DNA of 64,000 nucleotides from Escherichia phage vB_EcoM_EC001. The translations under genes and the position numbers were made by a program. Of this stretch, positions 1-64,000 are shown piece after piece. The stretch is taken from the sequence record MN445185.1; one strand, given 5' to 3'. Under the pieces are notes generated by a model. It was not told the DNA's origin. It made no database searches and saw only the letters and a program-made list of their open reading frames with translations. Numbering within the stretch: the first letter of the stretch is position 1; each line of letters opens with the position of its first letter.

Positions 1-1
1 C

Positions 2-643
2 GATCGCTATAACCCACGCTGGACATTCTATCTCAATGCCAGTCACCCGGATACTGGGTCACGTCTGGAACTCTTTAAAGAGATTTACGACTTCACGATT
101 CGTATCTGGCTTCCCCACGAATTGAATGCTACCCAGGTAGAAATCTGCCGTGCTCTAGGCGAGTATGCACCACGCAAGTCTAAGCTACTGATTACTAACT
201 ATCAGGGTGAGAAAGAGTGGACGAAGAACCAGTTCTACGTCGGCATGGTAGAGACTCTGCGCCTGGATAAAACCGGTCGTGAGTTCTCCAGTATCTCGTC
301 GATGTACACGAACTATTTGGGTTGTATTGATGCATCCAACCAAGGACGTGGTTCATATCCGATTAACCTGAAAGGGTTGAAGTGGGGTGGTCCTTCCGAG
401 CAGCGTCTTACCGACGGCTTTGGTCCGGGCAACTTCCCCGAAACTCATGACCGCGCTAATAACCCTGCGGTACACCGTGCGATCGTAACGGGGTTGTATA
501 ACTCGCCAACACCAACCAATCCGGGGGTGCTGGTCGATCGTAAGAAACTGCCAATGGGAGATTCGCAGATTGACAGGATGATACGTAACATCCATCGCTG
601 TGAAGGTTTTGAATTAGTGCGTCCAATTCGGGAGGATAAATAA
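2..643 (+). CDS. hypothetical protein, 5'-truncated by window edge
   Basis: Frame open from nt 2 to TAA 641-643 with no stop; stop overlaps next start (TAATG). Confidence 0.6.
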   Translation, partial: DRYNPRWTFYLNASHPDTGSRLELFKEIYDFTIRIWLPHELNATQVEICRALGEYAPRKSKLLITNYQGEKEWTKNQFYVGMVETLRLDKTGREFSSISSMYTNYLGCIDASNQGRGSYPINLKGLKWGGPSEQRLTDGFGPGNFPETHDRANNPAVHRAIVTGLYNSPTPTNPGVLVDRKKLPMGDSQIDRMIRNIHRCEGFELVRPIREDK

Positions 644-2748
644 TGGCGGGTCGTTCTGTACACGTGCGTGATTTGCGTATGCTTAACTCTGATCAGGTGT
701 GGAAACTACGCGGGCGTTATTACGTGACATTCGACGATGGTAAGTCGTTGGAAATGTCTAGTCGCCACATCAAACTCAGCTGGCCGTATTGGGGTGTGTC
801 GCGTCTGTATCCGCAGGTGCCCACTCCATCGACCATGGCGTATCGTCCAGGTCAGGTAGCAACAGATGACCTGCATCTGGACTTTATGTCGGAAGCAGCG
901 GTACTGGCCCGTAAAGCAGGTGTCGACCTTGCTGAAACGCGTTATATCCTGAGTCAACATGTCTACGCCGATGCGTTCAACATGACAGTGAAGAACCTGC
1001 TGTCCTATTGCACGACAATCGACTTTGATACGATGATGGAGATCTACGACCATCCGAACTTCGAACTCATCCGTCAGTGGGAAGTGCAATATCCTACTGG
1101 CTACGATGAAGATGGTCGGGATATGGTTGAAGAAGCGTACAAGCTTATCGAGAAAATCTTCAAAGACCCTGCGCTACGGTATAACCCGGTCGTGATGTCG
1201 GTACTGGATGGTACTGTGAAGATGAACCAGGTACTGCAAGCCTTCGTGCGTGGTAAAACGTCAGAAATTGACTCACGTGTATACACCAATCAGGTGTGGG
1301 AAGGCTTCTTTACCGGAATGCATTCGGTTATTTCGCGTTTGAAAGAATCTGGTGCAACTTCACGTTCCCACTTGTACAACACTGACAAGATTGCCGAAGC
1401 AGAATACGCCTCACGTAAACTGCAGCTGGCAGCAAACGTACTGATGTATTTCACGTACGACGACTGCGGTACAACTCACGCACACCGCTACACGTTTAAG
1501 GATACGCAGCTGGATGAGCGTGCCTATAAAGCGATGGTGGGGATGCGTTATCGTTTAGAAGGTGATAATGGTCCGTGGTTGAGATTTGAGAAAGGTGGAT
1601 ACGCAGACCTGGTTGGCAAACCGCTGGTCTTCCGTAGTGCCATGACCTGTAAAGAGATGGCGAATCAGTCCATCTGTGCGACCTGTATGGGGGATTTGAT
1701 TTATAACCTCTCTGAAGGTACGTCACCAGGTCATCTGGCATCCACGTCCATCTCGGAAAAGGGTACACAGGGAATTCTCTCTACCAAGCACCTTGACTTC
1801 TTGCGTTATCTGCTCAACCTGGTACTCACCCCACGTATGCGTGAGTATATGACCGAATACAAACATAACTCTCTGAAAGGGTTGTGCTTGCTGCCAAAAC
1901 CACAGCGTGGGAATTGGTCAGAATACGAGTTGGTTGTTACCGACAAAGTTTATTCGGAGCTGAGCCAGATTGCGTATCATGAAGATCTCGATGCAATTGA
2001 TGAAACGGCATTACCAGAAATCACCGACTTAACTTTCCAACGTCGTTTAGAAGATGGGCAGATAATCGCTGCGGATTCTATCGATGTGCGAATGGGTGTT
2101 TGTGGGAACTTCTCTAAACCGTTCCTGCACTACTTCTTGAAACAACGAGCGAACATTCGTATCGAGAAGAAGACGGTTCAGATTCCTTTGAAAGGATGGA
2201 ACCCGAAACACCCGGTCCTGGTCTACACCAACCGTTCTGAATCGATGGCGGAGTTCGTAGCCGGCTTAGAAACCAAGCTCCGTTCGATTGCTGCCGATAA
2301 GAACGAAGACATTGTGGAAATCATCAACACAGCCTCGACTGTGAAGCTGAACAAGAAACAAGGTCGTGTGAAACCGGTGACGTTGGTTGAAATGGGTGGT
2401 GCTACAGAGAAACAGTGTACTTATGCGTTGATGGACACGTTTAAGTATATCCAGCGTAAGCTGAGTGGTATACCGATGACGCACATTGCGATTATGTTGG
2501 CGATATCTCGTGTAGAGTCGCCAACCAATCCGTTCCCGGCAGTAGGATTTGACAGTGAGGATTCTACTAATGCCACCGGGAAACGGTTTGTCGATCACAA
2601 CACGCTCATTAGTTTGCGCTCGGCAATTCCGATGTTGTTGTTTGAAGGACAGCAGGGGAATATCGATCGCGTTGGTTTTTATACCGAGTACAAAATCCCG
2701 GCATCGTTGTACGATGACCTAGGAGCCGCTGTGGTAATTGAGTTGTAA
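643..2748 (+). CDS. hypothetical protein (701 aa)
   Basis: Long ORF, GGAGGA SD at 631-636, translationally coupled to upstream ORF, followed by intrinsic terminator; no motif recognised. Confidence 0.8.
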   Translation: MAGRSVHVRDLRMLNSDQVWKLRGRYYVTFDDGKSLEMSSRHIKLSWPYWGVSRLYPQVPTPSTMAYRPGQVATDDLHLDFMSEAAVLARKAGVDLAETRYILSQHVYADAFNMTVKNLLSYCTTIDFDTMMEIYDHPNFELIRQWEVQYPTGYDEDGRDMVEEAYKLIEKIFKDPALRYNPVVMSVLDGTVKMNQVLQAFVRGKTSEIDSRVYTNQVWEGFFTGMHSVISRLKESGATSRSHLYNTDKIAEAEYASRKLQLAANVLMYFTYDDCGTTHAHRYTFKDTQLDERAYKAMVGMRYRLEGDNGPWLRFEKGGYADLVGKPLVFRSAMTCKEMANQSICATCMGDLIYNLSEGTSPGHLASTSISEKGTQGILSTKHLDFLRYLLNLVLTPRMREYMTEYKHNSLKGLCLLPKPQRGNWSEYELVVTDKVYSELSQIAYHEDLDAIDETALPEITDLTFQRRLEDGQIIAADSIDVRMGVCGNFSKPFLHYFLKQRANIRIEKKTVQIPLKGWNPKHPVLVYTNRSESMAEFVAGLETKLRSIAADKNEDIVEIINTASTVKLNKKQGRVKPVTLVEMGGATEKQCTYALMDTFKYIQRKLSGIPMTHIAIMLAISRVESPTNPFPAVGFDSEDSTNATGKRFVDHNTLISLRSAIPMLLFEGQQGNIDRVGFYTEYKIPASLYDDLGAAVVIEL

Positions 2749-2751
2749 ACC

Positions 2752-2777
2752 GAGGGGCCTTGCGCCCCTCTTTTTTT
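2752..2777 (+). terminator. rho-independent terminator
   Basis: GC stem GAGGGGC/GCCCCTC followed by T7 run, directly after stop 2746-2748. Confidence 0.8.
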
Positions 2778-2794
2778 GTGCGAAGAGGGGCAGC

Positions 2795-5539
2795 ATGGTA
2801 GAAATTCAAATGACTTACACGAGTATGGGGGTACGGGTTGAAGTCCCTATCCGCCAGGCTGAAAGGGCCATACTCGCGTGGGCCGAAGAGAATATGCACG
2901 CCCCAAAGATGGGCAAGCAACATGGACGAATAACTACGGAACGCGGTGACGCGTACTACGCCCACATTCCGTCTTTAAGGACGTTCATTTTCCATAAAGT
3001 GTTCGCTGAGAAGATTAAACATATCCTCCAACGAGCAGCAATTGAATATGCTTTTCAGTACAAGCTTACAGAGCACCATCCTGAGCGAGGAACACCTTAC
3101 TGCTGTACATTTGATAACTACGGCTTCTCGATGGTAGAAAGCGATCCGGAGTCGCGTTTCTACTATCAGAACGAGGTTGTGGATGCAGCGTCCGATCCAA
3201 ACCGACCACAGACAATCTTTGCCATTCAGACAGGGAGAGGAAAATGCTGTGCTCATGGTACGCGTGTGCGTGTACCGGGTGGTTGGAAGAACATTGAGGA
3301 TATACAGCTAGGTGATTACGTTACGGGGCGTGACGGAAAACCAGCAATGGTCTCTGGAGTGTTCCCACAGGGTGTGGTTGACCTGTATCAGGTGACGTTT
3401 TGGGATGGTAGGAGTGTTGACGTATGTGGCGAGCACTTGTGGCAAAGCTACTACGTTAATACCACCGAGAATCGTCGCTGGGGTGTACGTGATACCCTAG
3501 AGATGAAACGTTTAATTTCGATGCCTAATCCACGGGTATACATCCCATTACCAGAACCAGAGGAAATGCCAGCTAAGGATTTTGTCATTCATCCGTATTT
3601 ACTCGGTATCCTCTTGGGTGATGGCTCCCTATCGATGCCTGGTGTTTTATACACCAAAGGCGATGTGGAGATTCGTGACCGTGTTGCTGAGGTCATGCCC
3701 GCTGGACATGCAATCCATGATTCATCGTACAGCGATGGGATAACGAAGTGCATCTCTTGTCCCGGCGGTGTTAACCTTGTCCGCAGAGAGCTTGAGCGGT
3801 TAGGGTTAATTGGCTGCAGGTCTTGGGAAAAGTTCATACCTGGAGATTACTTCGAAACGTCCATCGAACAACGGTGGGAGTTGTTGCGTGGCTTGATGGA
3901 TACTGACGGTACTGTGGATAAGGATGGTGGTACGCCTTCTTTCTGTTCCACCAGTAAAGAATTGGCTTTAGGTGTTCAGGAACTTGTGCGGTCTTTAGGA
4001 GGGATTGCAACACTACGCGAGAAACGTCCGTTCTTCACACACAACGGCGAACGTCGTGAAGGTCGTTTGGCTTATAACGTCTCCATCCGCCACAAAACAC
4101 CATCGAAACTGTTCCACCTTCCAAGGAAGAAAGAACTGTGTCGTGATAACGGACAATACACCGATATACTGAAACTCCGTGTTAAGTCTATCGAACCCAT
4201 TGGTCGTGATCTTGCCACGTGTATTCGTGTCGAGAACGACGATGCGTTGTTTGTGGTGGACAAGTGGATCGTTACGCACAACACCAAGACCTGTATGAAG
4301 TCGATGGTTAAACGGGGAACCCGTACCGCATTGATTCACCGTCCGTCGTACGTTCCCAAATGGCTGTTTGACGTCTGTGATGATGAAACAGGACTTCGTA
4401 TACTTCGTGACGAGGTGTTAGTTTGTACAGGCGTACAGGCGATTTACGACGCGCTGGAGATGGGTAAGTCGGGAGAGCTAGATAGTCGTGGTATTAAGGT
4501 AATAATCCTCCCCACGGTCTCTCTACAGCGTTTCCTGAAGGAGTACATTAACACTGCTGCGACTAACCCTGTGGACCTGGATACGTTTTATGATGTTCTG
4601 GGTGTGGGTCTGGTGGCGATGGATGAGGTGCACGAGCATTTTCACCTCGTTTACATGGCTGGTATAATGTTGAACCCTCCGGCATCGATAGAGATGTCTG
4701 CAACCCTTAAGCCGGGTAGCAGTAAAGCCTTTATCGCGGAGCGGTATTTAGAACGTTTCCCAATGGAGTACCGAATCAGTATTCCAATCATTCCGGTGGT
4801 TGACGTGAAGGCGTTGTACTATCGACTGGATGATAAGAAGTTTGCGTGGTGGGCGTCGAAGATGACGCCGTATAACCACAAGCTCTTCGAAGGGAAGCTG
4901 ATTAAAGAGAACTTGCATTTAGAATACGCGAACATGATCTGGGATGTGGTTGAGAAATCGTTCCTTAAACGGTATCAACCTGGCCAAAAATGTTTGATAC
5001 TCTTTGCTACGGTAGCGATGTGTGAGTTCTTTACCGAGTATGTGAAAGATAAGTTATCGCGTGACCCTGTATTCCATCCGTTGATGGTGGCGAAATATAA
5101 TGCAGGCGATTCGTATGACGACTTTATCCAAGCAGACTTCTCTATCTCCACACCGGGGAAAGCGGGGACTGCGGTCGATAAACCTGGGTTGGTACACATG
5201 TACATTTCAACCCCGGTAGAAGACCAGCAACTGAACGAACAGATGGCCGGTCGTCCACGTAAGATTCTCCACAACGAATGGGGTGAAATAGACCCAACGG
5301 TGTGGTTATTCCATGCGTATAACGTACCGAAGCATTGCAATTACCTGAATGCCCGCCAGAAATCACTCAAGGATGTCGTATTGTCGTTCCGTATCGCGAC
5401 ATCCCCCTACGTTGTAAGGAAATCACATGCTCACTCCGCCGCGTCCAGCAGAGCCGCTGCCACCCTACATCGGAATGACTTTAGCAAGTTTTCTCGAAAA
5501 CGTTCTAAAGGCGTATCCCGGCGTAGAAGACGTCGCTAA
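2795..5539 (+). CDS. SF2 DExH-box helicase interrupted by an intein (914 codons, about 568 aa after splicing)
   Basis: Motif I AIQTGRGK|T restored after intein removal, motif II VAMDEVHE, motif III MSATL, motif VI QMAGRPRK; ATG 2795 with GAGGGG SD; the track start 2738 is a TTG inside the upstream gene. Confidence 0.75.
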   Translation: MVEIQMTYTSMGVRVEVPIRQAERAILAWAEENMHAPKMGKQHGRITTERGDAYYAHIPSLRTFIFHKVFAEKIKHILQRAAIEYAFQYKLTEHHPERGTPYCCTFDNYGFSMVESDPESRFYYQNEVVDAASDPNRPQTIFAIQTGRGKCCAHGTRVRVPGGWKNIEDIQLGDYVTGRDGKPAMVSGVFPQGVVDLYQVTFWDGRSVDVCGEHLWQSYYVNTTENRRWGVRDTLEMKRLISMPNPRVYIPLPEPEEMPAKDFVIHPYLLGILLGDGSLSMPGVLYTKGDVEIRDRVAEVMPAGHAIHDSSYSDGITKCISCPGGVNLVRRELERLGLIGCRSWEKFIPGDYFETSIEQRWELLRGLMDTDGTVDKDGGTPSFCSTSKELALGVQELVRSLGGIATLREKRPFFTHNGERREGRLAYNVSIRHKTPSKLFHLPRKKELCRDNGQYTDILKLRVKSIEPIGRDLATCIRVENDDALFVVDKWIVTHNTKTCMKSMVKRGTRTALIHRPSYVPKWLFDVCDDETGLRILRDEVLVCTGVQAIYDALEMGKSGELDSRGIKVIILPTVSLQRFLKEYINTAATNPVDLDTFYDVLGVGLVAMDEVHEHFHLVYMAGIMLNPPASIEMSATLKPGSSKAFIAERYLERFPMEYRISIPIIPVVDVKALYYRLDDKKFAWWASKMTPYNHKLFEGKLIKENLHLEYANMIWDVVEKSFLKRYQPGQKCLILFATVAMCEFFTEYVKDKLSRDPVFHPLMVAKYNAGDSYDDFIQADFSISTPGKAGTAVDKPGLVHMYISTPVEDQQLNEQMAGRPRKILHNEWGEIDPTVWLFHAYNVPKHCNYLNARQKSLKDVVLSFRIATSPYVVRKSHAHSAASSRAAATLHRNDFSKFSRKRSKGVSRRRRRR
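3245..4282 (+). mobile_element. intein with LAGLIDADG homing-endonuclease domain (346 aa)
   Basis: In-frame insert begins with Cys right after GRGK, ends VTHN followed by Thr; two LAGLIDADG-type motifs LLGILLGDGSL and LLRGLMDTDGTV. Confidence 0.75.
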
Positions 5540-5810
5540 GAAACTCTGCACCGACGCCACTATCAACCAAGCGTTTCATTACTACATGGTCACTGAACAT
5601 TACAGTGGCCTGTTCCTTAACCAACGCGGGTTGACGTATTACGTCACCCGCACGTCAAGTATCCGTAACACTTCGTCGTACGAGCTTTATACGTACGTGT
5701 TGTGGAATGAGAACCCGGCCGGTAGTGTCGATCAGAATCCAAAGATGGCTTATCGTCTTTACTCTGAAAAATGGCACGATTGGGTGACTGTTCCACACGA
5801 TGCAAGTTAA
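5427..5810 (+). CDS. hypothetical protein (127 aa)
   Basis: ATG 5427 with AAGGA SD 6 nt upstream; overlaps helicase 3' end by 113 nt in another frame; alternative start ATG 5475. Confidence 0.55.
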   Translation: MLTPPRPAEPLPPYIGMTLASFLENVLKAYPGVEDVAKKLCTDATINQAFHYYMVTEHYSGLFLNQRGLTYYVTRTSSIRNTSSYELYTYVLWNENPAGSVDQNPKMAYRLYSEKWHDWVTVPHDAS

Positions 5811-5818
5811 TCACGTTT

Positions 5819-5843
5819 TGGGTGTATATTGTGTATACACCCA
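5819..5843. other. perfect 10-bp-stem inverted repeat (TGGGTGTATA/TATACACCCA), loop TTGTG
   Basis: Read directly; intergenic, no U-tract after it. Confidence 0.6.
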
Positions 5844-5870
5844 ACCCCTAATTTCAAAAGGATTATTACG

Positions 5871-6491
5871 ATGAGTCGTCGCAAAAAGAAACCCGCTTAT
5901 AACCCACGTAAAGACGCCCGCGATTTCGTCAAGGCGATGATGCAGTCTGTGTTGAAAAAACAAGCTGTGTTTATCGAAAGTACCGAATTCCTGTCAGGCA
6001 GAATTGATCGGGAGCGTGAAGTAACTGAAGCCATTACGCACGAAGAGCTGAAAGCCTTTACGTTGAAAGCGCTGGATGAAGCACAGGCGGCTTTCCTTGG
6101 CATGTGTCAGCAAGGCAAAGAGCTGTTCGGTAAACTGATTGTTGAGGCAGATGCTAAGGCTGTGCCGGTGTTTGACATGCTGAACGATAACAGCAAAACG
6201 TGGAAAGAAATCAAAGACCAGTTCCACGTCGACCACACCGAACTGTCCCTGATTGACCAGCGGGCAAACATGCTTGCGATGGATATTCAGGGCACCAGTA
6301 TCGAAATCTTCTCCACGTATAACGCGAAAGTGAAGTTCGTGAAGCAGGCGCTGAATAACGGGCATACCGTGGAACAAGCCGAAGTTCTGTTGGCTGAAGC
6401 TCTGGCTAATAATTCGAAGGAACTCCCTAAAAACGCCATCGTCGATCACAACGACGTTGTAGTAGAAACCGAGGAAGCGGCACATGTCTGA
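5871..6491 (+). CDS. hypothetical protein (206 aa)
   Basis: ATG 5871 preceded by AAAGGA; the track start 5829 is a TTG inside the palindrome. Confidence 0.7.
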   Translation: MSRRKKKPAYNPRKDARDFVKAMMQSVLKKQAVFIESTEFLSGRIDREREVTEAITHEELKAFTLKALDEAQAAFLGMCQQGKELFGKLIVEADAKAVPVFDMLNDNSKTWKEIKDQFHVDHTELSLIDQRANMLAMDIQGTSIEIFSTYNAKVKFVKQALNNGHTVEQAEVLLAEALANNSKELPKNAIVDHNDVVVETEEAAHV

Positions 6492-8454
6492 GATCCAAGA
6501 TCAGCGTCCGGGTAATGCCCGTCGCCCTAATCCCGACCAGCCAGCCCCTGTGGCGGCTGCTACCCAACAAGAGATGATTCTTCCGACCGTGCCTGATGAC
6601 GCGACCTCGGATGCAATCATCATGGCTATTAAACAAGCCAATCCCGATTTTTCTTTTGCCCGTGCAGAAGAAGTTTATCACCAACACTATCATCGTCCGG
6701 AGCCTAAGCTTGAGCGTCCGACGTTTGTAGAAGAGGCGTTGCCTGAACCTGCTGCACCTGTACCACCGGCACCTCAGACTTTTGCTGAACAGGTGCAGGA
6801 GCACCTACATCGTGCCCCGGAACCGGTAGTAGAGAAAGCGCCTACGGTAGAACCTGCTCCGCAGCCAAAAGCTCCGGAAGCGGTTGCACCGGCACAGCCG
6901 GCTGTAAAAGAAATGGAAGATGCAGCACCGAAGGTTCCGGAACAACAACAGATGCGTGAGATTGACTTCGGTAATACCCATTTAGCTGAAACCGCCGAAA
7001 TGGGTGAAGATGAAGCCGATCGTATTCTGACACAGTCGAAGATGTTGATTGGTCTGAAACAAGACCCTAACATCATTGCAGACTCCCTGCAAAAGTTCCT
7101 CGGTAATATTAAACGTTCACCGAAAGACGGCCGGCTGCTATTCGAAAGCCCTGAACAGCAACAGGTTTACGACGACATCTATCGTGCTTTGAACATGACC
7201 CCGCCACGTCTACAGGACGGCGTACCGGCATTCGCGGGTGCACTGGACCGTGGTGATACCGCTTGGGAACAGCGTGTGATGTTGCCGGACGGCAAGGCAT
7301 CTGGTGCTATTGCACCGCGTGACAATATGCACACTGGCGCGCTGGCTGCCTTACGTCGTGTACGTAAGTCGGGTATTCCGAACATGGTTTGGTTGCCGGC
7401 CACAGGTATCTACGTGGGCTTCCGCGCACCGCACGAACGTGACCTTTGTGACTTCGACATGCGTCTAACGCTGGAAACTGCGACCATCGGTATGCAGACC
7501 TACGGATTGATGCTGTCGTCGTCTTCTGGCGTGTACATGCGCCACATGGTTGAATTCGCACTTCAGTTTGTTACCGAAGCAACCATCGATTGTGCGGGTA
7601 ACGATCTGCGTACGGTGCTGTTGGATACCATTGATCTGGCTGACTACTGGCTGGTTATTCTGGGTCCGTTGCAGGCGAAGTGGCCGTCTGGTATTCCATG
7701 GACGCTGATGTGTGGCGAAGACGGTTGCAACCAGCAGGAAGATGTGAAGCTGAACATCGCGCGTTGTATCCGTTTCGGTTCCGGACTGTTTAGCGACCTG
7801 CAGAAACAACTGTGGGCACGTCAACGCGGTACTGAGCGTCCAGTGATTTCTATTGCAGAACAGCGCGAATATATCGCGGCGCATCAGGTTGATCCGTCCT
7901 CGGTATTTGAATACCACGACGTGCGTGTTGAATTTGGCCGTTCCACCCTGGGTAGCTTCTTTGACTCCACCGAGAAGTGGATTGAAGACGTTAACGCGTC
8001 AACTACGGCAGCGCTGTCTGAATTTGCTACCGAGCGTGAACGTGAATCCCATATGCGTTTAACTGCGGAAGCCCGTCGCTTAACGCGTTACGCTCACATG
8101 GTGAAGTCTATCACTGTTAATGAGCAACGTGAAGTAAACGGTGAAATGCAGGTTATCCCACAAACTGAAACCGACACAGCGAAAATCGTTGAGATGCTGG
8201 AAGAGCTGTCTTCCGACCGTATCTACGTTGGTCAGTTTGAAAACGCGATTGCTGAATACAACGAACGTACACGTTTAGCGGTATTCGGTTACATGGGTAA
8301 ACGCTGCCCGGCGTGTGGTAAAACACACGGCGAGAAAGACGGTCTGTATCGCGGTATTGTTACCATCAGTCCGGACAGGGTTTTTTTCGTGCTCTCTCGA
8401 GTGGTGTCCGAGATTCAGAAATTCTTGCTGGATCAATACGCCGATATTGGCTAG
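6484..8454 (+). CDS. hypothetical protein with Pro/Ala-rich N-terminal low-complexity region (656 aa)
   Basis: Long ORF, start overlaps upstream stop (ATGTCTGA); C-terminal CPACGK motif. Confidence 0.8.
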   Translation: MSEIQDQRPGNARRPNPDQPAPVAAATQQEMILPTVPDDATSDAIIMAIKQANPDFSFARAEEVYHQHYHRPEPKLERPTFVEEALPEPAAPVPPAPQTFAEQVQEHLHRAPEPVVEKAPTVEPAPQPKAPEAVAPAQPAVKEMEDAAPKVPEQQQMREIDFGNTHLAETAEMGEDEADRILTQSKMLIGLKQDPNIIADSLQKFLGNIKRSPKDGRLLFESPEQQQVYDDIYRALNMTPPRLQDGVPAFAGALDRGDTAWEQRVMLPDGKASGAIAPRDNMHTGALAALRRVRKSGIPNMVWLPATGIYVGFRAPHERDLCDFDMRLTLETATIGMQTYGLMLSSSSGVYMRHMVEFALQFVTEATIDCAGNDLRTVLLDTIDLADYWLVILGPLQAKWPSGIPWTLMCGEDGCNQQEDVKLNIARCIRFGSGLFSDLQKQLWARQRGTERPVISIAEQREYIAAHQVDPSSVFEYHDVRVEFGRSTLGSFFDSTEKWIEDVNASTTAALSEFATERERESHMRLTAEARRLTRYAHMVKSITVNEQREVNGEMQVIPQTETDTAKIVEMLEELSSDRIYVGQFENAIAEYNERTRLAVFGYMGKRCPACGKTHGEKDGLYRGIVTISPDRVFFVLSRVVSEIQKFLLDQYADIG

Positions 8455-8498
8455 ACCAGGAAGACGTTCCGTCCGAGCAAATCATTACAACGCTCAAG

Positions 8499-8870
8499 AT
8501 GGATACCACCTCTCTCTTCAAGCAGCGTAGCACACGTCCTATTACGTATCAGGAAGCCCATAACGAGCTTCTGGAAGCGTATGACCGTACACTGGCTCTT
8601 AATACCGGCGACCATCAGGTAGGGTTGTCGGATTTTGAAAACCCGGTATACGGTAGTCTTTACGATATCTGGTACGCCACTTACTTACGTGAAGAGGTCG
8701 GTGAAAACTACCGGATGTCGATAGACGAGTTCCTCGACCGTCCCCGCTGGCAGATACTGCTGATGCTCGACAATATCCGTCGTCGCAAAGCGATTATCGC
8801 CAAAGCCGGCGAACAGGTGGCAGGTGAACGTGCGCTAAAGGAGCTGGAGAAAGATCTGACGGGACATTAA
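8499..8870 (+). CDS. hypothetical protein (123 aa)
   Basis: ORF followed by strong terminator; weak SD. Confidence 0.65.
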   Translation: MDTTSLFKQRSTRPITYQEAHNELLEAYDRTLALNTGDHQVGLSDFENPVYGSLYDIWYATYLREEVGENYRMSIDEFLDRPRWQILLMLDNIRRRKAIIAKAGEQVAGERALKELEKDLTGH

Positions 8871-8878
8871 TAGAAATT

Positions 8879-8908
8879 CGGGGCTTCGGCCCCGTTTTCT
8901 TTTTTTTA
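8879..8908 (+). terminator. rho-independent terminator
   Basis: CGGGGC-TTCG-GCCCCG hairpin then T-rich run. Confidence 0.8.
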
Positions 8909-8923
8909 TTCGCCTTGGTATGA

Positions 8924-9808
8924 ATGCCCTTTTCACTATGGAACAGAGCCATGATTGATATTTATACCGACTATGCGGCTGTATTGACAGTCAACCGTCA
9001 CGAAGGTCGTGCAGCACCGATGCTAGATTTAGTGACGCTCGGTATGGATTACGGTTACGATGTGGCGTTATCCGATGTTTATAGCAACCCGTTGTCTGAC
9101 CCCGCGGACGAAACTGTCCGTCTGGAATCCATTATCGTGAAGGTAGCGGTTGGATTAGGCAACCGCCTCGGTATCGGACTTAATCCACAAATCGTCTTCC
9201 AGAAACCGAAAGAAACCGTACGTATCCTTCACGGTGTGTTGGAAGCCTTCGAGGAGTTCGAAGACAGTGATGCCCTTTACGGGATTGTCTCCTCTGGTGA
9301 GACACCAGAGTATATCCTGGAGAACATGTGTCGTTATGTTTACGGTGACGAAAACCTGCACTTCGAAGACCTGATTACTGTTGTCAGCCCACGCGTGCTT
9401 ACCGTGATGGAGAACTTCTTAGCAGCAGAGTCGTTGGAAAGCCAGAAACGAAACGGCGACGACGAGCGTCAACAGCGTATCGTCGCTTACTTGCGGTTGT
9501 TCCCTGAGAACCCGTCAGCGTTTGTCTTTATGAATCTGCCTGCTGAGCCAGACTTAACGGTGGTGCAGCAGTCGTTAGAGTTTCGCGTAGAGGACATTAG
9601 CGAAATTGATTTGCTGACGATGTATGCGGTGGGCTTATCGATTATTCCTCATGCGGAGTTTGATGGGGCTTACGGTGACTTAGAAAAGAACCTTGCCCTG
9701 TTGAACGTCGACAACGTCCCGCCTGGAGAAATCTTGCGGAAAGGATTGGAAGCGTTGAAAGTCATATACGCTAGTGGGGACGCGGAGGTAGATGATGAAC
9801 AAGATTGA
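8924..9808 (+). CDS. hypothetical protein (294 aa)
   Basis: Long ORF; start uncertain (ATG 8924 or 8951), neither with a strong SD. Confidence 0.7.
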   Translation: MPFSLWNRAMIDIYTDYAAVLTVNRHEGRAAPMLDLVTLGMDYGYDVALSDVYSNPLSDPADETVRLESIIVKVAVGLGNRLGIGLNPQIVFQKPKETVRILHGVLEAFEEFEDSDALYGIVSSGETPEYILENMCRYVYGDENLHFEDLITVVSPRVLTVMENFLAAESLESQKRNGDDERQQRIVAYLRLFPENPSAFVFMNLPAEPDLTVVQQSLEFRVEDISEIDLLTMYAVGLSIIPHAEFDGAYGDLEKNLALLNVDNVPPGEILRKGLEALKVIYASGDAEVDDEQD

Positions 9809-11090
9809 CTATCTGGTCGCTGCGTGTAAAGCAGAAGCTTGGCGTAGACTGGTGTGGCGTATTGCGGTTTTCAACGTGGCAATCTTTAATGAAAAAGGTG
9901 AGCCACCTGAGCAATACGACCTGAACTATATTGACGGCTTGCCCCACTACTGGGAAAACGAAGAAATTAAATGGGTGCCGATTGAAGGGTGCAAAAAAGA
10001 TGAAGAGCTGTTCGTGCCAGAAGAGCAGTTTGAATTGCGTCCTGAGATGTACCCAGGTTTAGCTGGTCCCATTCCGACTACCGTGGGTCGCTATGTCTTT
10101 AACTGGATTGCTATCTATTACGCTTTCGGTACCCGTCTCCCGTATCTGGCAGAGTCTCGTGACCCACTAGCCTACCGTAAAGAGATGTATGAGCGTTGTG
10201 TGGAATATGATGACAGCGATCCAGACAACGAAGACGCGATTCGACCGTACATGATAGGACGCTTTGTAGGGGGTCTACACGAGCTTGCTCCGTTGTGTCG
10301 TGGGATTGCCCCAACAGGAACTATTAGAAGCCTTACAACGCATCCTGACGCGTATAAGGTACGAGATGCGTTGCTGTTGAAGCACAAAGACGAACTGGAT
10401 AACCCTGCGGTTATCGTTATGATTGAAAAAGCTCTCGATGAACTTGATAAAGAGTGGTTGAGTGGCGACCAGTCCGTTGAGTTCTACAGCTCTCCTAAAG
10501 CGCGTATGCGTCGCCGTAAGCTGATGCTGATGTACGGTATTCAGACCGCTTTTAAAGAAGGTGCAGATTTTACCTTAATCCCAACGAGCCTGATGGAAGT
10601 TGATCAGACCGGGATGAAGTATCTGGTAGAGAAATTCAATGATACGCGAGAAGGTTCCTTCATGCGTGGTGCAGAAACTGCCAAGGGCGGGGAGCAAGTA
10701 CGTATCATCCAGATGATCTTCCAGAACCACAAAATCGTGCCTGGTGATTGCGGGACAAAACTGACACATGCAGTTGTAATTAACCAGTATAACTACAAGC
10801 GTTATGTTGGCATGAACGCGATGGTTAACGGTAAAGTTACCCAACTCACCGAAGAGTATTTGAAAACGCAATTTGGTAAAGTTGTTCGACTCCGCCGACC
10901 CATCTTATGTCAGCAAGGTCACGTAGACTGTTGTGCGGCGTGCTCCTCTGCACACAAAGCAGAAGAGCCACGGGCAATCGCTGCGGATATCTCTTCCGGC
11001 TTCTCGAACGTTATGACCACTGCAATGGGTGCGATGCACGGTCGTGAAACCGTGGTTAAAGAGTACATCCCTAAATTCCACATCACCTAA
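9792..11090 (+). CDS. hypothetical protein (432 aa)
   Basis: GGAGG SD at 9784-9788; overlaps upstream gene end; Cys-rich C-terminus. Confidence 0.75.
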   Translation: MMNKIDYLVAACKAEAWRRLVWRIAVFNVAIFNEKGEPPEQYDLNYIDGLPHYWENEEIKWVPIEGCKKDEELFVPEEQFELRPEMYPGLAGPIPTTVGRYVFNWIAIYYAFGTRLPYLAESRDPLAYRKEMYERCVEYDDSDPDNEDAIRPYMIGRFVGGLHELAPLCRGIAPTGTIRSLTTHPDAYKVRDALLLKHKDELDNPAVIVMIEKALDELDKEWLSGDQSVEFYSSPKARMRRRKLMLMYGIQTAFKEGADFTLIPTSLMEVDQTGMKYLVEKFNDTREGSFMRGAETAKGGEQVRIIQMIFQNHKIVPGDCGTKLTHAVVINQYNYKRYVGMNAMVNGKVTQLTEEYLKTQFGKVVRLRRPILCQQGHVDCCAACSSAHKAEEPRAIAADISSGFSNVMTTAMGAMHGRETVVKEYIPKFHIT

Positions 11091-11103
11091 GGATTGTTTC
11101 CTC

Positions 11104-11604
11104 ATGACTAAGAAAGACACTACTACCCTTGACCCGCGTACAGAAGGCGTGGTCCGTGATAGCGCTTCTTACAGCAACGACGACCAATATCGTGTTAAAC
11201 TGATCACCACGATGCTCGATGAAGCAGGTAACAATGCCGGTCCACGCAAAGCATCTGGTACCCAGGCTGAGAAAGATGCGTATAATAAGCTGCATCACTC
11301 TTTCCGTGAGCTGTTTAAACTGCGCGGTCAGGCCTTCCTGGACGGTTTCTACGCCTTCGTAGAAGCGGCTAATAAGCATCGTAACGGTATTTTCTACGCA
11401 CCGGCTGCTAATAACCGTATCAGTGAGAACTTCCCGAATCGCGACGAGCGTGAAGTCTTCGTTATCTTTATTAACATGCTGATTCGTTACGCACGTTGCG
11501 CCGACAAAGGCCGTTTCCGTGATACCAACGATGTTGACCGTCTGGCTCGTCGCTTGAACGACCCGGACCTGCGTTCGCTGGTTATGCACGCCTTTGGCGG
11601 TTAA
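11104..11604 (+). CDS. hypothetical protein (166 aa)
   Basis: ATG 11104 just after upstream stop (the track start 11029 would overlap it); followed by terminator. Confidence 0.65.
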   Translation: MTKKDTTTLDPRTEGVVRDSASYSNDDQYRVKLITTMLDEAGNNAGPRKASGTQAEKDAYNKLHHSFRELFKLRGQAFLDGFYAFVEAANKHRNGIFYAPAANNRISENFPNRDEREVFVIFINMLIRYARCADKGRFRDTNDVDRLARRLNDPDLRSLVMHAFGG

Positions 11605-11613
11605 ATAAAAGTA

Positions 11614-11650
11614 CCTCTCTACCCTAGGGTAGAGAGGCCTTTCTTTTTTT
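11614..11650. terminator. bidirectional rho-independent terminator between convergent genes
   Basis: CCTCTCTACCC/GGGTAGAGAGG hairpin flanked by A-run upstream and T-run downstream. Confidence 0.75.
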
Positions 11651-11653
11651 GTT

Positions 11654-13438
11654 TTAGAACCCGCAGATGTACTCCATAGGCTCTGTCACTACTTCCCCTT
11701 GCTTACGTAAGAACGTAGACAGGACAGTGTCTTTGTCCGGTAAGCAGAAGAAGTCTGTCGCTATTTCCATGGCATTAACTCGCCCAGCAGTTAAGTTGAC
11801 GCCCGTGCGACGTCGAATCTCTTCACTAACCCCATTGATGGACAGTAGTTCGATGAGTGTGGTCTCACGAGACTGGTTCATCATGTTTGTGGCCGAAGGG
11901 TAGGCCTGGGTTAAGTCCGCATCCGCAGTTTGTCCACGGAACGCAGAGTAATATTCGTCAATCTCCTCCAGAATGTTATTCAGACCGTTCTCAGCATTCA
12001 TACATGCTGTCAGGGTAACAATCCAACCGTCTGTACCGATAACCTCTTCATCGTAATCGTTACGCATTGCAGACCCTACGGAACCGATGACGTATCCTTT
12101 GTCATACAGATAATAGGTAAAGGCCACACAGATACGTTTTGGTAACGACGGGAAGATATCGTACATCGAGAAACCTGCCAGAATGGATATTGCTGAAGAC
12201 AAGTCGTTCGTCTTCTTATCCAACAACACGATTAACAAGTTATCCATCATGTTGTATACGGCATATTCGGCAGGGTAGTCCCGTTGTGCTTTTATGTGCC
12301 ATTGCAGGTTATCTTCATACGGCAGTCCAGGAATGTCGAGTTTGTGTAAACCGAGTTCGGTGTACAGTATGGCAGATAACTTGTACGAAGGACGTTGCCC
12401 TTCGTGGACACGCAACGAACGGAATAACACCATGGCATCCACACAGTAGAAAGACGCAGTACAGTAGAGTACGTGCCACTGTTGAGACGGTGCTTTGGTG
12501 AGTGACTTGGATTCCGTCTTTTTGTTCGCCTGGTCTTCTTTAAACCACAGACGACGGTATTTCTCCGGAACATCCGGATGGTTAAAGACGCCCAGTGGAT
12601 CGATACCTTCTTTCTGCAAGGTTTCCAACATGCGTGAAATATCGAACTGGTGGTTCCATGCGACCAGCAAATCAGGAAGACGTGGATGAATTTCTTCGAA
12701 CATCCTGACGATGCACTGCCCTGCCGTAGCGCAGGTATAGGTGAATATTTTATAACCGCTGATAATGTCTTTGGTCTTTGTCACCTTTTCGCCAGTCTTT
12801 TTGTCTTTCTCATCGAATTCGATTTTGCTTAAGAGTTCCTGCGCTTTTTTGAGAATGACTTCTTCCGCGTTTTTACCGATGCGGTCCATGTAGTTCTTAG
12901 CACCAAAGAAATGGATTTCGTCGTCTAAGATAAACGACACGATCCACGGTTCCTTCGTGCCGTCCATTTCGTTGGTCTCCACGTCGTATACGCAAAGACG
13001 GTTAGGGCTGATGTTGTTCGGCCAGCGCTTTAAGTATTTCTGTTTAATCCAGCTGGTAATCGGTAAGTCGGCCCAATAAACGTACGGGCTAGTACAGACT
13101 CGGCGCAGGTTCTTTTTCGGGTCAGGGAAACGTGCACCTAAACCCATCTGCAACGTCTTCGCCATCTGCGCATCAGTAGTCCAGAGTTCTTGACATTTTC
13201 CTTTTTCTTCGAACTCTTTTTTCTCCTGGTGGTTACGATATTCTTCACGGGTAACGTACACCGGACGCTTTAAATTCTCACGCATTACCAAGCGCGGGAT
13301 AAGCCTGCCATCCTTAGTATGGATGACCTCTTTGATGAGGACAAAGTCATTTTCTTTTTCTTCGTCCGTCGCATAAGCGACGTGCTTGCACTCTTTAGCG
13401 ATGACATCCTCGGGTGCGTAATAGGTATTGATTTCCAT
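11654..13438 (-). CDS. family-B DNA polymerase N-terminal fragment: 3'-5' exonuclease domain plus polymerase motif A (594 aa)
   Basis: Exo I YDVETNEMDG, Exo II VAWNHQFDISRML, Exo III YAVYNMMDNL, motif A-like DADLTQAYPS; no motif C (YGDTDS) before the stop. Confidence 0.7.
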   Translation of the reverse strand: MEINTYYAPEDVIAKECKHVAYATDEEKENDFVLIKEVIHTKDGRLIPRLVMRENLKRPVYVTREEYRNHQEKKEFEEKGKCQELWTTDAQMAKTLQMGLGARFPDPKKNLRRVCTSPYVYWADLPITSWIKQKYLKRWPNNISPNRLCVYDVETNEMDGTKEPWIVSFILDDEIHFFGAKNYMDRIGKNAEEVILKKAQELLSKIEFDEKDKKTGEKVTKTKDIISGYKIFTYTCATAGQCIVRMFEEIHPRLPDLLVAWNHQFDISRMLETLQKEGIDPLGVFNHPDVPEKYRRLWFKEDQANKKTESKSLTKAPSQQWHVLYCTASFYCVDAMVLFRSLRVHEGQRPSYKLSAILYTELGLHKLDIPGLPYEDNLQWHIKAQRDYPAEYAVYNMMDNLLIVLLDKKTNDLSSAISILAGFSMYDIFPSLPKRICVAFTYYLYDKGYVIGSVGSAMRNDYDEEVIGTDGWIVTLTACMNAENGLNNILEEIDEYYSAFRGQTADADLTQAYPSATNMMNQSRETTLIELLSINGVSEEIRRRTGVNLTAGRVNAMEIATDFFCLPDKDTVLSTFLRKQGEVVTEPMEYICGF

Positions 13439-13461
13439 GGTCTACTCTCAAATATGGTGTC

Positions 13462-13470
13462 TGCTATACT
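13462..13470 (+). promoter_or_regulatory. possible host sigma70 extended -10 element (TGcTATACT)
   Basis: TGnTATACT about 40 nt upstream of ATG 13509 in a divergent intergenic region; no clear -35. Confidence 0.3.
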
Positions 13471-13508
13471 GATTTGTGGGTAACGTATTTTCTAAAAGGA
13501 ACGTCTAA

Positions 13509-14861
13509 ATGGGACACTGGCAAAAGCACATAACCTCGTTGGCCGACGCGAAAGCCGTGGCCTCGGAATCCATCGGATTCCAAGATAAAAAGAAACTCGC
13601 CTCTTTGGCGGAAGTGGTACGTAAGTTCCGTGATGCGGGCGACTTCTCGCCAGCGGGTTATCAGAGTTCTGGTATTGCTGCCTGGGTCTTTGACAACAAC
13701 GGTATTACAGTCCTGCCTCGTAACGGGTCCGACTTAGGTGTGGCGGACGTTGTGTTTGCGGGTGTGGAGCCGCCGAAGCTCGACGCGAACAACCCAATCA
13801 TCGCCGACCTGCAACGCAAGATGGTGCAGGGTAACATCGACCTGGATGTCTACAGTAAGTTCTTAAAAGAGAACGAGCTGAACGGCGAGTTCGACGATAA
13901 AAATGCGAAGCTTTCAGGCGAACTCAGCAAGGTGCCGTCCCCACTTTGGCTGACCCCGAAACTACTGACCGGTATCGAGTTAACGGATTTAGAAGTCGCG
14001 GCGATAATTCTGCATGAAGTCGGCCACGTCTATTACTATTTCCGTACCTTGATGCGTACGGTGGTAACGAACCTGATTGCGGATGCTGCAGCGAACCGCA
14101 TGATGCAAACCGAAGACCCGACAGTGCGTTTAAAAGTCGTAAAAGACGTTGAACGTATGCTGAACACCAAAGTGAATCAGCCGGAAACTATCTGCAAAGA
14201 GATGTCTAAAGAGAACATCTACATGCATCTGGTGACAGACATTCTGCTTGAGCGTCCGTTTGTTACCGGTTCGGAAGGGTTCGCTAACCGTACCTGGGAA
14301 CGTGCTGCGGATGACTTCGCAGCTCGCTTTGGTGCAGCCCCGTACCTGGCGTCAGCCTTGTACAAAATCGAAACGTCCCAATTCTATCTCTGCCGGAACG
14401 CGTCGTACATGAACTACGGTGTGCATCTGATGCTGGAAATGCTTAACGTTTCGCTGCTGATTGTGGCTTCGACTAATCCAGTTGGCCTGTTCTTCACGAC
14501 TATCTCGGTGGCGTTCGGTCTGATTGTGAACGACCCACGCAACACCATCTACGATCCGCCGCAGGAACGTTTTGAGACGATGCGTCGTAACTTAGTGGAG
14601 GAGCTGAACACCTTAAAAGGCAGCACCACGAAAGAAGCGAACGAACACCGTAAACGTATTCTGCAGGGCATTGCGTCTATCGACGAATTACTGAAAACCG
14701 TGAAAGACAAAGACAACGTCTTTAGCTTCATCATGAAAACGCTGACCCCTGGCGGTCGCCGTGAGCGTGCTGGGGTGGATTATCAGCGTACGATGGAGCG
14801 CTATCTTTCTAATGACCTGCGTGTGGCTTCTGCGAAGCTTAGTCAGGCGACTTCTTCCTAA
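13509..14861 (+). CDS. putative zinc metallopeptidase-like protein (HExxH motif) (450 aa)
   Basis: AAIILHEVGHVYYYF contains HEVGH in a hydrophobic context; AAAGGA SD. Confidence 0.65.
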   Translation: MGHWQKHITSLADAKAVASESIGFQDKKKLASLAEVVRKFRDAGDFSPAGYQSSGIAAWVFDNNGITVLPRNGSDLGVADVVFAGVEPPKLDANNPIIADLQRKMVQGNIDLDVYSKFLKENELNGEFDDKNAKLSGELSKVPSPLWLTPKLLTGIELTDLEVAAIILHEVGHVYYYFRTLMRTVVTNLIADAAANRMMQTEDPTVRLKVVKDVERMLNTKVNQPETICKEMSKENIYMHLVTDILLERPFVTGSEGFANRTWERAADDFAARFGAAPYLASALYKIETSQFYLCRNASYMNYGVHLMLEMLNVSLLIVASTNPVGLFFTTISVAFGLIVNDPRNTIYDPPQERFETMRRNLVEELNTLKGSTTKEANEHRKRILQGIASIDELLKTVKDKDNVFSFIMKTLTPGGRRERAGVDYQRTMERYLSNDLRVASAKLSQATSS

Positions 14862-14876
14862 GTAAGGGTACTTAAC

Positions 14877-15320
14877 ATGACGCATAAAGTTTCTTTAAAT
14901 AACCTGGTACTGGATTTCAAACGTACCAACGAAGGGAAAGGTGTACACGCCCAGCGTGCTTTGACCGGCCTGGTTGCTTTCTCACTGGCGTATAACGCGG
15001 TACTGGCTGATAATGGTCAATATGGCGCTGCAGAGGCCGCTGGGACGTTTTTACGTCCGGTAATGCGTAATATCGTCTCTGACGTTAACGAGCTGTACTG
15101 TGTTGATTTGGGCGTGATTGAGGACATGACCGTGGGTCTGTACTGCAATCGTTACTGCAACGTGTATGGCGGCGCTAAAGCTCTGGAAAGTTTCTCAGTT
15201 CGTGAGATTTTCAACCAGGCACTCGGGGAAGATATCTGGGAAACCGTTGGTCTGTGGATTAGCCGCTTTATGGAAGTGGTTGGTTTCTACATGGCAGAAC
15301 TGAAAGGGCAAATTTCATGA
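14877..15320 (+). CDS. hypothetical protein (147 aa)
   Basis: TAAGGG SD; downstream gene start overlaps its stop (ATGA). Confidence 0.65.
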   Translation: MTHKVSLNNLVLDFKRTNEGKGVHAQRALTGLVAFSLAYNAVLADNGQYGAAEAAGTFLRPVMRNIVSDVNELYCVDLGVIEDMTVGLYCNRYCNVYGGAKALESFSVREIFNQALGEDIWETVGLWISRFMEVVGFYMAELKGQIS

Positions 15321-17050
15321 GCATGGAAATGACAGGTAACGCCACCCACCCCAAATGGCGTTTGGGGGAGATCGGTGAAGTCCTGCGTTCACGTATGGCC
15401 GAGCGTATTGATTCTGTCAACCAGCTCAATCTGTACATGCAACGCAACGAAGCCGACCTAATCTACGGCTCTCGACTGATTCTGCAAATTGACGCGATTC
15501 TTGACGAAGTGCGTCGCGCAGGTCTGTCGAAAGATGTCGCTGTCGCTGTTGAATCTTCTCGCCCAGGTACAATTCCCGAAGCCGTTCGCAAAATCCTGAC
15601 TTCGAACTATACCCGCACGCACCAGAAAGAGACTATTGTTGCGCTCGAATCCTGGGCAAATGCAGGTAAAGTGGGATTGGTTGTGCTGATCATGACCGCG
15701 ATTATCAAAATCATCGGTTGGATTATCAGCAACGGTAACGGGTTTGCTGGTAATGGCGAATTCGATGGCGAAGGTTACGCTGAGAAAGTCGGCGAAAAAG
15801 CAGAGAGTTTCTCCCAGACCGAAAATACTATCATCGGTCAGCTGAAAATCAGCGCAGTGAAAGATGCATACATCGAAGCCTCTAAGGGTCTGAAAGGTCG
15901 TGACCTGGAAAACCTGAACTTGGCTATCGCGATGGCCGACGAAGTGTTTACGAACATGAACGCGGAAGAGTATCTGAACGACTTGAGCAGCGCGCTGGGT
16001 CGTTCGCCGTTCACTGAGTTGTTCAAAGGTTACACTAAGAAACGTCAGTCAAGCCAGCAGGTTATTCACGATCTGTTAGATACCCTGTTACAACACAACG
16101 TGACGTACGGTATCTACCCGATTGAAGTGGGTAAGAAAGCCTGGCAGGCGTTACCGAAGTCTGCTCGCGAAGCCGGTGTGCGTATTCCGAACCTGTTGAA
16201 CTTCCATCAGATGTCGAATGTTGCCAGCGAACTTATCGGTTACTTTGGCTCGCTCCAGAGTGCCTTTAAAGCGATGATTGACCCAAGCGTCGCCGAAGGT
16301 TTTAAGAATCAGCAAGGTTCAACCACCACGCACAACGGTAAGCAGGTTAACAAAGCAGCACACGACACCGCGCTTATTTTCGGTCAGGCGTTAGCGCAGC
16401 TGAACACCACGATGAACTTCATCATCAGCGACGTTTCCCGCAAAGGATTCGAATACGCCACTGCACCTTTGGTCGTTATCCCAGAAAACAAAGTTCGTGG
16501 TTTAGTGGGTTATGATGATGGTGTGGACTTCGTGCCTGGTAAGGTATTGGTCAACGCACAAGCATCTGCGTTCTTGGGACGCGAGTGCTTAGAGCAAATG
16601 CGCCAGGCAGGCACGTTATCGGTTGGTGACGAACGTGAGTTGCTGGCTGTAGTGGTAACGTTAGGTAAACAAGGCTTTACCAACGACACCGCTGCGACTA
16701 ACCTGAATCGTTACAGTGCGCTGGATAAGGCGGTTAACAACACGATTAAAGTGTTGGAGCAGTTCCAGAAAGCAACCAAGGATAACGTTGAATACGTTAA
16801 CCTGATTAGCGAAGTCATCATGAATGAGCTTAATCAGCCTTCTGGCCTGCGTACCGATGGTCGTGAACTCTCGATGGTGTTATTCTCCCCAGACGGGGAT
16901 GAAGACCTCTTCGTCGGCTTGCGACGTAACCTGTCGTTGGTGCGTCGTTGTTGCAGTGCTGCCGCTACATTGCAGACGATACTGAACCTGGCCAAACGTA
17001 ACCCGTTGGTGAAAGGCAATAATCGCAAAAACATGCTTGACGGCGAATAA
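15317..17050 (+). CDS. hypothetical protein with one predicted TM helix (577 aa)
   Basis: Long ORF, ATGA overlap with upstream gene; hydrophobic segment VGLVVLIMTAIIKIIGWII. Confidence 0.75.
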   Translation: MSMEMTGNATHPKWRLGEIGEVLRSRMAERIDSVNQLNLYMQRNEADLIYGSRLILQIDAILDEVRRAGLSKDVAVAVESSRPGTIPEAVRKILTSNYTRTHQKETIVALESWANAGKVGLVVLIMTAIIKIIGWIISNGNGFAGNGEFDGEGYAEKVGEKAESFSQTENTIIGQLKISAVKDAYIEASKGLKGRDLENLNLAIAMADEVFTNMNAEEYLNDLSSALGRSPFTELFKGYTKKRQSSQQVIHDLLDTLLQHNVTYGIYPIEVGKKAWQALPKSAREAGVRIPNLLNFHQMSNVASELIGYFGSLQSAFKAMIDPSVAEGFKNQQGSTTTHNGKQVNKAAHDTALIFGQALAQLNTTMNFIISDVSRKGFEYATAPLVVIPENKVRGLVGYDDGVDFVPGKVLVNAQASAFLGRECLEQMRQAGTLSVGDERELLAVVVTLGKQGFTNDTAATNLNRYSALDKAVNNTIKVLEQFQKATKDNVEYVNLISEVIMNELNQPSGLRTDGRELSMVLFSPDGDEDLFVGLRRNLSLVRRCCSAAATLQTILNLAKRNPLVKGNNRKNMLDGE

Positions 17051-17059
17051 AATAAAAGG

Positions 17060-17096
17060 CTACCCTCTCCTTCGGGAGAGGGTAGTGCTTTTTTTA
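17060..17096. terminator. bidirectional rho-independent terminator between convergent genes
   Basis: CTACCCTCTCC-TTCG-GGAGAGGGTAG hairpin flanked by A-run and T-run. Confidence 0.8.
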
Positions 17097-20054
17097 TTCT
17101 TTTTCGGTATCGTGACGGTTGTACGACAGTACGATGTCATCTTTCAAACCGATGTCGCCATTGGCTTCAATATCGAGCTTCTTACCAATTGTAGCTCGCG
17201 CTGCTTCGGTAATGACAGTGAACAGCCGCAGGTCTTTATCTGGCCCCATATCGTCGAGTTCAACACCGATAATGGCATCGTTAAGCGTATTGCGTAACGC
17301 ATTACCGATCTCGGTTGCTGAAACGGTCAGATGTGTTGACAGATAGTCGTTAATGACTTGCGAAGTCCGTTTCCGGATTTGTGCCAGAAGCTCGCTGTTT
17401 GCACGGTTCGCTGCAGTGAGGTAATATTTGACAGTGAACTGGTTTTCAGCAGGCAACGGTGACACAACCCCGTCTTCGGTACGTACGTCGATATAACCCA
17501 TCGTGGTGATAGGAACAAAGAAGCCTTCAGTTTGCTCCAACAGCAGCGGTTTCAGATTAGGCAGTACCACCGTAACATAGTTGATGATGTTGTCAATTAC
17601 GCTATCAAGGTACGTTTTAACCGCCTTCGAGGTTGCGAACTTATAACGGGCATCAAAGACAGCCATTTCACTACGGAACTTAATACTGCGCGGTTTCGCA
17701 ATAATAGGCTGACCGTTCCCGTCGAAGATTTGCTCCCCAACGTGGTGTGCGATTTCTTGTTCACCGGTGGCCGGGTCTATTTTCGGATCGCCTTTACGAT
17801 GCAGGTACGTGATTTGCAACGGTGGAACAGCATTAGGGTCGTACGTATACTCAGGCGTTACACCGTCGTCTTTGGTTTTAATAACATCCTTTTCCCAATA
17901 CGCCAGAACGTCCTTCTGGTAGTATTCGTAGTTTATGCTGTCCGTTACTGCACGTGCTTTTCGCCAGTAATAGGACATGGCTTTACCCAGCTCGATTTTG
18001 AAAATCTCATGAGTAATCCCAATACCATCGCGCGCAGGTGGTACAATCATTGTATCCATTTCAGCGCGTTCGTAATTACCGGGGTAGTAACCCGTACAGC
18101 CGTAGAACACGTTATACTCGGTTAACAACGGTACCGGAGTATCCACGTCCGCTTCGGTGGTGATTCGGGTGTTGTTGATAATCAGCTCATCGTTACGGTC
18201 AACATCGAGATTGGTTTTCAACAAGAATTCCCATACACGCTCCGAACCTTGACGACCCACTAAGGTGCCGTTGATGTACGCCAACTTACCGTCTGCGTTA
18301 CGCGGCGAGAAGGAAATCTGCGCAAAGACTTGGTCATCACTTAACGCCTGGTACGGCGGTTCTGACTTAGTCACAGTGCGCAGGATATAACCTTCGCTCG
18401 TTTTCTCAATCTGATAATCTGCAGTGACAACACTCAGCTCCGTTGTCACGTTGGTGCTAACGAAACGTTTTGAGTTCAACTGCGGTTTATCGAGTTGGTA
18501 AATACGAACATCGCAAGATTTGTTGTTAATGTCCACCACGTAATGGAACGGCGTGAACAGGTAACGGTTAGTGTTACCCGCGTTAACCAAATCTTCTTTA
18601 CGCATGGTCTTCGCAAGAATGGTCATCTCCGCATCGATTTGCAGACTGGTATCCGTAAAGCGATACAGCGTATCTGGCTCAATTGTCAAACGGTTGCCGT
18701 TAATACGGACCGTCGGCAGTTTCACCAGTTCATCCCAGCTAAAGTACAGCGGGGCGGTGATGGTCCCGATAGGGGAACTCACTTTAGATAACGTGGATTC
18801 CGGCATCGGCGCGGTCAGGAAGTAAGTACGCCCAGTTACGTAATCGTTCGGCTTAGACAAGGTCAGGCCGTAATCCGATACCGTGGCTTCTAACTGCTTC
18901 TCTGTTACTGGCAGTTTGCGAATCCCCACTGCATTGTTTACCACACGGTCACGCAACTCATCAAACGAAAGTTGTGTACGCCCCCCAGTGGCGTAACTGC
19001 CTTCTTCCGCAACCAACATTTTGATGGAGAATGATTTCAACGGGTTGATGTATCCCGCATCGTATTCACCGTTCAAGTCTCGCAATGAGAAGGTGTACTC
19101 GTCCGCCGGAAATGCAGAAACGTCGAGGTCGAGTGGGCCGATGGTCGTATATACGTCCATGCGGATTTCACCACTTACCAGGTTCTTCGCCATGTAGATA
19201 GACGGTATCGTACAGCGAATGGACTGGTTAACGACTTGAATCAGCGCCGTAGGTGTGTTTGGATCGTAAACGTCACGACTGTGCGTGTGGTGGATTTCTG
19301 TCCAGGTGTTTGAATTGGACGGTTTATTCCACACCCGTGCGTAGAAGAACTTGTTGGTGAACGTGCGCGTCATCACAAACGTGTTCTGCCCCAACAACGT
19401 ATCGTTCTCGTCCTTTACACTGTACTGCATCACCGGAATACGGATAGCCAGTATCTGCGACGGTGTGCTAGGAACACTTGTCAGTTCCCAGTCCAACGCG
19501 TTAGTGGTTACGGGCGATATCGGTGACTGGGTTTCGGTAATCCACAAGACCTGGAAGGCTGGATTATCAACGGTACCATACGGCAGCACTCGAATTTCGA
19601 TGGGATACTGAATGGCAAAGTTGTAACCTGAAACAGTAAAGACGGTATCCCGTGGAATCACGACTTTACGAATACCTGCCACGTTTAACGGCATCGCCTT
19701 CGCTAATAGAGAGTCGACATCTAGAAGCAGCAGTAAGGTCGCTTGTGATGGCTGGGCAAAAACATCGACATAATCCACGTCAGACATGTGGCGGAACAGA
19801 TCATCGTGAGTTTGTGCCATAGAGGGGAACATTTTCGGAATGGTGTCCCGATCGCCCTGGATAATCGTGTGGCCCATCGTAATTCCGACTTCGGTCATGT
19901 AGACCACCGGGTCGGTCGGGTCACGTAGCAGGATTTGCCCGTCGGCGTCCTGCACGTCTTGGAGCTGGTTCAGCATTAATGACTGCATTGCTGATGGGTT
20001 ATGTGCCATCAGCAGCAAGTCTTTCGATAATGCGTCGTACGTTTTCGTAGTCAT
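17094..20054 (-). CDS. hypothetical large protein, possibly virion structural (986 aa)
   Basis: Long ORF on minus strand, start overlaps upstream stop. Confidence 0.8.
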   Translation of the reverse strand: MTTKTYDALSKDLLLMAHNPSAMQSLMLNQLQDVQDADGQILLRDPTDPVVYMTEVGITMGHTIIQGDRDTIPKMFPSMAQTHDDLFRHMSDVDYVDVFAQPSQATLLLLLDVDSLLAKAMPLNVAGIRKVVIPRDTVFTVSGYNFAIQYPIEIRVLPYGTVDNPAFQVLWITETQSPISPVTTNALDWELTSVPSTPSQILAIRIPVMQYSVKDENDTLLGQNTFVMTRTFTNKFFYARVWNKPSNSNTWTEIHHTHSRDVYDPNTPTALIQVVNQSIRCTIPSIYMAKNLVSGEIRMDVYTTIGPLDLDVSAFPADEYTFSLRDLNGEYDAGYINPLKSFSIKMLVAEEGSYATGGRTQLSFDELRDRVVNNAVGIRKLPVTEKQLEATVSDYGLTLSKPNDYVTGRTYFLTAPMPESTLSKVSSPIGTITAPLYFSWDELVKLPTVRINGNRLTIEPDTLYRFTDTSLQIDAEMTILAKTMRKEDLVNAGNTNRYLFTPFHYVVDINNKSCDVRIYQLDKPQLNSKRFVSTNVTTELSVVTADYQIEKTSEGYILRTVTKSEPPYQALSDDQVFAQISFSPRNADGKLAYINGTLVGRQGSERVWEFLLKTNLDVDRNDELIINNTRITTEADVDTPVPLLTEYNVFYGCTGYYPGNYERAEMDTMIVPPARDGIGITHEIFKIELGKAMSYYWRKARAVTDSINYEYYQKDVLAYWEKDVIKTKDDGVTPEYTYDPNAVPPLQITYLHRKGDPKIDPATGEQEIAHHVGEQIFDGNGQPIIAKPRSIKFRSEMAVFDARYKFATSKAVKTYLDSVIDNIINYVTVVLPNLKPLLLEQTEGFFVPITTMGYIDVRTEDGVVSPLPAENQFTVKYYLTAANRANSELLAQIRKRTSQVINDYLSTHLTVSATEIGNALRNTLNDAIIGVELDDMGPDKDLRLFTVITEAARATIGKKLDIEANGDIGLKDDIVLSYNRHDTEKE

Positions 20055-21316
20055 TACAGTAAGCCCGCTCGTTTAAGGATGAATTGGTAATCTGCCTGAT
20101 AAACATACCAGGTCAGTTTACGACGCAGGGAGTCGATGTGCGGATAGCCGTAGTAGTTGAACAGCGGTAGTAGCTGTGGTGCAATCGGCACAAGCTGGTC
20201 TTCAGCAATCGGGATAAAGTTGCCCGCTGCAACACTCCCTGGTTGCGGCATCATATCCGGGTTAAACATAGACACCGTCAAGTTGAACATCTCCATGTAC
20301 AATGGGTCATCGAAGCGCGCCCCGATGCATTGCCAGTTGAGGTTAATTGTGGTGTCGTCATTTAATTGAGGCTTGGTGTTATCGACATTCGCCATTTGAC
20401 CGGCGTTATCGTTCATCGGCCAACAAACACACGCTGTCCAGAAACGGGTAATGTTTCCGAGCGCGTCGTATTTAAACCCGTACATCCTTGACTGGTAGTC
20501 GATACGACGTTGGATGGAGTTACGCATCTTCGGTTTGAACTTACCCATTTTAATGCCGGACATATACTCCAGCCACACGCCCATCATTCGCATGATTGGG
20601 TTGCCGTATGGGTTGTTCAGCGACATCGACATGCTGTACTGGTTATTGATTTCATGTGTGGAGTCAACCATACCCCATTGTTCGCGCATTAAACCTTCTT
20701 CAGACATCCAGTTATCGACAGACTGGTCAGGCATCCCCGAGAGGCTCAGCATCTGCGTACTCAGCAATGGTATGAATGCCTGAAGATTGTCAAACATAAT
20801 GTCCTTCATGAATGGCGTGCCCAAACGGTTCTTTCTTCGCCCATCTTCCATCGGTGAATCAGAGAACCCCAATTCAAAATCTGGGTCTAACGCTGCCAGA
20901 ATGGAATAGTCGAGTGACGATTTCGGCTGAGAAGCCATGTTCGACATCTTGCGCGAGTTGGCAATGTTGTCAAAGCACAAGTTGAAGTCAGGGCGGGTAA
21001 TGAAGGTTAGGCCACCGTACTCACGGTTAACAGGCGTCGGGTTCGACGCCATCATATGGTTGAACCCCATGTAGGGGTTGGTCACACGCTGCGCAGCCAG
21101 ACCCAAACCTAACGTAAGACGGATACGGTCATTCCAACCCGATAACTCATCATTAACGTTGTACGCCGTGGTGGGTTTCGCATCGGACAGTCGACGGTCA
21201 AAGTAGTCGGCGACCGATGGTACTGCATCGATATTATTCGGGTTTTGATACGAATTGTCGTAGTCGGTATTCGGGTCATACCCCGGATCGTTCTTATCGG
21301 TCTCGTTACTCATCAT
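20054..21316 (-). CDS. hypothetical protein (420 aa)
   Basis: GGAG SD; first gene of minus-strand operon. Confidence 0.75.
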   Translation of the reverse strand: MMSNETDKNDPGYDPNTDYDNSYQNPNNIDAVPSVADYFDRRLSDAKPTTAYNVNDELSGWNDRIRLTLGLGLAAQRVTNPYMGFNHMMASNPTPVNREYGGLTFITRPDFNLCFDNIANSRKMSNMASQPKSSLDYSILAALDPDFELGFSDSPMEDGRRKNRLGTPFMKDIMFDNLQAFIPLLSTQMLSLSGMPDQSVDNWMSEEGLMREQWGMVDSTHEINNQYSMSMSLNNPYGNPIMRMMGVWLEYMSGIKMGKFKPKMRNSIQRRIDYQSRMYGFKYDALGNITRFWTACVCWPMNDNAGQMANVDNTKPQLNDDTTINLNWQCIGARFDDPLYMEMFNLTVSMFNPDMMPQPGSVAAGNFIPIAEDQLVPIAPQLLPLFNYYGYPHIDSLRRKLTWYVYQADYQFILKRAGLL

Positions 21317-21338
21317 TAACTCCGGAGTTTAGTTAAAA

Positions 21339-22457
21339 ATGGCAGAAAAAACATTTGAGACATCGCTCGTCTCCTTTCTTTCTAAGTTTCCCATGCTGCT
21401 TCGCCAGCGGGCGGAATCGACGGAAGAATTCAACTCTGTGCTGTACAACGAGCACACCACGCTGGTTGAACAAAGTCTGTTGGGCTTAGATTACCTGCCA
21501 GGTATTCTGGAGAAAATCCAAATCCTGCTCGCGGGCAACCAACTTACCGCCATCTCAATTCTGGTAGGTGTTCCTGAGGTTGATATCCTTGGTACGCTTG
21601 ACCAGGTTAGCACCCGTCGTAATGCCCTCGATGCGGCTGCACGTTCGGGTTCTCGCTTAGCGTCTTTCGCAATCGGCGAGTCCTCCCGTCACACGCTGCC
21701 GTCATACGATAAAATCGGGCTTGCGGTCGGTGAATCCCGTCGCCAGAAATCCGATAACAAAGTAGCGACTGAATCATCCGCAGGTTCTGTGCTGCCGAAC
21801 AACACGCTGAAGCTCCTGCACGATCAGGAAGGTCTGTCCAACGGTAAAGTGTTCTCTGTTACCTTCGAACGCGACGGTAATAAAGTCGAGCTGCCGATGC
21901 GTCTGCGTCTTGATGTGAAGTCTCTGCCAACCGATGAAATGAAGACGCTGATTGCGTTCAGCGATCAAACCAAAACCTTCTGGGAACGTGTGCTGCGGGC
22001 GAAGGTCGGTTCTCTCAGCTACGCGAAAGATATCGCGCTGTGTAATGACCTCATTGAAGAATACCGTAAGAACCGCTTCCGTGATAAGTCCGGTTATTAC
22101 CGTAAGATGATGGAAAAGAAAAACGCCAACTGGCTGTCTGGCCTGCTGACGCTGAGCCCATCCATCAACAACGCGTCTTCGGTTATGGTGGTTTCTCAAG
22201 AAACTATCGACGATCTGACTGCTCAGCTGGGCGGAGACTTCGATGATTACAATATCCGCCAGCGTGTGTTCAAAGACACCCTGACTGTTTACTACGTGGT
22301 TGTCGACCAGACCTGGAACCGTGTAACCATTTATACGCGTGGTCAGACCGGGTCTCAGGAACTCGACAAATCAGACTTTAGCAAGGCGAAGTCCGGTAGC
22401 GGCGATGTAAACAAAATCATCGATGCCTATCGCGTCGGCGCGAATCCGGTACTGTAA
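21339..22457 (+). CDS. hypothetical protein (372 aa)
   Basis: Long ORF diverging from the minus operon with only 22 bp between start codons. Confidence 0.7.
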   Translation: MAEKTFETSLVSFLSKFPMLLRQRAESTEEFNSVLYNEHTTLVEQSLLGLDYLPGILEKIQILLAGNQLTAISILVGVPEVDILGTLDQVSTRRNALDAAARSGSRLASFAIGESSRHTLPSYDKIGLAVGESRRQKSDNKVATESSAGSVLPNNTLKLLHDQEGLSNGKVFSVTFERDGNKVELPMRLRLDVKSLPTDEMKTLIAFSDQTKTFWERVLRAKVGSLSYAKDIALCNDLIEEYRKNRFRDKSGYYRKMMEKKNANWLSGLLTLSPSINNASSVMVVSQETIDDLTAQLGGDFDDYNIRQRVFKDTLTVYYVVVDQTWNRVTIYTRGQTGSQELDKSDFSKAKSGSGDVNKIIDAYRVGANPVL

Positions 22458-22467
22458 GGGGAAAAGA

Positions 22468-23400
22468 ATGCCGATTCCGAATATGTTGGCGATGTTGCTG
22501 CCGAGCTTCGAAGCCACCAACTTAAAAAATCAACTGTCATCTAACTGCGACTCGATTGCTGCGTTAGAGCCACAGTTCCAGAACCTCCAGGAACTGGTAG
22601 GAAGTATCCAGGGTAAGCCATTTAAAGCGAAGCCTGTTGCAGACCTTTCTACTGAAATCGTTAAGTACCTGCATAGCTCCGGTTTGGAAGTTAAAGGGTT
22701 ACGTAACGCAAGTATGCTGGAGTACGTCATCGCGTCTATGCAGAACGTACAGGCGCTGCGACCTTTCCTGGAGCAGTGTATCGACCGTGACATCGGGAAA
22801 ACGTTGGTGACATCATCTCTAACGTTCAACAAACAAACCGTGTTGCAGTTGCTGGATATGATCGAATTCTTCGTCGGTTACGCTAGCACCCTGATTAACT
22901 ACATCACGGCCGAAGAGATTGCCGCTGTACAAGACTCGAACATTGCAGTGAAGGGAATCGGTCCGAAAGACCTTCAGTATCTGCAAACCCGTAAGACGTC
23001 TTTCTGTATTGCGGTGCGCGTCCTGGCAACCCCCATTACCAAACTGAAAGCAGACTACGCTGAGATACCCGAAGCGGTGTTTGACGAAGAGACATATAGC
23101 CAATTGGTTCAGCAGTTCGGTTCGAACACCACTGACCCGCTGGGTATGTCCTCCGTTCCGTTCCCGCTGTCGATCGTCTACCGCGTGCGTCTGAATATTG
23201 CAGAATGGCAAATGGATCGTTATGACGAGTGCGTGGAAGCCGCGAAAGCGACTGAGCTGCGTATTCTGTTGTACAAGAAACAACAGGCTGCCGGTGAAGG
23301 GGACGTGCACATTGAGAAACTCATCGAAGCACACGAAAAGCGCTTGATGGAACTCAAGTACAAACGTGAACGTCTGGAGAAAAAATACGGTCTGGTCTAA
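22468..23400 (+). CDS. hypothetical protein (310 aa)
   Basis: ATG 22468 with AAGGGG SD just after upstream stop (the track start 22423 lies inside the upstream gene). Confidence 0.7.
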   Translation: MPIPNMLAMLLPSFEATNLKNQLSSNCDSIAALEPQFQNLQELVGSIQGKPFKAKPVADLSTEIVKYLHSSGLEVKGLRNASMLEYVIASMQNVQALRPFLEQCIDRDIGKTLVTSSLTFNKQTVLQLLDMIEFFVGYASTLINYITAEEIAAVQDSNIAVKGIGPKDLQYLQTRKTSFCIAVRVLATPITKLKADYAEIPEAVFDEETYSQLVQQFGSNTTDPLGMSSVPFPLSIVYRVRLNIAEWQMDRYDECVEAAKATELRILLYKKQQAAGEGDVHIEKLIEAHEKRLMELKYKRERLEKKYGLV

Positions 23401-23423
23401 GACCGTATTATCAGGAGAGTCTC

Positions 23424-23981
23424 ATGTTTGACAATGACCAGAATTTTAACCTCGCCGAGAAGTTGATTAAAAACTACATGGCGAAACTGACCCAAAACCC
23501 CGTGCTGGTTCATGACGACGAACTGATACATGAAACCCTGGAAGCTGCAGCCGTTGTGCTGCCGTATTTCCGCATGATGGGCGCTGACTCTGTCCAACAA
23601 GTATTATATGACGAATATCCGCAGGTCGGTTTTACGTTTAATACGTTTTATAACGAATCTGCATCGTTCATACTTGACGGTAAACGCCGTACAGTGTCAA
23701 CAGGACAGTGGTCCGTTCTTCTGGTATCGTACATGAACGATATCCACTCTACTAAGCAAGTAGAGCGAACCGGTTCCCTGGGCTCACGACTTCTTGCTGC
23801 GGCTTACGGTCGTAGTGGGCAAGTTCGCCGTATGGGAACTGCGCATCAGACGTACACGCCTGACCGGCGTCTATTATCTTATGCAGACCACGAACTGCTG
23901 GCACGTTGGTTGACACGTCCGAACGGGTTATCCGATATGATCTCGTCGTTAGCAGTGTTTTTAAAAATCGCACGTCCCTAA
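23424..23981 (+). CDS. hypothetical protein (185 aa)
   Basis: AGGAG SD at 23413-23417. Confidence 0.65.
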   Translation: MFDNDQNFNLAEKLIKNYMAKLTQNPVLVHDDELIHETLEAAAVVLPYFRMMGADSVQQVLYDEYPQVGFTFNTFYNESASFILDGKRRTVSTGQWSVLLVSYMNDIHSTKQVERTGSLGSRLLAAAYGRSGQVRRMGTAHQTYTPDRRLLSYADHELLARWLTRPNGLSDMISSLAVFLKIARP

Positions 23982-24037
23982 GGGGGCCCCTTATCTAGGG
24001 GCGTGTAATTGGGTTATAACCAAAGGAACCGAAACAA

Positions 24038-24082
24038 ATGGCAAACTTTGTAAAAAGTAAACTCGCCCGCGAGTCCGTTGAA
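24038..24082 (+). repeat. direct repeat, copy 1 (5' ends of the paralogous genes)
   Basis: First 29 nt identical to 25393..25421, then synonymous differences. Confidence 0.8.
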
Positions 24083-25315
24083 GCTACCGGCGACGTAATC
24101 GACGGTCTGAGCAACGTTGAACCGGCAGAAGAGAACATCGACGTTCAGCTGGCAGAAGTTGCGTCTATCGACGGTCAGCTGGAACAGCTCGATGGTGACC
24201 AGGAAACCCTGGCTGCTGATACCGAGCGTACCGAAGCTGCTATCGACGCTGCTGACGAAAAAATCGAAAACGGTGAAGAGATGCCTGAAGAAGCCATCGC
24301 TCACACCGAAGTGGCGCAGGAATCTATCCGTAAGCGTTGGGCTATCGATCGTACCAAACTGGCACGCGAATCTTATCGCCGCGGCCGTGGCATGACCAAA
24401 GCAGCTCAGGAAGGCTGGAAAGAAACCCTGAAAGATCTGTTCAAGCGCTTCGTTGAACTGTGTAAAGCAGTTATCGCGAAAGCGAAAGAGCTGAAGCTGA
24501 AATACATCAACGTTGGTAAGTCTGCACAGAAACGTGCGAAAGCTTACCAAGAGATGCTGCGTAAGCTCGGTAAGCAGAAGAAAGAAAACATCTCTGGCGG
24601 CTTTATTAGCAAACTGTCTATCGAAGGCGACTTCGATGTGGCCAACTCCATCGCTATCGCGAAAGAGCTGACCGGCGGTAAAGCGAAAGATGCTATCAAC
24701 AAGCTGTCCTCTCAGGCGGCTGACTCTGCCGTAGCGATCACCAAAACTGCAGAAGGTACTGCAACGGCTGCTAAAGGCGCCGTTGATGTTGCCCTGTTCG
24801 GTACCGCTGCTAAGAAACTGCGCACCCTGCCGCAGTTCGAAGATGGCGAAGGCGGTCAGAAAGTTCTGGCACTGCCAGGCAACGCCTATGTGCAGATCGG
24901 TAGCAAAACTCTGGCCGGCGGCCAGGAGTACACTGCGGTGGCGTTCCTGTCAACTGGCGACTCTACCGACACGAAAGAGATTGCTACCCCGGCAATTACC
25001 GCACTGGCGTCTGCAGCAACCGCTCTTGATGCGATCGGTAAAGGTTTCGAGAAAGTGCTGCAGGACTTCCGCTCCTATGACGCCGAAGTTGAGAAACTGG
25101 AGCAGGCTGCTAGCAAAGCTGCTGCTGCCCTGGATAAATCCAACGACGAAGGCGAGTGGGAAGCACTGCGTAATGCACGTACTGCAGCCGACCAGGCTGT
25201 GCGTAACTACCAGACTCTGAACCGTGCCGTGGCGCATGTTGGTAACACTGTTATCAGCGGCCTGAACGGTTACATCGGTGCTGGTATCGGCGCGTACGAA
25301 AAGTCTAAAGCTTAA
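24038..25315 (+). CDS. abundant virion protein candidate, paralog A (425 aa)
   Basis: Strong codon bias; acidic N-terminal region; repeated A-Q-E motifs; paralogous to 25393..26652. Confidence 0.8.
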   Translation: MANFVKSKLARESVEATGDVIDGLSNVEPAEENIDVQLAEVASIDGQLEQLDGDQETLAADTERTEAAIDAADEKIENGEEMPEEAIAHTEVAQESIRKRWAIDRTKLARESYRRGRGMTKAAQEGWKETLKDLFKRFVELCKAVIAKAKELKLKYINVGKSAQKRAKAYQEMLRKLGKQKKENISGGFISKLSIEGDFDVANSIAIAKELTGGKAKDAINKLSSQAADSAVAITKTAEGTATAAKGAVDVALFGTAAKKLRTLPQFEDGEGGQKVLALPGNAYVQIGSKTLAGGQEYTAVAFLSTGDSTDTKEIATPAITALASAATALDAIGKGFEKVLQDFRSYDAEVEKLEQAASKAAAALDKSNDEGEWEALRNARTAADQAVRNYQTLNRAVAHVGNTVISGLNGYIGAGIGAYEKSKA

Positions 25316-25355
25316 TCCGCTTTACGTACCAAACGTCGGTTGACAAATCATTAAT

Positions 25356-25376
25356 GGCGGTACACGGCGTACCGCC
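25356..25376 (+). other. intergenic hairpin between the paralogs (GGCGGTAC/GTACCGCC, loop ACGGC)
   Basis: Read directly; no U-tract, so not a canonical terminator. Confidence 0.5.
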
Positions 25377-25392
25377 TAGAGGATAGAAAAAG

Positions 25393-25437
25393 ATGGCAAA
25401 CTTTGTAAAAAGTAAACTCGCTCGTGAATCTGTCGAA
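25393..25437 (+). repeat. direct repeat, copy 2
   Basis: See copy 1. Confidence 0.8.
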
Positions 25438-26652
25438 GGCGCAGGCACTGTCGTTCCAGATGGTATCGAGCTGCCGGCTGAGTCCGTGGAAGGTACTCTG
25501 GCTGACATCGAGCATGACACCAAACCGATCGACCAGCTGGACGCAGAAGCAGACGTGCTGGCAGAAGACGGTGACGAAACTGATGCACAGCTGGATGCAG
25601 TTGATGCTGCTGAAGCTGCCGCTGACGGTGAAGGTGAAGATGGCGAAGAGCCAATGGAAGTGGAAGAAGATATGCCTGACGATGCTGCTGAGCAGCTGGA
25701 CGTTGCGCAGGAATCTATCCGTAAACGTTGGGCATTCGACCACCGCGTAAGCGTTGCGCAGGAATCTTACGGTGCACGTAAGCGTCGTCAGGTTGCTCGT
25801 GAAAGCCTGTGGGAAGATATCAAAGCCTTCCTGAAGCGCATCTACGAGTGGCTGAAAGAGCAGGGCCGTAAAATCAAAGATCGCTGGCTCAAGTTCAGCA
25901 ACCAGGGTAAATCCATTCAGGCGCGTGCTAAGAAATATGACGCTGCGCTGTCTGGCCTGGGCAAGCAGAAGAAAGACACCGTTTCCGGTGGCTTCATCAA
26001 GAACCTGACCTCTAACGGCAAGTTCCTGGGTGACAACCTGCAGGTGCTGAAAGAGCTGCTGGCTAACATCGGTGGCGTTTACAGCATGCAAGAAGACGTC
26101 GTTCGTGAAGCAACTGTAATGGTAACTTCTATTGAGTCTGGCAAACACGTTGGCGGTTTCGCTGCAGCGGTTAATAAAGCAGTTTCTGGTAAGTCCGGCG
26201 ATCTGCAGCTGCTGGGCAACCAGATCGGTAAAGCTGACGTTAAAGTCAACGGTGACGACCTGGAAGCATCCTTCACTGTTATCGATGCAGAAGGCAGCGT
26301 AGAGCAGTCCGTAGCGACTCCTTCTCTGACCACCCTGAGTGGTCTGGTGGCGTTCTTCAATCAGCTGGGTAAAGCTGTGGAAGAAAACGTGAAAGCGTAC
26401 CACAAGAACAACCAGGCGCAAGAGAAGTACGAGCAGGCTATTGACAAGCTGCTGAAGCGTATCGACAGCGTGAAGATCGACGACAACGCCGAGCTGACCA
26501 ACAACGTACGTGTTGCTCGCCGTGCTATCACCATCGCGAACCAGTTCGTTTCCTGGACCGAACGTTGCGTTGCAACTGGCCAGAAAAACCTGATCGCCGG
26601 TGTTAACGGCTACATCAGCGCCGGTATCGGTGCTTATGAAAAGGCTAAGTAA
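25393..26652 (+). CDS. abundant virion protein candidate, paralog B (419 aa)
   Basis: Same N-terminus MANFVKSKLARESVE, shared VAQESIRKRW and C-terminal GYIxAGIGAYEK; AGAGGA SD. Confidence 0.8.
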   Translation: MANFVKSKLARESVEGAGTVVPDGIELPAESVEGTLADIEHDTKPIDQLDAEADVLAEDGDETDAQLDAVDAAEAAADGEGEDGEEPMEVEEDMPDDAAEQLDVAQESIRKRWAFDHRVSVAQESYGARKRRQVARESLWEDIKAFLKRIYEWLKEQGRKIKDRWLKFSNQGKSIQARAKKYDAALSGLGKQKKDTVSGGFIKNLTSNGKFLGDNLQVLKELLANIGGVYSMQEDVVREATVMVTSIESGKHVGGFAAAVNKAVSGKSGDLQLLGNQIGKADVKVNGDDLEASFTVIDAEGSVEQSVATPSLTTLSGLVAFFNQLGKAVEENVKAYHKNNQAQEKYEQAIDKLLKRIDSVKIDDNAELTNNVRVARRAITIANQFVSWTERCVATGQKNLIAGVNGYISAGIGAYEKAK

Positions 26653-26663
26653 TTAGTCTGGCG

Positions 26664-26703
26664 AATCCCCCACTTCGGTGGGGGATTTACCCTTTCTTTT
26701 TTT
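26664..26703 (+). terminator. rho-independent terminator
   Basis: AATCCCCCAC-TTCG-GTGGGGGATT hairpin, T-run after a 5-nt gap. Confidence 0.65.
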
Positions 26704-26720
26704 GTCTCGGATTAGAAAAG

Positions 26721-26746
26721 ATTTCAGATATATATTACCTAGGTGA
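26721..26746 (+). promoter_or_regulatory. phage promoter-like motif, class I (ATTTCAGATATATATTACCTAGGTGA)
   Basis: 26/26 identical to 35839..35864; just downstream of a terminator, 43 nt before ATG 26789. Confidence 0.6.
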
Positions 26747-26788
26747 GATTGCATTGGTAATCTTTTAACCGACTATCACTTAAGGAAT

Positions 26789-27550
26789 ATGAAAATGAAA
26801 ACTATCAATCTGCTCACTCTGGCTAATGGCTCTATCGAACGTAACGAAGACGACGGTGCTATCCTGCAAGCAACCAACGGCTTTAAAGTTATACTGTCCC
26901 CAATTCAATTCACAGGCTTACAAGTCTGGCTGCGCGAAATCAACAAACGCAAACTGCCGCGTCGTATGGCGGTTGGCGACCTGCTCTTTACACTGGATAA
27001 CGTTGACGGTGTTAAACCGGAACTGTACGAAGTTCAGTACAAAGCCGCAGTCGATACACTGCGACTGAAGAAAGGGGAAGAAATCAAATTCATTCCGGTG
27101 ACCTATAATGGTAACACTTACCTGCAGATGGAAGACACTCCGTTCGCTGCGCACGTCACTGACACTGCTGTTGAACTGGTCATTGCCATTGGTCTGGTTG
27201 CGACTCCGGCGGTACTGGAAGTCAGCGAAGATCCACTGCAGGATTTCGGTACGCTGTTCGAAACCATACTGGGTGGCACGAAGCTCGGGAACATCACCAA
27301 GGTCATCCGCCGTATTCCGATTCGGAATGCGCAGCCGAAAGTGATGACGCTGGCAGAAAGCATGACGGAACACCCGGAGCTGACTGCTGAAGAAATTCAG
27401 GCGCAAGAAGAAGCAATTGAAGAAGAACGTCAGAACGCCCAGCGTGAAGCCATGAAGCCGTTCCGTGGTTTCCTGGATGCTATCTTCGACTGTGCGAACT
27501 CGCTGATGAAACCGGTTGAAGTGAAAACCGCTGAAGAACCAGCAGCGTAA
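26789..27550 (+). CDS. hypothetical protein (253 aa)
   Basis: First gene after the promoter motif; TAAGGAA SD. Confidence 0.7.
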   Translation: MKMKTINLLTLANGSIERNEDDGAILQATNGFKVILSPIQFTGLQVWLREINKRKLPRRMAVGDLLFTLDNVDGVKPELYEVQYKAAVDTLRLKKGEEIKFIPVTYNGNTYLQMEDTPFAAHVTDTAVELVIAIGLVATPAVLEVSEDPLQDFGTLFETILGGTKLGNITKVIRRIPIRNAQPKVMTLAESMTEHPELTAEEIQAQEEAIEEERQNAQREAMKPFRGFLDAIFDCANSLMKPVEVKTAEEPAA

Positions 27551-27608
27551 ATATTACGTTAGCCCGAAACCGTATGTAATCGACCATTAATCTTAAGGAG
27601 TATTTATA

Positions 27609-28154
27609 ATGAAACGTGTCAATCTTAAAGATATTATTAGCGTAAGTAACGATAAATCATCACCCCTTTGGGATGAGGTTACTACGCTGCAATTTAGTAC
27701 CAGTGTCATGACAATTCCACGTCCAGTTATGATTGGTCTAGGTGTGTTTATTTTAGAATGTGACCGTCGCTCAGCAGGCACGCACATTCTAACGTACGGT
27801 GGGTACGAGTTTGTCGTCGAAAGCGAACTTAACAAACATTGCTCAGAGGGCATCATCGGTCTTTGGAAATACTTAATCGATGCGGGATTGTCCGACATGT
27901 CTAAAGTCTGTAGTCACGATTACGGTAAGTTGGAGCATTTTGTTCGTCGTAACGGTGAGCGTGTTCCGGTGACGATTGATGGTTACCAGACCAAAATGGT
28001 CACCGCGCCTTACAGCGCTGAGGGGATACGTGCAACGCTTTACATTCGCCAGACGCTCGTACGCGATGACCTGTTAGACGAAGCAGAGCAAACTCTACAT
28101 GGTCGTGTTGTGAACCTCGCACCGTCTTACGACGCGCAGCGTATGGTTCAATGA
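27609..28154 (+). CDS. hypothetical protein (181 aa)
   Basis: CTTAAGGAGTATT SD context; followed by terminator. Confidence 0.7.
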   Translation: MKRVNLKDIISVSNDKSSPLWDEVTTLQFSTSVMTIPRPVMIGLGVFILECDRRSAGTHILTYGGYEFVVESELNKHCSEGIIGLWKYLIDAGLSDMSKVCSHDYGKLEHFVRRNGERVPVTIDGYQTKMVTAPYSAEGIRATLYIRQTLVRDDLLDEAEQTLHGRVVNLAPSYDAQRMVQ

Positions 28155-28160
28155 TTTAAT

Positions 28161-28190
28161 AAGGTGGCCTAACAAGCCACCTTCTTTTTT
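28161..28190 (+). terminator. rho-independent terminator
   Basis: AAGGTGGC/GCCACCTT hairpin then T6. Confidence 0.7.
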
Positions 28191-28201
28191 GGGATTGTGT
28201 G

Positions 28202-28573
28202 ATGACTGATAAATTTAAATTTGAGATGACGCCAGAAACCGCAAACGTAGAACCGCAGATTCGCCTCCGTGTACGAGATGACGAATACTGTCTAGCGATA
28301 GTTGAAGAAGACCTGGCAGAGGCCTTGTTGCTGCTCGGCGACAGAGAATGGCTTGGCACGCTAACTATTAGGCTTAAGAGGCCGTTGGTTGGTAGTGGGA
28401 TGTTTGCAGGTTGCTGTACGAACAGTCTGTTGGTCGATGTGGATGCCAGAACGGTATCACTGTCGGTGATTCTGGACTATCCGGTGACATTCTCGTATAG
28501 CCGTCTTGAATTTAGTCGCCATTTACGCCACGCAATGAAAGAATTATCTAAAGCCCGTAGGAGCAAACCGTGA
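28202..28573 (+). CDS. hypothetical protein (123 aa)
   Basis: ATG 28202 (GTG 28199 also possible); stop overlaps DHFR start. Confidence 0.6.
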   Translation: MTDKFKFEMTPETANVEPQIRLRVRDDEYCLAIVEEDLAEALLLLGDREWLGTLTIRLKRPLVGSGMFAGCCTNSLLVDVDARTVSLSVILDYPVTFSYSRLEFSRHLRHAMKELSKARRSKP

Positions 28574-29121
28574 AACTCTCTATTATCGTCGCGATGGACC
28601 GCAACAATGCCATCGGTAAAAACAATGAACTGCCGTGGCGTCTGCCTGCCGACCTGGCTAACTTTAAGGCAATTACCACAGGGAAGAACGTTATCATGGG
28701 TAGTAGGACCTGGGAATCGTTAGGTTGTCGTCCTTTGCCTAACCGCGGCAACTTAATTGTTACTCGTAACCCAGAAGGGTACATCAATGGCCGGGAAGAA
28801 CACACGGACATGCGTTTGGTGACGTTTCACACGAGTATTGATTTAGCCATCAAAGCTCTGGAACGTATCGAGAAAGATACCGGAAAAGAGCAAGAGGTGA
28901 TGATTATTGGTGGCGCATCAGTTTATCAACAAACCCTCGCTCGTGCGGATCGTATTTATCTATCGCGTATTGACATCGCTGTTGAAGGTGCCGATGCTTT
29001 CTTCCCAGAAATTGACAGAGATGTTTTTCAAGTCGATTACACCATGACCCATTTACCCGACGGCCAGAAACACACGCACCGTTGGACGTATCAAATTTTA
29101 AATCGTATCGCTGGAGTTTAA
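28570..29121 (+). CDS. folA: dihydrofolate reductase (183 aa)
   Basis: Matches DHFR family signatures (NAIGKNNELPW, LPADLANFK, VIMGSRTWES, PLPNRGNLIVT, MIIGGASVY, IDIAVEGADAFFPE); GTG start with AGGAG SD. Confidence 0.9.
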   Translation: MKLSIIVAMDRNNAIGKNNELPWRLPADLANFKAITTGKNVIMGSRTWESLGCRPLPNRGNLIVTRNPEGYINGREEHTDMRLVTFHTSIDLAIKALERIEKDTGKEQEVMIIGGASVYQQTLARADRIYLSRIDIAVEGADAFFPEIDRDVFQVDYTMTHLPDGQKHTHRWTYQILNRIAGV

Positions 29122-29122
29122 A

Positions 29123-29452
29123 GTGGAAAAGAAATCTGTTAAAGGTTACGTGATGGAAGTAACCCCAAAAGCGGCTGAACTGGCGAGAGAATATACCGGA
29201 TGTATCGTGCCACTGACCTCAATCGTGGTGTGTGAGGGTTCCTTCTATCTCATCTTCGGCAGTAATGAGCCGGTCTATGCGTACATCGATGACCCTGATC
29301 AAGTTACAGCCCTCTCTATTGCGATGGGTAAAATGGTATCAGACAAGATGATTGAATTCGTTGTCGGGAAAACGATGGACATTATCCGCAATCCGGTTGG
29401 ACACAGCGGAATAAAATGTAAGAAGTGGCAGCTAGCTTGGCTGGCACATTAA
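29123..29452 (+). CDS. hypothetical protein (109 aa)
   Basis: GTG 29123 with GGAG SD right after the DHFR stop; alternative ATG 29153. Confidence 0.55.
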   Translation: MEKKSVKGYVMEVTPKAAELAREYTGCIVPLTSIVVCEGSFYLIFGSNEPVYAYIDDPDQVTALSIAMGKMVSDKMIEFVVGKTMDIIRNPVGHSGIKCKKWQLAWLAH

Positions 29453-29479
29453 ACGGTTATCTTCTTAAGGAGTATTAAA

Positions 29480-30070
29480 ATGCTTAGTGAACGTGCGCCC
29501 CGTTTAGAAGCGGCGGTATTGAAAATTGAACGTGTGAATATCAAATTGTTATCGAACGATGTTGGTCGGGCATCGTACAGTGACTTATGGAGTATCCCCG
29601 CACCACCGCGTACGTTGGTGGTGAACTGGTTAACGAATCGTTTGGGCTCATGCGATGTTAAAGCCAAGGATGTCGTACTAACGCTACCTGACGGCAAAAC
29701 AACTACCGGCGATGTGTTGATTGCCAGTGGTTCTAAATTGCGTATGGGCGATATTCGCTTGGGTGAGTCCTATCTTCCGGACGGTATGCGACCTATGCCG
29801 ATTGGCGAGGTAGAAAACCGAATTCTGGAAAAAGAAAGAGTGCTGGCGTTCATACGCCGCCCGCCGGATAGCACGGTGTCGTTTAAGCAACGTAAACCGG
29901 CTGCAGACAACACACCCGTTGTCGAGTGGCTCGAAAAGTATTTTGGCGAATATGGCATCAGTCCTGATGAGGTCATTCTCATCAACGGCCACGCCATGAT
30001 GCCGTTTAAGCCCAGCCCGTATTACACGATGGGACAACTGCGCGCTTCCTTCAAAGGGAAAGCACGCTAA
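29480..30070 (+). CDS. hypothetical protein (196 aa)
   Basis: CTTAAGGAGTATT SD context; followed by terminator. Confidence 0.7.
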   Translation: MLSERAPRLEAAVLKIERVNIKLLSNDVGRASYSDLWSIPAPPRTLVVNWLTNRLGSCDVKAKDVVLTLPDGKTTTGDVLIASGSKLRMGDIRLGESYLPDGMRPMPIGEVENRILEKERVLAFIRRPPDSTVSFKQRKPAADNTPVVEWLEKYFGEYGISPDEVILINGHAMMPFKPSPYYTMGQLRASFKGKAR

Positions 30071-30076
30071 AGTGTG

Positions 30077-30104
30077 GGGGACTTCGGTCCCCTTTCTTTT
30101 TTTG
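30077..30104 (+). terminator. rho-independent terminator
   Basis: GGGGAC-TTCG-GTCCCC hairpin then T-run. Confidence 0.8.
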
Positions 30105-30144
30105 CGTTTTAGGCCAGTGATATGACTACAACGAGGGACAGCTA

Positions 30145-31647
30145 ATGCAACAGTATTTTGAAATTCCATCGTTGGACAAGACCATGCGCAAAGCTGTGGT
30201 CGACGGCGTCGTAGAACGTGTGCTAAACGAATCTGGTATTGAACGTGCCAGTGTTGTTTTCACGGATAGCTTCAACACCGCCCATCAGCCAGGCTCTACG
30301 CTCGGCGATGAGACACCGGTGGACTATTCAGCACCGAACCGTGTCTACGTCGAAGTGGAAGAAGAACGTGATGAACGCGCACGCATTAACCGTCAAGTTG
30401 GGTTAGCGGCAGAGATTCCATTCTTCCATAACCCCGAAGACCAAGTACGCGCCGCTCCTGTCCGCGTAATGTATAACGTGACTATCACGCTACGGCGTGT
30501 CGGCCCATCGCGTGACGAATTGTTACGTTGGGCGAACCGCCTGGATTCACTTATCGACATGGGTCGCTATTCAACCATGACGGAATCCGAAGCGTACTAC
30601 TTGATTCCAAAACCTGCGCTTAAGCTATTGAACGAATGCTATATCGCCGCAGGGACCCGTGTGCCGAAATACGATGACTTTAAAGATTATCTAAAGGCGC
30701 ACTTCACACCCGACGTTTTCACCACAGGTAATGTTGCCGGTGGTCAGAATGTCTTAGCGGTACGCTACGCACCAACCCGTATCGAGACGGTTTACGATGT
30801 TATCTCTCCTACCTGGGATAACGACGAAAACCGTTACGAGACCAGCTTCGTTATACGCTTCTCATATCAGCGACCCGAAGAGGTGGTGATTACCTACCCG
30901 TACATTATCAACCAGACACCGTTGCCTGATGAATGGTGGCCTGAGATAGACCCACCGTTTGTGAGTAATGAAGAGGGTGTGCAACGTCACCAACAGCAAA
31001 AGAACCTCGACGGCACTTGGTGGATTAATGAATCTCGCCAGTTCTTACGCCTACCGTATCTGCTGTCACCGACAGAACAGTTTGAACGTACACACTCGCC
31101 GCTAAAAGCAAAGCTTCTGCATGTGTTCGGCACCGATGTAGCCTTCGGTGAAGAAAACATGATCGACCCTGAGGTTTGTAGTATCGATGATTTACCGTAT
31201 GTCTGGAATGCCGACGTGGTTCCTTATATCGAACACTGTCGCACGATAGACCCGACAGGTCAGACTGGCATTATCCGTATGGAATTGTTCGAGAATGGTC
31301 AAATCATTGAACCACGTTTCTACCATTGGGAAAACGGCGTCTTCTCGCTACGTAACCGTGAAGTTCATGTCGAGAAAGCGTACTACTTAACAGAGTCGGC
31401 AATACACGACTGGCGTAATATGGACTTATGGCCACTGCATCTTTATCCAAAAGCGGCAAAAGTGCTTATTGAGTGGTTATTCCCAGATTGGGATTGCCCG
31501 GATTGGTGGTGGGATAAACCTGTGTTACCACCAAGTGTGATTGATGAAATCACGAAGTTCTATCGCCGTGTCCTGTTGACGCAATTTAATACCACGATTA
31601 TAGCCATCAGAGGAGCCGATAATGCTCAAGGCGAACAAGAGGGGTGA
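30145..31647 (+). CDS. hypothetical protein, first of a five-gene operon (500 aa)
   Basis: GAGGGA SD; long ORF. Confidence 0.75.
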   Translation: MQQYFEIPSLDKTMRKAVVDGVVERVLNESGIERASVVFTDSFNTAHQPGSTLGDETPVDYSAPNRVYVEVEEERDERARINRQVGLAAEIPFFHNPEDQVRAAPVRVMYNVTITLRRVGPSRDELLRWANRLDSLIDMGRYSTMTESEAYYLIPKPALKLLNECYIAAGTRVPKYDDFKDYLKAHFTPDVFTTGNVAGGQNVLAVRYAPTRIETVYDVISPTWDNDENRYETSFVIRFSYQRPEEVVITYPYIINQTPLPDEWWPEIDPPFVSNEEGVQRHQQQKNLDGTWWINESRQFLRLPYLLSPTEQFERTHSPLKAKLLHVFGTDVAFGEENMIDPEVCSIDDLPYVWNADVVPYIEHCRTIDPTGQTGIIRMELFENGQIIEPRFYHWENGVFSLRNREVHVEKAYYLTESAIHDWRNMDLWPLHLYPKAAKVLIEWLFPDWDCPDWWWDKPVLPPSVIDEITKFYRRVLLTQFNTTIIAIRGADNAQGEQEG

Positions 31648-32977
31648 TACTAAATTCGTTCCTGTTGAACCTGAAATTCCGATTATCAATAAACCGCAGG
31701 ACGGGGTGAAAGAAGCCAGCAACTTGGTAACGATTCCAACCCGCACCACGGTAACGGACTTCGACAGGATTCCGAAACAGTATCTCCTGCAATACAACGA
31801 AGGTTCTGAATGGCCGGTTGATTTTTATCACGCGTTGTCGGGTCGCAACGATCCGAAGACGATGTTCGATACTCAGAATGACAGCCCTACGCAACAGCTG
31901 CTTAAGATTGTTAATCTGTCATTACGTGTTAACGCACCGCTCGACCGTACGCAGGACGAACAACGTAAGACTTTCGAACTGACCGGGACGTCGACCCTGG
32001 TAGCATCGATTACACCGAACGAGGGTGACTTCTTTGTTGCGCCGATAGGCGACCATCGCCACGGTCTGTTTAACATCACTGCCGTTACCCGAATGTCGAA
32101 CAACAAAATTGCAACGTACCAGATACGTTACACGATGTTGTACGAGATTACACCGCAGATTGCAGAGACGATTCGTCTGTGCACTGTGAGAACGCTCCAT
32201 TACGTCCGTGAGCGCGCGTGGACCGGTGGTGATACCTTACTGACCCCCAACGAGTATCGTACGTTCCTGGAGCTGGGAGACCGCATTAAGGACATTGAGA
32301 CGACGTTTGTTCGCCGTTTCTACGATACCAGTTTAGAAACCCTCGCCTATCCACGTGACTGGAAACTCGACGGGTTAAAGGCGGGGGGTTATTACGACGT
32401 TTTCTTGGCGATGTTTGTGAAGGCTATTGGTCTTCGAACCGTTGGTAAAGATATCCGTATTTACCCGCACCCGCCGAAACCCGTGCAAGATATCGAAACG
32501 CTGTTCACGGTGTTGTTAAATCAACAGCCAGAACTGCTACCTTACGTCGAGAAAGAATGCAGCGCAGTTAACCCGCGCACGTTCAGAACGATGCAGACCC
32601 GCAACACTATTGCATGGTCACAGTTCAGTTCGACGCGTTACTTTACATCACAGATTCGTCAGTTGGCAACGTACGATGGGGAGTGGCCAGAGTTCGAAGC
32701 ATTCGAACCGGTTATGTTCCCTGAGTATCATGGCAACGCAGGCGAGGATATGGTGGCTTTTCTGCCGTTGACGTATAAACCCTACCTGTTAAGCGAAACG
32801 TTCTATAGCGGCTCGTACAGCTCGGTTCTGGAGCATTGTTTGTACCTGTATCTGAACAAACAACCAGTACCTAGTGAAGTGGCTGCGCGTTTAGCAGAAT
32901 TGGTGCTGGCTTTACCGAAGGACAGTCAGTTCTATTACGTCCCGATGGTCTACGTGATTTTGAAATACGCGAGGTAG
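31622..32977 (+). CDS. hypothetical protein (451 aa)
   Basis: AGGAG SD; overlaps upstream gene end. Confidence 0.75.
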   Translation: MLKANKRGDTKFVPVEPEIPIINKPQDGVKEASNLVTIPTRTTVTDFDRIPKQYLLQYNEGSEWPVDFYHALSGRNDPKTMFDTQNDSPTQQLLKIVNLSLRVNAPLDRTQDEQRKTFELTGTSTLVASITPNEGDFFVAPIGDHRHGLFNITAVTRMSNNKIATYQIRYTMLYEITPQIAETIRLCTVRTLHYVRERAWTGGDTLLTPNEYRTFLELGDRIKDIETTFVRRFYDTSLETLAYPRDWKLDGLKAGGYYDVFLAMFVKAIGLRTVGKDIRIYPHPPKPVQDIETLFTVLLNQQPELLPYVEKECSAVNPRTFRTMQTRNTIAWSQFSSTRYFTSQIRQLATYDGEWPEFEAFEPVMFPEYHGNAGEDMVAFLPLTYKPYLLSETFYSGSYSSVLEHCLYLYLNKQPVPSEVAARLAELVLALPKDSQFYYVPMVYVILKYAR

Positions 32978-32979
32978 TA

Positions 32980-33519
32980 ATGTCGGAGAAGAAGCGCAGT
33001 GCAGCATTTATGCTGTTTAAAGCGTGGGTGTTCTTCCGGGTACCGGAATACGCAACCATCACAACCTACGCCAGTCAGGAACACGGATTGTTCTTGCCAG
33101 AAGACCCGAAGAAACGACAAGCGTTGTTACTGAACATGAAGCCTATCTATCTGCACCCCTCAGAAGCTGCCGAGTATTTAGCGACCGGTGGTGCGTTAGA
33201 TGTACACGACCCGCATGACGGGATTAAAGTGTACGGGTGGATTATGGAACACCTTGCGGACTGGCTGAACTATCTGGAGAACCCGACGCTGATTTACCGG
33301 GAAGTCCCTATCGAAGGGTTGCGTCAGTTCAATGTGCTGGCTTCGAAACTGTTTCCTGTGGCTAACCGCTACGGGTATTTCAAGAAACCCACTGCAACGA
33401 TGGCGGACTGTGTTCAGTCGTTATTTGGGCAGGTCCGCCTGGAGTCTAAACTCCACCGTTTTAATGATACGATTATGAAACGTATTGAGTACGCTTATAG
33501 AGCCCGAGGAGGTCGCTAA
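32980..33519 (+). CDS. hypothetical protein (179 aa)
   Basis: GAGG SD; starts 3 nt after upstream stop. Confidence 0.7.
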   Translation: MSEKKRSAAFMLFKAWVFFRVPEYATITTYASQEHGLFLPEDPKKRQALLLNMKPIYLHPSEAAEYLATGGALDVHDPHDGIKVYGWIMEHLADWLNYLENPTLIYREVPIEGLRQFNVLASKLFPVANRYGYFKKPTATMADCVQSLFGQVRLESKLHRFNDTIMKRIEYAYRARGGR

Positions 33520-34832
33520 TGTCGTTTGGTCGGTTACAACAGATGGCGAACGGTCACATCGCTAATGCTCGGGGGTTACCGGCTATCGACTACGGGATAT
33601 TCCTCACGGTACACGGTGCCCCAGTGACGGTGTTGAAGATGCTGTCTATCATTCACACCGGTCACTTTACGCGTGATATCTGTTTATTGACACATCTCAC
33701 CTTGGCTATACCCTACAGCCACATGCGAATGATCACGTCGTCCGCAGAAGGGGATTTGAAGGTAAAGCTGTTATTGCGTCGTGGACAGAAAATCGCGGGG
33801 GTCTTTAACTACCGCGGCATCGTGATAAATAACCGCGACCACAACGCGGAAACACCGACGATGTTCTTGAGTCAGTCTGATGAGAAATCTATCGCTTTGG
33901 TAACATTGGAGCTGATGGATGAGTCGATGTGGTTCCTGCGTAATCGTCAAGTGGGCGGCATCTACCACGAAACAGATGGGTTAACAGTGGCACGCTCGAT
34001 ACTGGCGGATACGTTGCCGGAAGGGGTGGCTGCAGAGGGGCAGTTGAAAGGGATTGAATACGATGAAGAAGAACAGCAGGCATATCGGGACATCGTTATA
34101 CCAGACTCCGAAGACTTCTTAAGCGTGTTTGATTATCTGCAGAACCATTACGGTGTTTACAGCAAAGGTATTGGGGTCTTCCAATACCTACAACGTTGGT
34201 ATCTGTATCGACCTTGGGACTCGTTGAAGTTTAATAACACAACGAAGCCTAAACTGGTCATTTATAACTTGCCTCGTGAACAGGCTGCTCACATTGACCG
34301 CACCACCGATATCGCGGGTAATGTTATCTATCTGATTTGTGGCGGCGACACCAGTAGTTTGGAATACCGTGACCAGACCGCGCTTAACCAGGGTACGGGT
34401 TACCGGGTAGGGTCTGTACGTGTGTTGGATGGGCGTAGTAGTTCATTTACGCCTGGCGACATCAGTATGACCACACCTGATAAATTTGTGGCACAGGCCG
34501 ACCCTGCTGCGTATCCAGGTGGTGTGGTTAACGCACCAATCGATCCTGATAAGCACTTTAGCGATACCGATAAGCCGCAGCGGTCTAAACTGGAGATGGG
34601 TCTGGGTACGATTGTGCAAACAACCTGGAACCGTTCAACGCACGGCATCCTATATCCTGGTATGCCAGTAAAATACGTTTTTGCCAACGAGTATGGGGTC
34701 TATACCCGCTACGGCACGTTGGTGGGGGAGGTGTTCCAGTCTGCTATCGACGGTCAAACGATGGCGTCCGGGCGCTATAACACCCAATCTCAACTGAGCC
34801 TTTGGCTCAAAGATGAAAAATTTACAGCTTAG
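33519..34832 (+). CDS. hypothetical protein (437 aa)
   Basis: GGAGG SD; TAATG overlap with upstream gene. Confidence 0.75.
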   Translation: MSFGRLQQMANGHIANARGLPAIDYGIFLTVHGAPVTVLKMLSIIHTGHFTRDICLLTHLTLAIPYSHMRMITSSAEGDLKVKLLLRRGQKIAGVFNYRGIVINNRDHNAETPTMFLSQSDEKSIALVTLELMDESMWFLRNRQVGGIYHETDGLTVARSILADTLPEGVAAEGQLKGIEYDEEEQQAYRDIVIPDSEDFLSVFDYLQNHYGVYSKGIGVFQYLQRWYLYRPWDSLKFNNTTKPKLVIYNLPREQAAHIDRTTDIAGNVIYLICGGDTSSLEYRDQTALNQGTGYRVGSVRVLDGRSSSFTPGDISMTTPDKFVAQADPAAYPGGVVNAPIDPDKHFSDTDKPQRSKLEMGLGTIVQTTWNRSTHGILYPGMPVKYVFANEYGVYTRYGTLVGEVFQSAIDGQTMASGRYNTQSQLSLWLKDEKFTA

Positions 34833-34875
34833 TCATCTAGTATGACCCGTAAGTAACCTTAAGGAAAATATTGCA

Positions 34876-35673
34876 ATGAAAGCGATTCACACCTTTCGCA
34901 TGACCGGCCAAACTGTTCTCGACATTGATGCGTATGAAGCCGCTAACTTCACCAAACCGACCAAGCTCTGGGATCGCTTGGTTAAGGTACTGCCGCAAAG
35001 CGGTGAGGTGCAGTTGGATTTTGTCATGGCATCGACGTTGGATAAAACAGTGGCAGTTATTTATACTGCTGACGGTGTGCAGAGTAAGAAGGACCTGGCA
35101 ATCGAAGATAAAGGCGGGCTGGGTTATCACTTGTTCCTGCACTGCGTAACCACTGCACCGATTTCAGCTGCGCTGGCGGGACAGTACGGTTTCGCGAATG
35201 CGTATTTCCTGGCACAGAAACTCGCCGTGAATGTTATTCCGGGTGACGTGACCACTTACCCTGAATACGTACAGCGTATCCTGCCAGAGCACTTCGCTGC
35301 AGACGACTACGATTTCAACGTGTTCCGTTTCGCATTGATCGGCGAATCGCGCGATCCAGAATACACCGTTGGCTTGCGTGCCTGTCTGCGTCACTCCGTT
35401 ATCTCTTCGGATGAAGGGATGTCGAATAACGTGAACGAAGTGTTCCCGATGATGCAAGTCGGTCCGTATATCACTTTCAACTCGTACATTCCGTTCCCGG
35501 CACAGATTCTGCCGCCGCAGAACGATAACAGTGTACTGCCAATCGCCGACAAGTATTCACTGCGTGCGAGCGAAGCAGTTGAAGTGATTAACGATCGTCG
35601 CTTTACATTGTCAGTGACCAGCGGCATCAGTGAACCGGAAGTTGCGGTCTCTCAGAGCCTGGATTTGATGTAA
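34876..35673 (+). CDS. hypothetical protein, possibly structural (265 aa)
   Basis: CTTAAGGA SD; moderately biased codon usage; followed by terminator. Confidence 0.75.
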   Translation: MKAIHTFRMTGQTVLDIDAYEAANFTKPTKLWDRLVKVLPQSGEVQLDFVMASTLDKTVAVIYTADGVQSKKDLAIEDKGGLGYHLFLHCVTTAPISAALAGQYGFANAYFLAQKLAVNVIPGDVTTYPEYVQRILPEHFAADDYDFNVFRFALIGESRDPEYTVGLRACLRHSVISSDEGMSNNVNEVFPMMQVGPYITFNSYIPFPAQILPPQNDNSVLPIADKYSLRASEAVEVINDRRFTLSVTSGISEPEVAVSQSLDLM

Positions 35674-35680
35674 AAGTGTG

Positions 35681-35715
35681 CCTGGTCTCCTTGTGAGACC
35701 AGGTCTCTTTATTTT
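35681..35715 (+). terminator. rho-independent terminator
   Basis: CCTGGTCTC/GAGACCAGG hairpin then T-rich run. Confidence 0.75.
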
Positions 35716-35717
35716 AG

Positions 35718-35828
35718 CCCTCTAAACGCACTCACAACCTTCTAAAGCCTCTCTAACGGTAGAACGACCCTCTAAAGTGATAAAAGCTCTCAAAACGCGT
35801 TTGAGAGCGTTATAGAGGGTATACTCTG
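35718..35828 (+). repeat. array of CCCTCTAAA(G)-like direct repeats plus near-palindrome CTCTCAAAACGCGTTTGAGAG
   Basis: Copies at 35718, 35738, 35748, 35768; palindrome 35787..35807; inverted TATAGAGGGTATA at 35811. Confidence 0.6.
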
Positions 35829-35838
35829 AATAAAAATA

Positions 35839-35864
35839 ATTTCAGATATATATTACCTAGGTGA
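35839..35864 (+). promoter_or_regulatory. phage promoter-like motif, class I (ATTTCAGATATATATTACCTAGGTGA)
   Basis: Identical to 26721..26746; 52 nt upstream of ATG 35916. Confidence 0.6.
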
Positions 35865-35915
35865 TAGAAGACAATCTATCAACTCAATCGACTATTAATC
35901 TAAAGGAGTATTGCC

Positions 35916-36059
35916 ATGTTAACTCGTAACCATAAACGTGCCATCTTCGCCATCGTTGCTGTTGTTGCTTTCGCGGTATTGTCTATCACTGTAACTCAAG
36001 ATTACAACAAATGCATCGATAACGGTAACTCTGTTGCCATGTGTACAGGTCGCGGCTAA
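35916..36059 (+). CDS. small membrane protein (47 aa, one TM helix)
   Basis: TAAAGGAGT SD 6 nt upstream; hydrophobic core AIFAIVAVVAFAVLSITV; below the ORF-track size cutoff. Confidence 0.5.
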   Translation: MLTRNHKRAIFAIVAVVAFAVLSITVTQDYNKCIDNGNSVAMCTGRG

Positions 36060-36241
36060 TGGACTTTTCTGATACGCAGTTTGCCGAGTTCTTATCTCAC
36101 CCGCGTGTTAAACGTGAGTGGGATAATCTCACTAACGGTGTTCGTCATCAGGACGAAGAAGAAATTGTTCACGTTACCGCGCAAGTCTTACTCGTCTCAC
36201 CGACAGGTAATGTGTTTCCAATGCAGCAGGAGATTTACTAA
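36059..36241 (+). CDS. small hypothetical protein (60 aa)
   Basis: ATG overlaps upstream stop (TAATG); the track start 36041 is a GTG inside the upstream ORF. Confidence 0.5.
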   Translation: MDFSDTQFAEFLSHPRVKREWDNLTNGVRHQDEEEIVHVTAQVLLVSPTGNVFPMQQEIY

Positions 36242-36429
36242 TGGGCGTTTTAGTTAATTACGATGGTAAAAACGGAATCGTGCTTCGCGAAGTGGAAGAT
36301 AACGAAACAGTAGAGGTGAATCCGCAAACCTCAGAACGTACGTTTATCGTGGGGCCGAAAAGCGCATTACCGAAGCCGGACTGGAAAGAAGAGCTGGCGA
36401 AGTTCCGTGGGGAACTCGGGAAGAAGTAG
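36241..36429 (+). CDS. small hypothetical protein (62 aa)
   Basis: TAATG coupling; followed by terminator. Confidence 0.5.
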   Translation: MGVLVNYDGKNGIVLREVEDNETVEVNPQTSERTFIVGPKSALPKPDWKEELAKFRGELGKK

Positions 36430-36442
36430 TATAGATAATTTA

Positions 36443-36470
36443 ATACCACCTACGGGTGGTATTATTTTTT
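36443..36470 (+). terminator. rho-independent terminator
   Basis: ATACCACC-TACG-GGTGGTAT hairpin then T6. Confidence 0.75.
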
Positions 36471-36481
36471 GCCTAAGGAAC

Positions 36482-36904
36482 ATGAAAATGATTAATGAGA
36501 AGCTCCAAAAGTATTTAAAGAACGACACTGACTGGATGGTTCTTGACCAGTACGGACGATTTGTTCCGCTATCCAAGGATTCCCCTATACCCCGTGACAA
36601 GGCGATTTATATTCCTGACGGTAAGGGTGGCTATCGTTTCTGGGAAGGCCAGGAAGTAAAAGAGGAAATGTTCTACATGGAGCCGAAGTTCCGTGCAGCG
36701 TTCCCATCGAAAAATATTAACGGATATGTTTACAACGCAATTCCGCCAATCACGCATCCTAACTTTGAGGTTGTGAACTACCCCGCAACTGTTCTGGATT
36801 GGCAACGTGCCATTAGTGAACACTACACGATTCCGCTTGAAGGTGTTTACTTCCCATTCCGTGATATTAGTTTAGATGACTTTATTAACTCTCTTAAGGA
36901 CTAA
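36482..36904 (+). CDS. hypothetical protein (140 aa)
   Basis: CTAAGGAA SD then ATG 36482; the track start 36407 is a GTG inside the upstream gene and terminator. Confidence 0.65.
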   Translation: MKMINEKLQKYLKNDTDWMVLDQYGRFVPLSKDSPIPRDKAIYIPDGKGGYRFWEGQEVKEEMFYMEPKFRAAFPSKNINGYVYNAIPPITHPNFEVVNYPATVLDWQRAISEHYTIPLEGVYFPFRDISLDDFINSLKD

Positions 36905-36908
36905 AAAA

Positions 36909-37769
36909 ATGTACAGCATTACTGATTTTATCAAAAGTTCAGATTTCCCCCTACCTCCAGACCACGAAGTATTGGCTAGCGATCCGTTAACCGATGCGGC
37001 CATTGTCCAGCTGGACCGTGACAAACGTCGTACTTACGTCGTGTTGGTCGAAGGAAAGAGCTACGGCCTGTCTTCTTACGACCTGGAGCAGCAAGAGCGC
37101 TTCCTCGATGAAAACCGCAAAACGTCAATGTATAGCGCTATCTCGCGCGCGTTGTGCAAGGTAATGGCGACGATCACGGACAGCAAAAAGCGCGTCGCCG
37201 TGCTACAGGGTATCAATGCGCTAACGACCAAAATCCAACAACTTGAAGGTTTCCATTGCCCACGATTGGAAGCCGCACAGAAGGATGCTAAGGGTGATGA
37301 GGCCATGGTGCTGTTTGGAGGCAATACTGTCTTTGCAACAGCTGAAGCTTGTTATCTCACCTATCCAACCTTTAACTATACGCCAATCAGCGACACCGTA
37401 GACGGGATTAAAGTAGAGAACGTCGTGCAATGGGGTCGCGCAAATCTCAAGTTTGTGATGTCCCATGAAGAAGAAAATCAAGACGGCCTTGGCCAGAAGA
37501 TTCAACGTTGGTTCACGGCACGTTTGGACGCCGACTGGGAAGCGCATGTTAACGCACAGCTTCGTAAATTTCACGCGGTGGTCGCATTGTTAAAAGAAAA
37601 TACTCCTGCCCCGAAACAATCGAAGGCACCGGTGGTTGGCTGGACGTGTTCCGGCTGTAACCGCAACCATGTCGCCACAGTACCGAGAACCCATCGCTAC
37701 ACTTCGCAGACGATGAACATTGCTTGTCCGGCTTGCGGCAAGATCAACGAAGTTGATTATAAACCGTAG
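36909..37769 (+). CDS. hypothetical protein with C-terminal zinc-ribbon-like CxxC...CxxC (286 aa)
   Basis: AAGGA SD; motifs CSGCN and CPACGK near the C-terminus. Confidence 0.7.
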   Translation: MYSITDFIKSSDFPLPPDHEVLASDPLTDAAIVQLDRDKRRTYVVLVEGKSYGLSSYDLEQQERFLDENRKTSMYSAISRALCKVMATITDSKKRVAVLQGINALTTKIQQLEGFHCPRLEAAQKDAKGDEAMVLFGGNTVFATAEACYLTYPTFNYTPISDTVDGIKVENVVQWGRANLKFVMSHEEENQDGLGQKIQRWFTARLDADWEAHVNAQLRKFHAVVALLKENTPAPKQSKAPVVGWTCSGCNRNHVATVPRTHRYTSQTMNIACPACGKINEVDYKP

Positions 37770-37776
37770 TAGTACC

Positions 37777-37815
37777 CCCTCTTACCTTCGGGTAAGAGGG
37801 TTTTATATTTATTTT
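37777..37815 (+). terminator. rho-independent terminator
   Basis: CCCTCTTACC-TTCG-GGTAAGAGGG hairpin then T-rich run. Confidence 0.8.
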
Positions 37816-37857
37816 CCGAAAAGAAAATAAAAGGCGCTCTCTCCCGAAGGAGAGAGC
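37816..37857 (-). terminator. probable minus-strand rho-independent terminator
   Basis: GCTCTCTCC/GGAGAGAGC hairpin whose loop reads UUCG and whose U-run follows only on the minus strand. Confidence 0.55.
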
Positions 37858-37883
37858 TTATTCACATCCACTTAGAGGTTAAC

Positions 37884-38030
37884 ATGAATACCTTTATGCA
37901 ACAACTGCGTCAGCAACAGCTGAAACAAGTCGCTTTTCAACAACGTCTGCAAGAGGTTACCCGCCAACCGCAGACTTCCACCCGTACCATTAAAGGACTA
38001 GGAGGTGAGATAATACTCAACAAGAGATAA
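37884..38030 (+). CDS. possible small Gln-rich protein (48 aa)
   Basis: AGAGG SD 5 nt upstream; lies between convergent terminators, so possibly non-coding. Confidence 0.3.
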   Translation: MNTFMQQLRQQQLKQVAFQQRLQEVTRQPQTSTRTIKGLGGEIILNKR

Positions 38031-38175
38031 CATGAATATTTGCATGGACTAACTGTACCCGAGTGTTCACAGCACTCGGGTTATTCCATGCATATAAATA
38101 GTTCGTCGTATTTTTTTTTGATCTTGGCAGGACGCATAAACTGCCCGTAGGGGAGCTTAGGCTCCCCAGTGTTCG

Positions 38176-39738
38176 TTAGAACAAATCATCACCCATTCCA
38201 CCGGTGAAGAAGTTGATAGACGACGCTGTTACGGTTTCTTCTTTATCACAATCCCAAGGCAGGATGCCAACATCCTGGAAAGGTATCACTGTGTAGTGAT
38301 AAGATTCTTTAGTATCGATAATGGTGCGGTGCTTACCGCGTTGAACTTCTAAGAAGCTATGGCCGTTGACCACACGCTTGTTAAAATACATTTCACCATC
38401 GGCCTCGTTATCAAGGCTCGAACAACTATCGTAAAGACCACGACCAGGTAAGTTCTTACAGAAACCTACCGGGTCTAACGCTTTTAAGCGCTTACCTTCT
38501 GGGGAAATCTGGTGTGGGGCAATTAAGAACCCACGGTTGCGTACCACTTGGATGTTACGAGCAATACGATAAATTTCTTTGATATCACTCCCGGCAATAC
38601 CGTTGCCGTGTCCTGCTTTGCTGATTGTGCCTAAGTAGTCTGCGCGAATGCCAACAACATGATAACCGCGACGACGTAAGTCGAGAATAAGGTCGTTGAT
38701 GTAGTGCACTTTAAAATCGGAGTTGGTGTGCTTTTGGAAAACGTAGTCCCAACCGTTTGCGCGAATCTTACCACAGAGGTAATCAGACATTGCTGTTGTG
38801 TGTGCTAACTTCTCTTCAGCGGTTGCATCCTGTGCAATGGTCATCTGTGGAACTTGTCCTTCAAAATGACCGTACAGTGCTTGATAGCCGTAAGCTAAGT
38901 TAACGTCGAGTTCGTTTTCTAAACTCAAGTCAAGAATAATTGGTTGCAGTGTGCCCTTCACATCCGCCATTACTTTCTCAGGCGTGTTGAAGATAGGAAT
39001 CGACAAGCTCAGTAAGAGACTGAACAAAGACTTACAGTTAAAAGGTAACGCCGGCATTAGCCACAGTTCTTCGGTAATCCCTTTGTTACAACCGAGCATT
39101 TGGTTAATGGCTTTCCAGCCCGTCTGCAAACCATTACCTGCTGCTTTCTTGTTAATCGAGTCGAACACTTTAACAAACGGAGCCCGATTATCTGTAACCA
39201 GCTCACCGACCAGCGATGGAATCTTATTATGAGAGCGTTCACCGAACGTAGATAGCGCCTCTTTGAGTTCGAGCACTGCGGTGTTCAGATCAACACGTGT
39301 CTCAGTTCCATTCAATGCTCCGAACGCGCGACCCATTTTTGTTTTGAGTTCGACGCTCTGTAAACATTGACGTAATTGGAAATAATATTGAGACAGTTGT
39401 CGATTAAGATGCTCGGTACGTTTGTCTTCTTCCTCGGGCAAATCGTCTTCGAGGAATTTGGTAATCGTATCGTATAGAGGACGTACTTGAGTGGTGGCCA
39501 GCTTCAAGCGCTTCATAACGCTCGCGTGGTCGTATTCCATGCCGCCGTCTATGATAGATGTGATAATGTCCTTGATCTCGATGAGTGCAAAGCGCTCTTC
39601 GCCATCTTCCGCATATTCCGGAAGCTTGATCTGCATCAGAACTTTTCTTATGACATCATGATCCTTGCTAGGGTCCGTCAGCATAGATTCTGTATACAGT
39701 GCGGCTAAGGCGGTTATCAACATCATTTTACTATTCAT
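38176..39738 (-). CDS. hypothetical protein (520 aa)
   Basis: Long ORF; AAGGA SD on minus strand; hydrophobic N-terminus. Confidence 0.75.
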   Translation of the reverse strand: MNSKMMLITALAALYTESMLTDPSKDHDVIRKVLMQIKLPEYAEDGEERFALIEIKDIITSIIDGGMEYDHASVMKRLKLATTQVRPLYDTITKFLEDDLPEEEDKRTEHLNRQLSQYYFQLRQCLQSVELKTKMGRAFGALNGTETRVDLNTAVLELKEALSTFGERSHNKIPSLVGELVTDNRAPFVKVFDSINKKAAGNGLQTGWKAINQMLGCNKGITEELWLMPALPFNCKSLFSLLLSLSIPIFNTPEKVMADVKGTLQPIILDLSLENELDVNLAYGYQALYGHFEGQVPQMTIAQDATAEEKLAHTTAMSDYLCGKIRANGWDYVFQKHTNSDFKVHYINDLILDLRRRGYHVVGIRADYLGTISKAGHGNGIAGSDIKEIYRIARNIQVVRNRGFLIAPHQISPEGKRLKALDPVGFCKNLPGRGLYDSCSSLDNEADGEMYFNKRVVNGHSFLEVQRGKHRTIIDTKESYHYTVIPFQDVGILPWDCDKEETVTASSINFFTGGMGDDLF

Positions 39739-39752
39739 GGAGCATCCTTAAA

Positions 39753-40277
39753 ATGCAAATTCGTTTTAGTCCACCGTGGGAAGTTCAATCTAACATAGAT
39801 AAAGGGGCTGGCGTTAAAAAGTTGGAGGAACTCCAAGCAAGCTTCTTTAACTGGTTATATGACTGCTCGTCGGGCTTTAGTTCCATCATACTGCCAGTGA
39901 GTGACCCTATTTCGATTTATAAATCGATTATGGCACCACCTGCACTTCCGACTCTTTATTATGACCAGGTCTTAAACCTGGTTGAGAAAGGTACGAATGA
40001 AACCCTTGCTGATTTATATGGGGAATCATTCGACGGTCGTTTACGTTGGGTGTTCTCACAACGTGGCGATGTTGTTGTGGCGTCTTTTGCAGAAGCTAAA
40101 TCCGGACCGGGTTTTTCTTTAAGTGAAGACCACGCTGCGAAAAAGATGTTCTGCGCAGAACTTTTTAAATATATGCGTCCCAAGACTCGTGTCGTGGATG
40201 ATACGTTCAGTACGTCGACGCAGTTTGCTGCGCACGAAGTGCTGACGCAGTTGTACGCATGTCATTTATCTAAATAA
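39753..40277 (+). CDS. hypothetical protein (174 aa)
   Basis: ATG 39753 is 14 bp from the divergent minus-strand start; the track start 39699 overlaps that gene. Confidence 0.65.
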   Translation: MQIRFSPPWEVQSNIDKGAGVKKLEELQASFFNWLYDCSSGFSSIILPVSDPISIYKSIMAPPALPTLYYDQVLNLVEKGTNETLADLYGESFDGRLRWVFSQRGDVVVASFAEAKSGPGFSLSEDHAAKKMFCAELFKYMRPKTRVVDDTFSTSTQFAAHEVLTQLYACHLSK

Positions 40278-40289
40278 GGTAAACTTGAA

Positions 40290-42590
40290 ATGAAAGATAC
40301 CCGTATCGCTAGTCTGGACCAGCTGGTTCAGCAGGGCAATGCTCTGGTCGCTGCTGCCAAGGCAGGCTCTTCCGCTAATGACGTATGGCAAACCGTAGCC
40401 GTTGGCGAATCTGTACGTAAAAATGCTGCCGGCTTCACCAACCTGCGTGACACTGCTCAGCAGCACTACGAAGCTGTAAACCCTGGCAAAACCATGAGCC
40501 ACGCTGCTCAGGTTGCTTCTGCGATGATTCTGGCTGCTGCCGGTCACGAAGACGACTTCATGACCCGTGTTGCTGCCGAGAGCGCGAAGCCGGAATACGC
40601 CAGCTACATGCCGATCGCTATTTCTGGTGCAGCATCTCTGGCTGCTGACTACGGTAAAACTCCGCTGGTCGCAACTGAATACTACACCAACAAAGACCTG
40701 GACAAAAACCTGGGTCTGACCTGGACGCTGAACGTGCGTGCTCTGGAAACTCAATCCAAGTTTGCAGAAACCCTGTTCCCGACCATCACTGTGGACACCA
40801 ACGACGTCGGCATCACCGTTCGTACCAAAGTTACTACTGTATCTCGTGGTATCCTGAACGCCCTGCTGACCAAAGACGTGGTTGAAGACAACCGTCAGCC
40901 GCTGCATAACGCGCTGTCTAACCACAAAGTCCTGCAGGACGATGCTATCCGTATCGTACCTTACGTGATGGAAACCGGTGAGAACGCGAAGTTCTTCGTA
41001 TCCGAAGACATCATCGAAAACGAAAACGTTCAGCTGGGTCGTGTGCCGGCGTATCCGACCAACTACCTGAGCTTCTCTGAACGTCGTCTGAACCTGTTCC
41101 AGCTGTCTGCCCATCCGGGTATCGTGCAGGAAGGTTACGATGAAACCGACGAAATCGCACCGGGTGCAGCGCTGGGTAGCCTGCTGCTGTCTGTGCGTAA
41201 GCCGACTGAAGAAGCGAAAGATGGCGCGCTGATCAAACTGAACGTACGCGACATGCAGTTCGCTACCTTCCAGCGTCCTCCTGAAGGTGATGGCCGTGAG
41301 CTGGTCCTGCAGTTCCGTCGCACTGTGTTCTCCCTGAACGCCAAGTCTCTGGACTGGAAAGGTGCTGAAATCCCGGCACTGGCCGCTCTGGCACAGAACG
41401 ATTACACCATTCGTTATTCCATGAACATCAGCATGTCTCTGTTCACCAACGGTCAGTTCTCTGGTCGTGTTGACGTGACTGCACCGTCTCTGGAAATCGA
41501 AGGTCTGTACGACGCAACTGGTACTGCTGTTGATATCGAAAGCGGCACCGGTAAAGTTATCATCGACAACCTGAAACTGGAGCTGCTGGGCTGGCGCTTC
41601 GACGGTACTCGTACCAACGAGAACCGGAGAACCCAGGGCCTTCTGCTCGACCCGATTTGGGAACAAGAGAACTACAAACTGCAGTACGGTTCTCCGATCA
41701 TGACCAAATCTCCGGTTGGCGTTGAATACGACGACACCGAACGTCTGGACGACCTCGTTTCTGCGGTTAACATCCGTAACGAAATGCTGGCTATCACTCA
41801 GACTCTGTCTTACACCGAAGCGGTTAAGAACGCAGCTGCGTCCATGATCACTCCGTGGGACAAACCTGCTATCCGCGGCCTGGGCCGTCACTGGGTTGCT
41901 CCGTGGTACAGCGAAAGCGACTACGAAGTGGACAAAGTGATCCAGTCTCTGGATACCAAAGATGCGCTCATCAACGCCCGTCAGGGTCTGGTACAGCGTA
42001 TCGGCGACCAGGTAACTCGTGCTATCCAGGATTCTCGTTTCATGCCGGCTCTGCGCCTGCTGACTGCGGACCCGAACGCACTGCCGAAAGTTGTTATCGC
42101 AACTGACGAACCGACTGCTGCAATGCTGCTGCTGGTTCAGGGTGACCAGCGTCTGCTGGGCGATCGCTACGAGTACGAAGTTATCACCACCAACGATGAC
42201 CGCTGGCGTGTGAAGAACGAAGCTGACGGCAGCTGGACTCGCCGCCTGCAGTGGGTTCTGAAAGTTCCAACCGCTGATGACGGTTCTTACTGTGTTCTGA
42301 ACTGGGGTAACCACTTCTGGTCTCCGATCATGGTAACCAACATCAACATCCAGCGTAACGGCGCTACCAGCAAAGAGCTGGCAGTACAGCCTCGTAACGC
42401 GCACATCTGCCACTGCCCGATCACTGGTCTGATCTGGATTAAAGGTATCACCAAGTTCGTGGAAGAGAAACTGGCGTTCAACGTCACTACTACTTCCAAC
42501 GGTACTGGCGGTACTAATGGCGGTAATGCGGGTGATGTTGGCGGCGGCGCTACCCAGCCAGGTACTGGCGGTGAAGGCGCTGGCGGCTAA
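40290..42590 (+). CDS. abundant virion structural protein, candidate major capsid protein (766 aa)
   Basis: Strongest codon bias in the window; size typical of jumbo-phage capsid proteins; Gly-rich C-terminal tail; strong terminator downstream. Confidence 0.6.
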   Translation: MKDTRIASLDQLVQQGNALVAAAKAGSSANDVWQTVAVGESVRKNAAGFTNLRDTAQQHYEAVNPGKTMSHAAQVASAMILAAAGHEDDFMTRVAAESAKPEYASYMPIAISGAASLAADYGKTPLVATEYYTNKDLDKNLGLTWTLNVRALETQSKFAETLFPTITVDTNDVGITVRTKVTTVSRGILNALLTKDVVEDNRQPLHNALSNHKVLQDDAIRIVPYVMETGENAKFFVSEDIIENENVQLGRVPAYPTNYLSFSERRLNLFQLSAHPGIVQEGYDETDEIAPGAALGSLLLSVRKPTEEAKDGALIKLNVRDMQFATFQRPPEGDGRELVLQFRRTVFSLNAKSLDWKGAEIPALAALAQNDYTIRYSMNISMSLFTNGQFSGRVDVTAPSLEIEGLYDATGTAVDIESGTGKVIIDNLKLELLGWRFDGTRTNENRRTQGLLLDPIWEQENYKLQYGSPIMTKSPVGVEYDDTERLDDLVSAVNIRNEMLAITQTLSYTEAVKNAAASMITPWDKPAIRGLGRHWVAPWYSESDYEVDKVIQSLDTKDALINARQGLVQRIGDQVTRAIQDSRFMPALRLLTADPNALPKVVIATDEPTAAMLLLVQGDQRLLGDRYEYEVITTNDDRWRVKNEADGSWTRRLQWVLKVPTADDGSYCVLNWGNHFWSPIMVTNINIQRNGATSKELAVQPRNAHICHCPITGLIWIKGITKFVEEKLAFNVTTTSNGTGGTNGGNAGDVGGGATQPGTGGEGAGG

Positions 42591-42620
42591 TAATCCGTAA
42601 GGATTACGTTGCCTAAGATT

Positions 42621-42659
42621 AGCTTACTCCCTTCGGGGAGTAAGCTTTTTCTTTTTTTC
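42621..42659 (+). terminator. rho-independent terminator
   Basis: AGCTTACTCCC-TTCG-GGGAGTAAGCT hairpin then long T-run. Confidence 0.85.
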
Positions 42660-42670
42660 TAAAAATTTAT

Positions 42671-42693
42671 AGATAGATATTATCTTAGGGAGA
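42671..42693 (+). promoter_or_regulatory. phage promoter-like motif, class II (AGATAGATATTATCTTAGGGAGA)
   Basis: Related copies at 42869 and 63176; directly downstream of a terminator. Confidence 0.6.
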
Positions 42694-42725
42694 GAGTCAT
42701 TCGGTTTTAACTTAAGGAGACAGTA

Positions 42726-42809
42726 ATGGAAGTCAATTTAGAGAGATCAAGACTAGTTGCACCGATGTTTGATGGGCGCGGTTTTATGGCGAACGGTCAC
42801 CACGTTTGA
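42726..42809 (+). CDS. possible leader peptide (27 aa)
   Basis: TAAGGAGA SD 6 nt upstream; sits between two promoter motifs and is followed by a hairpin. Confidence 0.3.
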   Translation: MEVNLERSRLVAPMFDGRGFMANGHHV

Positions 42810-42832
42810 TACCCTAAAGTTTTTTACGTTAA

Positions 42833-42857
42833 GGGCACTGGGTATGAACCCGTGCCC
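42833..42857 (+). other. stable hairpin without U-tract (GGGCAC...GTGCCC)
   Basis: 10-bp stem with one bulge, loop ATGA; between the small ORF and the second promoter motif. Confidence 0.5.
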
Positions 42858-42868
42858 AAAGTAATCTG

Positions 42869-42889
42869 AGATAGATATTATCTACGTGA
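42869..42889 (+). promoter_or_regulatory. phage promoter-like motif, class II variant (AGATAGATATTATCTACGTGA)
   Basis: 15/15 identical core with 42671; 33 nt upstream of ATG 42923. Confidence 0.55.
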
Positions 42890-42922
42890 ATAATTCTTTT
42901 GGTATTATTACTGGGATGTTCA

Positions 42923-43927
42923 ATGAACCGTTATGATTTAGACGTTCAGCCAACGCTAACCCAGCGGCCCATGCACCGTGGTGCCGTGTCGAAGACTATC
43001 ACGTACGAAAATAATACCGGGTTTCCCATATACGTCACTGAACTCAGTGGCGGGCATTTTGTTTTAGCCCCGTCGTCCACCACAGCGGCGGAATTTGGGA
43101 TTGTGATTTACGTGACCTATACGGTGTTTGCGAACGGTGCTAACCTATCTGGTTTGCGCGACGCACATTCGCCAAAGCAGTATGCGCAGATATGTAAGGA
43201 ATTAACTACGAACGGCGAAACAACGCTGATGTATGTAGTTGATGATATCGGAGCGTTAATGCGAGGCGACTTGGTGGTGTTGAAGAAGCTAGGAATGGCT
43301 TTCTCTACCCAACCAGTAAAACTCGATTCTGAGGTTATTGGTAAGCCAGGAGGGGATCGTAAAGAATTTGCCTTGGGCGTGGTAGTTGTACAGAAGTACG
43401 AAGACCCAGCACCTTTAAAGTGGCTGAGGTTCTATACAACGATGTTGGAAGTCGAACCGATTCGATCGAAGTATTACGACGAGGGTATATACATGGTAAT
43501 CGGTGGTGCGGAGTGCGTCGAAGGGGGTAAGATGATAATGTACTCTTTCGATGACCCGATGTCCCCGTTCCGGGCGTTTGCATCTGAAGATGAAGCGAGG
43601 CGTTATCGGTGGCTCGATAACATTCCAGAGTTGCGAGATGTTCGTGCGAAGCTGGAAGCCACGTATCAGGCCAAGTTGCAAGATCTCGATGAGAAAAAGA
43701 ATCGGCAAGACCTCGATTATCGTACACAACTTAATAATCTGGCGCTAGAGAAGGAGAGGATTAACACCCTTAACACAATCCAGACGAATGAGCTTAAGTT
43801 GCGTTCCGATGTTCGTAAAGACCAATACGAGTCCCGAGCTTATCAGCGAAAAGATAGCTCGGAGTTCTTGAAATCCATTCCCGCGTATTTGGCTGCAGGG
43901 GTAGCACTCGTTGGGATGATTCTCTGA
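42923..43927 (+). CDS. hypothetical protein with C-terminal coiled coil and hydrophobic anchor (334 aa)
   Basis: First in-frame ATG (the track start 42899 is a TTG); C-terminus IPAYLAAGVALVGMIL. Confidence 0.7.
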   Translation: MNRYDLDVQPTLTQRPMHRGAVSKTITYENNTGFPIYVTELSGGHFVLAPSSTTAAEFGIVIYVTYTVFANGANLSGLRDAHSPKQYAQICKELTTNGETTLMYVVDDIGALMRGDLVVLKKLGMAFSTQPVKLDSEVIGKPGGDRKEFALGVVVVQKYEDPAPLKWLRFYTTMLEVEPIRSKYYDEGIYMVIGGAECVEGGKMIMYSFDDPMSPFRAFASEDEARRYRWLDNIPELRDVRAKLEATYQAKLQDLDEKKNRQDLDYRTQLNNLALEKERINTLNTIQTNELKLRSDVRKDQYESRAYQRKDSSEFLKSIPAYLAAGVALVGMIL

Positions 43928-43938
43928 GGGAGGCCGGT

Positions 43939-45717
43939 GTGTTTAAAGATGCGATTAGGAAGATTAAAGAGGCAGGCGAAATAGTGCCTTTTAATCGTGC
44001 AATTGCAGAAGGAGTTGGGTACACACAAGCTAAAGACGGGATACATGATCGTGTGGCAACCATTCTACGTCGTGAGTTGACGTATGATGAAATCGATAAC
44101 CCGAAATTACCAGAAGGGTTAACGGTATTAGGTTGTCGCCAAATGTCGCCGTTTGAAGCTTTTATCTTTAAGTTATCGAAGTCGGATAACAATTCACGAA
44201 ATAATCGTGGCCGGTCAATTATTAACATCTCATCCACTGATACGTATATGGTAATGGCCTCGTTCCGAGTTCCAGGCGATCCTCGCCCGGTGCAACGACC
44301 AATGAGCTTACCATTTATTCGTCGTGGCGGCTTAATGAACTACTACGGTACAACGTACCACGTAGCACCTGTAATCCACCAACCTGGTATTTGTCGTGAG
44401 CACGGTGGTATCTTTATTAACTTTGACTTCACCCGCAAGGTGTCTATCAAGTTCTGTAAGAAACCAACGAAGATTCTGGTGAATGGTCGCCCTGAGCAGC
44501 TGTTCTTGCCAGGTACATCGAATCTGTTTGTCTCAACCGGACAGATTGGACACGACACCGATGAGAAGCCGTTGATGTATTGGCTCTTCGGGCGCTACGG
44601 CTTTAAACAAGCTGTGAAGCGTTATGCGGGTGTTGATGTGGCGATTTGGCCAGCGATTAAAGTACGTGATGTGGACTTAACGAAGTATGTGGTGATTCAG
44701 TCCGGTGAGCCACAACTCGCGAAGACCATCCAGTACGTACTGTTGGTTAAACGTGAAGATATGCCTAACACCGATGCAGGGCGTTGGGATCAGAATGAAC
44801 ATCTGTTGCTGGTAGCGACTGCCGCATTCTTCAAAGCAGCGCACTACTACGCAGGTAAACAGAACAGTAAGAACGGTCGTGCACCAACACTGCCGGGGCT
44901 GTTTACACAGATTAACGAAATGGCAATGGACGAAGATATTGCGAACCTCAATTCTGCAGCCTCCTGGCGCGAAGTGTTGGGTCGTAGTATTCGCGGACTG
45001 AAGCCTTCGGATATCGAACTGAGTCGCAGTATGGACAGCCACTTCCAGGAATGTGAACGCTATGTCAACAGCACCTTCCGTGGTGAGCTGATGGCAAACG
45101 ATCCGTCCATCCCTGATGATTTGGATATGTTTGATTTCCTCTGGTACACCACGCAGCTGATGGTGCGTACTCGTCTTACCAAACAAGATGATATTCCGTC
45201 TATGTACGGAAAACGTCTCACGGTAACCGATTACTTACTGTTGGGCCAACGTGGCTTTACCACAACGATCTCGAAAATACGTTGGAAGCTGGGGCAGTTG
45301 GAACATCGGACTCCAGAGACAGCGGCGAAGTCTATTCGAGACGCACTGAACAAACAGATCGTGCTCAATCTGGTGATGCGCACCATTACGAGCAACGGCG
45401 GTATCAGTTTCTTCAATGCCTCTACAGAATCAATGGTATTGGCAGTGTCTACGCACGCCATCGGTCAAACCGAAACCGATGCTAAGCGTTCGAAGAAAGG
45501 AGGCAAGACCGTTAACTTGAACGACCGTACTAAGCACGCATCTGCGTCGCATCTGGAATGTGGTAACGTCTACTATATTCCTAAGTCGGCACCGTTTAAG
45601 GCAAACATCCTCAACCCGTACATGAAGACCAACCCAAGTTTGGTAATGATGCGGAACCCTAAACTGGACCCGTACATCAGACCGACCGAAGAAGACATTG
45701 CTAAAATCGGCCGCTAA
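43939..45717 (+). CDS. hypothetical protein (592 aa)
   Basis: GTG start with GAGGGAGG SD 5 nt upstream. Confidence 0.75.
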   Translation: MFKDAIRKIKEAGEIVPFNRAIAEGVGYTQAKDGIHDRVATILRRELTYDEIDNPKLPEGLTVLGCRQMSPFEAFIFKLSKSDNNSRNNRGRSIINISSTDTYMVMASFRVPGDPRPVQRPMSLPFIRRGGLMNYYGTTYHVAPVIHQPGICREHGGIFINFDFTRKVSIKFCKKPTKILVNGRPEQLFLPGTSNLFVSTGQIGHDTDEKPLMYWLFGRYGFKQAVKRYAGVDVAIWPAIKVRDVDLTKYVVIQSGEPQLAKTIQYVLLVKREDMPNTDAGRWDQNEHLLLVATAAFFKAAHYYAGKQNSKNGRAPTLPGLFTQINEMAMDEDIANLNSAASWREVLGRSIRGLKPSDIELSRSMDSHFQECERYVNSTFRGELMANDPSIPDDLDMFDFLWYTTQLMVRTRLTKQDDIPSMYGKRLTVTDYLLLGQRGFTTTISKIRWKLGQLEHRTPETAAKSIRDALNKQIVLNLVMRTITSNGGISFFNASTESMVLAVSTHAIGQTETDAKRSKKGGKTVNLNDRTKHASASHLECGNVYYIPKSAPFKANILNPYMKTNPSLVMMRNPKLDPYIRPTEEDIAKIGR

Positions 45718-45748
45718 TTATTACATCTCTTAAGGAGTATTATTTACA

Positions 45749-47419
45749 ATGAGCATTACTGTTGAACAAATCAAAAACGTCATCGTTAAACACCTCGATC
45801 AGGACGCGGTACTGTCGCAGCTGAATAATGTGATGCGCAGCCGTAGCATTCCGCCAGATCAGGCGTTAAAGATTGCGACGTATGTTGCGGCATGGGCAGC
45901 ATCCAAAGGGGGTAGTGAAGCACAGGTTATCGCATATGCGGTCGATGCGTATAAAGCAGCTGCCTATCAGCAGGTGCATAACGCAGGCGACGCGTATAAC
46001 GACGATCGTCACACCAAACTGGTTAATGCTTGGGAACAAGTCGGTAAGATTCTTGCCGAAATTCGTTCTCAGCAGTCTGGCGGTTTGGGTGGCAGTGGTG
46101 GTTTAGGTGGTGGTAGCAACGCAGGTGGGTTACTGGGCGGTAACAGTTCTGGCGGTGTTCGTGTTACTGATGGCCTGACCATGTCTTCTGCGCCATCTGG
46201 TGGTGTTAAGATTGGTAACACAGATGCGGCACTAACCGTGATTGCTGGCGGTGAAGGTCTTAACCTGGTCAATGATCCTATTCTGAACCCACAACCGGCG
46301 CAAGTAGCCCCAGCACAACAGCCCCGGCCTGAACCAGCACCGGTGCCTGTACAACCAATGCCGGTGTCTAATGCTACAGTTAATAACCCAGTGCTTTCCC
46401 CACTCGGCGCAACAGAAGAAACCGAGAAGGACACTATCAATGGCCCAATTAACAACATTCTGCAGGAGATTGATTTGATGGAAGACTACGCACTTCACGA
46501 GCTGAAAACCCCCGAGCTTAAAATGTCGATTCCAGCGAAGGAAGCTAACAGTCGCATTAAGCAATCTGTTTACGCGGAAACTCGTGATTGGGCTACACCG
46601 TTGCAAGATATCTTTAACGGTAATGAAGAGGTTGTTTTCTACGACGGGGCTGACCTGATTGTGCGTGCACGTGATAGCTATCGCGCGTATCTGGTCGGTG
46701 TTAACACTGACATGTGCGAACGCATGAAACAATTCGTTGCTAAGCACGATGCGCTGAAATCCGATCTCGACAACCTGGCACTGGTAGAAGATGTTGAAAC
46801 TATCATGGCTAAGGTGAAGCGTACGATCGATGAACTGCGTAAGAACACGAAAGAACTGCACGAATATGCGATTGCGAACAGCAGCGAAGCAGAAGTGGTT
46901 ATCAGTGAAATTTCTCGCTTTGCTAATGCGTACCTGGCGAATATCACTTTCCTGGTACACAACGCGCTGTCGCTGGGCACTAAGCGTGGTAAAGATGTGC
47001 CGAAGTTCAAAGCTATCGATTTCGAACGGAAAATCAGCGATATTGATTTCTTCGTAAAAGATCTGTTCACAGCAACCGCTGGCGACAACGGTGTAAGTGA
47101 ATATGAAGACTGGTTCCGTGACCTGTTCCTGATGGTAGCAAACTCTCTGCGCAAACTGACTATCAAGCTGAGCGATTCTGGCAAGGTGGTTAATCTGATT
47201 CAGAGCCAGTTCACCATCGTGATTCCAGGCATGTACCATTCTGTTGATAAACACGACGTAGTTACGGTAGCGTCTCTGGGCAATACCGCAGACCCAGTTG
47301 TGTCTATCTACGAAGCAGTACAGGAAAACGTGCCACATGCAATTGTGTTAATGCAGCTGCCGCAGCGCACCTACCTGCTTCTGAGCAATGGTGAGAAAAC
47401 TGCACCAGTGTTGTACTAA
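45749..47419 (+). CDS. hypothetical protein with Gly-rich and Pro-rich linker segments (556 aa)
   Basis: CTTAAGGAGTATT SD context; followed by terminator. Confidence 0.8.
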   Translation: MSITVEQIKNVIVKHLDQDAVLSQLNNVMRSRSIPPDQALKIATYVAAWAASKGGSEAQVIAYAVDAYKAAAYQQVHNAGDAYNDDRHTKLVNAWEQVGKILAEIRSQQSGGLGGSGGLGGGSNAGGLLGGNSSGGVRVTDGLTMSSAPSGGVKIGNTDAALTVIAGGEGLNLVNDPILNPQPAQVAPAQQPRPEPAPVPVQPMPVSNATVNNPVLSPLGATEETEKDTINGPINNILQEIDLMEDYALHELKTPELKMSIPAKEANSRIKQSVYAETRDWATPLQDIFNGNEEVVFYDGADLIVRARDSYRAYLVGVNTDMCERMKQFVAKHDALKSDLDNLALVEDVETIMAKVKRTIDELRKNTKELHEYAIANSSEAEVVISEISRFANAYLANITFLVHNALSLGTKRGKDVPKFKAIDFERKISDIDFFVKDLFTATAGDNGVSEYEDWFRDLFLMVANSLRKLTIKLSDSGKVVNLIQSQFTIVIPGMYHSVDKHDVVTVASLGNTADPVVSIYEAVQENVPHAIVLMQLPQRTYLLLSNGEKTAPVLY

Positions 47420-47426
47420 GTAATAC

Positions 47427-47460
47427 GGAGACCTTCGGGTCTCCTATTATTATTTTTTAT
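47427..47460 (+). terminator. rho-independent terminator
   Basis: GGAGACC-TTCG-GGTCTCC hairpin then T-rich run. Confidence 0.8.
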
Positions 47461-47484
47461 TCTATCATGAAAAGGAGTATTAAA

Positions 47485-47751
47485 ATGTCTAGTGTTGAAG
47501 CAGTAATCTATTTTGAAAACGATGGGGTCGCAGGGTGTGGCTTCCCGAAGACAACAGGGGTTAAATCTCTGTTGGCAAAGTATAAAGAAGAGCTTAAGAA
47601 AACGGCAGGGCAGAACCCTGGCGTGCCACTGCGTAGTGTTTTTCCTGAGATGGAGAAGGCCGCAAAAACTGATCCGGTGTTGGATATGTTCTGCGGGATG
47701 ATCAAAGAGCGATTCCCTGACATTGATAAGTACCACATTACGCTGGCGTAA
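47485..47751 (+). CDS. hypothetical protein (88 aa)
   Basis: ATG 47485 preceded by AAAGGAGTATT; the track start 47467 has no SD. Confidence 0.6.
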   Translation: MSSVEAVIYFENDGVAGCGFPKTTGVKSLLAKYKEELKKTAGQNPGVPLRSVFPEMEKAAKTDPVLDMFCGMIKERFPDIDKYHITLA

Positions 47752-47754
47752 TTA

Positions 47755-47773
47755 TTATAGAGTAGCTCTATAA
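47755..47773. other. intergenic inverted repeat TTATAGAG/CTCTATAA
   Basis: Read directly; 8-bp arms, 3-nt spacer, no U-tract. Confidence 0.5.
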
Positions 47774-47785
47774 TGAGGTTCGAGC

Positions 47786-48088
47786 ATGGTAAAGTTCATT
47801 GTTGTCAACATGGATTTTGAGCGTAGTGTGCGTTTTCGCTTTGAGTTACCTGAAAACAAAGCGACTGAAGCTTTCTTAGCCGACTTCCACAAAGCCAAAA
47901 CAGCGATCAGTCATGGACGTCGCTGGCAAATCTTCTATAACGCCCGTAAAGGCCTCCTGAAGGCGTTAAAAGCAGCAAAGGATACAAAGGTATTGGAAAA
48001 GCTAGAACCTTTCCAGAACGACCCTCTGGCGATTGGTATCATGCTCGACGAACTGGTTAATAAACCCAAAGCTGCTACAGAAGATTAA
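47786..48088 (+). CDS. hypothetical protein (100 aa)
   Basis: GAGG SD; followed by bidirectional terminator. Confidence 0.6.
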   Translation: MVKFIVVNMDFERSVRFRFELPENKATEAFLADFHKAKTAISHGRRWQIFYNARKGLLKALKAAKDTKVLEKLEPFQNDPLAIGIMLDELVNKPKAATED

Positions 48089-48148
48089 AAAAAGAAAAGG
48101 TACCTCTCCCCGAAGGGAGAGGTAAACCTTATTTCTTTTTCTTTTTTT
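48089..48148. terminator. bidirectional rho-independent terminator between convergent genes
   Basis: TACCTCTCCC/GGGAGAGGTA hairpin flanked by A-run and T-run. Confidence 0.85.
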
Positions 48149-48150
48149 GT

Positions 48151-50895
48151 TTAGAGGACGTTGTCTGGGTTGTCGTCGGTAGTTCCTTCACCACCTTCTG
48201 TGCCTTCCGTTCCCTCGGTAGTTGTTTCCGTGGTTTCGGTCGACTCAGTCGTTTCCCCTGTACTATCCCCGTCGGTTCCGTTATCCGTATCGAAATCGAG
48301 GTCTAAATCATCGTCACCCCCACCACCGAGATCTCCTTCGCCACCACCGGTGTCACCGCCCGCATCAAAACCACCGCTGAATCCGCCAGCAGATTCGTTA
48401 GGGTCAAGGTCAGCATTTTTCGCCAACGTTTCCAGACGACCTGTAAAACGTTTCGCCAACTGAATCAGCGTCTTCGAAGCAGCCATCGCTTCATCAGTCA
48501 TCATGGTGATGTTGTCTTGACGAGATTTATCGTCGTAAACCAGATCGAAGAAGTCAGTTTCAATGCCTTGTTTACGCAGCCAGTTGCGCGTATAGAAGGA
48601 TTTGATCATCGTCTTCAGATCGTTCGGGTCCATCGAGATGCCTTCTTGCTGGAGTTGCGCAGCAATGTCATCCGTTACAACCAGATCAGCCAGCTTCTCA
48701 AAGAACTCCGTACGTTTATCGAACAGCTCCATCTGCGAAGCTGCTGCAGAGGTGTCTGGCGGTGGTAAGGTTACTTTCATACCGTTGATAAACGCAGCCA
48801 GGTACTCAGAGACCTTTTTCGTAATCTGGTCAGTAGTCATCCCATTGCCGTTAGCATTGATATACTCTGCAATGATTTTAATCATCGCTGATTGCAACGA
48901 CGGGGAGGCCAACATCCCATTAACTACGTAACGTGTCAGTGGCTTAGAGAGAATCTCTTGCTTCTTAACAACTTGTTGCGTGACCAGCAACGATTTAGAG
49001 AAAATCTGTGAAGCGAATTCGATGTTCTCGGGGGTCATTACCAGGTCGGGGTCAACGCCAGCGATGTGACAAGTGCGACGTAACAGACCTTCGTCGAAAT
49101 CCTTATCCGGGTATTTATAATCCGGCGTAGTATCCGACACAGACACTTTGGTACTACCGTAGTAGTCGTTACCAATAACGTTAAACGCAATACCTGCGTT
49201 TGTCGTCATTGCCCAGGTGTCGTTCATGTCCCCCCACATCGGTTGACGACGGTTATAGGAGTTCATGATGTCTGTTTTCAGCTGGTCAATTGTTTTCTGA
49301 CCGTTCATGTCGTCTGGTGCCAACTCAATGTCGTACTGCATGTGACGTGCAGAGTTCAACACCGCAGAGTTCATGGTAGCGAACAACAGCGCCATACGGA
49401 CAGTAGAGATAACGAACGAGCGTTCGGTAATAGACACACCGATACCATCTTCATCAAAGTCCGTGGCAAAATAGCAAAGGTTTTCCGCAGGAATATAGAT
49501 AACCTGCGTGTGGCGTTTTGCCAGATGGCGCGCCAGCATGATACGGCTGAACGTTTCGGTTACCGTCATGCTAATCTCAGCACCACCCAACGCCTCACCC
49601 AACGCTTTTGTCAGCTGGTCTTCAGCAATCTCACCATAACGCGCTGTTAAGCGGTTAGCAATGTCTGGTGTGATTCGGGTTGTGTTGCCCATCCCCAGAT
49701 TCGCGCGGTTGATTGTCGAATCTACCATACCGTCGTTGTTCAGGTAGTTCATGAAGTTCGCATCCCCGTAAAGTGTGGAACGCGAGTTAATGAAGTTACC
49801 CATTTCGTCAACGATGGCCAGATAACCTATGGGGTTACGAACATCGTCACCGATAACGAGTGGGAGTGTGGACTCTGCTGGCAGTAATCGTTCCGTGTAT
49901 TCGATTTTGTTGGCATCGGAGAAACTCATCTTCGGTACTTCGCCGTAAAGCTTTTGCTCAGGCGTTTTCTGGTACGCTTCGTTGAGGTCGCCGATGTTGA
50001 TTAAACCGAGTTTTGCCTTCTCTTGTTCACTGTCTGTGAACTGGTCAGCGTTATACTCTGACGCACCTGTCGGCGTAGAAGGTTGTTCATATGCGTACTG
50101 CTCTAACTGACCGAACAGGCCGGTGCGAGCATTCTCCTGTGCTACACGGCGATAAGCCTCCGGTAGCAGGGTAATACGCGGGTTGTCGGTGATAACGATA
50201 TCCAGGGAAGCTAACATACCGTCTGCTTTAAACGGACTGTTAGGGGCTGCTGCAAAGTTAAGTTTAATGGTTTGTGGCTTGGTGGGCTTGTCAGCTCCAC
50301 GTGCACGACCCAGAATACTTTCTACACCAACCTTCGGTTTGTTCTCACCACCAATCTTGCCTAAAATACCCAACTGACGTTCAAAGAAGTCAGATTGGCT
50401 ACGGCGCAACGATTCGGTTGCAACAGACGGCTTTAAGCCGAAGAGTTCATCGAATCCGGTATCTGAAATCAGCAACACCGGGCTCGCGCCTTTGGATTTC
50501 AGTGCATCGTAAATCCACTGATACAGTTTGTTGGGTAACTGGCGCGTGTGGTCATGGAATTCACGCACAGGTTCCAACAACTGTTGACGCAGGTCGATCG
50601 GGATATCAGCCACGTTGTCGTAAATCAGCGTGGTGTTAATCAAATCTTTTGTGGACAGGAGTGAGGAGGTCGCGATGGTAACAATGACCTCTAACTCAGG
50701 GAGCGCATCAAAGATACGTTCGGCATTTTTAACGGTGCGAATGCGGCTACTCGCAATGCCCGTGAGTTCTGTACGGGTTGGTGTAACGCCACCATCTTCA
50801 CGCTTACCGCGTTGCTGCTGAGCCGACGGGCTCGTGGACTTACGCAGTATGGCAGCTACCGCGGGGTCGCCCGTTAATTTACTAATATCTTCCAT
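48151..50895 (-). CDS. hypothetical large protein with acidic Gly/Asp/Thr/Glu-rich C-terminal tail, possibly virion structural (914 aa)
   Basis: Long ORF; GGAG SD on minus strand. Confidence 0.8.
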   Translation of the reverse strand: MEDISKLTGDPAVAAILRKSTSPSAQQQRGKREDGGVTPTRTELTGIASSRIRTVKNAERIFDALPELEVIVTIATSSLLSTKDLINTTLIYDNVADIPIDLRQQLLEPVREFHDHTRQLPNKLYQWIYDALKSKGASPVLLISDTGFDELFGLKPSVATESLRRSQSDFFERQLGILGKIGGENKPKVGVESILGRARGADKPTKPQTIKLNFAAAPNSPFKADGMLASLDIVITDNPRITLLPEAYRRVAQENARTGLFGQLEQYAYEQPSTPTGASEYNADQFTDSEQEKAKLGLINIGDLNEAYQKTPEQKLYGEVPKMSFSDANKIEYTERLLPAESTLPLVIGDDVRNPIGYLAIVDEMGNFINSRSTLYGDANFMNYLNNDGMVDSTINRANLGMGNTTRITPDIANRLTARYGEIAEDQLTKALGEALGGAEISMTVTETFSRIMLARHLAKRHTQVIYIPAENLCYFATDFDEDGIGVSITERSFVISTVRMALLFATMNSAVLNSARHMQYDIELAPDDMNGQKTIDQLKTDIMNSYNRRQPMWGDMNDTWAMTTNAGIAFNVIGNDYYGSTKVSVSDTTPDYKYPDKDFDEGLLRRTCHIAGVDPDLVMTPENIEFASQIFSKSLLVTQQVVKKQEILSKPLTRYVVNGMLASPSLQSAMIKIIAEYINANGNGMTTDQITKKVSEYLAAFINGMKVTLPPPDTSAAASQMELFDKRTEFFEKLADLVVTDDIAAQLQQEGISMDPNDLKTMIKSFYTRNWLRKQGIETDFFDLVYDDKSRQDNITMMTDEAMAASKTLIQLAKRFTGRLETLAKNADLDPNESAGGFSGGFDAGGDTGGGEGDLGGGGDDDLDLDFDTDNGTDGDSTGETTESTETTETTTEGTEGTEGGEGTTDDNPDNVL

Positions 50896-50906
50896 TGGGG
50901 TCTCCG

Positions 50907-53090
50907 ATGCAGAGATTTAACATTTTTCGTGACCAGGCTATCCAGTTAGCGAAATCCCTGATTGTCAAATCAGAGAGCATCGCACAACAGATGAACCTGG
51001 CAATAACCAAAAACGGCGGTTTCGTTTCCGAGAACCGTGAGACGTGGCGGTATTACCTACACTTAGCAGGTAAACGACATGCAATCGACAAGCCGATATA
51101 CATTACGTCACTCGACACGCAAGAGCAGATAGAGTTAACGACGCAGAACCTCTCCCGTCATAAAAAGACCTCAAACGTATATCGTTCTAACCCGGAGTAT
51201 ATCGACGACTTAATCGCCGAGTATCCGGACTACGCAGTATATATTCGAGGCACTTTCAATCCGATTGATATTGCATACGCGATACGTGTCGATGACTGCT
51301 CAATTTTGTATTACGATCCTGCTTTAGTTGAACCGCAGGAGACGTCGTTAATTACACATATTGAGAACTTTATTCGTGCGGCACATGTGCGGTTCATGGC
51401 CGATGGCTGGAAAGTTCACAACGACTGTTTCGTACTGGCCTTTTACATGCAACAGTACCCGGTGTGGCCGGGGCTTATCATGTACATCCGCAAACGGTTA
51501 CAGTTTACGACCGAAACGCACTCCTACTACGTGACCGAGTTCTTGGCTTCACACCAAGAACTGCACGAGTTCATGCCGTACCTGACCCTCAAGCAGAAAT
51601 TCACACTGTATCGCAATATCCGTTACTGGGAACGTAACTCTGGTAAGGAAGAAATCTTTACCTGGATGATTGACACCCTGCTGACGGGTTGGGGTATGCC
51701 TGCTGTTGGATATAAGGTCGCCCAGCAGATTCACGACCCGACGACGGGCAGTGATGATGACCTGACACCACTCCCGATCGGCTACCAGTCATCGCTTAAC
51801 TATACTGAACGTGACTCGGGTCGTGACCTGGACATTGTTAGCACAACTGACATCATCCGGAAAGAAATCAATCTGGCGTACAATAACCCAGTGCACGAAC
51901 CTGACTATCAGGAAGACCTCGATCGGCGTTTGAGCTTGACGCAGTATCCGAACCTGCCAACGAAGTTAGTTGAGGTAACGGCGATTGACCCAGAGGCCAT
52001 CGAACGTTGGGAATTTATGCATGGCTTGTTCAACGAGTGGATGCATATCGTGGCACGTGGACAGTACAACATTTACCACGAAATTCTTAACCCAACGAAC
52101 GGGGATACGCTAAAGCTCACTTCAAAAGAGCTGCTGGCACTGTTCTTGTATGCGAGCTTCAAAGGTTATTCTGGCGTAGCACTGGATAAGATCCCGGTGT
52201 GGAACGTGTTTGGTGTGTTAATCAAACGCTGGGTTGGTTTTGATGAGATGGAGCAGTATCTGCCAAGCTCATGGCCCGGTCGTTTTAATGCGTTGATTAA
52301 CTATTACACGGACACGCATCATGAAGTTATCGGTAATTTGACGTCTGCAGATGAGTTGTACGATGAAATCAGCGAAATCATGGTGCAGAAGCGTCGTCGT
52401 TACCGTTACTCGTATAATCGACACAAGCTAGCCGACCGTGCTGCCGGCACAATGTTGTTTACCTACCACTACCGTGACTATAAGTGCGATCTTGACCTAC
52501 CTTACCGCGATTACGACGAGTTCTTCAAAACGTTTGGTTTTGATTACAAGTTAGTCTCCGCGGAAACCTGGCAGGACATCGCCACCGACGCTTTAAACGT
52601 GGCCACTAATCTGGAAACACGTGCGTCTGTCTCACAAGCTGAAATACAACGCGCGATGGTGCGGTTAATGACGAAACTCTCGTCGTATACTGTCCATTTT
52701 GCCGCACGTATGGGTTCTGACACCTACGATGTCACCGACCCAGTCATCCCGATTCTGGATGATATTCTCGCAGAGGCTGCCGATACAACAAATATCATTT
52801 ACCCTCTGACAGACGTGCAGCGTGTGAGCCGTAGTTCATTCATGACGACGGATAAGCCCATCCCTGTCGCTCCCGTGATAAAGGAAATGGCAATCCCGCA
52901 ACGTATTAAGTTGCGGATGAATGTCTACCCTGGTATCCGCGTGAAGGTCGAGCAGGATGTTGTGGTCGATATGGTACAGCCGCCTATTGATATTATCCGT
53001 GTGCGGACGTCATTTGAGGAGTGGACGCTTGCCGAGCGCGTGGCCGACCGTGACATGGATGGCTTCCGGTTAGACCAATTACCAAAGTGA
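50907..53090 (+). CDS. hypothetical protein (727 aa)
   Basis: First in-frame ATG (the track start 50895 is a TTG that overlaps the divergent start codon). Confidence 0.8.
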   Translation: MQRFNIFRDQAIQLAKSLIVKSESIAQQMNLAITKNGGFVSENRETWRYYLHLAGKRHAIDKPIYITSLDTQEQIELTTQNLSRHKKTSNVYRSNPEYIDDLIAEYPDYAVYIRGTFNPIDIAYAIRVDDCSILYYDPALVEPQETSLITHIENFIRAAHVRFMADGWKVHNDCFVLAFYMQQYPVWPGLIMYIRKRLQFTTETHSYYVTEFLASHQELHEFMPYLTLKQKFTLYRNIRYWERNSGKEEIFTWMIDTLLTGWGMPAVGYKVAQQIHDPTTGSDDDLTPLPIGYQSSLNYTERDSGRDLDIVSTTDIIRKEINLAYNNPVHEPDYQEDLDRRLSLTQYPNLPTKLVEVTAIDPEAIERWEFMHGLFNEWMHIVARGQYNIYHEILNPTNGDTLKLTSKELLALFLYASFKGYSGVALDKIPVWNVFGVLIKRWVGFDEMEQYLPSSWPGRFNALINYYTDTHHEVIGNLTSADELYDEISEIMVQKRRRYRYSYNRHKLADRAAGTMLFTYHYRDYKCDLDLPYRDYDEFFKTFGFDYKLVSAETWQDIATDALNVATNLETRASVSQAEIQRAMVRLMTKLSSYTVHFAARMGSDTYDVTDPVIPILDDILAEAADTTNIIYPLTDVQRVSRSSFMTTDKPIPVAPVIKEMAIPQRIKLRMNVYPGIRVKVEQDVVVDMVQPPIDIIRVRTSFEEWTLAERVADRDMDGFRLDQLPK

Positions 53091-53097
53091 GAGACTT

Positions 53098-53625
53098 ATG
53101 GGATACCGTATAGATTTATCAAAAACCCCGAAACAGATTCTGGTTGAGAGAATCAATTACGTTTTTAAGTTATCGTATAGTGAAAATAACTACGAGTTTA
53201 ACCCACGTGGGGTGTGGCCGTTAACCCAAGCAGAGCGACGCGCTAAAGGTGTGGAGTCTAAAGTTGCGGCGCGCTTTGTAAATGGGGTACACGGCACTCA
53301 AGAGTTTTACCTGACTCGTGCGGACTTAAACAAGTTACTTAAAGACGTAACGGTTGAAGTCCCGAAGGGTGCGGCAGAATGGAGCCATGAATTAGTTCCG
53401 TATATTGTCGATGAGCTGGGTCTCCAGCTTGACACCTACGATATCATGGTTGAACCGATTACCCCGGAAATGGAATCGTATGAGGCGCGCTTAATCCCGC
53501 ACCATCTATCTTTCAAAGGCACGATTGCGATTACTTTTGTTGACCCAACTCCCCGTAAGCTGGCGCAGCTGGTAACTAAACGGGCACTCGACGGGTTTCG
53601 CCCAGGAGAATTTTTAAATGGCTAA
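53098..53625 (+). CDS. hypothetical protein (175 aa)
   Basis: Tightly packed operon member. Confidence 0.65.
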   Translation: MGYRIDLSKTPKQILVERINYVFKLSYSENNYEFNPRGVWPLTQAERRAKGVESKVAARFVNGVHGTQEFYLTRADLNKLLKDVTVEVPKGAAEWSHELVPYIVDELGLQLDTYDIMVEPITPEMESYEARLIPHHLSFKGTIAITFVDPTPRKLAQLVTKRALDGFRPGEFLNG

Positions 53626-54505
53626 CACCAAAGTTTACGACGGTAAACTGTCAACAGTGACTCTTAACGCGATGCGACTTACGACCGCGCTATTGACAGG
53701 TGCTGACGTGCAGTACCCACAGAAATCCACGATGAATGAGTTTTATAAACTCATGACCGCGAAGGTTCCCGATGGCGCTACACGTCCGCATTTAGGATAC
53801 ATGTGCGTGGGTAACCGTGGTCACATCGTTGATCAGTCTGATGTTGTGGCAGACGTTGTTCCCGTCGCGAAATCCCCGATTGCGTCAGGGATGTTCTCGC
53901 GCGTTCCATTGGTACTGCGTACGTTGGATAATGACTTGTCTGATGAGCAACGTAAACAGTACGCTTTCCGTACTCGTGAAACTATCGGCGCGCGGGATTA
54001 CTGGGCGTATTATCTGAAACGTATCGACATGCGCGCAGTGAAGACCACTGACCTGGATATCACTCGCGAAAACGGTGTTGAAACCGTCAAAGATTTCGTC
54101 TATACCGATGCGGAACTGAACCCGGTACCGAAAGAACTCCCAGACTACGATTACGACGATGACGGCACTGTAGAGATCCCCGACGGTCGTTATGTTGAAT
54201 CGGGCGCAGACCTGGTGATTCCATGGACTGAGTTTGATGTTCAGGAATACATGAACGTGACGGCGATTCTACGTGGTACGCCACGCAGTTCGATTATCTC
54301 TGAAATTGCGCTGTGCTCTGGCGTTGATACCCCTGAAACGGGTGAGTCGGCTACCGGTTCACAGTTCAGCTACGACGAAGCTATCGGTGTGCAGGCGTTG
54401 TACTACATCTCCCTGTTCACTAACCTGGCACAGACCAACGATCGTCTGTCACTGACCATCCGTATCGGCCAGCCGGCACCGTGGTTCTTAGGGACAGCTA
54501 ACTGA
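53618..54505 (+). CDS. hypothetical protein (295 aa)
   Basis: AGGAGAA SD; overlaps upstream gene end. Confidence 0.7.
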   Translation: MANTKVYDGKLSTVTLNAMRLTTALLTGADVQYPQKSTMNEFYKLMTAKVPDGATRPHLGYMCVGNRGHIVDQSDVVADVVPVAKSPIASGMFSRVPLVLRTLDNDLSDEQRKQYAFRTRETIGARDYWAYYLKRIDMRAVKTTDLDITRENGVETVKDFVYTDAELNPVPKELPDYDYDDDGTVEIPDGRYVESGADLVIPWTEFDVQEYMNVTAILRGTPRSSIISEIALCSGVDTPETGESATGSQFSYDEAIGVQALYYISLFTNLAQTNDRLSLTIRIGQPAPWFLGTAN

Positions 54506-55155
54506 TGCTGATTCCTGAGCCGAGGTTACCCGACAGTATGGTGAGGATTGCGGCTGTTGACCCCGGTACTGCCCATCTTGGGATGGCGGTTATCGACTGG
54601 GAATTTGGCCAACCTCAAGGTGAAGTTGTCTGGGCGGGCACGGCTCATGTTGCGGACCCTACGCACAATGGCTCTTTTGGTGAGTGCGTAGGGAAACGCG
54701 ATGCGCGTTTGGTAGAATTAGAAGAACGCTTTCGTGAGTTTTTAAAACTGGCAAGGCCGACTTTTGTCGCTACCGAAACTCCGTTCATGCGAAGAGCTAA
54801 GCTCTCAGCGTACGAGTCTGGGGTGGAGTTGCAACTGATGTTGCGGCGAACGCTTTGGGACGTGTTTCCCGAAAAATATCTCCATGGGTTTAATCCTATT
54901 ATTGTGAAGTCGTACGTTGGTGTGGAAGCAAAGGGTACAGATAAATCGCATATGCAGCAAGCGGTTACCAAGCTCTACGCTAACCATACCCGGTGCGACT
55001 TATCGGTATTGGATGAACACAGTATCGATGCCGTGGCGGTGGGTAATATCTTCGTCAGGGTCAACTTATTAAACCTAAATAGTCTCCTTCCGCCCAAGGT
55101 TAAAGTTCCTAAAGCTAAGGCTGGTAAGCGGAAAGGAAGACGCCGGAGGAAATAG
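54505..55155 (+). CDS. RuvC-like Holliday junction resolvase (216 aa)
   Basis: N-terminal VRIAAVDPGTAHLGMAV resembles the RuvC catalytic strand; C-terminal DEHSIDAVAVG resembles the RuvC acidic helix; basic tail; alternative start 54538. Confidence 0.6.
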   Translation: MLIPEPRLPDSMVRIAAVDPGTAHLGMAVIDWEFGQPQGEVVWAGTAHVADPTHNGSFGECVGKRDARLVELEERFREFLKLARPTFVATETPFMRRAKLSAYESGVELQLMLRRTLWDVFPEKYLHGFNPIIVKSYVGVEAKGTDKSHMQQAVTKLYANHTRCDLSVLDEHSIDAVAVGNIFVRVNLLNLNSLLPPKVKVPKAKAGKRKGRRRRK

Positions 55156-55157
55156 CG

Positions 55158-55730
55158 ATGTCGCAGTCTTTGCAAGAAGCCTCGACGGATGTGTTGGATG
55201 TTCTTATCCAGGCGGGCACCAATAAATTAAGCCTGGAAGAGAGTAAACGACTAAAAACAGCCGCCCAGACCGCCTTGGGAAGTGATGTTGAAATTGATGT
55301 CACTAAACCTGCTAACGTGATTCTTACTTCTTTACGCCCCCTCATCCTTGAGCAGGTGGGGAACATGGCGAAAACGTTTGAATCGCAAGCAAAAGCCGCC
55401 GTAGAAAGCATGGATGAAAAGCTCGCCAAAGAAACGTTATTGACCCTGTGGCCAAATTTGAAAGGTCCGCAGAAAGTCCTTATCGTTTTGTTGGTGCTGA
55501 CCACTGTGGTGATTACTGGCGTGATGGCCTGGGACACACACCTGCATTATCCACAAGAGTTAACGGATGTGCTGGTTGTGGCGCTCTTACCTTTGTTTGC
55601 TCAGGCCGTGTTCTTTACATGGCCGATTAAGACGCTTGCTTATAACTCGATGGCCATTGGTGCCAAAGTTGTTGAATACAAGCTGAATAAGAGCAACGCG
55701 AAGCAACAGACTACCGCACCTAAAGTGTAA
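55158..55730 (+). CDS. putative membrane protein with two C-terminal TM helices (190 aa)
   Basis: GGAGGA SD; hydrophobic segments KVLIVLLVLTTVVITGVMAW and LVVALLPLFAQAVFF. Confidence 0.65.
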   Translation: MSQSLQEASTDVLDVLIQAGTNKLSLEESKRLKTAAQTALGSDVEIDVTKPANVILTSLRPLILEQVGNMAKTFESQAKAAVESMDEKLAKETLLTLWPNLKGPQKVLIVLLVLTTVVITGVMAWDTHLHYPQELTDVLVVALLPLFAQAVFFTWPIKTLAYNSMAIGAKVVEYKLNKSNAKQQTTAPKV

Positions 55731-55736
55731 TTAAGC

Positions 55737-55777
55737 CCTCTTCTCCTCCGGGGGAAGAGGCTTCTTATTTTTTTTAT
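55737..55777 (+). terminator. rho-independent terminator
   Basis: 10-bp GC-rich stem with UCCG loop then T-rich run. Confidence 0.75.
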
Positions 55778-55827
55778 TACGTCTACGTAAATTACTGTGT
55801 AAGCACGACCCAAAAGGAATATAAAAA

Positions 55828-56466
55828 ATGCAATTACAATTTCGTCAACGGTCTGTACTACTACCGTTTAGCGCTATATTAGGTTCGTTTACCAAAATGC
55901 TGTCTGTGGATTTTACTGCAGCTGAGAAAGAAGCGCTGTTATTGGCGGCAGTCGAAGAAGTATTGTGGGAGGCATTTTACGTAGTGCCGTTTCGTAGCTG
56001 CTTAAACGCCCCGTATGTTGAAGGGCAGTTTGTCAGCGCGCTTTCCGCCGCGATTACCAAACGTAAACTAAATGCCATGGCGCATGTCAAAGAGATCACC
56101 GCGCAACGAGGACGGATATTCGCTGCCGTCAGAAATGTGTTAATTAAAGAAGGGTTTCTTGCAGATGCGTTAGGTCCCGAAGTTCCTTGGGAACCAGGCC
56201 ATCCGCCGCGTCAGTTTGACCACGGGTACAAGTTAAATATAATTATGCCACGCGGTAAGCGTGACGTCTCATTGGGGAAATGGTTACAGATAAGTTGGGT
56301 TCGTCCTACTATCGATTGGCAAGAAATGTCGGTCAATCGCTATCTGGAACACCTGGCAAAAACACCGGCACAGTTTCACCGTTCAACAATCCTGCCGCTA
56401 CACATGCTGTTAAAACCGTCCCTGTCATTGGCAGAAGCCAGATACCTGCTTAGTGGAGAGAAGTGA
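55828..56466 (+). CDS. hypothetical protein (212 aa)
   Basis: AAAGGAA SD. Confidence 0.65.
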   Translation: MQLQFRQRSVLLPFSAILGSFTKMLSVDFTAAEKEALLLAAVEEVLWEAFYVVPFRSCLNAPYVEGQFVSALSAAITKRKLNAMAHVKEITAQRGRIFAAVRNVLIKEGFLADALGPEVPWEPGHPPRQFDHGYKLNIIMPRGKRDVSLGKWLQISWVRPTIDWQEMSVNRYLEHLAKTPAQFHRSTILPLHMLLKPSLSLAEARYLLSGEK

Positions 56467-56948
56467 TGCTTGTTATTAATGTGGTCGAGGATAAGATTCC
56501 CGCGAATGTTTATCCTGAACTGGTTGAATGGGTGCGCGACTTAAACAGTATCCGCGAGGAGCCTATTAAACTCACGATGTTTGTTGAGGATGATATCGTG
56601 CGTGGAATCATGGCATGGGAACCTGGCCATTTGGTCTATATGGTAGTGCCCGAAGAATCGCGGCGGGGCGGTGTCGGCAGATTTATGCTTAAGTATCTTC
56701 AGCAGAACTCCGATCGTAAACACATCAGCTGTCGTGTTCACCCGACCAACATTCCCGCGCTAGGATTCTTTCACCAACAAGGCTTCCAGATTGACCGATG
56801 GTATATTGCTGCTGACGGCCAACGGTATTTTCGTATGACGAACTACAATGTTATTTCGTCACACACGCCACCGGAGGAAAAGCTTTTAACTCATTACGCT
56901 GAAAGCGTTCCCATTTTTCTCTCGATGGCAGAAGGTCATTTCGTCTAA
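56466..56948 (+). CDS. GNAT family N-acetyltransferase (160 aa)
   Basis: Motif A RRGGVGRFMLKYL and motif B NIPALGFFHQQGF; ATG overlaps upstream stop (TGATG). Confidence 0.7.
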   Translation: MLVINVVEDKIPANVYPELVEWVRDLNSIREEPIKLTMFVEDDIVRGIMAWEPGHLVYMVVPEESRRGGVGRFMLKYLQQNSDRKHISCRVHPTNIPALGFFHQQGFQIDRWYIAADGQRYFRMTNYNVISSHTPPEEKLLTHYAESVPIFLSMAEGHFV

Positions 56949-56965
56949 ACGAGCGAGAGTGTATA

Positions 56966-57442
56966 ATGATACGTGTTGCTTACGAAACACGAGATACGGA
57001 TGGAACCCGTATAAACGTCATCCGCCGTGTGGAGCTTGTTCCTCAGCATGAACTGAATATTGCAGACAGTTCGCTTAGGGGCACTCCTGTTAAGATTCTG
57101 AATCTTACGAGACGTTCTTTTCATCACAGTAAGACTTCACCAGCAATACGGTCCAGTAAAAGAAAAAGTTATGCCGATTTAAAACATCGGTTGTCCCGGC
57201 ATTTTCGTCGGAGTGCCTGGAAGGCTTTAGTTGAGATTTTGGTTGACGAACACCTTATCCAGAAGTTGGAATGGGAAGAGGTTCTCAAGGAAGCGGGCTA
57301 TCCAACTAAACCTTTCTCTTATCACTGGCATCACTTCAAAAAACAGTTCCATGATACTTTACAGGTATCGCCAAACACTCGCAACATGATTCACCGTTTG
57401 GAGAAAATGGACTGGCTTCTACCCTATCTGGAAGAGGACTAG
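56966..57442 (+). CDS. hypothetical protein (158 aa)
   Basis: GAGAG SD. Confidence 0.6.
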   Translation: MIRVAYETRDTDGTRINVIRRVELVPQHELNIADSSLRGTPVKILNLTRRSFHHSKTSPAIRSSKRKSYADLKHRLSRHFRRSAWKALVEILVDEHLIQKLEWEEVLKEAGYPTKPFSYHWHHFKKQFHDTLQVSPNTRNMIHRLEKMDWLLPYLEED

Positions 57443-57444
57443 AT

Positions 57445-57834
57445 ATGATGCGTGCTGTATTAGCTGTGTTTATAATTTGCGTTACTACGTCAGTATACGC
57501 GTTTACTGTTCAGGACTTCCCGCAATACAAACCAATGTGGGAAACTGACGCACCTGTGAAATTCAGCGACAAAGATGAACCAGTCGTGTCGGTGGAGAAG
57601 GGTGAGTTTGCCGTGGTCAACTACGGACGTTCTGAACTGTGTCCAGGCGGTGGCTTTTATCTCATTAACACAAAGCGTAAGACGTACCAGCCGATAGATG
57701 CCGGTACGTGTTCGCCGAAAGTTAAAGCGACAATTGTCCCGTCAGTACGAACACATCGCAGCGTTAATACCCACCAGTTAACTTTTTGGGTAGGTAAAGA
57801 AATTTCCGCGCGGTATCCTTTGTACGATTACTAA
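57445..57834 (+). CDS. small secreted or periplasmic protein with N-terminal signal peptide (129 aa)
   Basis: MMRAVLAVFIICVTTSVYA then polar mature region. Confidence 0.6.
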   Translation: MMRAVLAVFIICVTTSVYAFTVQDFPQYKPMWETDAPVKFSDKDEPVVSVEKGEFAVVNYGRSELCPGGGFYLINTKRKTYQPIDAGTCSPKVKATIVPSVRTHRSVNTHQLTFWVGKEISARYPLYDY

Positions 57835-57842
57835 ACACAGCG

Positions 57843-57879
57843 TATAGGGGCTTCGGCCCCTATACTGTTTATTATTTTC
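57843..57879 (+). terminator. rho-independent terminator
   Basis: TATAGGGGC-TTCG-GCCCCTATA hairpin, T-rich tail interrupted. Confidence 0.6.
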
Positions 57880-57924
57880 CTGTGAAGTATTATGACCCCC
57901 TTAATCAAATACCAGGAGCGAGGC

Positions 57925-58542
57925 ATGTCTTTTGTTATTGACTTTAACCACCATCATAGTCAAACCTTGCTCGATTTAGTCAATGCTTTTAATGCTGAAA
58001 CCGTTTATACGCCCCTGACCACAGAACGTATCCGAGTGGAGAGTTATGGTCCACCGGAACCGGACGGTCGTGTAAGTGCTTTGCTGACTAATAAGAGTAA
58101 GCCAGATGACTATGTGGTTGTGCGTTACCGCAAATTGAGCTTAAATGATATAATCACGTTGAAGCCTGAACATCTCACATGGTTTGATTTGTCGAAAGGT
58201 AAACCGGCCGATTTGCGCGTATGGTCTGAACCTGCAATGGCCAGTTTTGAATCGGCGTGTGCAGAACGTGGCATCGTTGTAAGTAAGGCGTGGGAAAACC
58301 CCGCGCAATGCCACGTAGAGTACGACATCCCGACTGATCGATACGTCCTCGTCTATGAATGTGAATCATTTGTTTACGAATCGCGCACACGCATTACGCT
58401 ACCGTACCATATCGGCCAAGACTTAACCAAGACAACGTTGCCTGGTCTGGAATACGACTTGGCTGGTTTCTGGGGGCATAAGCTGTTAGAAGAAGTGACT
58501 ATCACGAAGCTTAACGGTTTTCGTTATCGTGAGTTTGTTTAA
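57925..58542 (+). CDS. hypothetical protein (205 aa)
   Basis: ATG 57925 has AGGAG 6 nt upstream; the track start 57892 has no SD. Confidence 0.65.
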   Translation: MSFVIDFNHHHSQTLLDLVNAFNAETVYTPLTTERIRVESYGPPEPDGRVSALLTNKSKPDDYVVVRYRKLSLNDIITLKPEHLTWFDLSKGKPADLRVWSEPAMASFESACAERGIVVSKAWENPAQCHVEYDIPTDRYVLVYECESFVYESRTRITLPYHIGQDLTKTTLPGLEYDLAGFWGHKLLEEVTITKLNGFRYREFV

Positions 58543-58546
58543 GACA

Positions 58547-58590
58547 CTACCCTCGCCCGTTTAGCGAGGGTAGGTATTTATTTTTTTCTT
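58547..58590 (+). terminator. rho-independent terminator
   Basis: CTACCCTCGC/GCGAGGGTAG hairpin then T-rich run. Confidence 0.75.
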
Positions 58591-58623
58591 ACGAATCGTC
58601 CACTCCGTATAGGAGGTAAGTCC

Positions 58624-59223
58624 ATGAAAAAGATTTATAAAATTGCGGTAATCGGTTCTCGGAAGACCGATGAAGATACCATGTCTGAAATGTACATGCG
58701 ATTGTTACGTGGGTTTAATGCGCTGCACGCCAAAGATTACACGATTCGTTTTTCTTCTGGCGGCTGCTGGTGTGGTCCAGACCAATTGCAATTCCGATTT
58801 GCCCGACAGTGGGCGAATACAATAGACCAAGATACCGGCAAGAAAGTGGCGTGGGATGATGAGTTCATTTGTTACCTACCCGATGAGAAAAAGCTCTGGC
58901 TCAGGAAACAGAATCCCAACGTAGAGTTCCGTGTAATCCCTCAGGATGACCGCTATCGTGAGATAGTAGGTAAGCTTCATCCCGCGCCAGAAAAGCTCCA
59001 GGAGTTCGCCTGGGCGCTTCACGGGCGTAATCTGAATATAATTATGGGCGATGATTTAGCAACGCCTGTAGACGCAGTCTATTACTCTGCGCCTTTAGAT
59101 AAACAAGGTAATCCGACCGGCGGTACTGCAATGGGCGTAAAATACGCTAAGCAGTGTGGTATTCCTTGTTACCACCATGCGCTTGAAGGACATCTGTGGC
59201 TTGAGAGCTTGTGCTTATTATGA
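58624..59223 (+). CDS. SLOG-superfamily Rossmann-fold protein (DprA/LOG-like) (199 aa)
   Basis: AGGAGG SD; IAVIGSR, SSGGCWCGPD and PTGGTAMG resemble SLOG glycine-rich loops. Confidence 0.5.
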   Translation: MKKIYKIAVIGSRKTDEDTMSEMYMRLLRGFNALHAKDYTIRFSSGGCWCGPDQLQFRFARQWANTIDQDTGKKVAWDDEFICYLPDEKKLWLRKQNPNVEFRVIPQDDRYREIVGKLHPAPEKLQEFAWALHGRNLNIIMGDDLATPVDAVYYSAPLDKQGNPTGGTAMGVKYAKQCGIPCYHHALEGHLWLESLCLL

Positions 59224-59253
59224 CCACGTTGCCTTTAATCAGAGGTCGCTATT

Positions 59254-59526
59254 ATGCAAACAACCGGTTTAGCTCGTCGTTTGTGGGAAGCCTTCTTCCC
59301 CACGCCATCAAAACCCATTAAGAAGGTGACTAGCCTTCGCTTGTTCCCAGGCACCGAGGATGAGTTCTTCGATTACCTGGAACGGCATGGTTTTGATTCG
59401 AAAGTTGCACCGCAGGAAAATGACCCAATTCAGACGGTCTACACTACACCGGATACGGGTGAAATATTTGCTTTGTGTGTTCGCTGGCCACATCGTAATT
59501 ATTACTACACTTTGACGCAGATATAA
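59254..59526 (+). CDS. hypothetical protein (90 aa)
   Basis: AGAGG SD. Confidence 0.55.
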   Translation: MQTTGLARRLWEAFFPTPSKPIKKVTSLRLFPGTEDEFFDYLERHGFDSKVAPQENDPIQTVYTTPDTGEIFALCVRWPHRNYYYTLTQI

Positions 59527-59536
59527 GGAGCAGGGG

Positions 59537-60670
59537 ATGTCGACGCTCGATTTAGATTTAGAAGTCCTGACTGACGACTACGATCGCCTGGTCGCACTCG
59601 AAGGTCTGGGAGTTAAGCCCGACTTCCCTGCGGTTTGCGCGATTCGTCAGCGTTGGTGCTTAACCGACGACGGTGAAGATATGTTGGTTGCTCGTGAATC
59701 GCGTGAAGCGATGGAGCGTGCTCAGTTTATGACTGATACCGACCCGCGAGCTGGTATCCATCGCGCAGCAGGGCGCATTACTGCGAAGGCTGTTAAAGGC
59801 GCTGGAAAGTTAGTGGGTGCTGGACTAGGTGCAACCGCAAAGGGTGCGGGTAAACTTTCGAAAAAGCTCGCATTACGCTTTTACGATTTCGCGGAAGCGC
59901 TAGCGAAAGAACAAGCCGACCGTTTGAAAGAAATAACTTCGAAAGCTGCTTTCATGGAACGTAAGCTCAATAAGCTTAAAACGCGAATGTCGCTGCTAGA
60001 TGAGCACAAAACACTCGCTGCAGTTGACGTTCACACTAGCAGCTGGACGTCTAAAATTTGTTTTGAAGATCGACCCGATTTTGAAGCGTGTGTTCGGTTT
60101 TCTAAACAAACAAATGCGTACGAAGGCGTCGTGCAAAAGTACACGGTTTACACACGCACTGCTCTGAAGAAAAGCAAAGCATTCGAAGGGCCGGGCTTAA
60201 AACAAATCAGCAAGTCCACAAACTGGGCAGTTAAGCGTGCCGCTGGATTGCTTGGCATCATCGATCCCTTTAAAAAGGTGGAAGCTTTTCCTGTTCCTGG
60301 AAATATCGTTGTGGTTGAGCACCATAGTGGTAAGATCAGTTGGGCAATTGCGCGTGACGGCGATTATGGTGAAACCATTAAATCGCTGGATATGCATCAG
60401 TGTGGGAAAGCAATAGAGGCTGTGGAAGCACTTATCAAATCTATTGCTGCGCGCGGAACAAAGAACCGTGTTGTAGGCTACACTGGTATCTACGAAGAAG
60501 TGGAAGCGATGAAGTCCGAGCTTAAGAACCTGGAAGGGGATGAGCTGAAAGAAGCCACTTTGCGCTACCGCAATGCAATGGCGATGGAAGACGCTTTTAC
60601 CACGGCATTGGTACGTGTGGCGGAGGGTCTAATGGAATGGACGAAGCAATCGCTGGCCGAGGTGAACTGA
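59537..60670 (+). CDS. hypothetical protein (377 aa)
   Basis: AAGGAG SD. Confidence 0.7.
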   Translation: MSTLDLDLEVLTDDYDRLVALEGLGVKPDFPAVCAIRQRWCLTDDGEDMLVARESREAMERAQFMTDTDPRAGIHRAAGRITAKAVKGAGKLVGAGLGATAKGAGKLSKKLALRFYDFAEALAKEQADRLKEITSKAAFMERKLNKLKTRMSLLDEHKTLAAVDVHTSSWTSKICFEDRPDFEACVRFSKQTNAYEGVVQKYTVYTRTALKKSKAFEGPGLKQISKSTNWAVKRAAGLLGIIDPFKKVEAFPVPGNIVVVEHHSGKISWAIARDGDYGETIKSLDMHQCGKAIEAVEALIKSIAARGTKNRVVGYTGIYEEVEAMKSELKNLEGDELKEATLRYRNAMAMEDAFTTALVRVAEGLMEWTKQSLAEVN

Positions 60671-61131
60671 TGAAGATTATTACCATAGTGGGGCCAGACA
60701 CGGCTAACGGCAGGAAATATTCCACAGATATCCTCGCGCTTTATAACGAGCTGGACAAAAGCGAAATAGAAAGCTATCGAAAAGAGACGGGTATTAATGT
60801 CCGTTTTACGCCGGCTAAATCGTTAGCCGAGCGCTTCCGGGGTCGTTTACTGGCGGTCGTGGACGACGGTGTCTTGTATGGCTTTGCGCAATACCGCACG
60901 ATGACTGAAGAGGGTGTGACGATGATGTCGGTATCCTCACTGGTCGTTAGCAGCAGCGCACGTGGTAAAGGTTACGGCACCGCGTTGATGGATGCGGTAA
61001 AGAAATCCGCAACGGAAAAAGGGTGTACAGTTGTTCACCTGTCCGTGAACGCCGGTAACGCTGCCGCGAAGTCGCTCTACGACAAAGCTGGCTTTAAGGT
61101 AGGTGCTTACCAGATGTATTGGAGGGTGTGA
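60670..61131 (+). CDS. GNAT family N-acetyltransferase, tandem paralog 1 (153 aa)
   Basis: Motif A ARGKGYGTALMDAV and motif B NAGNAAAKSLYDKAGF; TGATG coupling. Confidence 0.7.
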   Translation: MKIITIVGPDTANGRKYSTDILALYNELDKSEIESYRKETGINVRFTPAKSLAERFRGRLLAVVDDGVLYGFAQYRTMTEEGVTMMSVSSLVVSSSARGKGYGTALMDAVKKSATEKGCTVVHLSVNAGNAAAKSLYDKAGFKVGAYQMYWRV

Positions 61132-61595
61132 TGAAAATTGTTTTTGTCACCAAGCCCAACTCTCCGTATGGAAAGAAATACTACGCGGACTTGTTAGGAC
61201 TACACAACAAGTTATACGACGATCAGAAAATAAAACTTGCCGACTTAAACGGTCGTGAAGGGTTTAATCAAATCTCAAAACTGGAGGAGGTTTGGGGTGA
61301 AGGTACGCTGTGCGCTTGCGCCGTTGATGACCGTGGTGTGGCTGTTGGTTTCATCACCTTTGGCTACACCAAAAAGGGACAACGTTTCCTCTGGGTATAT
61401 AACTTTTTTGTAGATGAATCGGTTCGTTCACAAGGCGTTGGCCATGAACTGATCGAAGCCGTAGAGAACTATGGCAAATCAAAAGGCTGCGCATGGATGC
61501 AGCTTAACGTGCTCGGTAATAACGACCGTGCTATTGCGTTTTATGAACGTTTCGGATTCCGAACTGAATACCAGGATATGGTAAAGGAGCTTTAA
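61131..61595 (+). CDS. GNAT family N-acetyltransferase, tandem paralog 2 (154 aa)
   Basis: Motif A RSQGVGHELIEAV and motif B NNDRAIAFYERFGF; GGAGGG SD; N-terminus parallels paralog 1. Confidence 0.7.
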   Translation: MKIVFVTKPNSPYGKKYYADLLGLHNKLYDDQKIKLADLNGREGFNQISKLEEVWGEGTLCACAVDDRGVAVGFITFGYTKKGQRFLWVYNFFVDESVRSQGVGHELIEAVENYGKSKGCAWMQLNVLGNNDRAIAFYERFGFRTEYQDMVKEL

Positions 61596-61596
61596 C

Positions 61597-62205
61597 ATGG
61601 TGGCTGTCCGCAGCGTGCCACATCAGACTGGCTCGCGATATACTTTTTGTGTAAAGCGTTTCGGGGCAAGAAATCGCCCTGGTTGGAAGGTGGTACGTGC
61701 GATGGGACAGTTCTGGCAATTACCACCTGGCACGTTAAAATATTTTTCAGTAGACAGAATAACCCGGTTCTTAAACGCGGCTGACCCAAGTCAACGCTCC
61801 AGTTTTATGGCAGGGATCGTTTGTCGTCCCGATGGGAAAACACGCGATGCAACCACTCGTGGAATCTACTGGACAGGACAGAACGCGTTTCAGGTTGGCT
61901 TACCTTGCCTGAAGTGTGAAGTGACACCGTTTAATGGTCCCTACGCCGATGCGCACTTCACCGGTATCTTTGTGTCGTTCCCAGACGACCCGTCTTTAAA
62001 CTACTTTTTATCAGTGGACAAAGACGTCAGTATTGATACCTTTTACAAATACTTGTTGTTTTACAGCCGGTATATCCGCGTGACTCCTGTGCATGAAGAT
62101 TGGTATTATAAAAATCCCTTGAACTATGGGAGGGACAGGAGACTAGAAGGATGTTCTATCGAGAGCTTCAACTCTGTACCGCAGCGCTCCATGGCGCTAA
62201 TGTGA
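61597..62205 (+). CDS. hypothetical protein (202 aa)
   Basis: AAGGAG SD. Confidence 0.65.
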   Translation: MVAVRSVPHQTGSRYTFCVKRFGARNRPGWKVVRAMGQFWQLPPGTLKYFSVDRITRFLNAADPSQRSSFMAGIVCRPDGKTRDATTRGIYWTGQNAFQVGLPCLKCEVTPFNGPYADAHFTGIFVSFPDDPSLNYFLSVDKDVSIDTFYKYLLFYSRYIRVTPVHEDWYYKNPLNYGRDRRLEGCSIESFNSVPQRSMALM

Positions 62206-62522
62206 GCAAGAACGGGGACCTGGAAGACGTCGCGCAAGCCTTACGGGCTGTGTCGGAGGTTGACCAGGTCGACATCGACGCTAAGTATTTAGGCGGCGGT
62301 GTAAAGCGTATTCAGTTGACCGTGCGAGCCAAACATGGCAGCTGCTCGTTACATTTTCGAGTCAGTGCGGATTATTTCCTGGTACTGCGCTCCACATTCA
62401 GTCACGATGGTCGGACTCACCGGGTTCGGTGGATGCACGACATTACTAAATTTGGCTACCCGCTTGCAGAACAACGTAAAGTCGTACATGACTTTATGGC
62501 TGCAGTCGTTGCGGGGTTTTAA
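62151..62522 (+). CDS. hypothetical protein (123 aa)
   Basis: AGAAGG SD; overlaps upstream gene by 55 nt. Confidence 0.55.
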   Translation: MFYRELQLCTAALHGANVSKNGDLEDVAQALRAVSEVDQVDIDAKYLGGGVKRIQLTVRAKHGSCSLHFRVSADYFLVLRSTFSHDGRTHRVRWMHDITKFGYPLAEQRKVVHDFMAAVVAGF

Positions 62523-62534
62523 GGGGAGACTGTG

Positions 62535-63131
62535 ATGTCTGAGATGATTCTCGATTCGCTGTTTTTGATTACGGTTGCAAACATCAATAAAAACGGCAAT
62601 CTTCCAGAATACGTAGACATAAGTCGTCATGGCTTTAAGCGTCGTTATCAAATCGGTAAGGTACTAGAGATTGCCTGCTTAGTAACGAACATGCGTAGAC
62701 CGGTGGAAGGCTGTAGCGTTAAACATGCACAGATGATACTCGGGCGTGCTATTTCAGAAGTACGTCGTAAGCGTCGTCGTGCACCGTATCGCTTTTATCC
62801 TAACTCCACCAAACAGGTGGTCGGTGAGGGGGAAGGTGTGGTTGATTTGCGTGAGGCCAGTTGTAATGTAGGCGGTATTGCACGTGACTGGTTAATGAGC
62901 ATTATCAGTAAGCATCCACGTACACCTACGCCGCAAGAAGGACAGGCGGTACTCGCACTTATGCGTAAGACCCATTTGGTGATTACTGATACACCAAACC
63001 AGGCAGCACGAATGCAGCACTATTTGGCATGTCGTGGCTTCACCACACTTGCAGTACCTTCTGAATACACAGCTGATATTAAACTTCCGCCAGTCCCAGA
63101 TTGGTCTGAACCGACAGTTGATCATCAGTGA
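62535..63131 (+). CDS. hypothetical protein with basic RRKRRR segment (198 aa)
   Basis: AAGGGGA SD; followed by terminator. Confidence 0.65.
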   Translation: MSEMILDSLFLITVANINKNGNLPEYVDISRHGFKRRYQIGKVLEIACLVTNMRRPVEGCSVKHAQMILGRAISEVRRKRRRAPYRFYPNSTKQVVGEGEGVVDLREASCNVGGIARDWLMSIISKHPRTPTPQEGQAVLALMRKTHLVITDTPNQAARMQHYLACRGFTTLAVPSEYTADIKLPPVPDWSEPTVDHQ

Positions 63132-63137
63132 GTTATA

Positions 63138-63174
63138 CCCACTCCTTCGGGAGTGGGTCGACTCTATTTTTTTT
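63138..63174 (+). terminator. rho-independent terminator
   Basis: CCCACTCC-TTCG-GGAGTGGG hairpin, T8 run after an 8-nt gap. Confidence 0.55.
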
Positions 63175-63175
63175 G

Positions 63176-63197
63176 GATAGATGTTATCTTAGGGAGA
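63176..63197 (+). promoter_or_regulatory. phage promoter-like motif, class II (GATAGATGTTATCTTAGGGAGA)
   Basis: 21/23 identical to 42671..42693; abuts the terminator T-run; 95 nt upstream of ATG 63292. Confidence 0.55.
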
Positions 63198-63221
63198 CGT
63201 GCAAAAATTACGTTTCATCCT

Positions 63222-63233
63222 TAGCATATGCTA
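63222..63233. other. perfect 12-bp palindrome TAGCATATGCTA in the leader
   Basis: Read directly; between the promoter motif and ATG 63292. Confidence 0.5.
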
Positions 63234-63291
63234 GAAGCCGTTGTGAGTCGGTTAAAACTCACCAACTTAAACTTAAAAGCGAGTAAACAAA

Positions 63292-64000
63292 ATGTCAAAA
63301 CTCAATAAAGCAGCAACCAAAGAATGGCTTTCCGTACCTACCGCAGATGGTCAGTATCGCTACGTATTCACGTATGACGAAAATGACCTGACGGCAAAAG
63401 GTATTCCGCACATGTTAAGTCACAAACTGATTAACAGCGTGACCGGTGCCACCTTAGTAGGTTCCGGCGGAAGGACAATCTTTTGTGCCCCCAGTTGGGA
63501 TCAAACTGAACTGACCAAGAAAATGCTCGGTGAACTCCGGGCGGTTTCCGCACGTCTGTTCTTTAAGCTGATTGCCAGAAAACCGGCGCTATGGGATGCA
63601 TGGTCTCAACACAATCTCGAGGCATTGCGTGGGGAGTGTCTGAATTACGTATTGGTCGAAGAAGTGATTGATAACTTCTTCGCTAACGTGATGAAAACCG
63701 AACGACTGCGTAAGCCGAACACCGACGGTTATTCGTTTGTCTCCGTTAAGAGCAGCGAACTGATTCGGGGTGAGTTTGCAGGGCATGTCCTTTCGGTAAC
63801 TCGGAACCTGAGTTTCTTTGGCCAGCCTTTCAGTGAGCCAGTTGTTCAGGTAACTTATGATTTCCGTTTACCGTTTACTGTTCGGAATGAGTTTGACCCA
63901 GGTCAAGTTTCGTTGAAGTTTTTATATCCTCTCCAGTCATGGCCGTTATTGAAGAGGTTCTTAGCTGAGCCCCGTGTAGCTGCGGTGCTGCAAGCGTGGA
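63292..64000 (+). CDS. hypothetical protein, 3'-truncated by window edge (>=236 aa)
   Basis: ATG 63292; frame translated by hand to the window end with no stop; absent from the ORF track. Confidence 0.6.
   Translation, partial: MSKLNKAATKEWLSVPTADGQYRYVFTYDENDLTAKGIPHMLSHKLINSVTGATLVGSGGRTIFCAPSWDQTELTKKMLGELRAVSARLFFKLIARKPALWDAWSQHNLEALRGECLNYVLVEEVIDNFFANVMKTERLRKPNTDGYSFVSVKSSELIRGEFAGHVLSVTRNLSFFGQPFSEPVVQVTYDFRLPFTVRNEFDPGQVSLKFLYPLQSWPLLKRFLAEPRVAAVLQAW

Follow-up and report, generated by a model that had tools for sequence, protein, structure and literature searches.

A phiKZ-type major capsid protein gene in Escherichia phage vB_EcoM_EC001 and the long antisense frame that mirrors its codon bias

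It is close to certain that the gene at positions 40290..42590 (plus strand) of the window, a stretch of 64,000 nucleotides from Escherichia phage vB_EcoM_EC001 (MN445185.1), encodes the major capsid protein (MCP) of a jumbo phage of the SPN3US-like group (Seoulvirus), a shell protein of the phiKZ type with a predicted HK97 fold, and that the 715-aa ORF on its antisense strand (40266..42413, minus strand) is a non-coding by-product of codon bias. The sense gene is defined by an ORF of 766 aa plus stop, by its matches to PF25620 and PHROG 3231 and by near-identity to the SPN3US protein; the antisense ORF is judged by its codon-aligned frame, by the lack of a family and by its interruption in relatives. 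The MCP of SPN3US-like jumbo phages is already known and experimentally characterised, so that the finding is correct but ordinary, and its significance beyond correct annotation is small.

In a Pfam profile search the protein matches PF25620 (PhiKZ_MCP) with E=2e-225, scoring 750 bits where the cutoff is 27, and residues 72-725 align with profile positions 2-634 of 635. The match to PHROG 3231, 'major head protein', has E=4e-297 (3.7e-297) and joins residues 1-755 to profile positions 1-745 of 746. Such full-length matches above the curated threshold are those of a phiKZ-type MCP, and they answer the profile search against jumbo-phage capsid proteins by which the earlier note had wished its candidate to be checked. 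The size, which that note had called typical of phiKZ-like capsid proteins, agrees as well: the protein has 766 aa, the phiKZ-type MCP 747 aa. Its ortholog SPN3US gp75, with which 765 of 766 residues (99.9%) are identical, has been characterised by experiment. Moreover, the sequences of four solved jumbo-phage MCPs are matched over residues ~68-735 (about 600 residues) with E values from 6e-50 to 1e-28. Each of the four PDB entries bears the name of a major capsid protein or head protein, or is phiKZ gp120; from the papers, three of them are Goslar gp41, the PhiKp24 protein and phiKZ gp120, and the other is 36za. The two families, the identity to gp75 and the four solved MCPs together bear out the candidate major capsid protein of the earlier note.

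The N-terminal 130 residues (40290..40679, plus strand) are assigned to a propeptide on the basis of a cleavage motif, an alignment of 14 sequences and the published processing of the SPN3US protein. The motif, A-T-E, occupies residues 128-130 (nt 40671-40679). In the alignment its Glu130 shares a column with the Glu that precedes the mature N-terminus of phiKZ gp120 (residue 164), and it is kept in 13 of the 14 MCPs; where phiKZ has its maturation site, the propeptide closes with A/S/G-X-E. In SPN3US, the prohead protease gp245 cuts gp75 at an A-X-E site and takes off a 130-residue propeptide (PMC5694885, PMC10052503), and by analogy the vB_EcoM_EC001 protein would be cleaved after A-T-E, with Tyr131 as its new N-terminus. 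The mature shell-forming body then comprises residues 131-718 (40680..42443, plus strand), followed by a C-terminal arm (residues ~719-751) that runs into a low-complexity tail (42444..42587, plus strand). Within the body the N-arm covers residues ~131-172, the insertion (I) domain ~217-451 and the P and A domains of the HK97-type fold ~464-718. The domain limits follow, through the alignment, from the map of phiKZ gp120 (PMC11297242) and are approximate, identity to phiKZ being 21%. The MCPs of Goslar and phiKZ add an I domain and a C-terminal arm to a canonical HK97 fold (PMC11297242; bioRxiv Goslar preprint), the structure of PhiKp24 has been described as close to that of phiKZ (PMC11297242), and the outer shell of SPN3US is a gp75-built embellishment of the HK97 prototype (PMC7552025). 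Homology to the solved MCP structures predicts the same type of fold for the window protein.

The last 36 residues (731-766; 42480-42587, plus strand) form a low-complexity tail rich in Gly, Thr and Asn, in which 15 residues are Gly, as the earlier note had observed of the C-terminus. Such a tail occurs in Xoo-sp14 and in every SPN3US-like relative examined, is absent from the phiKZ-type MCP, and changes in sequence and length much faster than the remaining protein. Tandem Repeats Finder detected no slippage-prone tandem DNA repeat in it, and a description of this tail (residues ~731-766) was not found in the literature searched. The phiKZ C-arm is located at the centre of each capsomer, where six C-arms build a helix bundle in the hexamers, while in the pentamers the C-arm contacts an outer decoration protein. 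Since the phiKZ C-arm lies at the capsomer centre, the tail probably extends there, as a flexible and fast-evolving extension of the arm. We would go further only tentatively: the tail could be a surface-exposed, rapidly evolving appendage present in some 1,600 copies per head, which might form part of the 'central protrusion' that SPN3US hexamers are reported to have, or serve in adhesion or anti-recognition, a suggestion that we regard as doubtful. For structural work on capsids the fast-evolving tail is a minor point.

Downstream of the gene, 31 nt past the stop codon, a hairpin followed by a T-run (42621..42658, plus strand) has the form of an intrinsic terminator. The stem-loop (42621-42646) contains 11 perfect pairs closed by a UUCG loop, and the T-run (42647-42658) follows immediately; it folds with -21.4 kcal/mol (z=-5.06), better than any of 200 shuffled sequences. 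A GC-rich stem-loop with an immediate U-tract 3' of a stop codon is the signature of such elements, and the strong terminator noticed earlier can be described as a putative intrinsic terminator, for an RNA polymerase that is probably phage-encoded. Two promoter-like motifs lie further on, at 42672 and 42870. Upstream, a small conserved gene of 174 aa (39753..40277, plus strand), annotated as the equivalent of SPN3US gp74 and lacking a Pfam match, ends 12 nt before the MCP start, and both genes are probably co-transcribed. The order helicase (minus strand), small ORF (plus), MCP (plus) is kept in nine relatives, and the MCP gene lies between the helicase/gp74 and gp76 genes exactly as in SPN3US. 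The consensus of phiKZ late promoters consists only of TATG at the transcription start (PMC7618050). Several TATG occur upstream of and within the gp74 equivalent, and no late promoter of the MCP gene could be assigned from them. A sigma-70-type scan gave weak 9/12 matches only; by analogy with phiKZ, phages of this kind are probably independent of the host RNA polymerase.

Codon usage was compared among 64 window genes mapped from the SPN3US annotation. The MCP gene has an ENC of 33.0 and an Fop of 0.83, whereas genes of 150 aa or more have medians of 49.6 and 0.53. Its Fop is the highest among the 64 genes, and a lower ENC is found only in one ORF of 47 codons, a length at which ENC is unreliable. 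The list of optimal codons behind Fop follows general E. coli/Salmonella usage; ENC is independent of that list. The strongest codon bias of the window, claimed in the earlier note, is in this way given a measure. Leu is encoded by CTG in 66 of 70 codons, Ile by ATC in 36 of 41, and Gly by GGT and GGC exclusively; TTA, CTA and TCA do not occur at all in 766 codons, although average usage would give 19.7 of them (P=3e-10). Among long genes, those ranking next in bias encode two abundant internal head (ejection) proteins (24038-25315 and 25393-26652). It is very improbable that this usage reflects a foreign origin or local base composition, as after recent horizontal acquisition, instead of selection for expression. 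The GC content is indeed 0.53 at positions 40001-42000 versus ~0.49 elsewhere, and the GC3 of the gene is 0.60. However, the bias favours specific host codons and not simply G or C: CGT is preferred over CGC and CGG, GGT occurs no less often than GGC, TCT and ACT are common choices, and the gene contains no GGG, CCC or TCG. Furthermore, the pattern recurs in the window's other very abundant head proteins, and the synteny of the MCP gene and its neighbours across many related genera argues for vertical inheritance.

The codon usage of the gene also accounts in full for the antisense ORF. Long ORFs in the codon-aligned antisense frame of highly expressed genes are a known artefact of gene finding: stops in that frame arise solely from the sense codons TTA, CTA and TCA, and enterobacterial genes with high expression tend to avoid these. 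The reverse frame aligned with the MCP codons is that of the 715-aa ORF, and it stays open because the gene has none of these three codons, while the other two antisense frames contain 27 and 44 stops. The stop-free frame extends over 785 codons (40269-42623); upstream it ends at a TAA (TTA on the plus strand, 42624-42626) within the terminator stem. Other biased genes of the window show the same effect; for example, 419 codons are open opposite 25393-26652.

That the ORF is nonetheless a genuine overlapping gene of the minus strand is hardly credible. Its length (715 aa; 785 stop-free codons) would be improbable at window-average codon usage, with the same P=3e-10, and the SEGD1 and phiEaH2 records annotate small minus-strand 'hypothetical proteins' in the 5' part of the MCP gene. 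Yet the openness follows automatically from the frame and the absent codons, and the small ORFs of SEGD1 and phiEaH2 are annotation errors, accompanied by wrongly truncated MCP starts. No length beyond that predicted by the sense codons, and no homology to a known family in Pfam or PHROG, was found. The start is a GTG without obvious Shine-Dalgarno sequence, and the translation has the composition that the preferred sense codons give when read in reverse (V 14%, R 9%, Q 9%, F 8%; Lys occurs only three times and Met only twice). In relatives, Erwinia phages among them, no conserved open frame was found: the same antisense frame contains one stop in each of pEa29, pEa43 and Machina, four in phiEaH2, five in Ea35-70, nine in Kwan and 47 in the phiKZ-type phage (KTN4/phiKZ). 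The gene differs from that of SPN3US at 17 codons; 16 of these differences leave the sense residue as it is, and each of the 16 alters the antisense one. Antisense identity falls off far more quickly than sense identity; with SPAsTU it is 75% versus 90%. It lies 2 percentage points lower for SPN3US and 14-23 points lower in the seven comparisons with more distant relatives. No purifying selection on the antisense product was seen when sense and antisense changes were compared in SPN3US and the seven relatives. The earlier note's view of the ORF as a by-product of codon bias is therefore upheld, by the absent codons, the interruption in relatives and the lack of purifying selection. The ORF should stay unannotated, the more so as the SEGD1 and phiEaH2 records already hold spurious minus-strand ORFs next to truncated MCP starts.

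The least probable alternative, that the protein is another abundant or large protein such as the tail sheath or a non-structural one, is to be dismissed: the sole Pfam hit is PhiKZ_MCP, the sole PHROG hit is the major head protein, all four PDB matches and the identity to gp75 point to the MCP, the SPN3US tail sheath is the product of a separate gene, gp256 (PMC5694885), and neither similarity to a tail sheath or any non-structural family, the case named beforehand as fatal to the capsid reading, nor any other support for it was found in the Pfam, PHROG and PDB sequence matches.

For the capsid protein itself, the role can be drawn from SPN3US, in which cleavage, copy number and abundance were measured on a protein that differs from that of vB_EcoM_EC001 by one amino acid. 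There, gp75 is the most abundant virion protein, with the top spectral count and copy number (PMC5694885, PMC10052503), the latter given as 1,560 (PMC5694885) or 1,615 (PMC10052503), and it builds a T=27 shell (PMC5694885, PMC10052503; T=27 also in PMC7552025). This proteomics answers the earlier note's refuting condition of a low abundance in virions. The highest codon bias in the window is indirect support for a high abundance of the vB_EcoM_EC001 protein. Taking into account the near-identity to gp75, we propose that about 1,600 copies would assemble as hexamers and pentamers into an icosahedral shell with T=27. As the head matures, the prohead protease would cut after A-T-E, the first 130 residues would be lost and the mature protein of ~70 kDa would form the outer shell. 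The large demand for this protein late in infection would have led to the nearly exclusive use of host-preferred codons, and the strong hairpin terminator would mark the end of the gene. The codon bias, in turn, has eliminated TTA, CTA and TCA, leaving a long antisense 'ORF' that encodes nothing.

Among known systems, SPN3US gp75 (YP_009153369.1, NC_027402 70105-72405, RefSeq ACQ60_gp191) is practically the same protein, with equal length, the same gene neighbourhood, A-T-E at 128-130 and the Gly-rich tail; the two differ by one substitution, S185T, and the genes by 16 synonymous changes. The window has ~97.5-98% DNA identity to SPN3US (blastn) and represents a different isolate or lineage; its helicase bears an intein and it has an additional GNAT gene, both missing from SPN3US. 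The founder of PF25620, phiKZ gp120 (PDB 8Y6V), belongs to the same family and resembles the window protein in its T=27 architecture, known from the literature, in a propeptide boundary (163/164) that aligns with 130/131, and in the order of N-arm, I domain, P and A domains and C-arm. It differs in that identity is only ~21-23%, the propeptide has 163 aa instead of 130 aa, and the C-arm stops at residue 747 without a Gly-rich extension; the phiKZ-type gene has no antisense ORF because it uses CTA heavily (43 codons). The best solved match is gp41 of the E. coli phage Goslar (PDB 11BT/11FG/11MK/11ML; E=6e-50, 173 bits), which has the canonical HK97 fold with I domain and forms a T=27 capsid of 1,615 copies (bioRxiv Goslar preprint). 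The second is 36za (E=5e-49) and the third the MCP of the Klebsiella phage PhiKp24 (PDB 8BFL/8BFP; E=6e-32, 114 bits). Goslar gp41 and the PhiKp24 protein are distant relatives, and neither aligns past residue ~735 into the Gly-rich tail. Compared with the known antisense artefact, only the length of the present frame (785 codons) is unusual, and this follows simply from how long the gene is; the locus illustrates cleanly that a gene under high expression, by avoiding TTA, CTA and TCA, gives rise to a mirror ORF as long as the gene itself.

The 766-aa open reading frame at 40290..42590 (+) encodes the major capsid protein (MCP). Its product has one Pfam match, PF25620 'Bacteriophage PhiKZ major capsid protein gp120', over its full length (E=2.1e-225; score 750 bits, cutoff 27), and one PHROG match, phrog_3231 'major head protein' (E=3.7e-297). 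Of 50,697 phage records searched with the protein by tblastn, 204 gave a match, 20 of them at ≥99% identity and with Salmonella phage SPN3US on top, whose record annotates the best-matching gene as a major capsid or major head protein. This ortholog, ACQ60_gp191 in RefSeq (70105-72405) and gp75 in the SPN3US literature, is separated from the window MCP by a single residue change, S185T. By blastn the whole window corresponds to approximately 29.8-93.8 kb of SPN3US with 97.5-98% DNA identity and a few indels, and therefore derives from a close Seoulvirus relative and not from SPN3US itself; its last ~730 bp (63274-64000) fell outside the alignment with the collinear part of SPN3US. Locally, a minus-strand gene for a DnaB-like helicase is followed by a 174-aa small ORF, the MCP and a ~334-aa ORF, and the order of the first three is kept in SEGD1, SPAsTU, pEa_SNUABM_29, phiEaH2, pEa_SNUABM_43, Machina, Kwan, CR5 and Derbicus. 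The GC content is 0.53 at the MCP region versus ~0.49 in the rest of the window. The candidate MCP of the earlier note, whose coordinates agree exactly with the ORF listing, is an already known and experimentally characterised gene.

A PDB sequence search with the MCP retrieved four distinct chains, 11bt (E=5.8e-50), 36za (E=5.2e-49), 8bfl (E=5.9e-32) and 8y6v (E=1.2e-28), which are named either as major capsid or head protein or as gp120 and together cover residues 68-735. 8Y6V is phiKZ gp120 and 8BFL/8BFP belong to Klebsiella phage PhiKp24 (PMC11297242), while 11BT/11FG/11MK/11ML are gp41 of E. coli phage Goslar (bioRxiv 10.64898/2026.04.21.720040). The domain map given for phiKZ gp120, to which the PhiKp24 structure is closely similar (PMC11297242), was carried to the window MCP by alignment of 14 MCPs. 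This places the counterpart of the phiKZ propeptide (1-163) at residues 1-130, that of the I domain at ~217-451 and that of the C-arm at ~719-751, and homology to the solved MCPs suggests that the HK97-type fold would be shared. In SPN3US, the prohead protease gp245 cleaves gp75 at an A-X-E motif, removing 130 N-terminal residues and converting the 83.9 kDa precursor into a 70.4 kDa protein (PMC5694885). The window MCP has A-T-E at residues 128-130, and its Glu aligns with the one preceding the phiKZ mature N-terminus. By mass spectrometry of SPN3US virions, gp75 ranked first both in number of spectra (1,592) and in abundance index (PMC5694885); as the most abundant virion protein, it does not show the low abundance that the earlier note had named as a refutation.

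Codon usage was analyzed by Wright's ENC and by the fraction of host-optimal codons (Fop; optimal-codon list after general E. coli/Salmonella usage) in 64 of the 65 annotated SPN3US genes, which could be mapped onto the window. The MCP has the top Fop of all of them (0.83) and an ENC of 33.0, lower only in a 47-codon ORF, a length at which ENC is unreliable; genes of ≥150 aa have median values of 0.53 and 49.6, respectively. The strongest codon bias in the window is thus where the earlier note had placed it. Its assumption that bias reflects abundance also holds, since the next most biased long genes, 24038-25315 and 25393-26652, are the equivalents of gp53 and gp54, internal head (ejection) proteins described in the literature as highly abundant.

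The same bias accounts for the 715-aa ORF opposite the MCP gene (40266..42413, minus strand; coordinates again exact). Antisense codons sit on exactly the MCP sense triplets, and stops in this frame can arise only from sense TTA, CTA and TCA, none of which occurs among the 766 codons. Across the remaining 63 genes, 21.5% of Leu codons are TTA or CTA and 11.4% of Ser codons are TCA; at that usage 19.7 antisense stops would be expected for the MCP protein (P(0)=3e-10). The stop-free stretch extends for 785 codons (40269-42623), bounded by a TAA shortly before the MCP start and by another within the terminator stem. Stops number 27 and 44 in the remaining two antisense frames, and 29 and 42 in the alternative sense frames. 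Strong bias likewise explains the open codon-aligned minus-strand frames opposite 25393-26652 (419 codons), 24038-25315 (304 codons) and a 166-aa gene at 11104-11604 (166 codons), which should not be called genes.

That the antisense ORF is itself a gene was considered and rejected. Its product has no match in Pfam or PHROG, its start codon is GTG with no obvious Shine-Dalgarno sequence, and its composition (V 14%, R 9%, Q 9%, F 8%, only 3 Lys) mirrors the favoured sense codons. The frame is interrupted by one stop each in pEa_SNUABM_29, pEa_SNUABM_43 and Machina, four in phiEaH2, five in Ea35-70, nine in Kwan and 47 in the phiKZ-type KTN4, being open only in relatives that happen to miss TTA, CTA and TCA, such as the high-GC3 Xoo-sp14. 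Compared with SPN3US, 17 codons differ, 16 of them synonymously for the MCP, and each of these 16 differences changes the antisense residue. In seven further relatives the antisense frame falls short of the sense frame by 14-23 percentage points of identity; selection is thus confined to the sense frame. The antisense ORF is an artefact, the by-product of codon bias that the earlier note took it to be. Public records probably bear its traces. In SEGD1 (KU726251, locus L002) and phiEaH2 (NC_019929, locus L006) the MCP start is set 78 codons too far downstream, giving truncated MCPs at 1735-3801 (+) and 935-3010 (+) of the respective loci, and small minus-strand 'hypothetical proteins' (1477-1758 and 800-913) lie within the true 5′ end of the gene. 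Both features probably go back to misannotation prompted by the open antisense frame.

The strong terminator expected behind the MCP is predicted at 42621-42658 (+), where a hairpin (perfect 11-bp stem, UUCG loop) followed by a T-run starts 31 nt past the stop codon (-21.4 kcal/mol, z=-5.06; none of 200 shuffles as stable). Only 12 nt separate the MCP start from the upstream gene, the gp74 equivalent, with which it is probably co-transcribed. The phiKZ late promoter consensus is TATG alone, at the start site, and several TATG lie upstream of the MCP gene. A motif TTTCA-GATA(G/T)ATATTA(T/C)CT-(T)AGG occurs five times in the window (0.22 expected), always intergenic and on the plus strand (26727, 35845, 42672, 42870 and 63176); it fits the predicted promoter consensus of phiKZ-like phages, TTTCARRYAKATATTATYWAAGTG in N1M2/OBP and TATATTAC in phiKZ (PMC7058600 Table 2). 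Two copies lie just 3′ of the terminator, so the genes beyond it are probably transcribed from a new start there. Just past the first of them, before gp76, a 27-aa ORF (42726-42809, +) has a good Shine-Dalgarno sequence, TAAGGAG. From the same ATG the SEGD1 record annotates a 232-aa protein, SEGD1_076, a discrepancy suggestive of sequencing errors or differing frames between the records.

Two further differences from SPN3US were observed. The DNA helicase at 2792-5539 (+), homolog of ACQ60_gp230, has 915 aa versus 569 aa in SPN3US, the extra ~346 aa (~3232-4414) splitting the Walker A motif (TGRGK|CCAHG...VTHN|TKT). The insert matches Pfam LAGLIDADG_3 above cutoff (E=3e-10) and Hom_end_hint below it (2e-6), and resembles an intein that contains a LAGLIDADG homing endonuclease. 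It is common to Escherichia phage Lh1B (99.2%), SPLA3, SPLA5c and JN03 and, among the phages listed, absent in SPN3US, SEGD1 and the SPFM phages. A 164-aa GNAT acetyltransferase ORF (60637-61131, +; Acetyltransf_1, E=2e-17), within a ~450-bp stretch without SPN3US counterpart, looks like a tandem paralog, as a second GNAT gene (61119-61595) follows directly after it.

The sole undescribed detail of the MCP is its fast-evolving Gly-rich C-terminal tail, which the earlier note had pointed out and which has 15 Gly in the final 36 residues. The MCPs of all SPN3US-like relatives examined, and that of Xoo-sp14 as well, end in a low-complexity tail (rich in G, T, N, D and A) that differs between them in sequence and length, whereas the ~40 residues before it are almost invariant; the phiKZ-type MCP lacks such a tail. 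No tandem DNA repeat was found in the tail region. In phiKZ hexamers the six C-terminal arms form a central helix bundle, and in pentamers the C-arm touches the outer decoration protein gp244 (PMC11297242). By analogy, the tail would probably emerge at the capsomer centres, on the outside face of the capsid.

Follow-up and report, generated by a model that had tools for sequence, protein, structure and literature searches.

A predicted disordered linker between two folded domains of a SPN3US gp78 ortholog, a probable divergent member of the JADA family

The window analyzed here, a 64,000-nucleotide stretch of Escherichia phage vB_EcoM_EC001 (sequence record MN445185.1), shares 97.5-98.7% nucleotide identity with SPN3US-like phages, which identifies it at the sequence level as a SPN3US-like Salmonella jumbo phage. 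Within it, an open reading frame that begins with ATG and encodes 556 amino acids is the ortholog of SPN3US gp78 (Seoulvirus): its neighbors match those found in SPN3US (gp77 and gp79-81), and its product differs from gp78 by seven substitutions and a single two-residue indel. Directly upstream lies a gene whose product matches phrog_2943, ‘polymerase’ (E = 8e-188), and is 24% identical to phiKZ gp123; the SPN3US counterpart of this gene carries a polymerase annotation, and has been named as the N-terminal fragment of an nvRNAP beta subunit (PMC5105663). A gap of 31 nucleotides separates the stop codon of the upstream gene from the gp78 ortholog, and a search between the two genes found no terminator-like site. 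Past the stop codon of the gp78 ortholog, the sequence contains an intrinsic-terminator-like hairpin (Table 1).

Table 1. Features of the gp78 ortholog and its flanks, with nucleotide positions in the window
Feature	Residues	Positions	Strand	Remarks
Upstream gene, nvRNAP beta-like subunit N-terminal fragment		43939..45717	+	SPN3US gp77, phiKZ gp123 homolog
Ribosome-binding site AAGGAG		45732..45737	+	11 nt 5' of ATG; read from sequence
Whole gene	1-556	45749..47419	+	SPN3US gp78 ortholog; probable divergent JADA-family protein
N-terminal domain, five-helix bundle	1-111	45749..46081	+	AF2 pLDDT 81-92 (about 85)
Gly-rich hinge QQSGGLGGSGGLGGGSNAGGLLGGNSS	108-134	46070..46150	+	45% Gly
Predicted disordered linker	112-227	46082..46429	+	AF2 pLDDT, length variation
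Conserved island GGVRVTDGLTMSSAPSGGV	135-153	46151..46207	+	within linker; identity among homologs
Pro/Ala/Gln/Val-rich spacer	181-206	46289..46366	+	32% Pro
Boundary motif NGPINNILQEIDLMEDYALHELKTP	231-255	46439..46513	+	invariant columns, 24 sequences
C-terminal alpha/beta domain, predicted JADA fold	258-556	46520..47416	+	
Codon Q485, equivalent to SPN3US gp78 Q487	485	47201..47203	+	site of lethal am3; mapped by alignment
Intrinsic-terminator-like hairpin GGAGACC-TTCG-GGTCTCC with T-rich tail		47427..47458	+	8 nt past stop codon

The initial annotation had singled out positions 46070..46390, which encode residues 108-214, as a low-complexity linker that is first Gly-rich and then Pro-rich. 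Both runs are indeed present and both are enclosed by this interval, the Gly-rich run at residues 111-131 (GGLGGSGGLGGGSNAGGLLGG; nt 46079-46141) and the Pro-rich run at residues 181-203 (PQPAQVAPAQQPRPEPAPVPVQP; nt 46289-46357). Measured against the window's 37 open reading frames that are 200 aa or longer, the first contains 13 Gly in 21 residues versus a background of 6.1% (binomial p = 2e-11), and the second contains 9 Pro in 23 residues versus a background of 4.5% (binomial p = 3e-7). The densest Gly and the densest Pro stretches in this set are those of the 556-aa protein, and none of 20,000 shuffles of its sequence reached the density of either run. We searched for a DNA tandem repeat behind the two runs and found none; thus, the bias is one of protein composition rather than the product of a slippage array.

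We modeled the protein with AF2 from an alignment of 24 diverse homologs, after an earlier run with 10 close homologs had yielded an unusably poor model (mean pLDDT 46.7). The model shows an N-terminal bundle of five helices (residues 5-15, 20-31, 37-52, 57-78 and 86-112) and a C-terminal alpha/beta domain predicted at pLDDT above 90. Between these two confident domains, pLDDT, which serves only as a proxy for disorder, remains below 50 throughout residues 112-227 (20-45, with block means of 29-46). Across the 24 homologs the folded domains are near-constant in length (107 ± 3 aa for the N-domain and 315 ± 2.5 aa for the C-domain), while the intervening region is indel-rich and ranges from 84 to 138 aa (112 ± 15 aa); in all 24, Gly is concentrated in its first half, on the N-terminal side, and Pro on its C-terminal side. 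Disorder prediction and comparison of linker length among homologs, the two checks proposed in the initial annotation, therefore both agree with its reading of a flexible inter-domain linker, and the modeling supports the view that the flagged region encodes a disordered tether between two folded halves. A linker of this type is in itself an ordinary kind of feature. The finding that was to count against it, predicted order together with residue-level conservation, does not hold for the linker overall, but one part of it, residues 135-153, forms a conserved island despite a pLDDT of about 30.

The linker can be divided into parts with distinct patterns of conservation. The Gly-rich hinge, in which Leu is the sole type of hydrophobic residue, is indel-rich, with 6-12 gap columns among homologs. 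No part of the protein is less constrained than the spacer, where homologs are 17-39% identical with as many as 18 gap columns; it also holds three of the seven substitutions that separate our protein from SPN3US gp78, along with the sole indel, and counting the flanking substitutions at residues 169, 175 and 230, six of the seven lie within residues 169-230. The island is 67-83% identical, with zero or one gap column, in homologs with an overall identity of 50-70%, and falls to 35% identity with two gap columns in P0013, the most distant member of the close-homolog alignment (A1). Its residue G136 is near-invariant over the 24 homologs, and the island carries the first of the two to four G-phi-x-phi mini-motifs found per linker. 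These motifs are present in 21 of the 24 family linkers and are enriched about four-fold, with 58 occurrences of G[IVL]x[IVL] versus 13.8 ± 3.5 in composition-preserving shuffles, a test that ignores kinship among the sequences; the other three linkers carry NPFL x4 or xF[GS] repeats. Charged residues are few (9.7% across the family). Cohesive low-complexity domains of the FG-nucleoporin type carry many short hydrophobic (Phe-Gly) motifs set apart by uncharged polar spacers; the low charge and the recurring motif of the linker recall this design, but its hydrophobic residues are aliphatic and its motif copies number only two to four, with Phe-based repeats in just two homologs. We consider the island a candidate binding or fold-on-binding element, in which case the linker would not be purely passive. 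Beyond the linker, the boundary motif holds the most conserved residues of the family, E245, H250 and L252, over 24 sequences.

SPN3US gp78 is an essential, non-virion protein whose function is unassigned and possibly regulatory (Thomas et al. 2016, J Virol; PMC5105663). Its amber mutation 78(am3), Q487stop, is lethal and leaves virion proteins undetectable (PMC5105663, Table 3); the domains, the linker and any kinship to JADA go unremarked in that work. The equivalent residue in our protein, Q485, is invariant in alignment A1, which comprises 10 close homologs. Since a stop codon at this point in the C-domain is lethal, the C-domain must be translated from the 45749..47419 frame.

JADA is known chiefly as a trigger of the Avs5 defense, and a June 2026 review still places it among early proteins without an assigned function (PMC13282480). 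It consists of an N-domain (residues 1-170), a linker (171-269) and a C-domain (270-721); the C-domain forms a rigid ring-shaped homodimer, neither the N-domain nor the linker can be seen by cryo-EM, and the purified protein is a discrete dimer by cryo-EM and mass photometry (PMC12931631). The same paper reports that JADA is essential, that its gene invariably follows the nvRNAP gene, and that it forms foci at early-infection (EPI) vesicles (PMC12931631). Early expression, localization to EPI vesicles and activation of Avs5 have been reported for Pa36 and phiKZ only, and when phiKZ124 is knocked down by ASO, transcription of the phage is strongly changed at 30 min.

We propose that gp78 probably belongs to the JADA family (phiKZ gp124, Pa36 gp316) as a shortened member of divergent sequence, with residues 112-227 as its disordered inter-domain linker. 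We identify this kinship by fold and gene position; sequence alone does not reveal it. The modeled C-domain shares its fold with PDB 9RP3, a fold without relatives beyond the jumbo phages; the 9RP3 sequence is 99.9% identical to phiKZ gp124. The gene order MCP, hypothetical gene, nvRNAP beta, gp78/JADA slot, portal-like gene is the same in phiKZ and in seven others (Goslar, Eowyn, PhiEaH1, FLC4-11C, PCH45, RAY and Vibrio pVp-JHP1101), and the slot after nvRNAP beta encodes a domain-linker-domain protein in all 10 of the genomes and contigs of nucleus-forming jumbo phages that we examined. These positional orthologs were gathered by tblastn and from annotated records; a locus search by nvRNAP alignment gave only seven loci.

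Sequence comparisons yield a single link. An HMM built from 11 gp124-family sequences matches the positional orthologs of FLC4-11C, Eowyn, PCH45, PhiEaH1, Goslar and RAY, and matches neither the Vibrio positional ortholog nor our protein (E = 0.22 in a nine-sequence database). Profile-profile comparison of alignments A2 and A3 with hhalign detects one local JADA match of about 50 columns at the boundary motif (E = 1.4e-4, probability 53%); no other stretch of the protein is tied to JADA (MDYLKHEL) by sequence. The pattern M-[ED]-x-Y-x-x-H-E-L is common to the gp78 family and JADA, and the Vibrio positional ortholog carries the same boundary motif as VENYEAHEL. Over the whole C-domain the hhalign comparison is not significant (E = 0.06-0.15), and neither domain splitting nor the addition of positional orthologs gave better significance. 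Foldseek searches with the model returned nothing from the PDB at E < 0.48; from BFVD they returned family members and weak jumbo-phage matches of about 650-890 aa (probability 0.41-0.97), as well as the N-terminal part of phiPA3 gp140 (probability 0.69), all of which we treat as a lead rather than as proof. Sequence searches of the PDB, with the single sequence and with the 24-sequence profile, found coiled coils and Gly-rich tags only, at E values of at least 0.16. We rejected a sub-threshold Rootletin coiled-coil match, the only one in Pfam, and set aside three odd homologs (P0010-P0012) as database artefacts.

The two proteins are alike in further respects. In both cases the gene belongs to the same MCP-to-portal block and lies immediately 3' of an nvRNAP beta-like gene, in the same orientation, and each protein combines a helical N-domain, a long disordered linker and a bigger C-domain. 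Both are essential and non-virion, their loss disturbs phage gene expression, and both are confined to nucleus-forming jumbo phages and lack a Pfam family. The gp78 ortholog is, however, 165 aa shorter (556 versus 721 aa), with an N-domain of 111 rather than 170 aa and a C-domain of about 300 rather than about 450 aa. It lacks the JADA segment that spans residues about 270-385 and bears the invariant NPGGIEIRPAH, and its linker is Gly/Leu- and then Pro/Ala/Gln-rich, whereas that of JADA is rich in Gly/Pro/Gln/Met/Asn.

If gp78 is the JADA of the Seoulvirus/Erwinia-phage clade, JADA becomes a candidate core gene and extends to a clade beyond detection by the 11-sequence profile. The 556-aa minimal version, set against 721 aa, would delimit the conserved JADA core, and gp78 may show what Avs5-type sensors could and could not recognize in enterobacterial jumbo phages. 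Because a phenotype is already on record for the amber mutant 78(am3), a role for JADA in the early-to-late switch would be directly testable, including by linker swaps.

Under this assignment, we infer that the linker acts as a tether. If the C-domains dimerize as they do in JADA, each dimer would carry a pair of helical N-domains, each on a tether about 115 residues long. The Gly-rich hinge beside the N-domain would give free rotation and the stiffer Pro-rich spacer beside the C-domain would give reach, so that the N-domains could search for and hold a partner several nm from the ring, and the G-phi-x-phi motifs and the 19-aa island may add weak or fold-on-binding contacts. The whole protein would act no later than the switch to the middle and late gene expression that nvRNAP drives. 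In composition and layout alone, the gp78 linker resembles those of two unrelated proteins, bacterial SSB and the E2 subunits of 2-oxoacid dehydrogenases. The SSB linker (Gly/Pro/Gln-rich) and the E2 linkers (Pro/Ala-rich) are uncharged, extend over tens of residues and connect an oligomerizing core to a mobile binding module, and they drift in length and sequence while composition is kept; the SSB linker ends in an acidic tip, not a folded domain.

A tentative alternative, which we consider rather unlikely, is that residues 135-182 form a small beta-structure or fold-on-binding element, composed of VRVT, LTM, VKIG, LTVIA and LNLV between Gly/Pro turns, leaving only residues 108-134 and 183-227 truly flexible. 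Such an element would dock on the C-domain ring, a neighboring nvRNAP subunit, or a shell or vesicle protein. The alternating hydrophobic pattern and a short AF2 strand at residues 153-154 are consistent with this idea, as are the near indel-free island, which in most close homologs is as conserved as the folded domains are, and a weak resemblance between GGIRV and the NPGGIEIRPAH segment of JADA, which lies in a structured region. Yet the island keeps its low pLDDT even with the 24-sequence alignment, its conservation weakens toward the remotest members of the family, and hhalign aligns it to no JADA segment.

Less likely again, the low-complexity region could be a sticker-and-spacer assembly module, in which repeated hydrophobic stickers set in a Gly/Asn/Ser/Pro matrix drive multivalent self-association or condensation and would thereby enrich the protein and its binding partners at the EPI vesicle or nascent nucleus. 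The motif enrichment described above, and the alternative repeats in the three linkers without the motif, would fit such a module, as would the foci formed by JADA at EPI vesicles. Linkers of phiKZ-group JADA proteins are Q/N/G-rich with F/M/Y stickers, and those of other clades are R/D/S/E-rich, 44-55% charged at near-zero net charge, with RG/RGG tracts; such compositions are typical of condensate-forming regions. The hydrophobicity-based disorder boundaries behind this comparison are crude, with Leu/Val stickers splitting the gp78 linker, and served for composition only. However, a pure spacer also predicts composition that differs between clades, the shuffle test disregards sequence relatedness, and purified JADA is a discrete dimer. 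A bolder form of the proposal, which we regard as improbable, assigns the work of JADA-family proteins to the linker itself, as a low-complexity module whose type depends on the clade (Gly-Leu/Pro in our protein; prion-like, with Q/N/F/Y, in phiKZ, RAY and Goslar; RGG/RS/RD-like in PCH45, PhiEaH1, and Ralstonia and Vibrio phages) and which nucleates a multivalent condensate-like hub at the EPI vesicle, which would gather early transcripts, ribosomes or new nvRNAP before the ChmA shell closes. If so, the protein would be a bacterial-virus counterpart to the low-complexity scaffold proteins of eukaryotes, and the lethal ‘no late proteins’ phenotype of 78(am3) would reflect hub loss.

We dropped, as very improbable, the possibility that gp78 is a sigma-like fifth nvRNAP subunit, the counterpart of phiKZ gp68 and AR9 gp226, with its linker equivalent to a sigma-type inter-region linker. 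These proteins and gp78 are alike in being phage-specific, essential and encoded near nvRNAP genes, and in that their loss blocks middle and late transcription; the gp78 gene adjoins an nvRNAP subunit gene, late proteins are lost when the protein is lost, and gp68 homologs are said to occur in all such phages. But the phiKZ gene in the same slot is gp124 (JADA), distinct from gp68, which has another position in that genome; we found no sequence or fold match between gp78 and gp68 or gp226, and no sequence match to any PDB chain, deposited nvRNAP structures included. That the region is filler or an annotation artefact (two merged genes, or a frameshift), as the two-piece annotation of the phiPA3 ortholog with its break in the linker-coding part might suggest, is hardly credible, given that over 30 phage genomes, and 24 divergent homologs, retain an uninterrupted single open reading frame with the three-part layout, and given the constant Gly-then-Pro polarity and the lethal amber in the C-domain.

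Elsewhere in the window, the protein encoded at 6484..8454, which the initial annotation had likened to this linker for its Pro/Ala-rich N-terminus, does show that bias: in this 656-aa frame the first 150 residues are 18% Pro and 17% Ala, versus 4% and 8% in the remainder.

The low-complexity region of the gp78 ortholog in Escherichia phage vB_EcoM_EC001 lies in an essential and little-understood protein that is probably expressed early. The initial annotation read a Gly-rich and a Pro-rich stretch at 46070..46390 (aa 108-214) as a flexible linker between domains. Both strings are present, at aa 111-131 and aa 181-203 respectively, with a bias that chance does not come close to explaining: 13 of 21 residues are Gly versus a background of 6.1% (p = 2e-11) and 9 of 23 are Pro versus 4.5% (p = 3e-7), with neither density matched in any of 20,000 shuffles. 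None of the window's 37 ORFs of 200 aa or longer holds a segment denser in Gly or in Pro. Tandem Repeats Finder found no DNA repeat in the region, and the bias therefore lies at the protein level.

A first AF2 model, built from 10 close homologs only, was poor; a second, built from 24 diverse homologs obtained by searching 5.8 billion clustered proteins and by running an HMM over 1.84 billion representatives, was good (mean pLDDT 77). The HMM search returned only 22 relatives altogether, so the gp78 family is very narrow. The second model predicts a five-helix N-domain (aa 1-111, pLDDT 81-92), a stretch without secondary structure (aa 112-227, pLDDT 20-45), a short confident segment (aa 228-239), a return to low confidence (aa 240-257), and an alpha/beta C-domain (aa 258-556, pLDDT 90-97). 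Both folded domains are near-constant in length in the 24 homologs (N-domain 107±3 aa, C-domain 315±2.5 aa), versus 112±15 aa (range 84-138) for the linker, where most alignment gaps fall. The window protein and SPN3US gp78 differ by seven substitutions and one 2-aa indel, and aa 169-230 hold six of the substitutions and the indel. Gly is concentrated in the first half of the linker in 24/24 homologs and Pro in the second half in 22/24, and family linkers are poor in charged (9.7%) and aromatic (1.7%) residues. The model, the length and gap statistics, and the strain-level changes thus support the annotated reading of the region as a linker, predicted to be disordered rather than ordered and conserved.

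A new finding, computational and resting on predicted structure, is that this linker is shown not to be featureless: it has a conserved island and mini-motifs that recur. In homologs 50-70% identical overall, identity in the island (aa 135-153, GGVRVTDGLTMSSAPSGGV) is 67-83%, with 0-1 gap columns, equal to or above the folded domains, versus 28-39% for the Pro-rich part, which has as many as 13 gap columns; in P0013, the most distant member of the 10-homolog alignment, island identity is down to 35%. Of the 24 linkers, 21 hold 2-4 copies each of a Gly-aliphatic-x-aliphatic mini-motif. Its total of 58, versus 13.8±3.5 in composition-preserving shuffles (0 of 2,000 reached 58), is indicative only, since the shuffle control ignores sequence kinship; the excess is also seen in 17 more divergent sequences. 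The three members without the motif have NPFL or xF[GS] repeats in its place. The family's most conserved residues, E245, H250 and L252 (in MEDYALHEL), lie at the linker/C-domain boundary.

At the DNA level the gene shares 97-99% identity with 33 SPN3US-like jumbo phages (genus Seoulvirus). Its SPN3US counterpart (75564..77240), flanked by a 'polymerase' gene and a portal-like virion protein gene, was numbered gp78 by Thomas et al. 2016. The ortholog has no match in Pfam and belongs to phrog_8185 (function unknown) in PHROGs. SPN3US gp78 is essential, as revealed by the amber mutation am3 (Q487stop; Q485 in the window protein, codon 47201..47203), and is absent from the virion; in non-permissive growth of 78(am3) virion proteins are undetectable, and Thomas et al. 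suggested a regulatory role (PMC5105663). The exact 556-aa protein (cluster P0001) is also in NCBI, on a 242,690-bp contig, with the Salmonella enterica serovar Enteritidis locus tag BZX62_02685, and a whole jumbo-phage genome has therefore been deposited inside a bacterial assembly. Three further matches (P0010-P0012, from Salmonella phages SPFM14, SPFM8 and SPFM20, LR5359xx) carry gp78 in ~20-aa blocks in reversed order, corresponding to 60-nt nucleotide-record lines set in reverse. We rejected these as true homologs; they are a deposition or file-handling artefact, which also explains the many-piece tblastn matches to SPFM1, 5, 6, 8, 9, 10, 12, 15 and 20.

From predicted fold and synteny, we conclude that the gp78 ortholog is a putative member of the JADA family, diverged past sequence recognition, an assignment for SPN3US gp78 that is likewise new and computational. 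JADA (Pa36 gp316, orthologous to phiKZ gp124) is essential, early and abundant, occurs primarily in Chimalliviridae, and comprises an N-domain (1-170) and a C-domain (270-721) joined by a long disordered stretch; the C-domain forms a rigid ring dimer, and cryo-EM shows neither the N-domain nor the linker (PDB 9RP3; Muralidharan et al., Mol Cell 2026, PMC12931631). JADA localises to early-infection vesicles, and its C-domain triggers the Avs5 Sir2 NADase; the text and supplements of that paper make no mention of SPN3US or Salmonella phages (PMC12931631). phiKZ gp124 matches the 9RP3 sequence across all 721 residues, and phiPA3 gp140 is a recorded homolog of it (PMC11849849).

Sequence searches with the gp78 ortholog and a Foldseek search with its model found nothing in the PDB. 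Against BFVD, Foldseek returned family members and weak matches to jumbo-phage proteins of ~650-890 aa (probability 0.41-0.97), with a weak match to phiPA3 gp140 (probability 0.69). The phiKZ gene order, DnaB - gp119 - MCP gp120 - gp121 - gp122 - nvRNAP (non-virion RNA polymerase) gp123 - gp124 (721 aa) - ... - portal gp129, is that of the window, making gp124 the positional counterpart. Vibrio pVp-JHP1101, Goslar, Eowyn, PhiEaH1, Ralstonia FLC4-11C, PCH45 and RAY share this order, each with a hypothetical protein of 618-852 aa after the nvRNAP gene. L009, an uncultured 264-kb IMG/VR contig of a very distant jumbo phage, has the same arrangement. In six of the seven named phages the positional ortholog is picked up by a gp124-family HMM, which detects neither the Vibrio pVp-JHP1101 protein nor the window protein. 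Profile-profile comparison of gp78 with JADA gave just one local match, around M-[ED]-x-Y-x-x-H-E-L (E 1.4e-4, probability 53%), with no gain from splitting domains or adding orthologs. Unlike JADA, the gp78 ortholog is shorter, lacking roughly JADA residues 270-385. The linker itself is of modest interest and the JADA link of somewhat more, because a June 2026 review still gives JADA's function as unknown (PMC13282480) and an SPN3US amber mutant of gp78 already exists.

Two loci bear separate mention. The L009 ORF (6625..8070, 481 aa) slightly overlaps the preceding nvRNAP beta homolog and is laid out like gp78, with an N-domain, a Q/M/P/G-rich low-complexity stretch and a C-domain. In phiPA3 (NC_028999, 2480-4586 of locus L018), gp140 is annotated as a 261-aa plus-strand gene, which an antisense 'gp141' overlaps, and two plus-strand tblastn pieces cover 88% of phiKZ gp124; a frameshift or mis-annotation within the low-complexity linker-coding part is probable.

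If the gp78 C-domain forms a dimer like that of JADA, two helical N-domains would hang from each dimer on ~115-residue tethers; the Gly-rich segment adjoining the N-domain would hinge freely, and the Pro-rich one adjoining the C-domain would be a stiffer spacer. Every clade compared has a tether, of completely different chemistry. Linkers at the JADA position in Vibrio pVp-JHP1101, PhiEaH1, FLC4-11C and PCH45 (~150-220 aa) are R/D/S/E-rich, with 44-55% charged residues, a net charge close to zero, and RG/RGG and RS-like tracts; those of Eowyn and RAY are Q/N/Y/P-rich; Goslar has Q/Y/P-rich tracts, its longest low-hydrophobicity segment being A/P/E/D-rich; phiKZ is G/P/Q/M-rich; and the window linker is G/L, then P/A/Q. 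Selection on disorder and reach is the simplest reading, and it favours a tether. However, a more active, multivalent role is alive as a rival, as each clade's composition is also typical of self-associating low-complexity regions and gp78-family linkers repeat their mini-motifs. Knock-down of phiKZ124 has a strong effect on phage transcription at 30 min; this and the 78(am3) phenotype place gp78, taken as a whole protein, upstream of late gene expression.

Positions of the gp78 ortholog and flanking features
Feature	Position	Strand	Basis or location
nvRNAP beta-like N-fragment (upstream gene)	43939..45717	+	PHROGs, SPN3US annotation
gp78 ortholog ORF, 556 aa	45749..47419	+	direct reading of sequence
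Hairpin terminator GGAGACC-TTCG-GGTCTCC with T-rich tail	47427..47444 (hairpin)		after gp78-ortholog stop codon
Portal-like virion protein, 914 aa (downstream gene)	48151..50895	-	PHROGs, SPN3US annotation

The gp78 ortholog starts 31 nt after the upstream gene's stop, with an RBS (AAGGAG) 11 nt 5' of its start and no terminator-like site found between the two genes. The tabulated hairpin and a second at 48101..48124, both strong and GC-rich with T-rich tails on both strands, bracket two small genes (47467..47751 and 47786..48088) and look like bidirectional terminators that keep the nvRNAP-JADA unit separate from the portal-like gene converging on it. The 656-aa protein at 6484..8454 (+) has no Pfam family and matches phrog_8054 and phrog_4585 in PHROGs, both of unknown function; its annotated Pro/Ala-rich N-terminus is borne out by 18% Pro and 17% Ala in the first 150 aa versus 4% and 8% elsewhere. 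Structural genes near the gp78 ortholog have further low-complexity termini: the major capsid protein (40290..42590, +, 766 aa) has a Gly-rich C-terminal tail (GTGGTNGGNAGDVGGGATQPGTGGEGAGG, aa 738-766), and the portal-like protein a ~80-aa C-terminal tail rich in Gly/Asp/Thr/Glu.

Follow-up and report, generated by a model that had tools for sequence, protein, structure and literature searches.

Divergent gene pairs of an SPN3US-like jumbo phage with nearly no intergenic DNA and conserved candidate promoters inside the partner genes

Introduction

Among the closest described systems for the arrangement reported here is the non-virion RNA polymerase (nvRNAP) of phage phiKZ. As outlined in papers that draw on Ceyssens 2014 (PMC4666361; PMC7598289; PMC12809450), its late promoters consist of T(-3)ATG(+1), and its middle promoters combine TATG with an AAanTTACc element at about -24. 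TATG alone was insufficient for nvRNAP initiation in vitro (PMC4666361), and 32 phiKZ start sites, about one fifth, carry no recognisable motif. The tetramer is bound by gp123, a beta-like subunit, in a pocket that includes His185, His331, Tyr399 and Tyr406 (PMC12809450).

Divergent genes can be served by classical bidirectional promoter regions, in which the shared spacer holds both promoters, symmetric promoters included. Excludon-type loci of Listeria and other bacteria are built of divergent units that overlap through long antisense 5' UTRs. Late promoters of phage T4 consist of a minimal -10-type element, TATAAATA, and often lie inside upstream genes; T4 is not, to our knowledge, noted for close divergent pairs in which each gene carries the antisense promoter of the other.

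The arrangement described here is compact but not fundamentally new. The phiKZ helicase/gene-119 junction spans 211 bp, with the well-studied promoter P119L, for which single-base TATG mutants have been made, in the spacer, whereas the corresponding junction here measures 11-14 nt and has its candidate promoters within the reading frames of the helicase and gp74.

Results

The window, by which we mean the whole stretch of 64,000 nucleotides analysed, comes from an SPN3US-like jumbo phage (Seoulvirus, phiKZ-related) with 97.5-98.3% identity to sequenced relatives, and is treated here as a giant Salmonella phage. Three junctions were followed, named by their minus/plus starts: J1 (21316/21339), J2 (39738/39753) and J3 (50895/50907). 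Annotated GenBank relatives formed the comparison set, and a single-protein search for related loci returned 4 close relatives only. Spacers and N-termini were compared across 7 genomes, and TATG positions across six lineages from four genera (SPN3US, SPAsTU, ChrisDB, pSal-SNUABM-04, Wellington and CR5), which are not fully independent samples. Gene calls in the window agree with the SPN3US RefSeq annotation, all six junction genes have homologues across the family, and PHROG and Pfam profiles align from about residue 1 of the junction genes, whose N-terminal codons and correctly spaced SD sequences are kept in the 7 genomes. An Rfam search of the whole window matched no family. The features are collected in Table 1.

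Table 1. Genes, spacers, candidate promoters and terminators in and around the three junctions
Feature	Position	Strand	Basis or remark
Bidirectional intrinsic terminator closing the J1 island	17059..17086		12-bp stem, T-runs on both strands
gp48-like virion structural protein (SPN3US)	17094..20054	-	ORF and SPN3US annotation; second in the minus-strand island at J1
gp49-like protein, Pfam Phage_TTP_15, tail-tube-like	20054..21313	-	Start ATG 21311-21313
Second conserved TATG for the gp50 operon	20771-20774	+	-568
Candidate TATG promoter core, gp50 operon	21055..21058	+	284 nt upstream of ATG; antisense in gp49 codons 83-91
J1 spacer ACTCCGGAGT	21314..21338		Identical in 7 genomes
gp50-like virion structural protein	21339..22457	+	First gene of the plus-strand run past J1
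Candidate promoter core, gp49/gp48 operon	21703..21706	-	CATA on plus strand; about 390 nt upstream, in gp50 codons
Further terminator, helicase island	37777-37800	+	Terminator prediction
Further terminator, helicase island	37836-37857	-	Terminator prediction
Helicase-island terminator, just ahead of the 3' end	38150..38167	+	Terminator prediction
DnaB-like replicative helicase (SPN3US gp73)	38176..39738	-	Pfam divDNAB 1e-124; PHROG profile from residue 1
Second conserved TATG block, gp74/capsid operon	39228-39231	+	-525; followed by hairpin CGTTC-ACC-GAACG, 39236-39248
Candidate late promoter TATG, gp74/capsid operon	39649..39652	+	104 nt upstream; antisense in helicase codons ~29-30
J2 spacer GGAGCATCCTTAAA	39739..39752		Near-identical in 7 genomes
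gp74-like small protein	39753..40277	+	Next gene downstream encodes the major capsid protein, 40290-42590
Candidate middle-type helicase promoter	39794..39823	-	Inside gp74 codons 9-24; conserved in all lineages
Homologue of phiKZ gp123, beta-like nvRNAP subunit	43939..45717	+	BLASTP E = 1e-22 against phiKZ gp123
Bidirectional intrinsic terminator closing the portal island	48101..48124		10-bp stem, T-runs on both strands
Portal protein (SPN3US gp81), long N-terminal propeptide	48151..50895	-	Annotation, profiles
Candidate promoter core, gp82	50090..50093	+	817 nt upstream, in portal codons
J3 spacer TGGGGTCTCCG	50896..50906		Spacer comparison, 7 genomes
gp82-like virion structural protein	50907..53090	+	SPN3US annotation; homologous to phiKZ gp128
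Candidate promoter core, portal gene	51159..51162	-	267 nt upstream, in gp82 codons

The tight divergent spacing is real and not due to chance. As the earlier note had counted, 11 nt separate the J3 start codons (CAT 50893-50895 on the minus strand, ATG 50907 on the plus strand) and 14 nt those of J2. Its figure of 22 bp for J1 is right for the pair 21316/21339, but the conserved minus-strand start is 21313. This gene opens with ATGATG. Relatives do not share the first of these in-frame ATGs, which ends at 21316; because conservation and good spacing from the SD are confined to the second (21311-21313, protein MSNET...), the likely J1 spacer is 25 nt, as it is annotated in SPN3US. Across the six lineages the spacers measure 21-29 nt at J1, 11-14 nt at J2 and 11-15 nt at J3 (11-29 nt overall). 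phiKZ and Goslar, too, have a narrow portal junction, of 27-35 nt. The gp74-like gene at J2 is syntenic with phiKZ gene 119, which likewise has the helicase gene on one side and the major head protein gene on the other, a likeness of position.

Each spacer is filled by two back-to-back ribosome-binding sites. The SDs of all six start codons are conserved, 5-11 nt away. At J1 the palindrome CTCCGGAG (21320-21327) gives GGAG to both divergent genes; at J2 the plus gene has GGAG (39739-39742) and the helicase AAGGATG (39743-39749, minus strand); at J3 the plus gene has GGGG (50897-50900) and the portal gene GGAGA (50901-50905, minus strand). An earlier proposal that each SD lies inside the first codons of the partner is thus incorrect, since all three spacers hold both SDs themselves. 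Beyond these, the 11-25 nt contain no TATG and leave no room for a promoter, which does not fit a classical bidirectional region with both promoters in the spacer. Nor do J1-J3 look like sources of leaderless mRNAs, as the SDs are conserved and no TATG abuts a start codon.

The spacing could in principle be an annotation artefact, one partner starting downstream or being no gene at all and so leaving a normal promoter region; a downstream start of one partner is what the earlier note had named as refuting it. The helicase does have in-frame ATGs at codons 5-6, and the J1 minus gene has its two adjacent ATGs. However, starts at the closest ATGs further in would give spacers of no more than 25-29 nt (<30 nt), the family homologues of all six genes, the profile coverage and the conserved N-termini and SD spacing favour the annotated starts, and peptides of the portal N-terminal propeptide have been detected by mass spectrometry (PMC5694885). 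We therefore regard an artefact as extremely improbable. Three potential upstream starts were rejected for want of in-frame conservation: TTG 50895 at J3, GTG 39699, the first codon of the longest possible ORF for the plus gene at J2, and ATG 39737-39739, which overlaps the helicase start codon.

All six junction genes have an upstream TATG that is conserved in the six lineages and partner-directed in orientation. Conservation of tetramers was assessed on codon alignments of 19 orthologous genes, with 255 tetranucleotides ranked. Antisense TATG came first of the 255, with 8 of 27 copies conserved against 3.9% overall. All eight fully conserved copies fall in the six genes that flank the junctions, at least one per gene and pointing at the partner, whereas the remaining 13 genes have 10 antisense copies, none of them conserved. 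On a gene- and phase-specific baseline, 0.85 conserved junction copies would be expected (P = 3e-7; Fisher p = 0.011). Clusters of synonymous-site conservation coincide with the conserved TATG blocks, and 10-36 nt around the embedded sites are under constraint. At two conserved sites, which read CATATG beside invariant Met codons, synonymous freedom is confined to one His or Tyr codon.

These patterns have to be weighed against the possibility that promoters do lie in the coding sequence but are not the conserved TATGs, belonging to a motif-less or unknown class nearer the junction; CATA would then be conserved through constraints on the protein or its codons, or through another function such as pause sites, antisense regulatory RNAs or a DNA-binding protein. 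Unrecognised nearer promoters are possible because about one fifth of phiKZ start sites are motif-less, and the predicted leaders of several genes are 267-817 nt long versus the 31-40 nt typical of phiKZ. In addition, synonymous conservation is complete over helicase codons 1-8, which adjoin J2 and contain no TATG, and some conserved sites adjoin invariant Met codons, as noted above. Against this stand the low P value on a gene- and phase-specific baseline, the rare codons Ile ATA, Arg AGA and Ser TCA fixed at conserved sites in all six lineages, and portal offset 802, where CR5 has Ser in place of Ala but retains the nucleotides CATA. Orientation and gene distribution match the promoter model exactly, and the prediction held out of sample at a fourth tight junction, J4, which lies outside the window between the virion RNA polymerase and tail fibre genes (SPN3US 212327/212357) and has conserved TATGs for both genes in 5/5 lineages. 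An origin of the conservation other than promoter function is therefore unlikely, and we take the conserved TATGs as the candidate promoters.

At J1, the TATG at 21055..21058 keeps an identical position in 6/6 lineages, with synonymous-site conservation, and ttatcgTATGacgg is kept in all lineages at 21703..21706, with the Ser codon TCA in 6/6. cttttctTATGac occurs in all lineages at 39649..39652, with codons Ile ATA, Arg AGA and Val GTC fixed, and ggtyttytTATG is found at 51159..51162 in the six lineages and in three IMG/VR relatives. At the homologous gp128/gp129 junction of phiKZ, a TATG is predicted 110 nt upstream of gp129. For gp82 the sole conserved TATG is the one 817 nt away; a nearer copy at 50848-50851 (-59 of gp82) is confined to the SPN3US lineage and was therefore downgraded as a promoter. 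The helicase candidate is the only one in which an AAanTTACc-like element near -24, as in the phiKZ middle class, accompanies TATG. Its TATG (minus strand, 39797-39794) lies 59 nt upstream of the helicase ATG, and the element AACTTTTTAAC (39823-39813) places TTTAACG at -24..-18, which agrees with the genome logo TTTTACG at those positions in 6 of 7 places and is conserved in the six lineages. Exact AACTTTTTAAC is not a motif repeated across the genome; the looser TTTAC-N15-TATG is the relevant signal.

Genome-wide, TATG behaves as would be expected of a promoter element. In SPN3US coding sequence, measured against synonymous-codon shuffles, TATG is the third most depleted tetramer (0.66x, sense) and CATA the sixth (0.55x, antisense), while 22 copies of TATG lie 30-40 nt upstream of SPN3US start codons versus 5.3 expected. 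A logo from 46 intergenic TATG sites yields TTTTAC at -24..-19, the published position of the phiKZ middle-promoter element (PMC4666361; PMC7598289), and intergenic TTTAC-N15-TATG sites are position-conserved in the six lineages. Wider divergent spacers of the same genome have paired TATGs inside the spacer, some of them palindromic (e.g. CATACTATG, SPN3US 158704-158712), and in this they resemble classical bidirectional regions, unlike J1-J3.

Other promoter signals gave no such picture. Around each of J1-J3, sigma-70 -35/-10 hexamers are as numerous as shuffled sequence would predict, and the early-promoter consensus AGATAGATATTATCT has no copy near J1-J3. The promoters that matter here are probably those of a phage polymerase and not of sigma-70. 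A search for promoter-like motifs 100-200 bp inside each gene had been suggested; phage-type TATG candidates were found, at -59 to -817 and several of them further in, but sigma-70-type motifs did not exceed the shuffled expectation.

Read-through into the junction genes from upstream is predicted to be blocked by strong bidirectional terminators. It is nevertheless conceivable that there are no local promoters, that long read-through from promoters in distant gaps bypasses the terminators by antitermination, and that the TATGs are unrelated to expression. The predicted leaders are long already, possible antitermination has been discussed for 201phi2-1, and a 308-nt gap with promoters follows the capsid gene (42590-42899). 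Yet the ends of the islands coincide with the bidirectional terminators, and the minus genes would need minus-oriented promoters in gaps of >50 nt, the nearest of which to the right are 2.8-4.8 kb away and carry the early motif in plus orientation. Read-through also leaves unexplained why conserved antisense TATGs are found in the junction genes only, and we consider it quite improbable. The claim of the earlier note that promoters must lie within coding sequence is, by contrast, supported by the SD-only spacers, the terminators and the conserved partner-directed TATGs.

The window also encodes nvRNAP subunits, the gp123 homologue among them, and other RNA polymerase beta genes are annotated. 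In a pairwise alignment with phiKZ gp123 at 22% identity, Phe151, which stacks on G+1, aligns with a Phe and Ser402 aligns as well; in the pocket, Tyr406 is opposite a Trp, and His185 and Asn186 are unaligned. A literature search found no SPN3US transcriptome paper.

Discussion

Taken together, embedded, partner-directed TATG promoters probably drive maximally compacted head-to-head transcription units in this phage. Middle and late genes would be transcribed by the phage's own multisubunit nvRNAP, and each promoter would have moved beyond the start codon of the partner gene and would lie within the ORF of that gene, on its antisense strand, as a phiKZ-type TATG start-site element. Such embedding may be tolerated because the motif is only ~4-12 nt long. 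The helicase promoter would add a middle-class TTTAAC element at -24. Given promoters inside the partner ORF, transcription would begin 59-817 nt upstream of the start codons and, if the predicted starts are used, the paired mRNAs would be antisense to each other over their 5' regions for ~143 nt at J2, ~650 nt at J1 and ~1070 nt at J3. The bidirectional terminators at the far ends would shield the minus-strand islands from plus-strand read-through.

This proposal shares with the phiKZ nvRNAP promoters the enrichment of TATG 30-60 nt upstream of genes, the TTTAC element at -24..-19, a homologous polymerase that includes a gp123-like TATG-binding subunit, and a motif short enough to fit within an ORF. 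As in T4, a very short promoter together with a phage-modified or phage-encoded transcription apparatus would allow dense packing with promoters in ORFs, although polymerase and motif differ. The likeness to excludons would lie in promoters placed beyond each other's start and in mutually antisense 5' regions, the overlap here being a prediction. Unlike excludons, the pairs would be read by a phage polymerase in the phage nucleus, and three of the four join two structural (presumably late) genes and not opposing functions.

Face-to-face embedded promoters might go beyond compaction and form a conserved regulatory device, an excludon-like switch in a nucleus-forming phage, although we hold this extension to be rather doubtful. 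If it were true, the 5' leader of each mRNA would be antisense to the ribosome-binding site and opening codons of its partner. The gp74/capsid transcript at J2, being late and abundant, would shut off the middle-class mRNA of the helicase by collision of polymerases, by formation of an RNA duplex or by both. The paired structural operons at the portal and tail-tube junctions would have their ratio set by the overlap.

As the tetramer does not suffice by itself in vitro, the conserved embedded sites offer specific, testable cases for what makes a TATG a jumbo-phage nvRNAP promoter. Exact start sites and antisense overlaps of 0.14-1.1 kb are predicted at four essential loci, namely the portal gene, the capsid operon/helicase, the tail-tube-like gene and the virion RNA polymerase/tail fibre pair. 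Recoding, amber-mutant design or antisense-oligomer knock-down within the first few hundred bases of one of these genes may therefore strike the promoter or leader of its neighbour too.

Results

A 5.2-kb query over J3 (48000-53200), one of three tight divergent (head-to-head) gene junctions of the window (J1-J3, Table), shows 97.5-98.3% identity to the SPN3US group (Seoulvirus) of Salmonella jumbo phages, themselves related to phiKZ. The SPN3US RefSeq annotation was mapped onto the window, and the original SPN3US gene numbers are kept. As the earlier note had claimed, the divergent starts nearly abut. The spacer is 11 nt at J3 (CAT 50893-50895 versus ATG 50907) and 14 nt at J2 (starts 39738 and 39753); at J1, where the gene opens with the doublet ATGATG, it is 22 nt if the first ATG is used, but is better given as 25 nt, since only the second ATG (21311-21313), with an SD (Shine-Dalgarno) spacing of 6 nt, is conserved in relatives. 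Two competing upstream starts, a TTG at 50895 and an ATG overlapping the helicase start codon, are not genuine because their reading frames are lost in relatives. All six junction proteins are covered from about residue 1 by Pfam and PHROG profiles. Peptides of the portal N-terminal propeptide have been detected by mass spectrometry (PMC5694885).

Across SPN3US, SPAsTU, ChrisDB, pSal-SNUABM-04, Wellington and CR5, six phages from four genera with roughly 50-75% protein identity, the spacers measure 21-29 nt at J1, 11-14 nt at J2 and 11-15 nt at J3. The portal/gp82 pair is divergent and tight also in phiKZ and PA7 (35 nt) and in Goslar (27 nt). Judged by sequence comparison, the tight arrangement is not due to chance. 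The SPN3US genome has 17 real divergent junctions, with spacers of 11, 14, 25, 29, 57, 63, 66, 67, 70, 72, 76, 98, 124, 163, 180, 206 and 280 nt.

Each SD had been thought to lie within the partner's first codons; instead, both SDs stand back to back inside every spacer and hardly vary from genus to genus, in contrast to the diverging codons on either side, and the J1-J3 spacers have no room for anything else. Helicase codons 1-8 (39715-39738) contain no TATG, the start-site motif of the phiKZ non-virion RNA polymerase, and read ATTTTAC on the plus strand; at every synonymous position five of the six lineages agree, CR5 being the sole exception. The gp74 leader, or the initiation of gp74 translation, may impose this constraint, or the codons may contain a promoter element that has escaped recognition.

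A strong terminator ends each minus-strand island (the minus-strand genes left of each junction), making plus-strand read-through into the islands unlikely, and to the right of each junction lie kilobases of closely packed plus-strand genes. Together with the full spacers, these features uphold the earlier note's inference that the promoters must lie within coding sequence. The promoter-motif search that it suggested was run for sigma-70-like sites and gave no enrichment around J1-J3, in agreement with the independence of phiKZ transcription from host polymerase (PMC7598289).

Features of the window at and around the three junctions
Feature	Coordinates	Details
J1		minus: gp49, tail-tube-like protein (Pfam Phage_TTP_15), then gp48; plus: gp50; spacer palindrome aCTCCGGAGt
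J2		minus: gp73, DnaB-like helicase; plus: gp74, then major capsid protein gp75; spacer GGAGCATCCTT, GGAG for gp74, AAGGATG on other strand for helicase
J3		minus: gp81, portal; plus: gp82; spacer GGGGTCTCC, GGGG for gp82, GGAGA for portal
Terminator	17059-17086	bidirectional, strong intrinsic; end of J1 minus-strand island
Terminator	38150-38167	strong intrinsic; closes helicase island
Terminator	48101-48124	bidirectional, strong intrinsic; end of portal minus-strand island
gp50 candidate promoters	21055-21058, 20771-20774	-284, -568 upstream of ATG
gp49/gp48 candidate promoter	21703-21706	about -390
gp74/capsid candidate promoters	39649-39652, 39228-39231	-104, -525
Helicase candidate promoter	39794-39797	-59
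Portal candidate promoter	51159-51162	-267
gp82 candidate promoter	50090-50093	-817
AGATAGATATTATCT copies	42671-42685, 42869-42883	plus strand; variants at 26726, 35844, 63175

In phiKZ a late promoter is made up of T(-3)ATG(+1), a middle promoter has AAanTTACc around -24 as well, and the beta-like subunit gp123 reads the TATG tetramer as single-stranded DNA (PMC4666361; PMC12809450). A gp123 homologue is encoded at 43939-45717 of the window (E = 1e-22). Relative to synonymous-codon shuffles of SPN3US coding sequence, TATG ranks third among tetramers by depletion and CATA, the same motif on the opposite strand, sixth; 30-40 nt before start codons TATG is enriched (22 sites observed versus 5.3 expected). 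Forty-six intergenic TATG sites of SPN3US yield a logo of TTTTAC at -24..-19, and composite TTTTAC + TATG intergenic sites keep their position in the six lineages although the surrounding sequence has diverged. When whole-genome SPN3US coding sequences are set against these shuffles, the strongest depletion is that of GATC (0.47x), followed by AATT (0.55x), and it extends to the SD-like GAGG and GGAG. This suggests that Dam or restriction sites are avoided and, in addition, AATT. A separate AT-rich motif, AGATAGATATTATCT, is strongly conserved. SPN3US carries it at 14 intergenic positions, most often 40-70 nt before a gene; it presumably represents the consensus of early promoters, those of the virion RNA polymerase, in this phage group, and no copy lies near J1-J3. 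Two copies occupy the gap after the capsid gene, adjoining a TTTAC-N15-TATG site.

In a codon alignment of 19 orthologous genes (8,545 codons) from the six lineages, we counted for each tetranucleotide the copies identical in all six. Sense-strand CATA, that is, antisense TATG, came top of the 255 tetramers, 8 of its 27 copies being conserved (overall rate 3.9%, runner-up 16.5%). These eight fall exclusively in the six genes that flank the junctions; every one of those genes has at least one, and each copy points at the partner gene. The other 13 genes conserve none of their 10 copies (Fisher's test, p = 0.011). Gene- and codon-phase-specific baselines predict 0.85 conserved copies, against the 8 observed (P = 3e-7). 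The coordinates of the sites (Table) were confirmed. Each embedded TATG sits within a 10-36 nt block of frozen synonymous positions, such as the codons ATA (Ile), AGA (Arg) and TCA (Ser) kept in 6/6 lineages. At the portal site CR5 has altered the amino acid and retained the nucleotides, and both J3 sites are kept in three IMG/VR relatives. The helicase site also carries TTTAACG at -24..-18, the middle-class signature, which suits a replication gene.

Two hairpins were also seen. At 39228-39249 (+), the TATG at -525 of gp74 is followed directly by an invariant CGTTC-ACC-GAACG, within a 36-nt block of the helicase gene whose synonymous positions are all conserved; the hairpin may serve to stabilise the 5' end of a late transcript. 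The second hairpin, GAGAC-N7-GTCTC before a T-run, falls in the leader predicted for gp49 (21357-21373, minus strand; gp50 codons 7-12). Its stem is retained in CR5, pSal-SNUABM-04 and ChrisDB with G-U changes, and it may act as an attenuator or arise by coincidence from the ETS..VS codons.

An out-of-sample test used J4, a fourth tight junction outside the window (SPN3US 212327/212357), between the gene for the tail fibre and one for a virion RNA polymerase beta subunit; its spacer measures 23-32 nt in Asesino, Kwan, Machina and CR5. Conserved TATGs occur there in 5/5 lineages, at about -300 for the plus-strand gene and about -1313 for the minus-strand gene. In wider SPN3US divergent spacers both TATGs fall within the spacer, and thus the tight junctions form the extreme end of a continuum. 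Some of these pairs are palindromic: CATACTATG (158704-158712) sets opposed TATGs back to back and in TATGTTATCATA (238186-238197) they overlap by 6 nt; both look like symmetric bidirectional promoters.

TATGs conserved in six lineages also occur on the sense strand, at 23607-23610, 23880-23883, 39960-39963, 40017-40020 and ~40172 (+), in small genes that immediately precede those of two highly abundant products, the internal head protein (24038) and the capsid (40290). A AACTTTTTAAA-TATG element precedes the capsid ATG by ~118 nt in 5/6 lineages. These sites are probably internal booster promoters. A 715-aa ORF antisense to the major capsid gene (40266-42413, minus strand), located where the window is richest in G+C, is annotated in no relative and is almost certainly spurious.

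Discussion

TATG by itself is insufficient in vitro (PMC4666361), and some of the leaders predicted here are of unusual length, given that those of phiKZ typically measure 31-40 nt. It is possible that motif-less promoters nearer the junctions are used instead of the embedded TATGs; the selective conservation of antisense TATGs in junction genes points to the embedded sites, a proposal that is highly testable. The predicted promoters are of the known phiKZ kind. In phiKZ, however, the helicase/gene-119 spacer is 211 nt and holds the model late promoter P119L, as opposed to 14 nt at J2.

Embedded promoters and overlapping divergent units are already known concepts. Two points are new: comparative evidence that the TATG code operates in SPN3US-like phages, and the finding that conserved antisense TATGs single out precisely those genes that meet at tight head-to-head junctions. 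If the predicted start sites are true, the paired mRNAs would overlap head-to-head by ~143 nt at J2, ~650 nt at J1 and ~1070 nt at J3, and each leader would run antisense across the ribosome-binding site of its partner. Through this predicted overlap, late transcription of the capsid operon might shut off the helicase.

Follow-up and report, generated by a model that had tools for sequence, protein, structure and literature searches.

In Salmonella phage SPN3US, gp81 (locus tag SPN3US_0081) was recognised as the portal protein from virion mass spectrometry, with the canonical 12 adopted as its copy number (PMC5694885), and it has been detected by that technique in virions and in head particles (PMC5694885, PMC10052503, PMC7411985). 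The protein is cut at ATE-161 and AQE-254 (mass spectrometry; PMC5694885, PMC10052503), the first of these sites being marked by a reported semi-tryptic peptide, GASPVLLISDTGFDELFGLKPSVATE/SLR (slash at ATE-161). For mature gp81 the published mass is 72.3 kDa, a value that takes the C-terminus to be intact and is said to fit the gel migration (PMC5694885). The portals of SPN3US-type jumbo phages are well studied. Cryo-EM structures exist for homologous portals: those of Pseudomonas phage phiKZ (gp129) and Escherichia phage Goslar (gp36) show C12 symmetry and T4-like domains in their structure papers. The nearest classical portal, according to the SPN3US and phiKZ papers, is T4 gp20. Within portals the crown occupies the innermost position (PMC4493910), and in the Goslar assembly it lies at the top (Goslar structure paper).

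The DNA analysed here (the window) is a stretch of 64,000 nt from an SPN3US-like Seoulvirus, a phiKZ-related (chimallivirus-type) jumbo myovirus, and SPN3US-type genomes are collinear with all of it. Its portal gene is of a type already characterised and offers nothing new in itself. The one point that may be worth follow-up is the acidic C-terminal tail of the protein, which is kept in composition family-wide and is not discussed in the SPN3US, phiKZ and Goslar papers.

The portal gene and its surroundings

A reading made from the sequence alone (hereafter, the sequence-only reading) had described a 914-residue protein that might be a portal, a sheath or another large structural protein. The reading frame is exact, on the minus strand and with an ATG start (Table 1), and of the proposed identities the portal is the one that stands, on homology to solved portals and a near-identical ortholog. 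The profile and structure searches which that reading recommended led to portals. The PHROG family phrog_3004 matches residues 4–909 (E = 0), and the gene shows 96.8–97.7% nucleotide identity, over its full length, to its counterparts in SPN3US, SPFM and Proteus phage 7. Names on these matches of about 97% are 'portal protein' or 'virion structural protein 8', the former label being carried by this gene in Proteus phage 7 and MET_P1_082_240. A Pfam scan of the protein matched no family, as that library has no model for such portals.

Searching the PDB by sequence returned phiKZ gp129 (9xpe_M, PHIKZ129; E = 2.6e-50), the Goslar 'Portal Protein gp36' (11ed_J; E = 1.4e-26) and 36za_o8 (E = 6e-20). 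The strongest alignment to gp129 spans residues 303–896 of the query, and the 9XPE entry holds 12 chains. An AF2 model of the protein, of moderate confidence only (mean pLDDT 61.7), has 9xpe_M as its top Foldseek match (E = 4.8e-22; TM 0.56, target-normalised; 18% identity), and 49 of the 50 Foldseek matches listed are portals of phages or archaeal viruses. Besides 9xpe_M, these include the portals of T4, lambda, N4, HFTV1, G20c and crAss001, with weak E-values. The wing, stem, clip and crown of the portal fold can be recognised in the model, within its moderate confidence. A tail sheath or other non-portal structural protein, for which protein size is the one argument, is exceedingly improbable: the PHROG, nucleotide, PDB and Foldseek matches point to portals, searches of PHROG, Pfam, the PDB and Foldseek gave no match to sheath families or structures, and the sheath of SPN3US is a different protein, gp256 (PMC5694885).

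The protein differs from SPN3US gp81 (913 aa) by 10 amino acids. The two share ATE-161, AQE-254, gene order and terminator context, their genes are 96.8% identical in nucleotide sequence, and functionally nothing separates them. Absence from virions, which the sequence-only reading regarded as damaging to its view, is not the case for this ortholog, found there by mass spectrometry. No counter-evidence to the portal assignment was found, and the gene almost certainly encodes the portal of this Seoulvirus, with the anatomy of propeptide, body and tail given in Table 1. Judging from the near-identical ortholog, twelve copies would form a ring at the unique capsid vertex. This ring would serve as the start point of head assembly, the passage through which DNA is packaged and later ejected, and the surface onto which the neck adaptor docks.

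Table 1. Portal gene, predicted parts of its product, and flanking features (positions in the window).
Feature	Coordinates	Strand	Basis or remark
Portal protein gene	48151..50895	-	ATG start; 914 codons plus stop; ortholog of SPN3US gp81 / phiKZ gp129 / Goslar gp36
Predicted N-terminal propeptide, residues 1–254	50134..50895	-	AXE motifs; removed by prohead protease in SPN3US ortholog
ATE-161 codons, predicted prohead protease (gp245-type) site	50413..50421	-	Motif position; SPN3US gp81 peptide
AQE-254 codons, predicted maturation cleavage site	50134..50142	-	Motif position; PMC10052503, Table 2
Mature portal body, residues 255–826 (wing, stem, clip, crown)	48418..50133	-	phiKZ gp129 alignment, AF2, Foldseek
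Polyanionic Gly/Asp/Thr/Glu tail, predicted disordered, residues 827–914	48154..48417	-	Composition, AF2
Bidirectional intrinsic terminator hairpin (predicted)	48101..48124	.	Lies between the portal gene and its convergent neighbour 47786..48088(+), and is shared by both
Divergent spacer, 11 nt, TGGGGTCTCCG	50896..50906	.	Between portal ATG 50895 (-) and neighbour ATG 50907 (+)
Divergent neighbour, phiKZ gp128 baseplate homolog (SPN3US gp82)	50907..53090	+	PDB, phrog_3222

The bidirectional terminator described by the sequence-only reading was recovered, being predicted on both strands. Its hairpin has a 10 bp stem (TACCTCTCCC/GGGAGAGGTA) with an A-run on one side and a T-run on the other, and gives stable folds (−29.7 and −28.8 kcal/mol; z = −5.8 and −4.8) that no shuffled sequence equalled. 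At the other end of the gene, the divergent start had been taken to have zero gap, and this did not hold up. For the neighbour, ATG 50907 is the most likely start, which leaves a short spacer. TTG 50895 was considered as its start and rejected, as it is the mechanical start of the open reading frame only, and ATG 50907 is preferred on the annotations of SPN3US and Proteus phage 7 (both giving an identical 11-nt gap), a PHROG alignment that begins at residue 5, and the sequence. On the minus strand, where the spacer reads GGAGACCCCA-ATG, the start codon of the portal gene is preceded at 6 nt by a GGAG Shine-Dalgarno motif.

The product of the divergent neighbour matches PHIKZ128 in the PDB (9xqs_C; E = 6.3e-84), 9XQS being the 'baseplate C6' model of phiKZ, and the adjacency of gp128 and gp129 seen in phiKZ is therefore conserved here. 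The major capsid gene ends at 42590, about 5.5 kb from the portal stop at 48151, so that the gene lies in a conserved neighbourhood (gp128 homolog, nearby major capsid gene, collinear window). PDB sequence searches with the neighbours 53098..53625 and 45749..47419 gave no matches, and tRNA and Rfam scans of the whole window found nothing. A sigma-70 promoter scan around the portal gene gave 5 sites against 4.8 expected, an uninformative result; such phages use their own RNA polymerases.

Propeptide and mature body

The window protein carries both A-x-E motifs: its ATE ends at residue 161, its AQE at residue 254. The letters of GASPVLLISDTGFDELFGLKPSVATE/SLR are identical to those of gp81, and residues 1–254 carry a single amino-acid difference from SPN3US. 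Cleavage behind ATE-161 and AQE-254, carried out by the prohead protease, would turn a 100 kDa precursor into a 72 kDa portal of residues 255–914 (computed mass 72.5 kDa). Without the tail, the computed mass of the mature portal is 63.9 kDa.

Processing of this kind is not seen in all relatives. The wing of Goslar gp36 (969 aa) comprises residues 5–519, and so its N-terminal region seems to be retained, unlike that of SPN3US, where 1–254 is removed. T4 gp20 has the same fold and role as the window portal (it is a weak Foldseek match only here), but is unprocessed, with 8 disordered C-terminal residues and neither a long propeptide nor a polyanionic tail. The phiKZ portal is dodecameric, adjoins the gp128 gene and is homologous to the window portal over nearly its full length, although the homology is distant.

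The helical and beta elements of the AF2 model fall within residues 255–826, and the last helix covers 789–827. Compared with SPN3US, the portal body has 57 synonymous and 2 non-synonymous codon differences, a pattern that indicates strong purifying selection on the mature body.

An acidic tail kept in composition across the portal family

The sequence-only reading had drawn attention to a C-terminus of 75 residues made almost entirely of Gly, Asp, Thr and Glu. By count these make up 60 of the last 75 residues (80%), against 27.5% elsewhere in the protein (binomial P = 4e-21). The richest 75-residue stretch holds 62, and shuffled sequences (n = 2000) reach 41 at most. Residues 827–914 are the longest run free of Lys and Arg, 88 aa with 17 Asp, 10 Glu, 22 Gly and 16 Thr; with 27 acidic and 0 basic (K/R) residues, this fragment has a pI of 4.05. 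The repeat string quoted by that reading, TETTETTTEGTEGTEGGEG, is present. Peptide repeats such as TEGTEGTEG and TETTETT are compositional and do not reflect DNA tandem repeats, and Tandem Repeats Finder detected no array in the tail DNA. In the AF2 model pLDDT is below 50 over residues 829–914 (10-residue block means of about 30–38) with no secondary structure, and residues 827–914 are accordingly predicted to be intrinsically disordered as well as strongly acidic. The protein ends in ...DDNPDNVL-COOH. The tail follows directly on the last crown helix and should therefore project into the capsid at the inner mouth of the channel.

Between close strains it is the tail that changes. Seven of the 10 amino-acid differences from gp81 are located there, including a 1-codon indel, and its codons show 5 synonymous and 6 non-synonymous differences from SPN3US. 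Mean identity to homologs is 21% in the tail and 58% in the mature body. Homologs without the tail, which the sequence-only reading had named as evidence against its view, were not what was found: down to 40% identity, the last 80 residues of each full-length homolog carry a net charge of −22 to −43. Distant relatives were searched for with the tail removed from the query, giving about 1,100 representative clusters, the best 136 full-length representatives of which (22–42% identity) were examined. The last 70 residues have a net charge of −8 or lower in 133 of these 136, and of −15 or lower in 114. An acidic, K/R-poor, low-complexity C-terminus, which the window protein has, is proposed here as a family trait that has not been published as such. 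Across the sampled portal family the tail drifts in sequence while acidity, flexibility and length (usually about 80–110 aa) are kept.

The same holds for the solved portals. The C-terminus of phiKZ gp129 is likewise rich in Gly, Asp and Glu, its sequence being unrelated to that of the window tail except in composition, and Goslar gp36 ends in an acidic, Thr/Glu/Asp-rich stretch (...EETSTEETTTSEETTTDTTSEDDTSGG); the last 46 residues of the protein are not described in the structure paper. The phiKZ and Goslar structure papers make no mention of a portal tail, and a literature search for acidic C-terminal portal tails found no paper on the subject.

Possible roles of the tail

Tentatively, we favour a tail that acts at the inner channel opening as a brush or tether of polyanionic character, through its bulk charge and not through a fold. 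Twelve tails would together carry about 12 × −27, or roughly −320 charges. One plausible action of such a brush would be to keep packaged DNA away from the crown and from the entrance of the channel. Another would draw on its likeness to DNA as a polyanion, with basic internal head or ejection proteins being retained at the portal while the prohead assembles. Candidate electrostatic partners are the abundant ejection proteins gp53 and gp54, which are basic once cleaved (mature pI 9.3, net +8), and in T7 the crown touches internal core proteins (PMC6702177). More broadly, and again as a possibility only, the tail may be an ancient functional module, twelve of which would make up a brush or tether that mimics DNA and in many cases has a hydrophobic docking tip. 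Its role would be to recruit or organise basic proteins of the ejection or inner-body type on the portal, or else to gate the end of the DNA, and the hydrophobic last residue of about 40% of family members could serve as the docking tip.

That tip may instead be the main point. As a flexible, Gly-rich acidic linker, the tail would present a C-terminal hydrophobic residue to a pocket of a specific partner, whether scaffold, inner-body or ejection protein, much as single-stranded-DNA-binding proteins (SSB) recruit theirs through acidic C-terminal tips. A hydrophobic last residue is seen in 60 of 140 representatives (43%) against an 11% background within the tail (P = 4e-21, uncorrected for shared ancestry, the related representatives being treated as independent), and proline is enriched at position −3 (37/140). 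Among close homologs, several have DDDIPL, DDIPL or EEDIPQ as their last residues, which call to mind the DDDIPF tip of E. coli SSB. SSB-type tails (E. coli SSB, T7 gp2.5) consist of a Gly-rich disordered linker and an acidic stretch, often with a hydrophobic end; they are a functional analogy to the portal tail and not homologs. The tip motif is found in only about 40% of the portal family. The remaining 57% of representatives have no hydrophobic end, many finishing in poly-E/K, and a dedicated docking tip is rather unlikely.

The tail could also be without specific function, a tolerated low-complexity extension that drifts freely inside the capsid. Its low identity (21%), the ratio of non-synonymous to synonymous changes of about 1 between close strains and the indels are all as expected of such an extension, and in T4 no more than 8 disordered residues at the C-terminus are enough for a working portal (PMC4493910). 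Neutral drift would, however, be expected to lose or neutralise the tail in many lineages, and the acidity, near-absence of Lys and Arg and length retained in 133 of 136 representatives, together with the acidic C-termini of the phiKZ and Goslar portals, count against it. We regard this explanation as unlikely.

Less probable still is a tail that serves in the prohead only, being trimmed during maturation and absent from infectious virions. Proteolysis is extensive while the heads of these phages mature (PMC5694885, PMC10052503), many residues are unmodelled in the structures (9xpe_M models 633 residues of an 896-aa sequence), and the tail peptides DNPDNVL, NADLDPNES and GGFDAGGD were not found in one supplementary file of PMC10052503. 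The tail has no Lys or Arg, however, so that tryptic peptides would not be expected from it, and its sequence contains no A-x-E protease motif. The protease itself is the one protein with a reported C-terminal propeptide (PMC10052503), and the published mass of mature gp81, with its assumed intact C-terminus, is said to fit the gel migration, whereas the value computed for a tailless portal is 63.9 kDa.

The brush favoured above would bear on how such phages fill their heads. The internal ejection proteins of SPN3US, a phage with an amber-mutant genetic system, are reported at more than 40 MDa. Phages of this type must load a very large mass of internal ejection proteins and anchor that mass relative to the portal, and a polyanionic brush at the crown would be a plausible handle for this loading and anchoring.

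Portal identity and gene context

The 914-codon, ATG-initiated ORF described in the sequence-only reading was confirmed. The entire window aligns collinearly with the genomes of Salmonella phage SPN3US and related members of the genus Seoulvirus (phiKZ-related jumbo phages), and the gene shows 96.8–97.7% DNA identity over its full length to its counterparts in SPN3US, SPFM, SPLA, JN03, Lh1B and Proteus phage 7. Near-identical records annotate the product as 'portal protein' in two cases and as 'virion structural protein 8' in most others. The SPN3US counterpart is locus SPN3US_0081, known as gp81 in the Thomas laboratory publications, from which the window protein differs at 10 positions.

The protein matched phrog_3004 (E=0) in PHROG, and its top PDB sequence match was the phiKZ portal gp129 (9XPE, 12 chains, E=2.6e-50), followed by the Goslar portal gp36 (11ed, E=1.4e-26) and a 12-chain virion protein (36za, E=6e-20). 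A Pfam scan gave no model matches. An AlphaFold2 model built with 37 homologs as input (mean pLDDT 61.7) was closest to 9xpe_M (E=4.8e-22), and 48 of the other 49 structural matches listed were portals. The window protein belongs to the SPN3US gp81/phiKZ gp129/Goslar gp36 portal family and shows every defining feature of that family testable by computation; the dodecameric state and presence in virions are taken from published work on orthologs and homologs. Given the strong homology and the experimental record of the ortholog, it would nucleate the prohead, form the packaging and ejection channel, and provide the adaptor docking site.

Features of the window discussed in the text
Feature	Coordinates	Strand	Remarks
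gp53 and gp54 homologs, paralogous ejection proteins	24038-25315; 25393-26652	+	two most abundant ejection proteins encoded in the window
715-aa ORF antisense to almost the whole capsid gene	40266-42413	-	most likely a non-coding artefact
Major capsid protein, gp75 homolog	40290-42590	+	Gly-rich C-terminal tail ...GDVGGGATQPGTGGEGAGG
556-aa SPN3US gp78 homolog, function-unknown family	45749-47419	+	phrog_8185
Second hairpin	47427-47444	both	GGAGACC-TTCG-GGTCTCC
Bidirectional terminator	48101-48124	both	10-bp G+C-rich stem
Portal gene	48151-50895	-	SPN3US gp81 ortholog
Second part of propeptide (residues 162-254)	50134-50412	-	pI 9.98
Spacer	50896-50906		11 nt
phiKZ gp128 baseplate protein homolog	50907-53090	+	PDB 9XQS, E=6e-84
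175-aa DUF7941 protein	53098-53625	+	PF25613, E=3.5e-14; phrog_2935
phiKZ gp139 homolog	53618-54505	+	PDB 9xpg/9xqd, E=2e-30

The bidirectional terminator reported beside the gene was also detected on both strands; its stem is flanked by an A-rich run on one side and a T-rich run on the other, and it folds much better than shuffled sequences (z = -5.8 and -4.8 for the two strands). The zero-gap divergent start proposed at the other end did not hold up. The neighbouring gene most likely starts at ATG 50907, 11 nt from the portal ATG, as annotated in SPN3US and Proteus phage 7, and this start is supported by its PHROG alignment, which begins at residue 5, and by the junction sequence, CAT-TGGGGTCTCCG-ATG. 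The alternative start, TTG 50895, was rejected as an artefact of mechanical ORF reading. Read on the minus strand, the spacer ahead of the portal ATG is GGAGACCCCA and contains a good Shine-Dalgarno motif. The second hairpin lies just past the gp78 homolog gene, and its stem motif GGTCTCC recurs in the spacer.

By homology, the genes diverging from the portal gene at 50907-53090 and 53618-54505 (gp128 and gp139 homologs) encode baseplate or tail-periphery proteins, which leaves the portal gene alone on the minus strand between plus-strand blocks carrying the major capsid gene and the baseplate genes. The phiKZ gp128/gp129 adjacency is thus conserved in the window. The Goslar preprint ties DUF7941 to virion proteins of very high abundance that may form flexible filaments anchored at the baseplate. 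PDB sequence searches with the DUF7941 protein and with the gp78 homolog gave no match; in the latter, a Pro/Gln-rich linker comes after a Gly-rich stretch (SGGLGGSGGLGGGSNAGGLLGGNSSGG). The ~2-kb gp53/gp54 stretch has the highest G+C (0.532) and AT skew (0.171) in the window.

Portal sequences of the SPN3US phage type have been deposited as 'Salmonella enterica' proteins (homologs P0005, P0009), suggesting phage DNA within bacterial assemblies. Several SPFM phage records (H23-H25) matched only in 40 broken pieces, with fragmented proteins (P0062-P0068), suggesting error-rich assemblies.

Propeptide and maturation

SPN3US gp81 has been treated as the portal, at an assumed canonical 12 copies, in mass spectrometry studies of virions and head particles, and the prohead protease gp245 strips a long N-terminal propeptide from it, cutting after ATE-161 and, for maturation, AQE-254 (100.2 to 72.3 kDa; PMC5694885, PMC10052503, PMC7411985). 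Both A-x-E motifs occur at exactly positions 161 and 254 of the window protein, and the published gp81 semi-tryptic peptide is identical in sequence. The long cleaved propeptide distinguishes the phiKZ-like portal family from T4 gp20, as already published. The second part of the propeptide is strongly basic and the C-terminal tail strongly acidic; the two could conceivably make contact in the prohead, within one subunit or between subunits.

Residues 5-519 of Goslar gp36 are assigned to the wing domain (Goslar paper), whereas residues 1-254 of SPN3US gp81 are removed. On that assignment the N-terminal region would remain part of the Goslar virion; propeptide fate may differ among related phages, or cleaved fragments may stay bound.

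The acidic C-terminal tail

The acidic, low-complexity C-terminus noted in the sequence-only reading is much stronger than chance would produce: G, D, T and E make up 60 of the last 75 residues (80%), the share elsewhere being 27.5% (binomial P about 4e-21). In the 75-residue stretch where they are densest they number 62, against a maximum of 41 in 2000 shuffles. Residues 827-914 form the longest Lys/Arg-free run (88 aa, with 22 G, 17 D, 16 T and 10 E); the next longest is 35 aa. No tandem repeat was found in the tail DNA, so the peptide 'repeats' stem from composition rather than from a repeat array.

The final helix of the AlphaFold2 model covers residues 789-827; from residue 829 to the C-terminus at 914 the model shows coil, at pLDDT <50 (about 30-38 when averaged over 10-residue blocks). 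In portals, no part lies further inward than the crown (PMC4493910), which forms the top of the Goslar assembly (Goslar structure paper). Since the modelled tail leaves the last crown helix, it should, by comparison with homologs, occupy the capsid interior around the inner channel mouth. The phiKZ-like family differs here from T4 gp20, which ends in only 8 disordered residues (PMC4493910) in place of a long polyanionic tail. The phiKZ and Goslar structure papers do not discuss the tail.

The tail is probably kept in virions. The published mature mass of gp81, 72.3 kDa, includes it (PMC5694885); the computed mature mass is 72.5 kDa with the tail and 63.9 kDa without, and no A-x-E site was found within it. 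Tail peptides were not found in one supplementary file of PMC10052503, and tryptic ones are not expected because the tail lacks K and R.

Seven of the 10 differences from SPN3US gp81 fall in the 88 tail residues, including a one-codon indel. At the codon level, synonymous and non-synonymous differences from SPN3US number 70 and 3, respectively, in the body, and 5 and 6 in the tail. Compared with 36 homologs, the window protein is 58% identical in its mature body and 21% identical in its tail. Nevertheless, homologs do carry the tail, the lack of which would have counted against the original observation: in all full-length homologs at 40% identity or more, the last 80 residues have a net charge between -22 and -43. 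With a tail-less query, phmmer detected 1121 clusters at E <= 1e-3 in a set of 1.8 billion representatives; among the 136 best full-length representatives of these (22-42% identity), net charge in the last 70 residues was <= -8 in 133 and <= -15 in 114. Tails rich in G/D/E/T are also present in phiKZ gp129 and Goslar gp36. The acidity kept in these homologs marks the tail as a family-wide trait constrained in composition.

Possible roles of the tail

The portal gene is already known, and conservation of the tail across the family is a modest, testable side observation. Among 140 representatives, the last residue is hydrophobic in 43% (11% within the tail; uncorrected for phylogeny) and not in the remaining 57%, and position -3 is enriched in proline. 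The window protein ends in ...DDNPDNVL and some relatives in ...DDDIPL. SSB-type proteins carry acidic tips, which these ends resemble, and the likeness suggests that the hydrophobic end could be a docking tip.

The sequence of the tail is free but its charge and flexibility are conserved, which speaks for a bulk physico-chemical role. At about -27 per tail, twelve tails would tether roughly -320 charges at the crown. They could act as an electrostatic or entropic brush, holding densely packed DNA away from the crown and channel entrance, or as a DNA-like polyanion retaining basic internal proteins at the portal while the prohead assembles. The second mechanism is plausible because the T7 crown contacts the internal core (PMC6702177), and because the gp53 and gp54 homologs are predicted to switch charge on cleavage, from acidic propeptides (pI 4.1-4.4) to basic mature parts after the AQE/ARE sites (pI 9.3, net +8). 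Any specific mechanism is tentative, but we infer that these two, which are not mutually exclusive, are the most likely roles of the tail.
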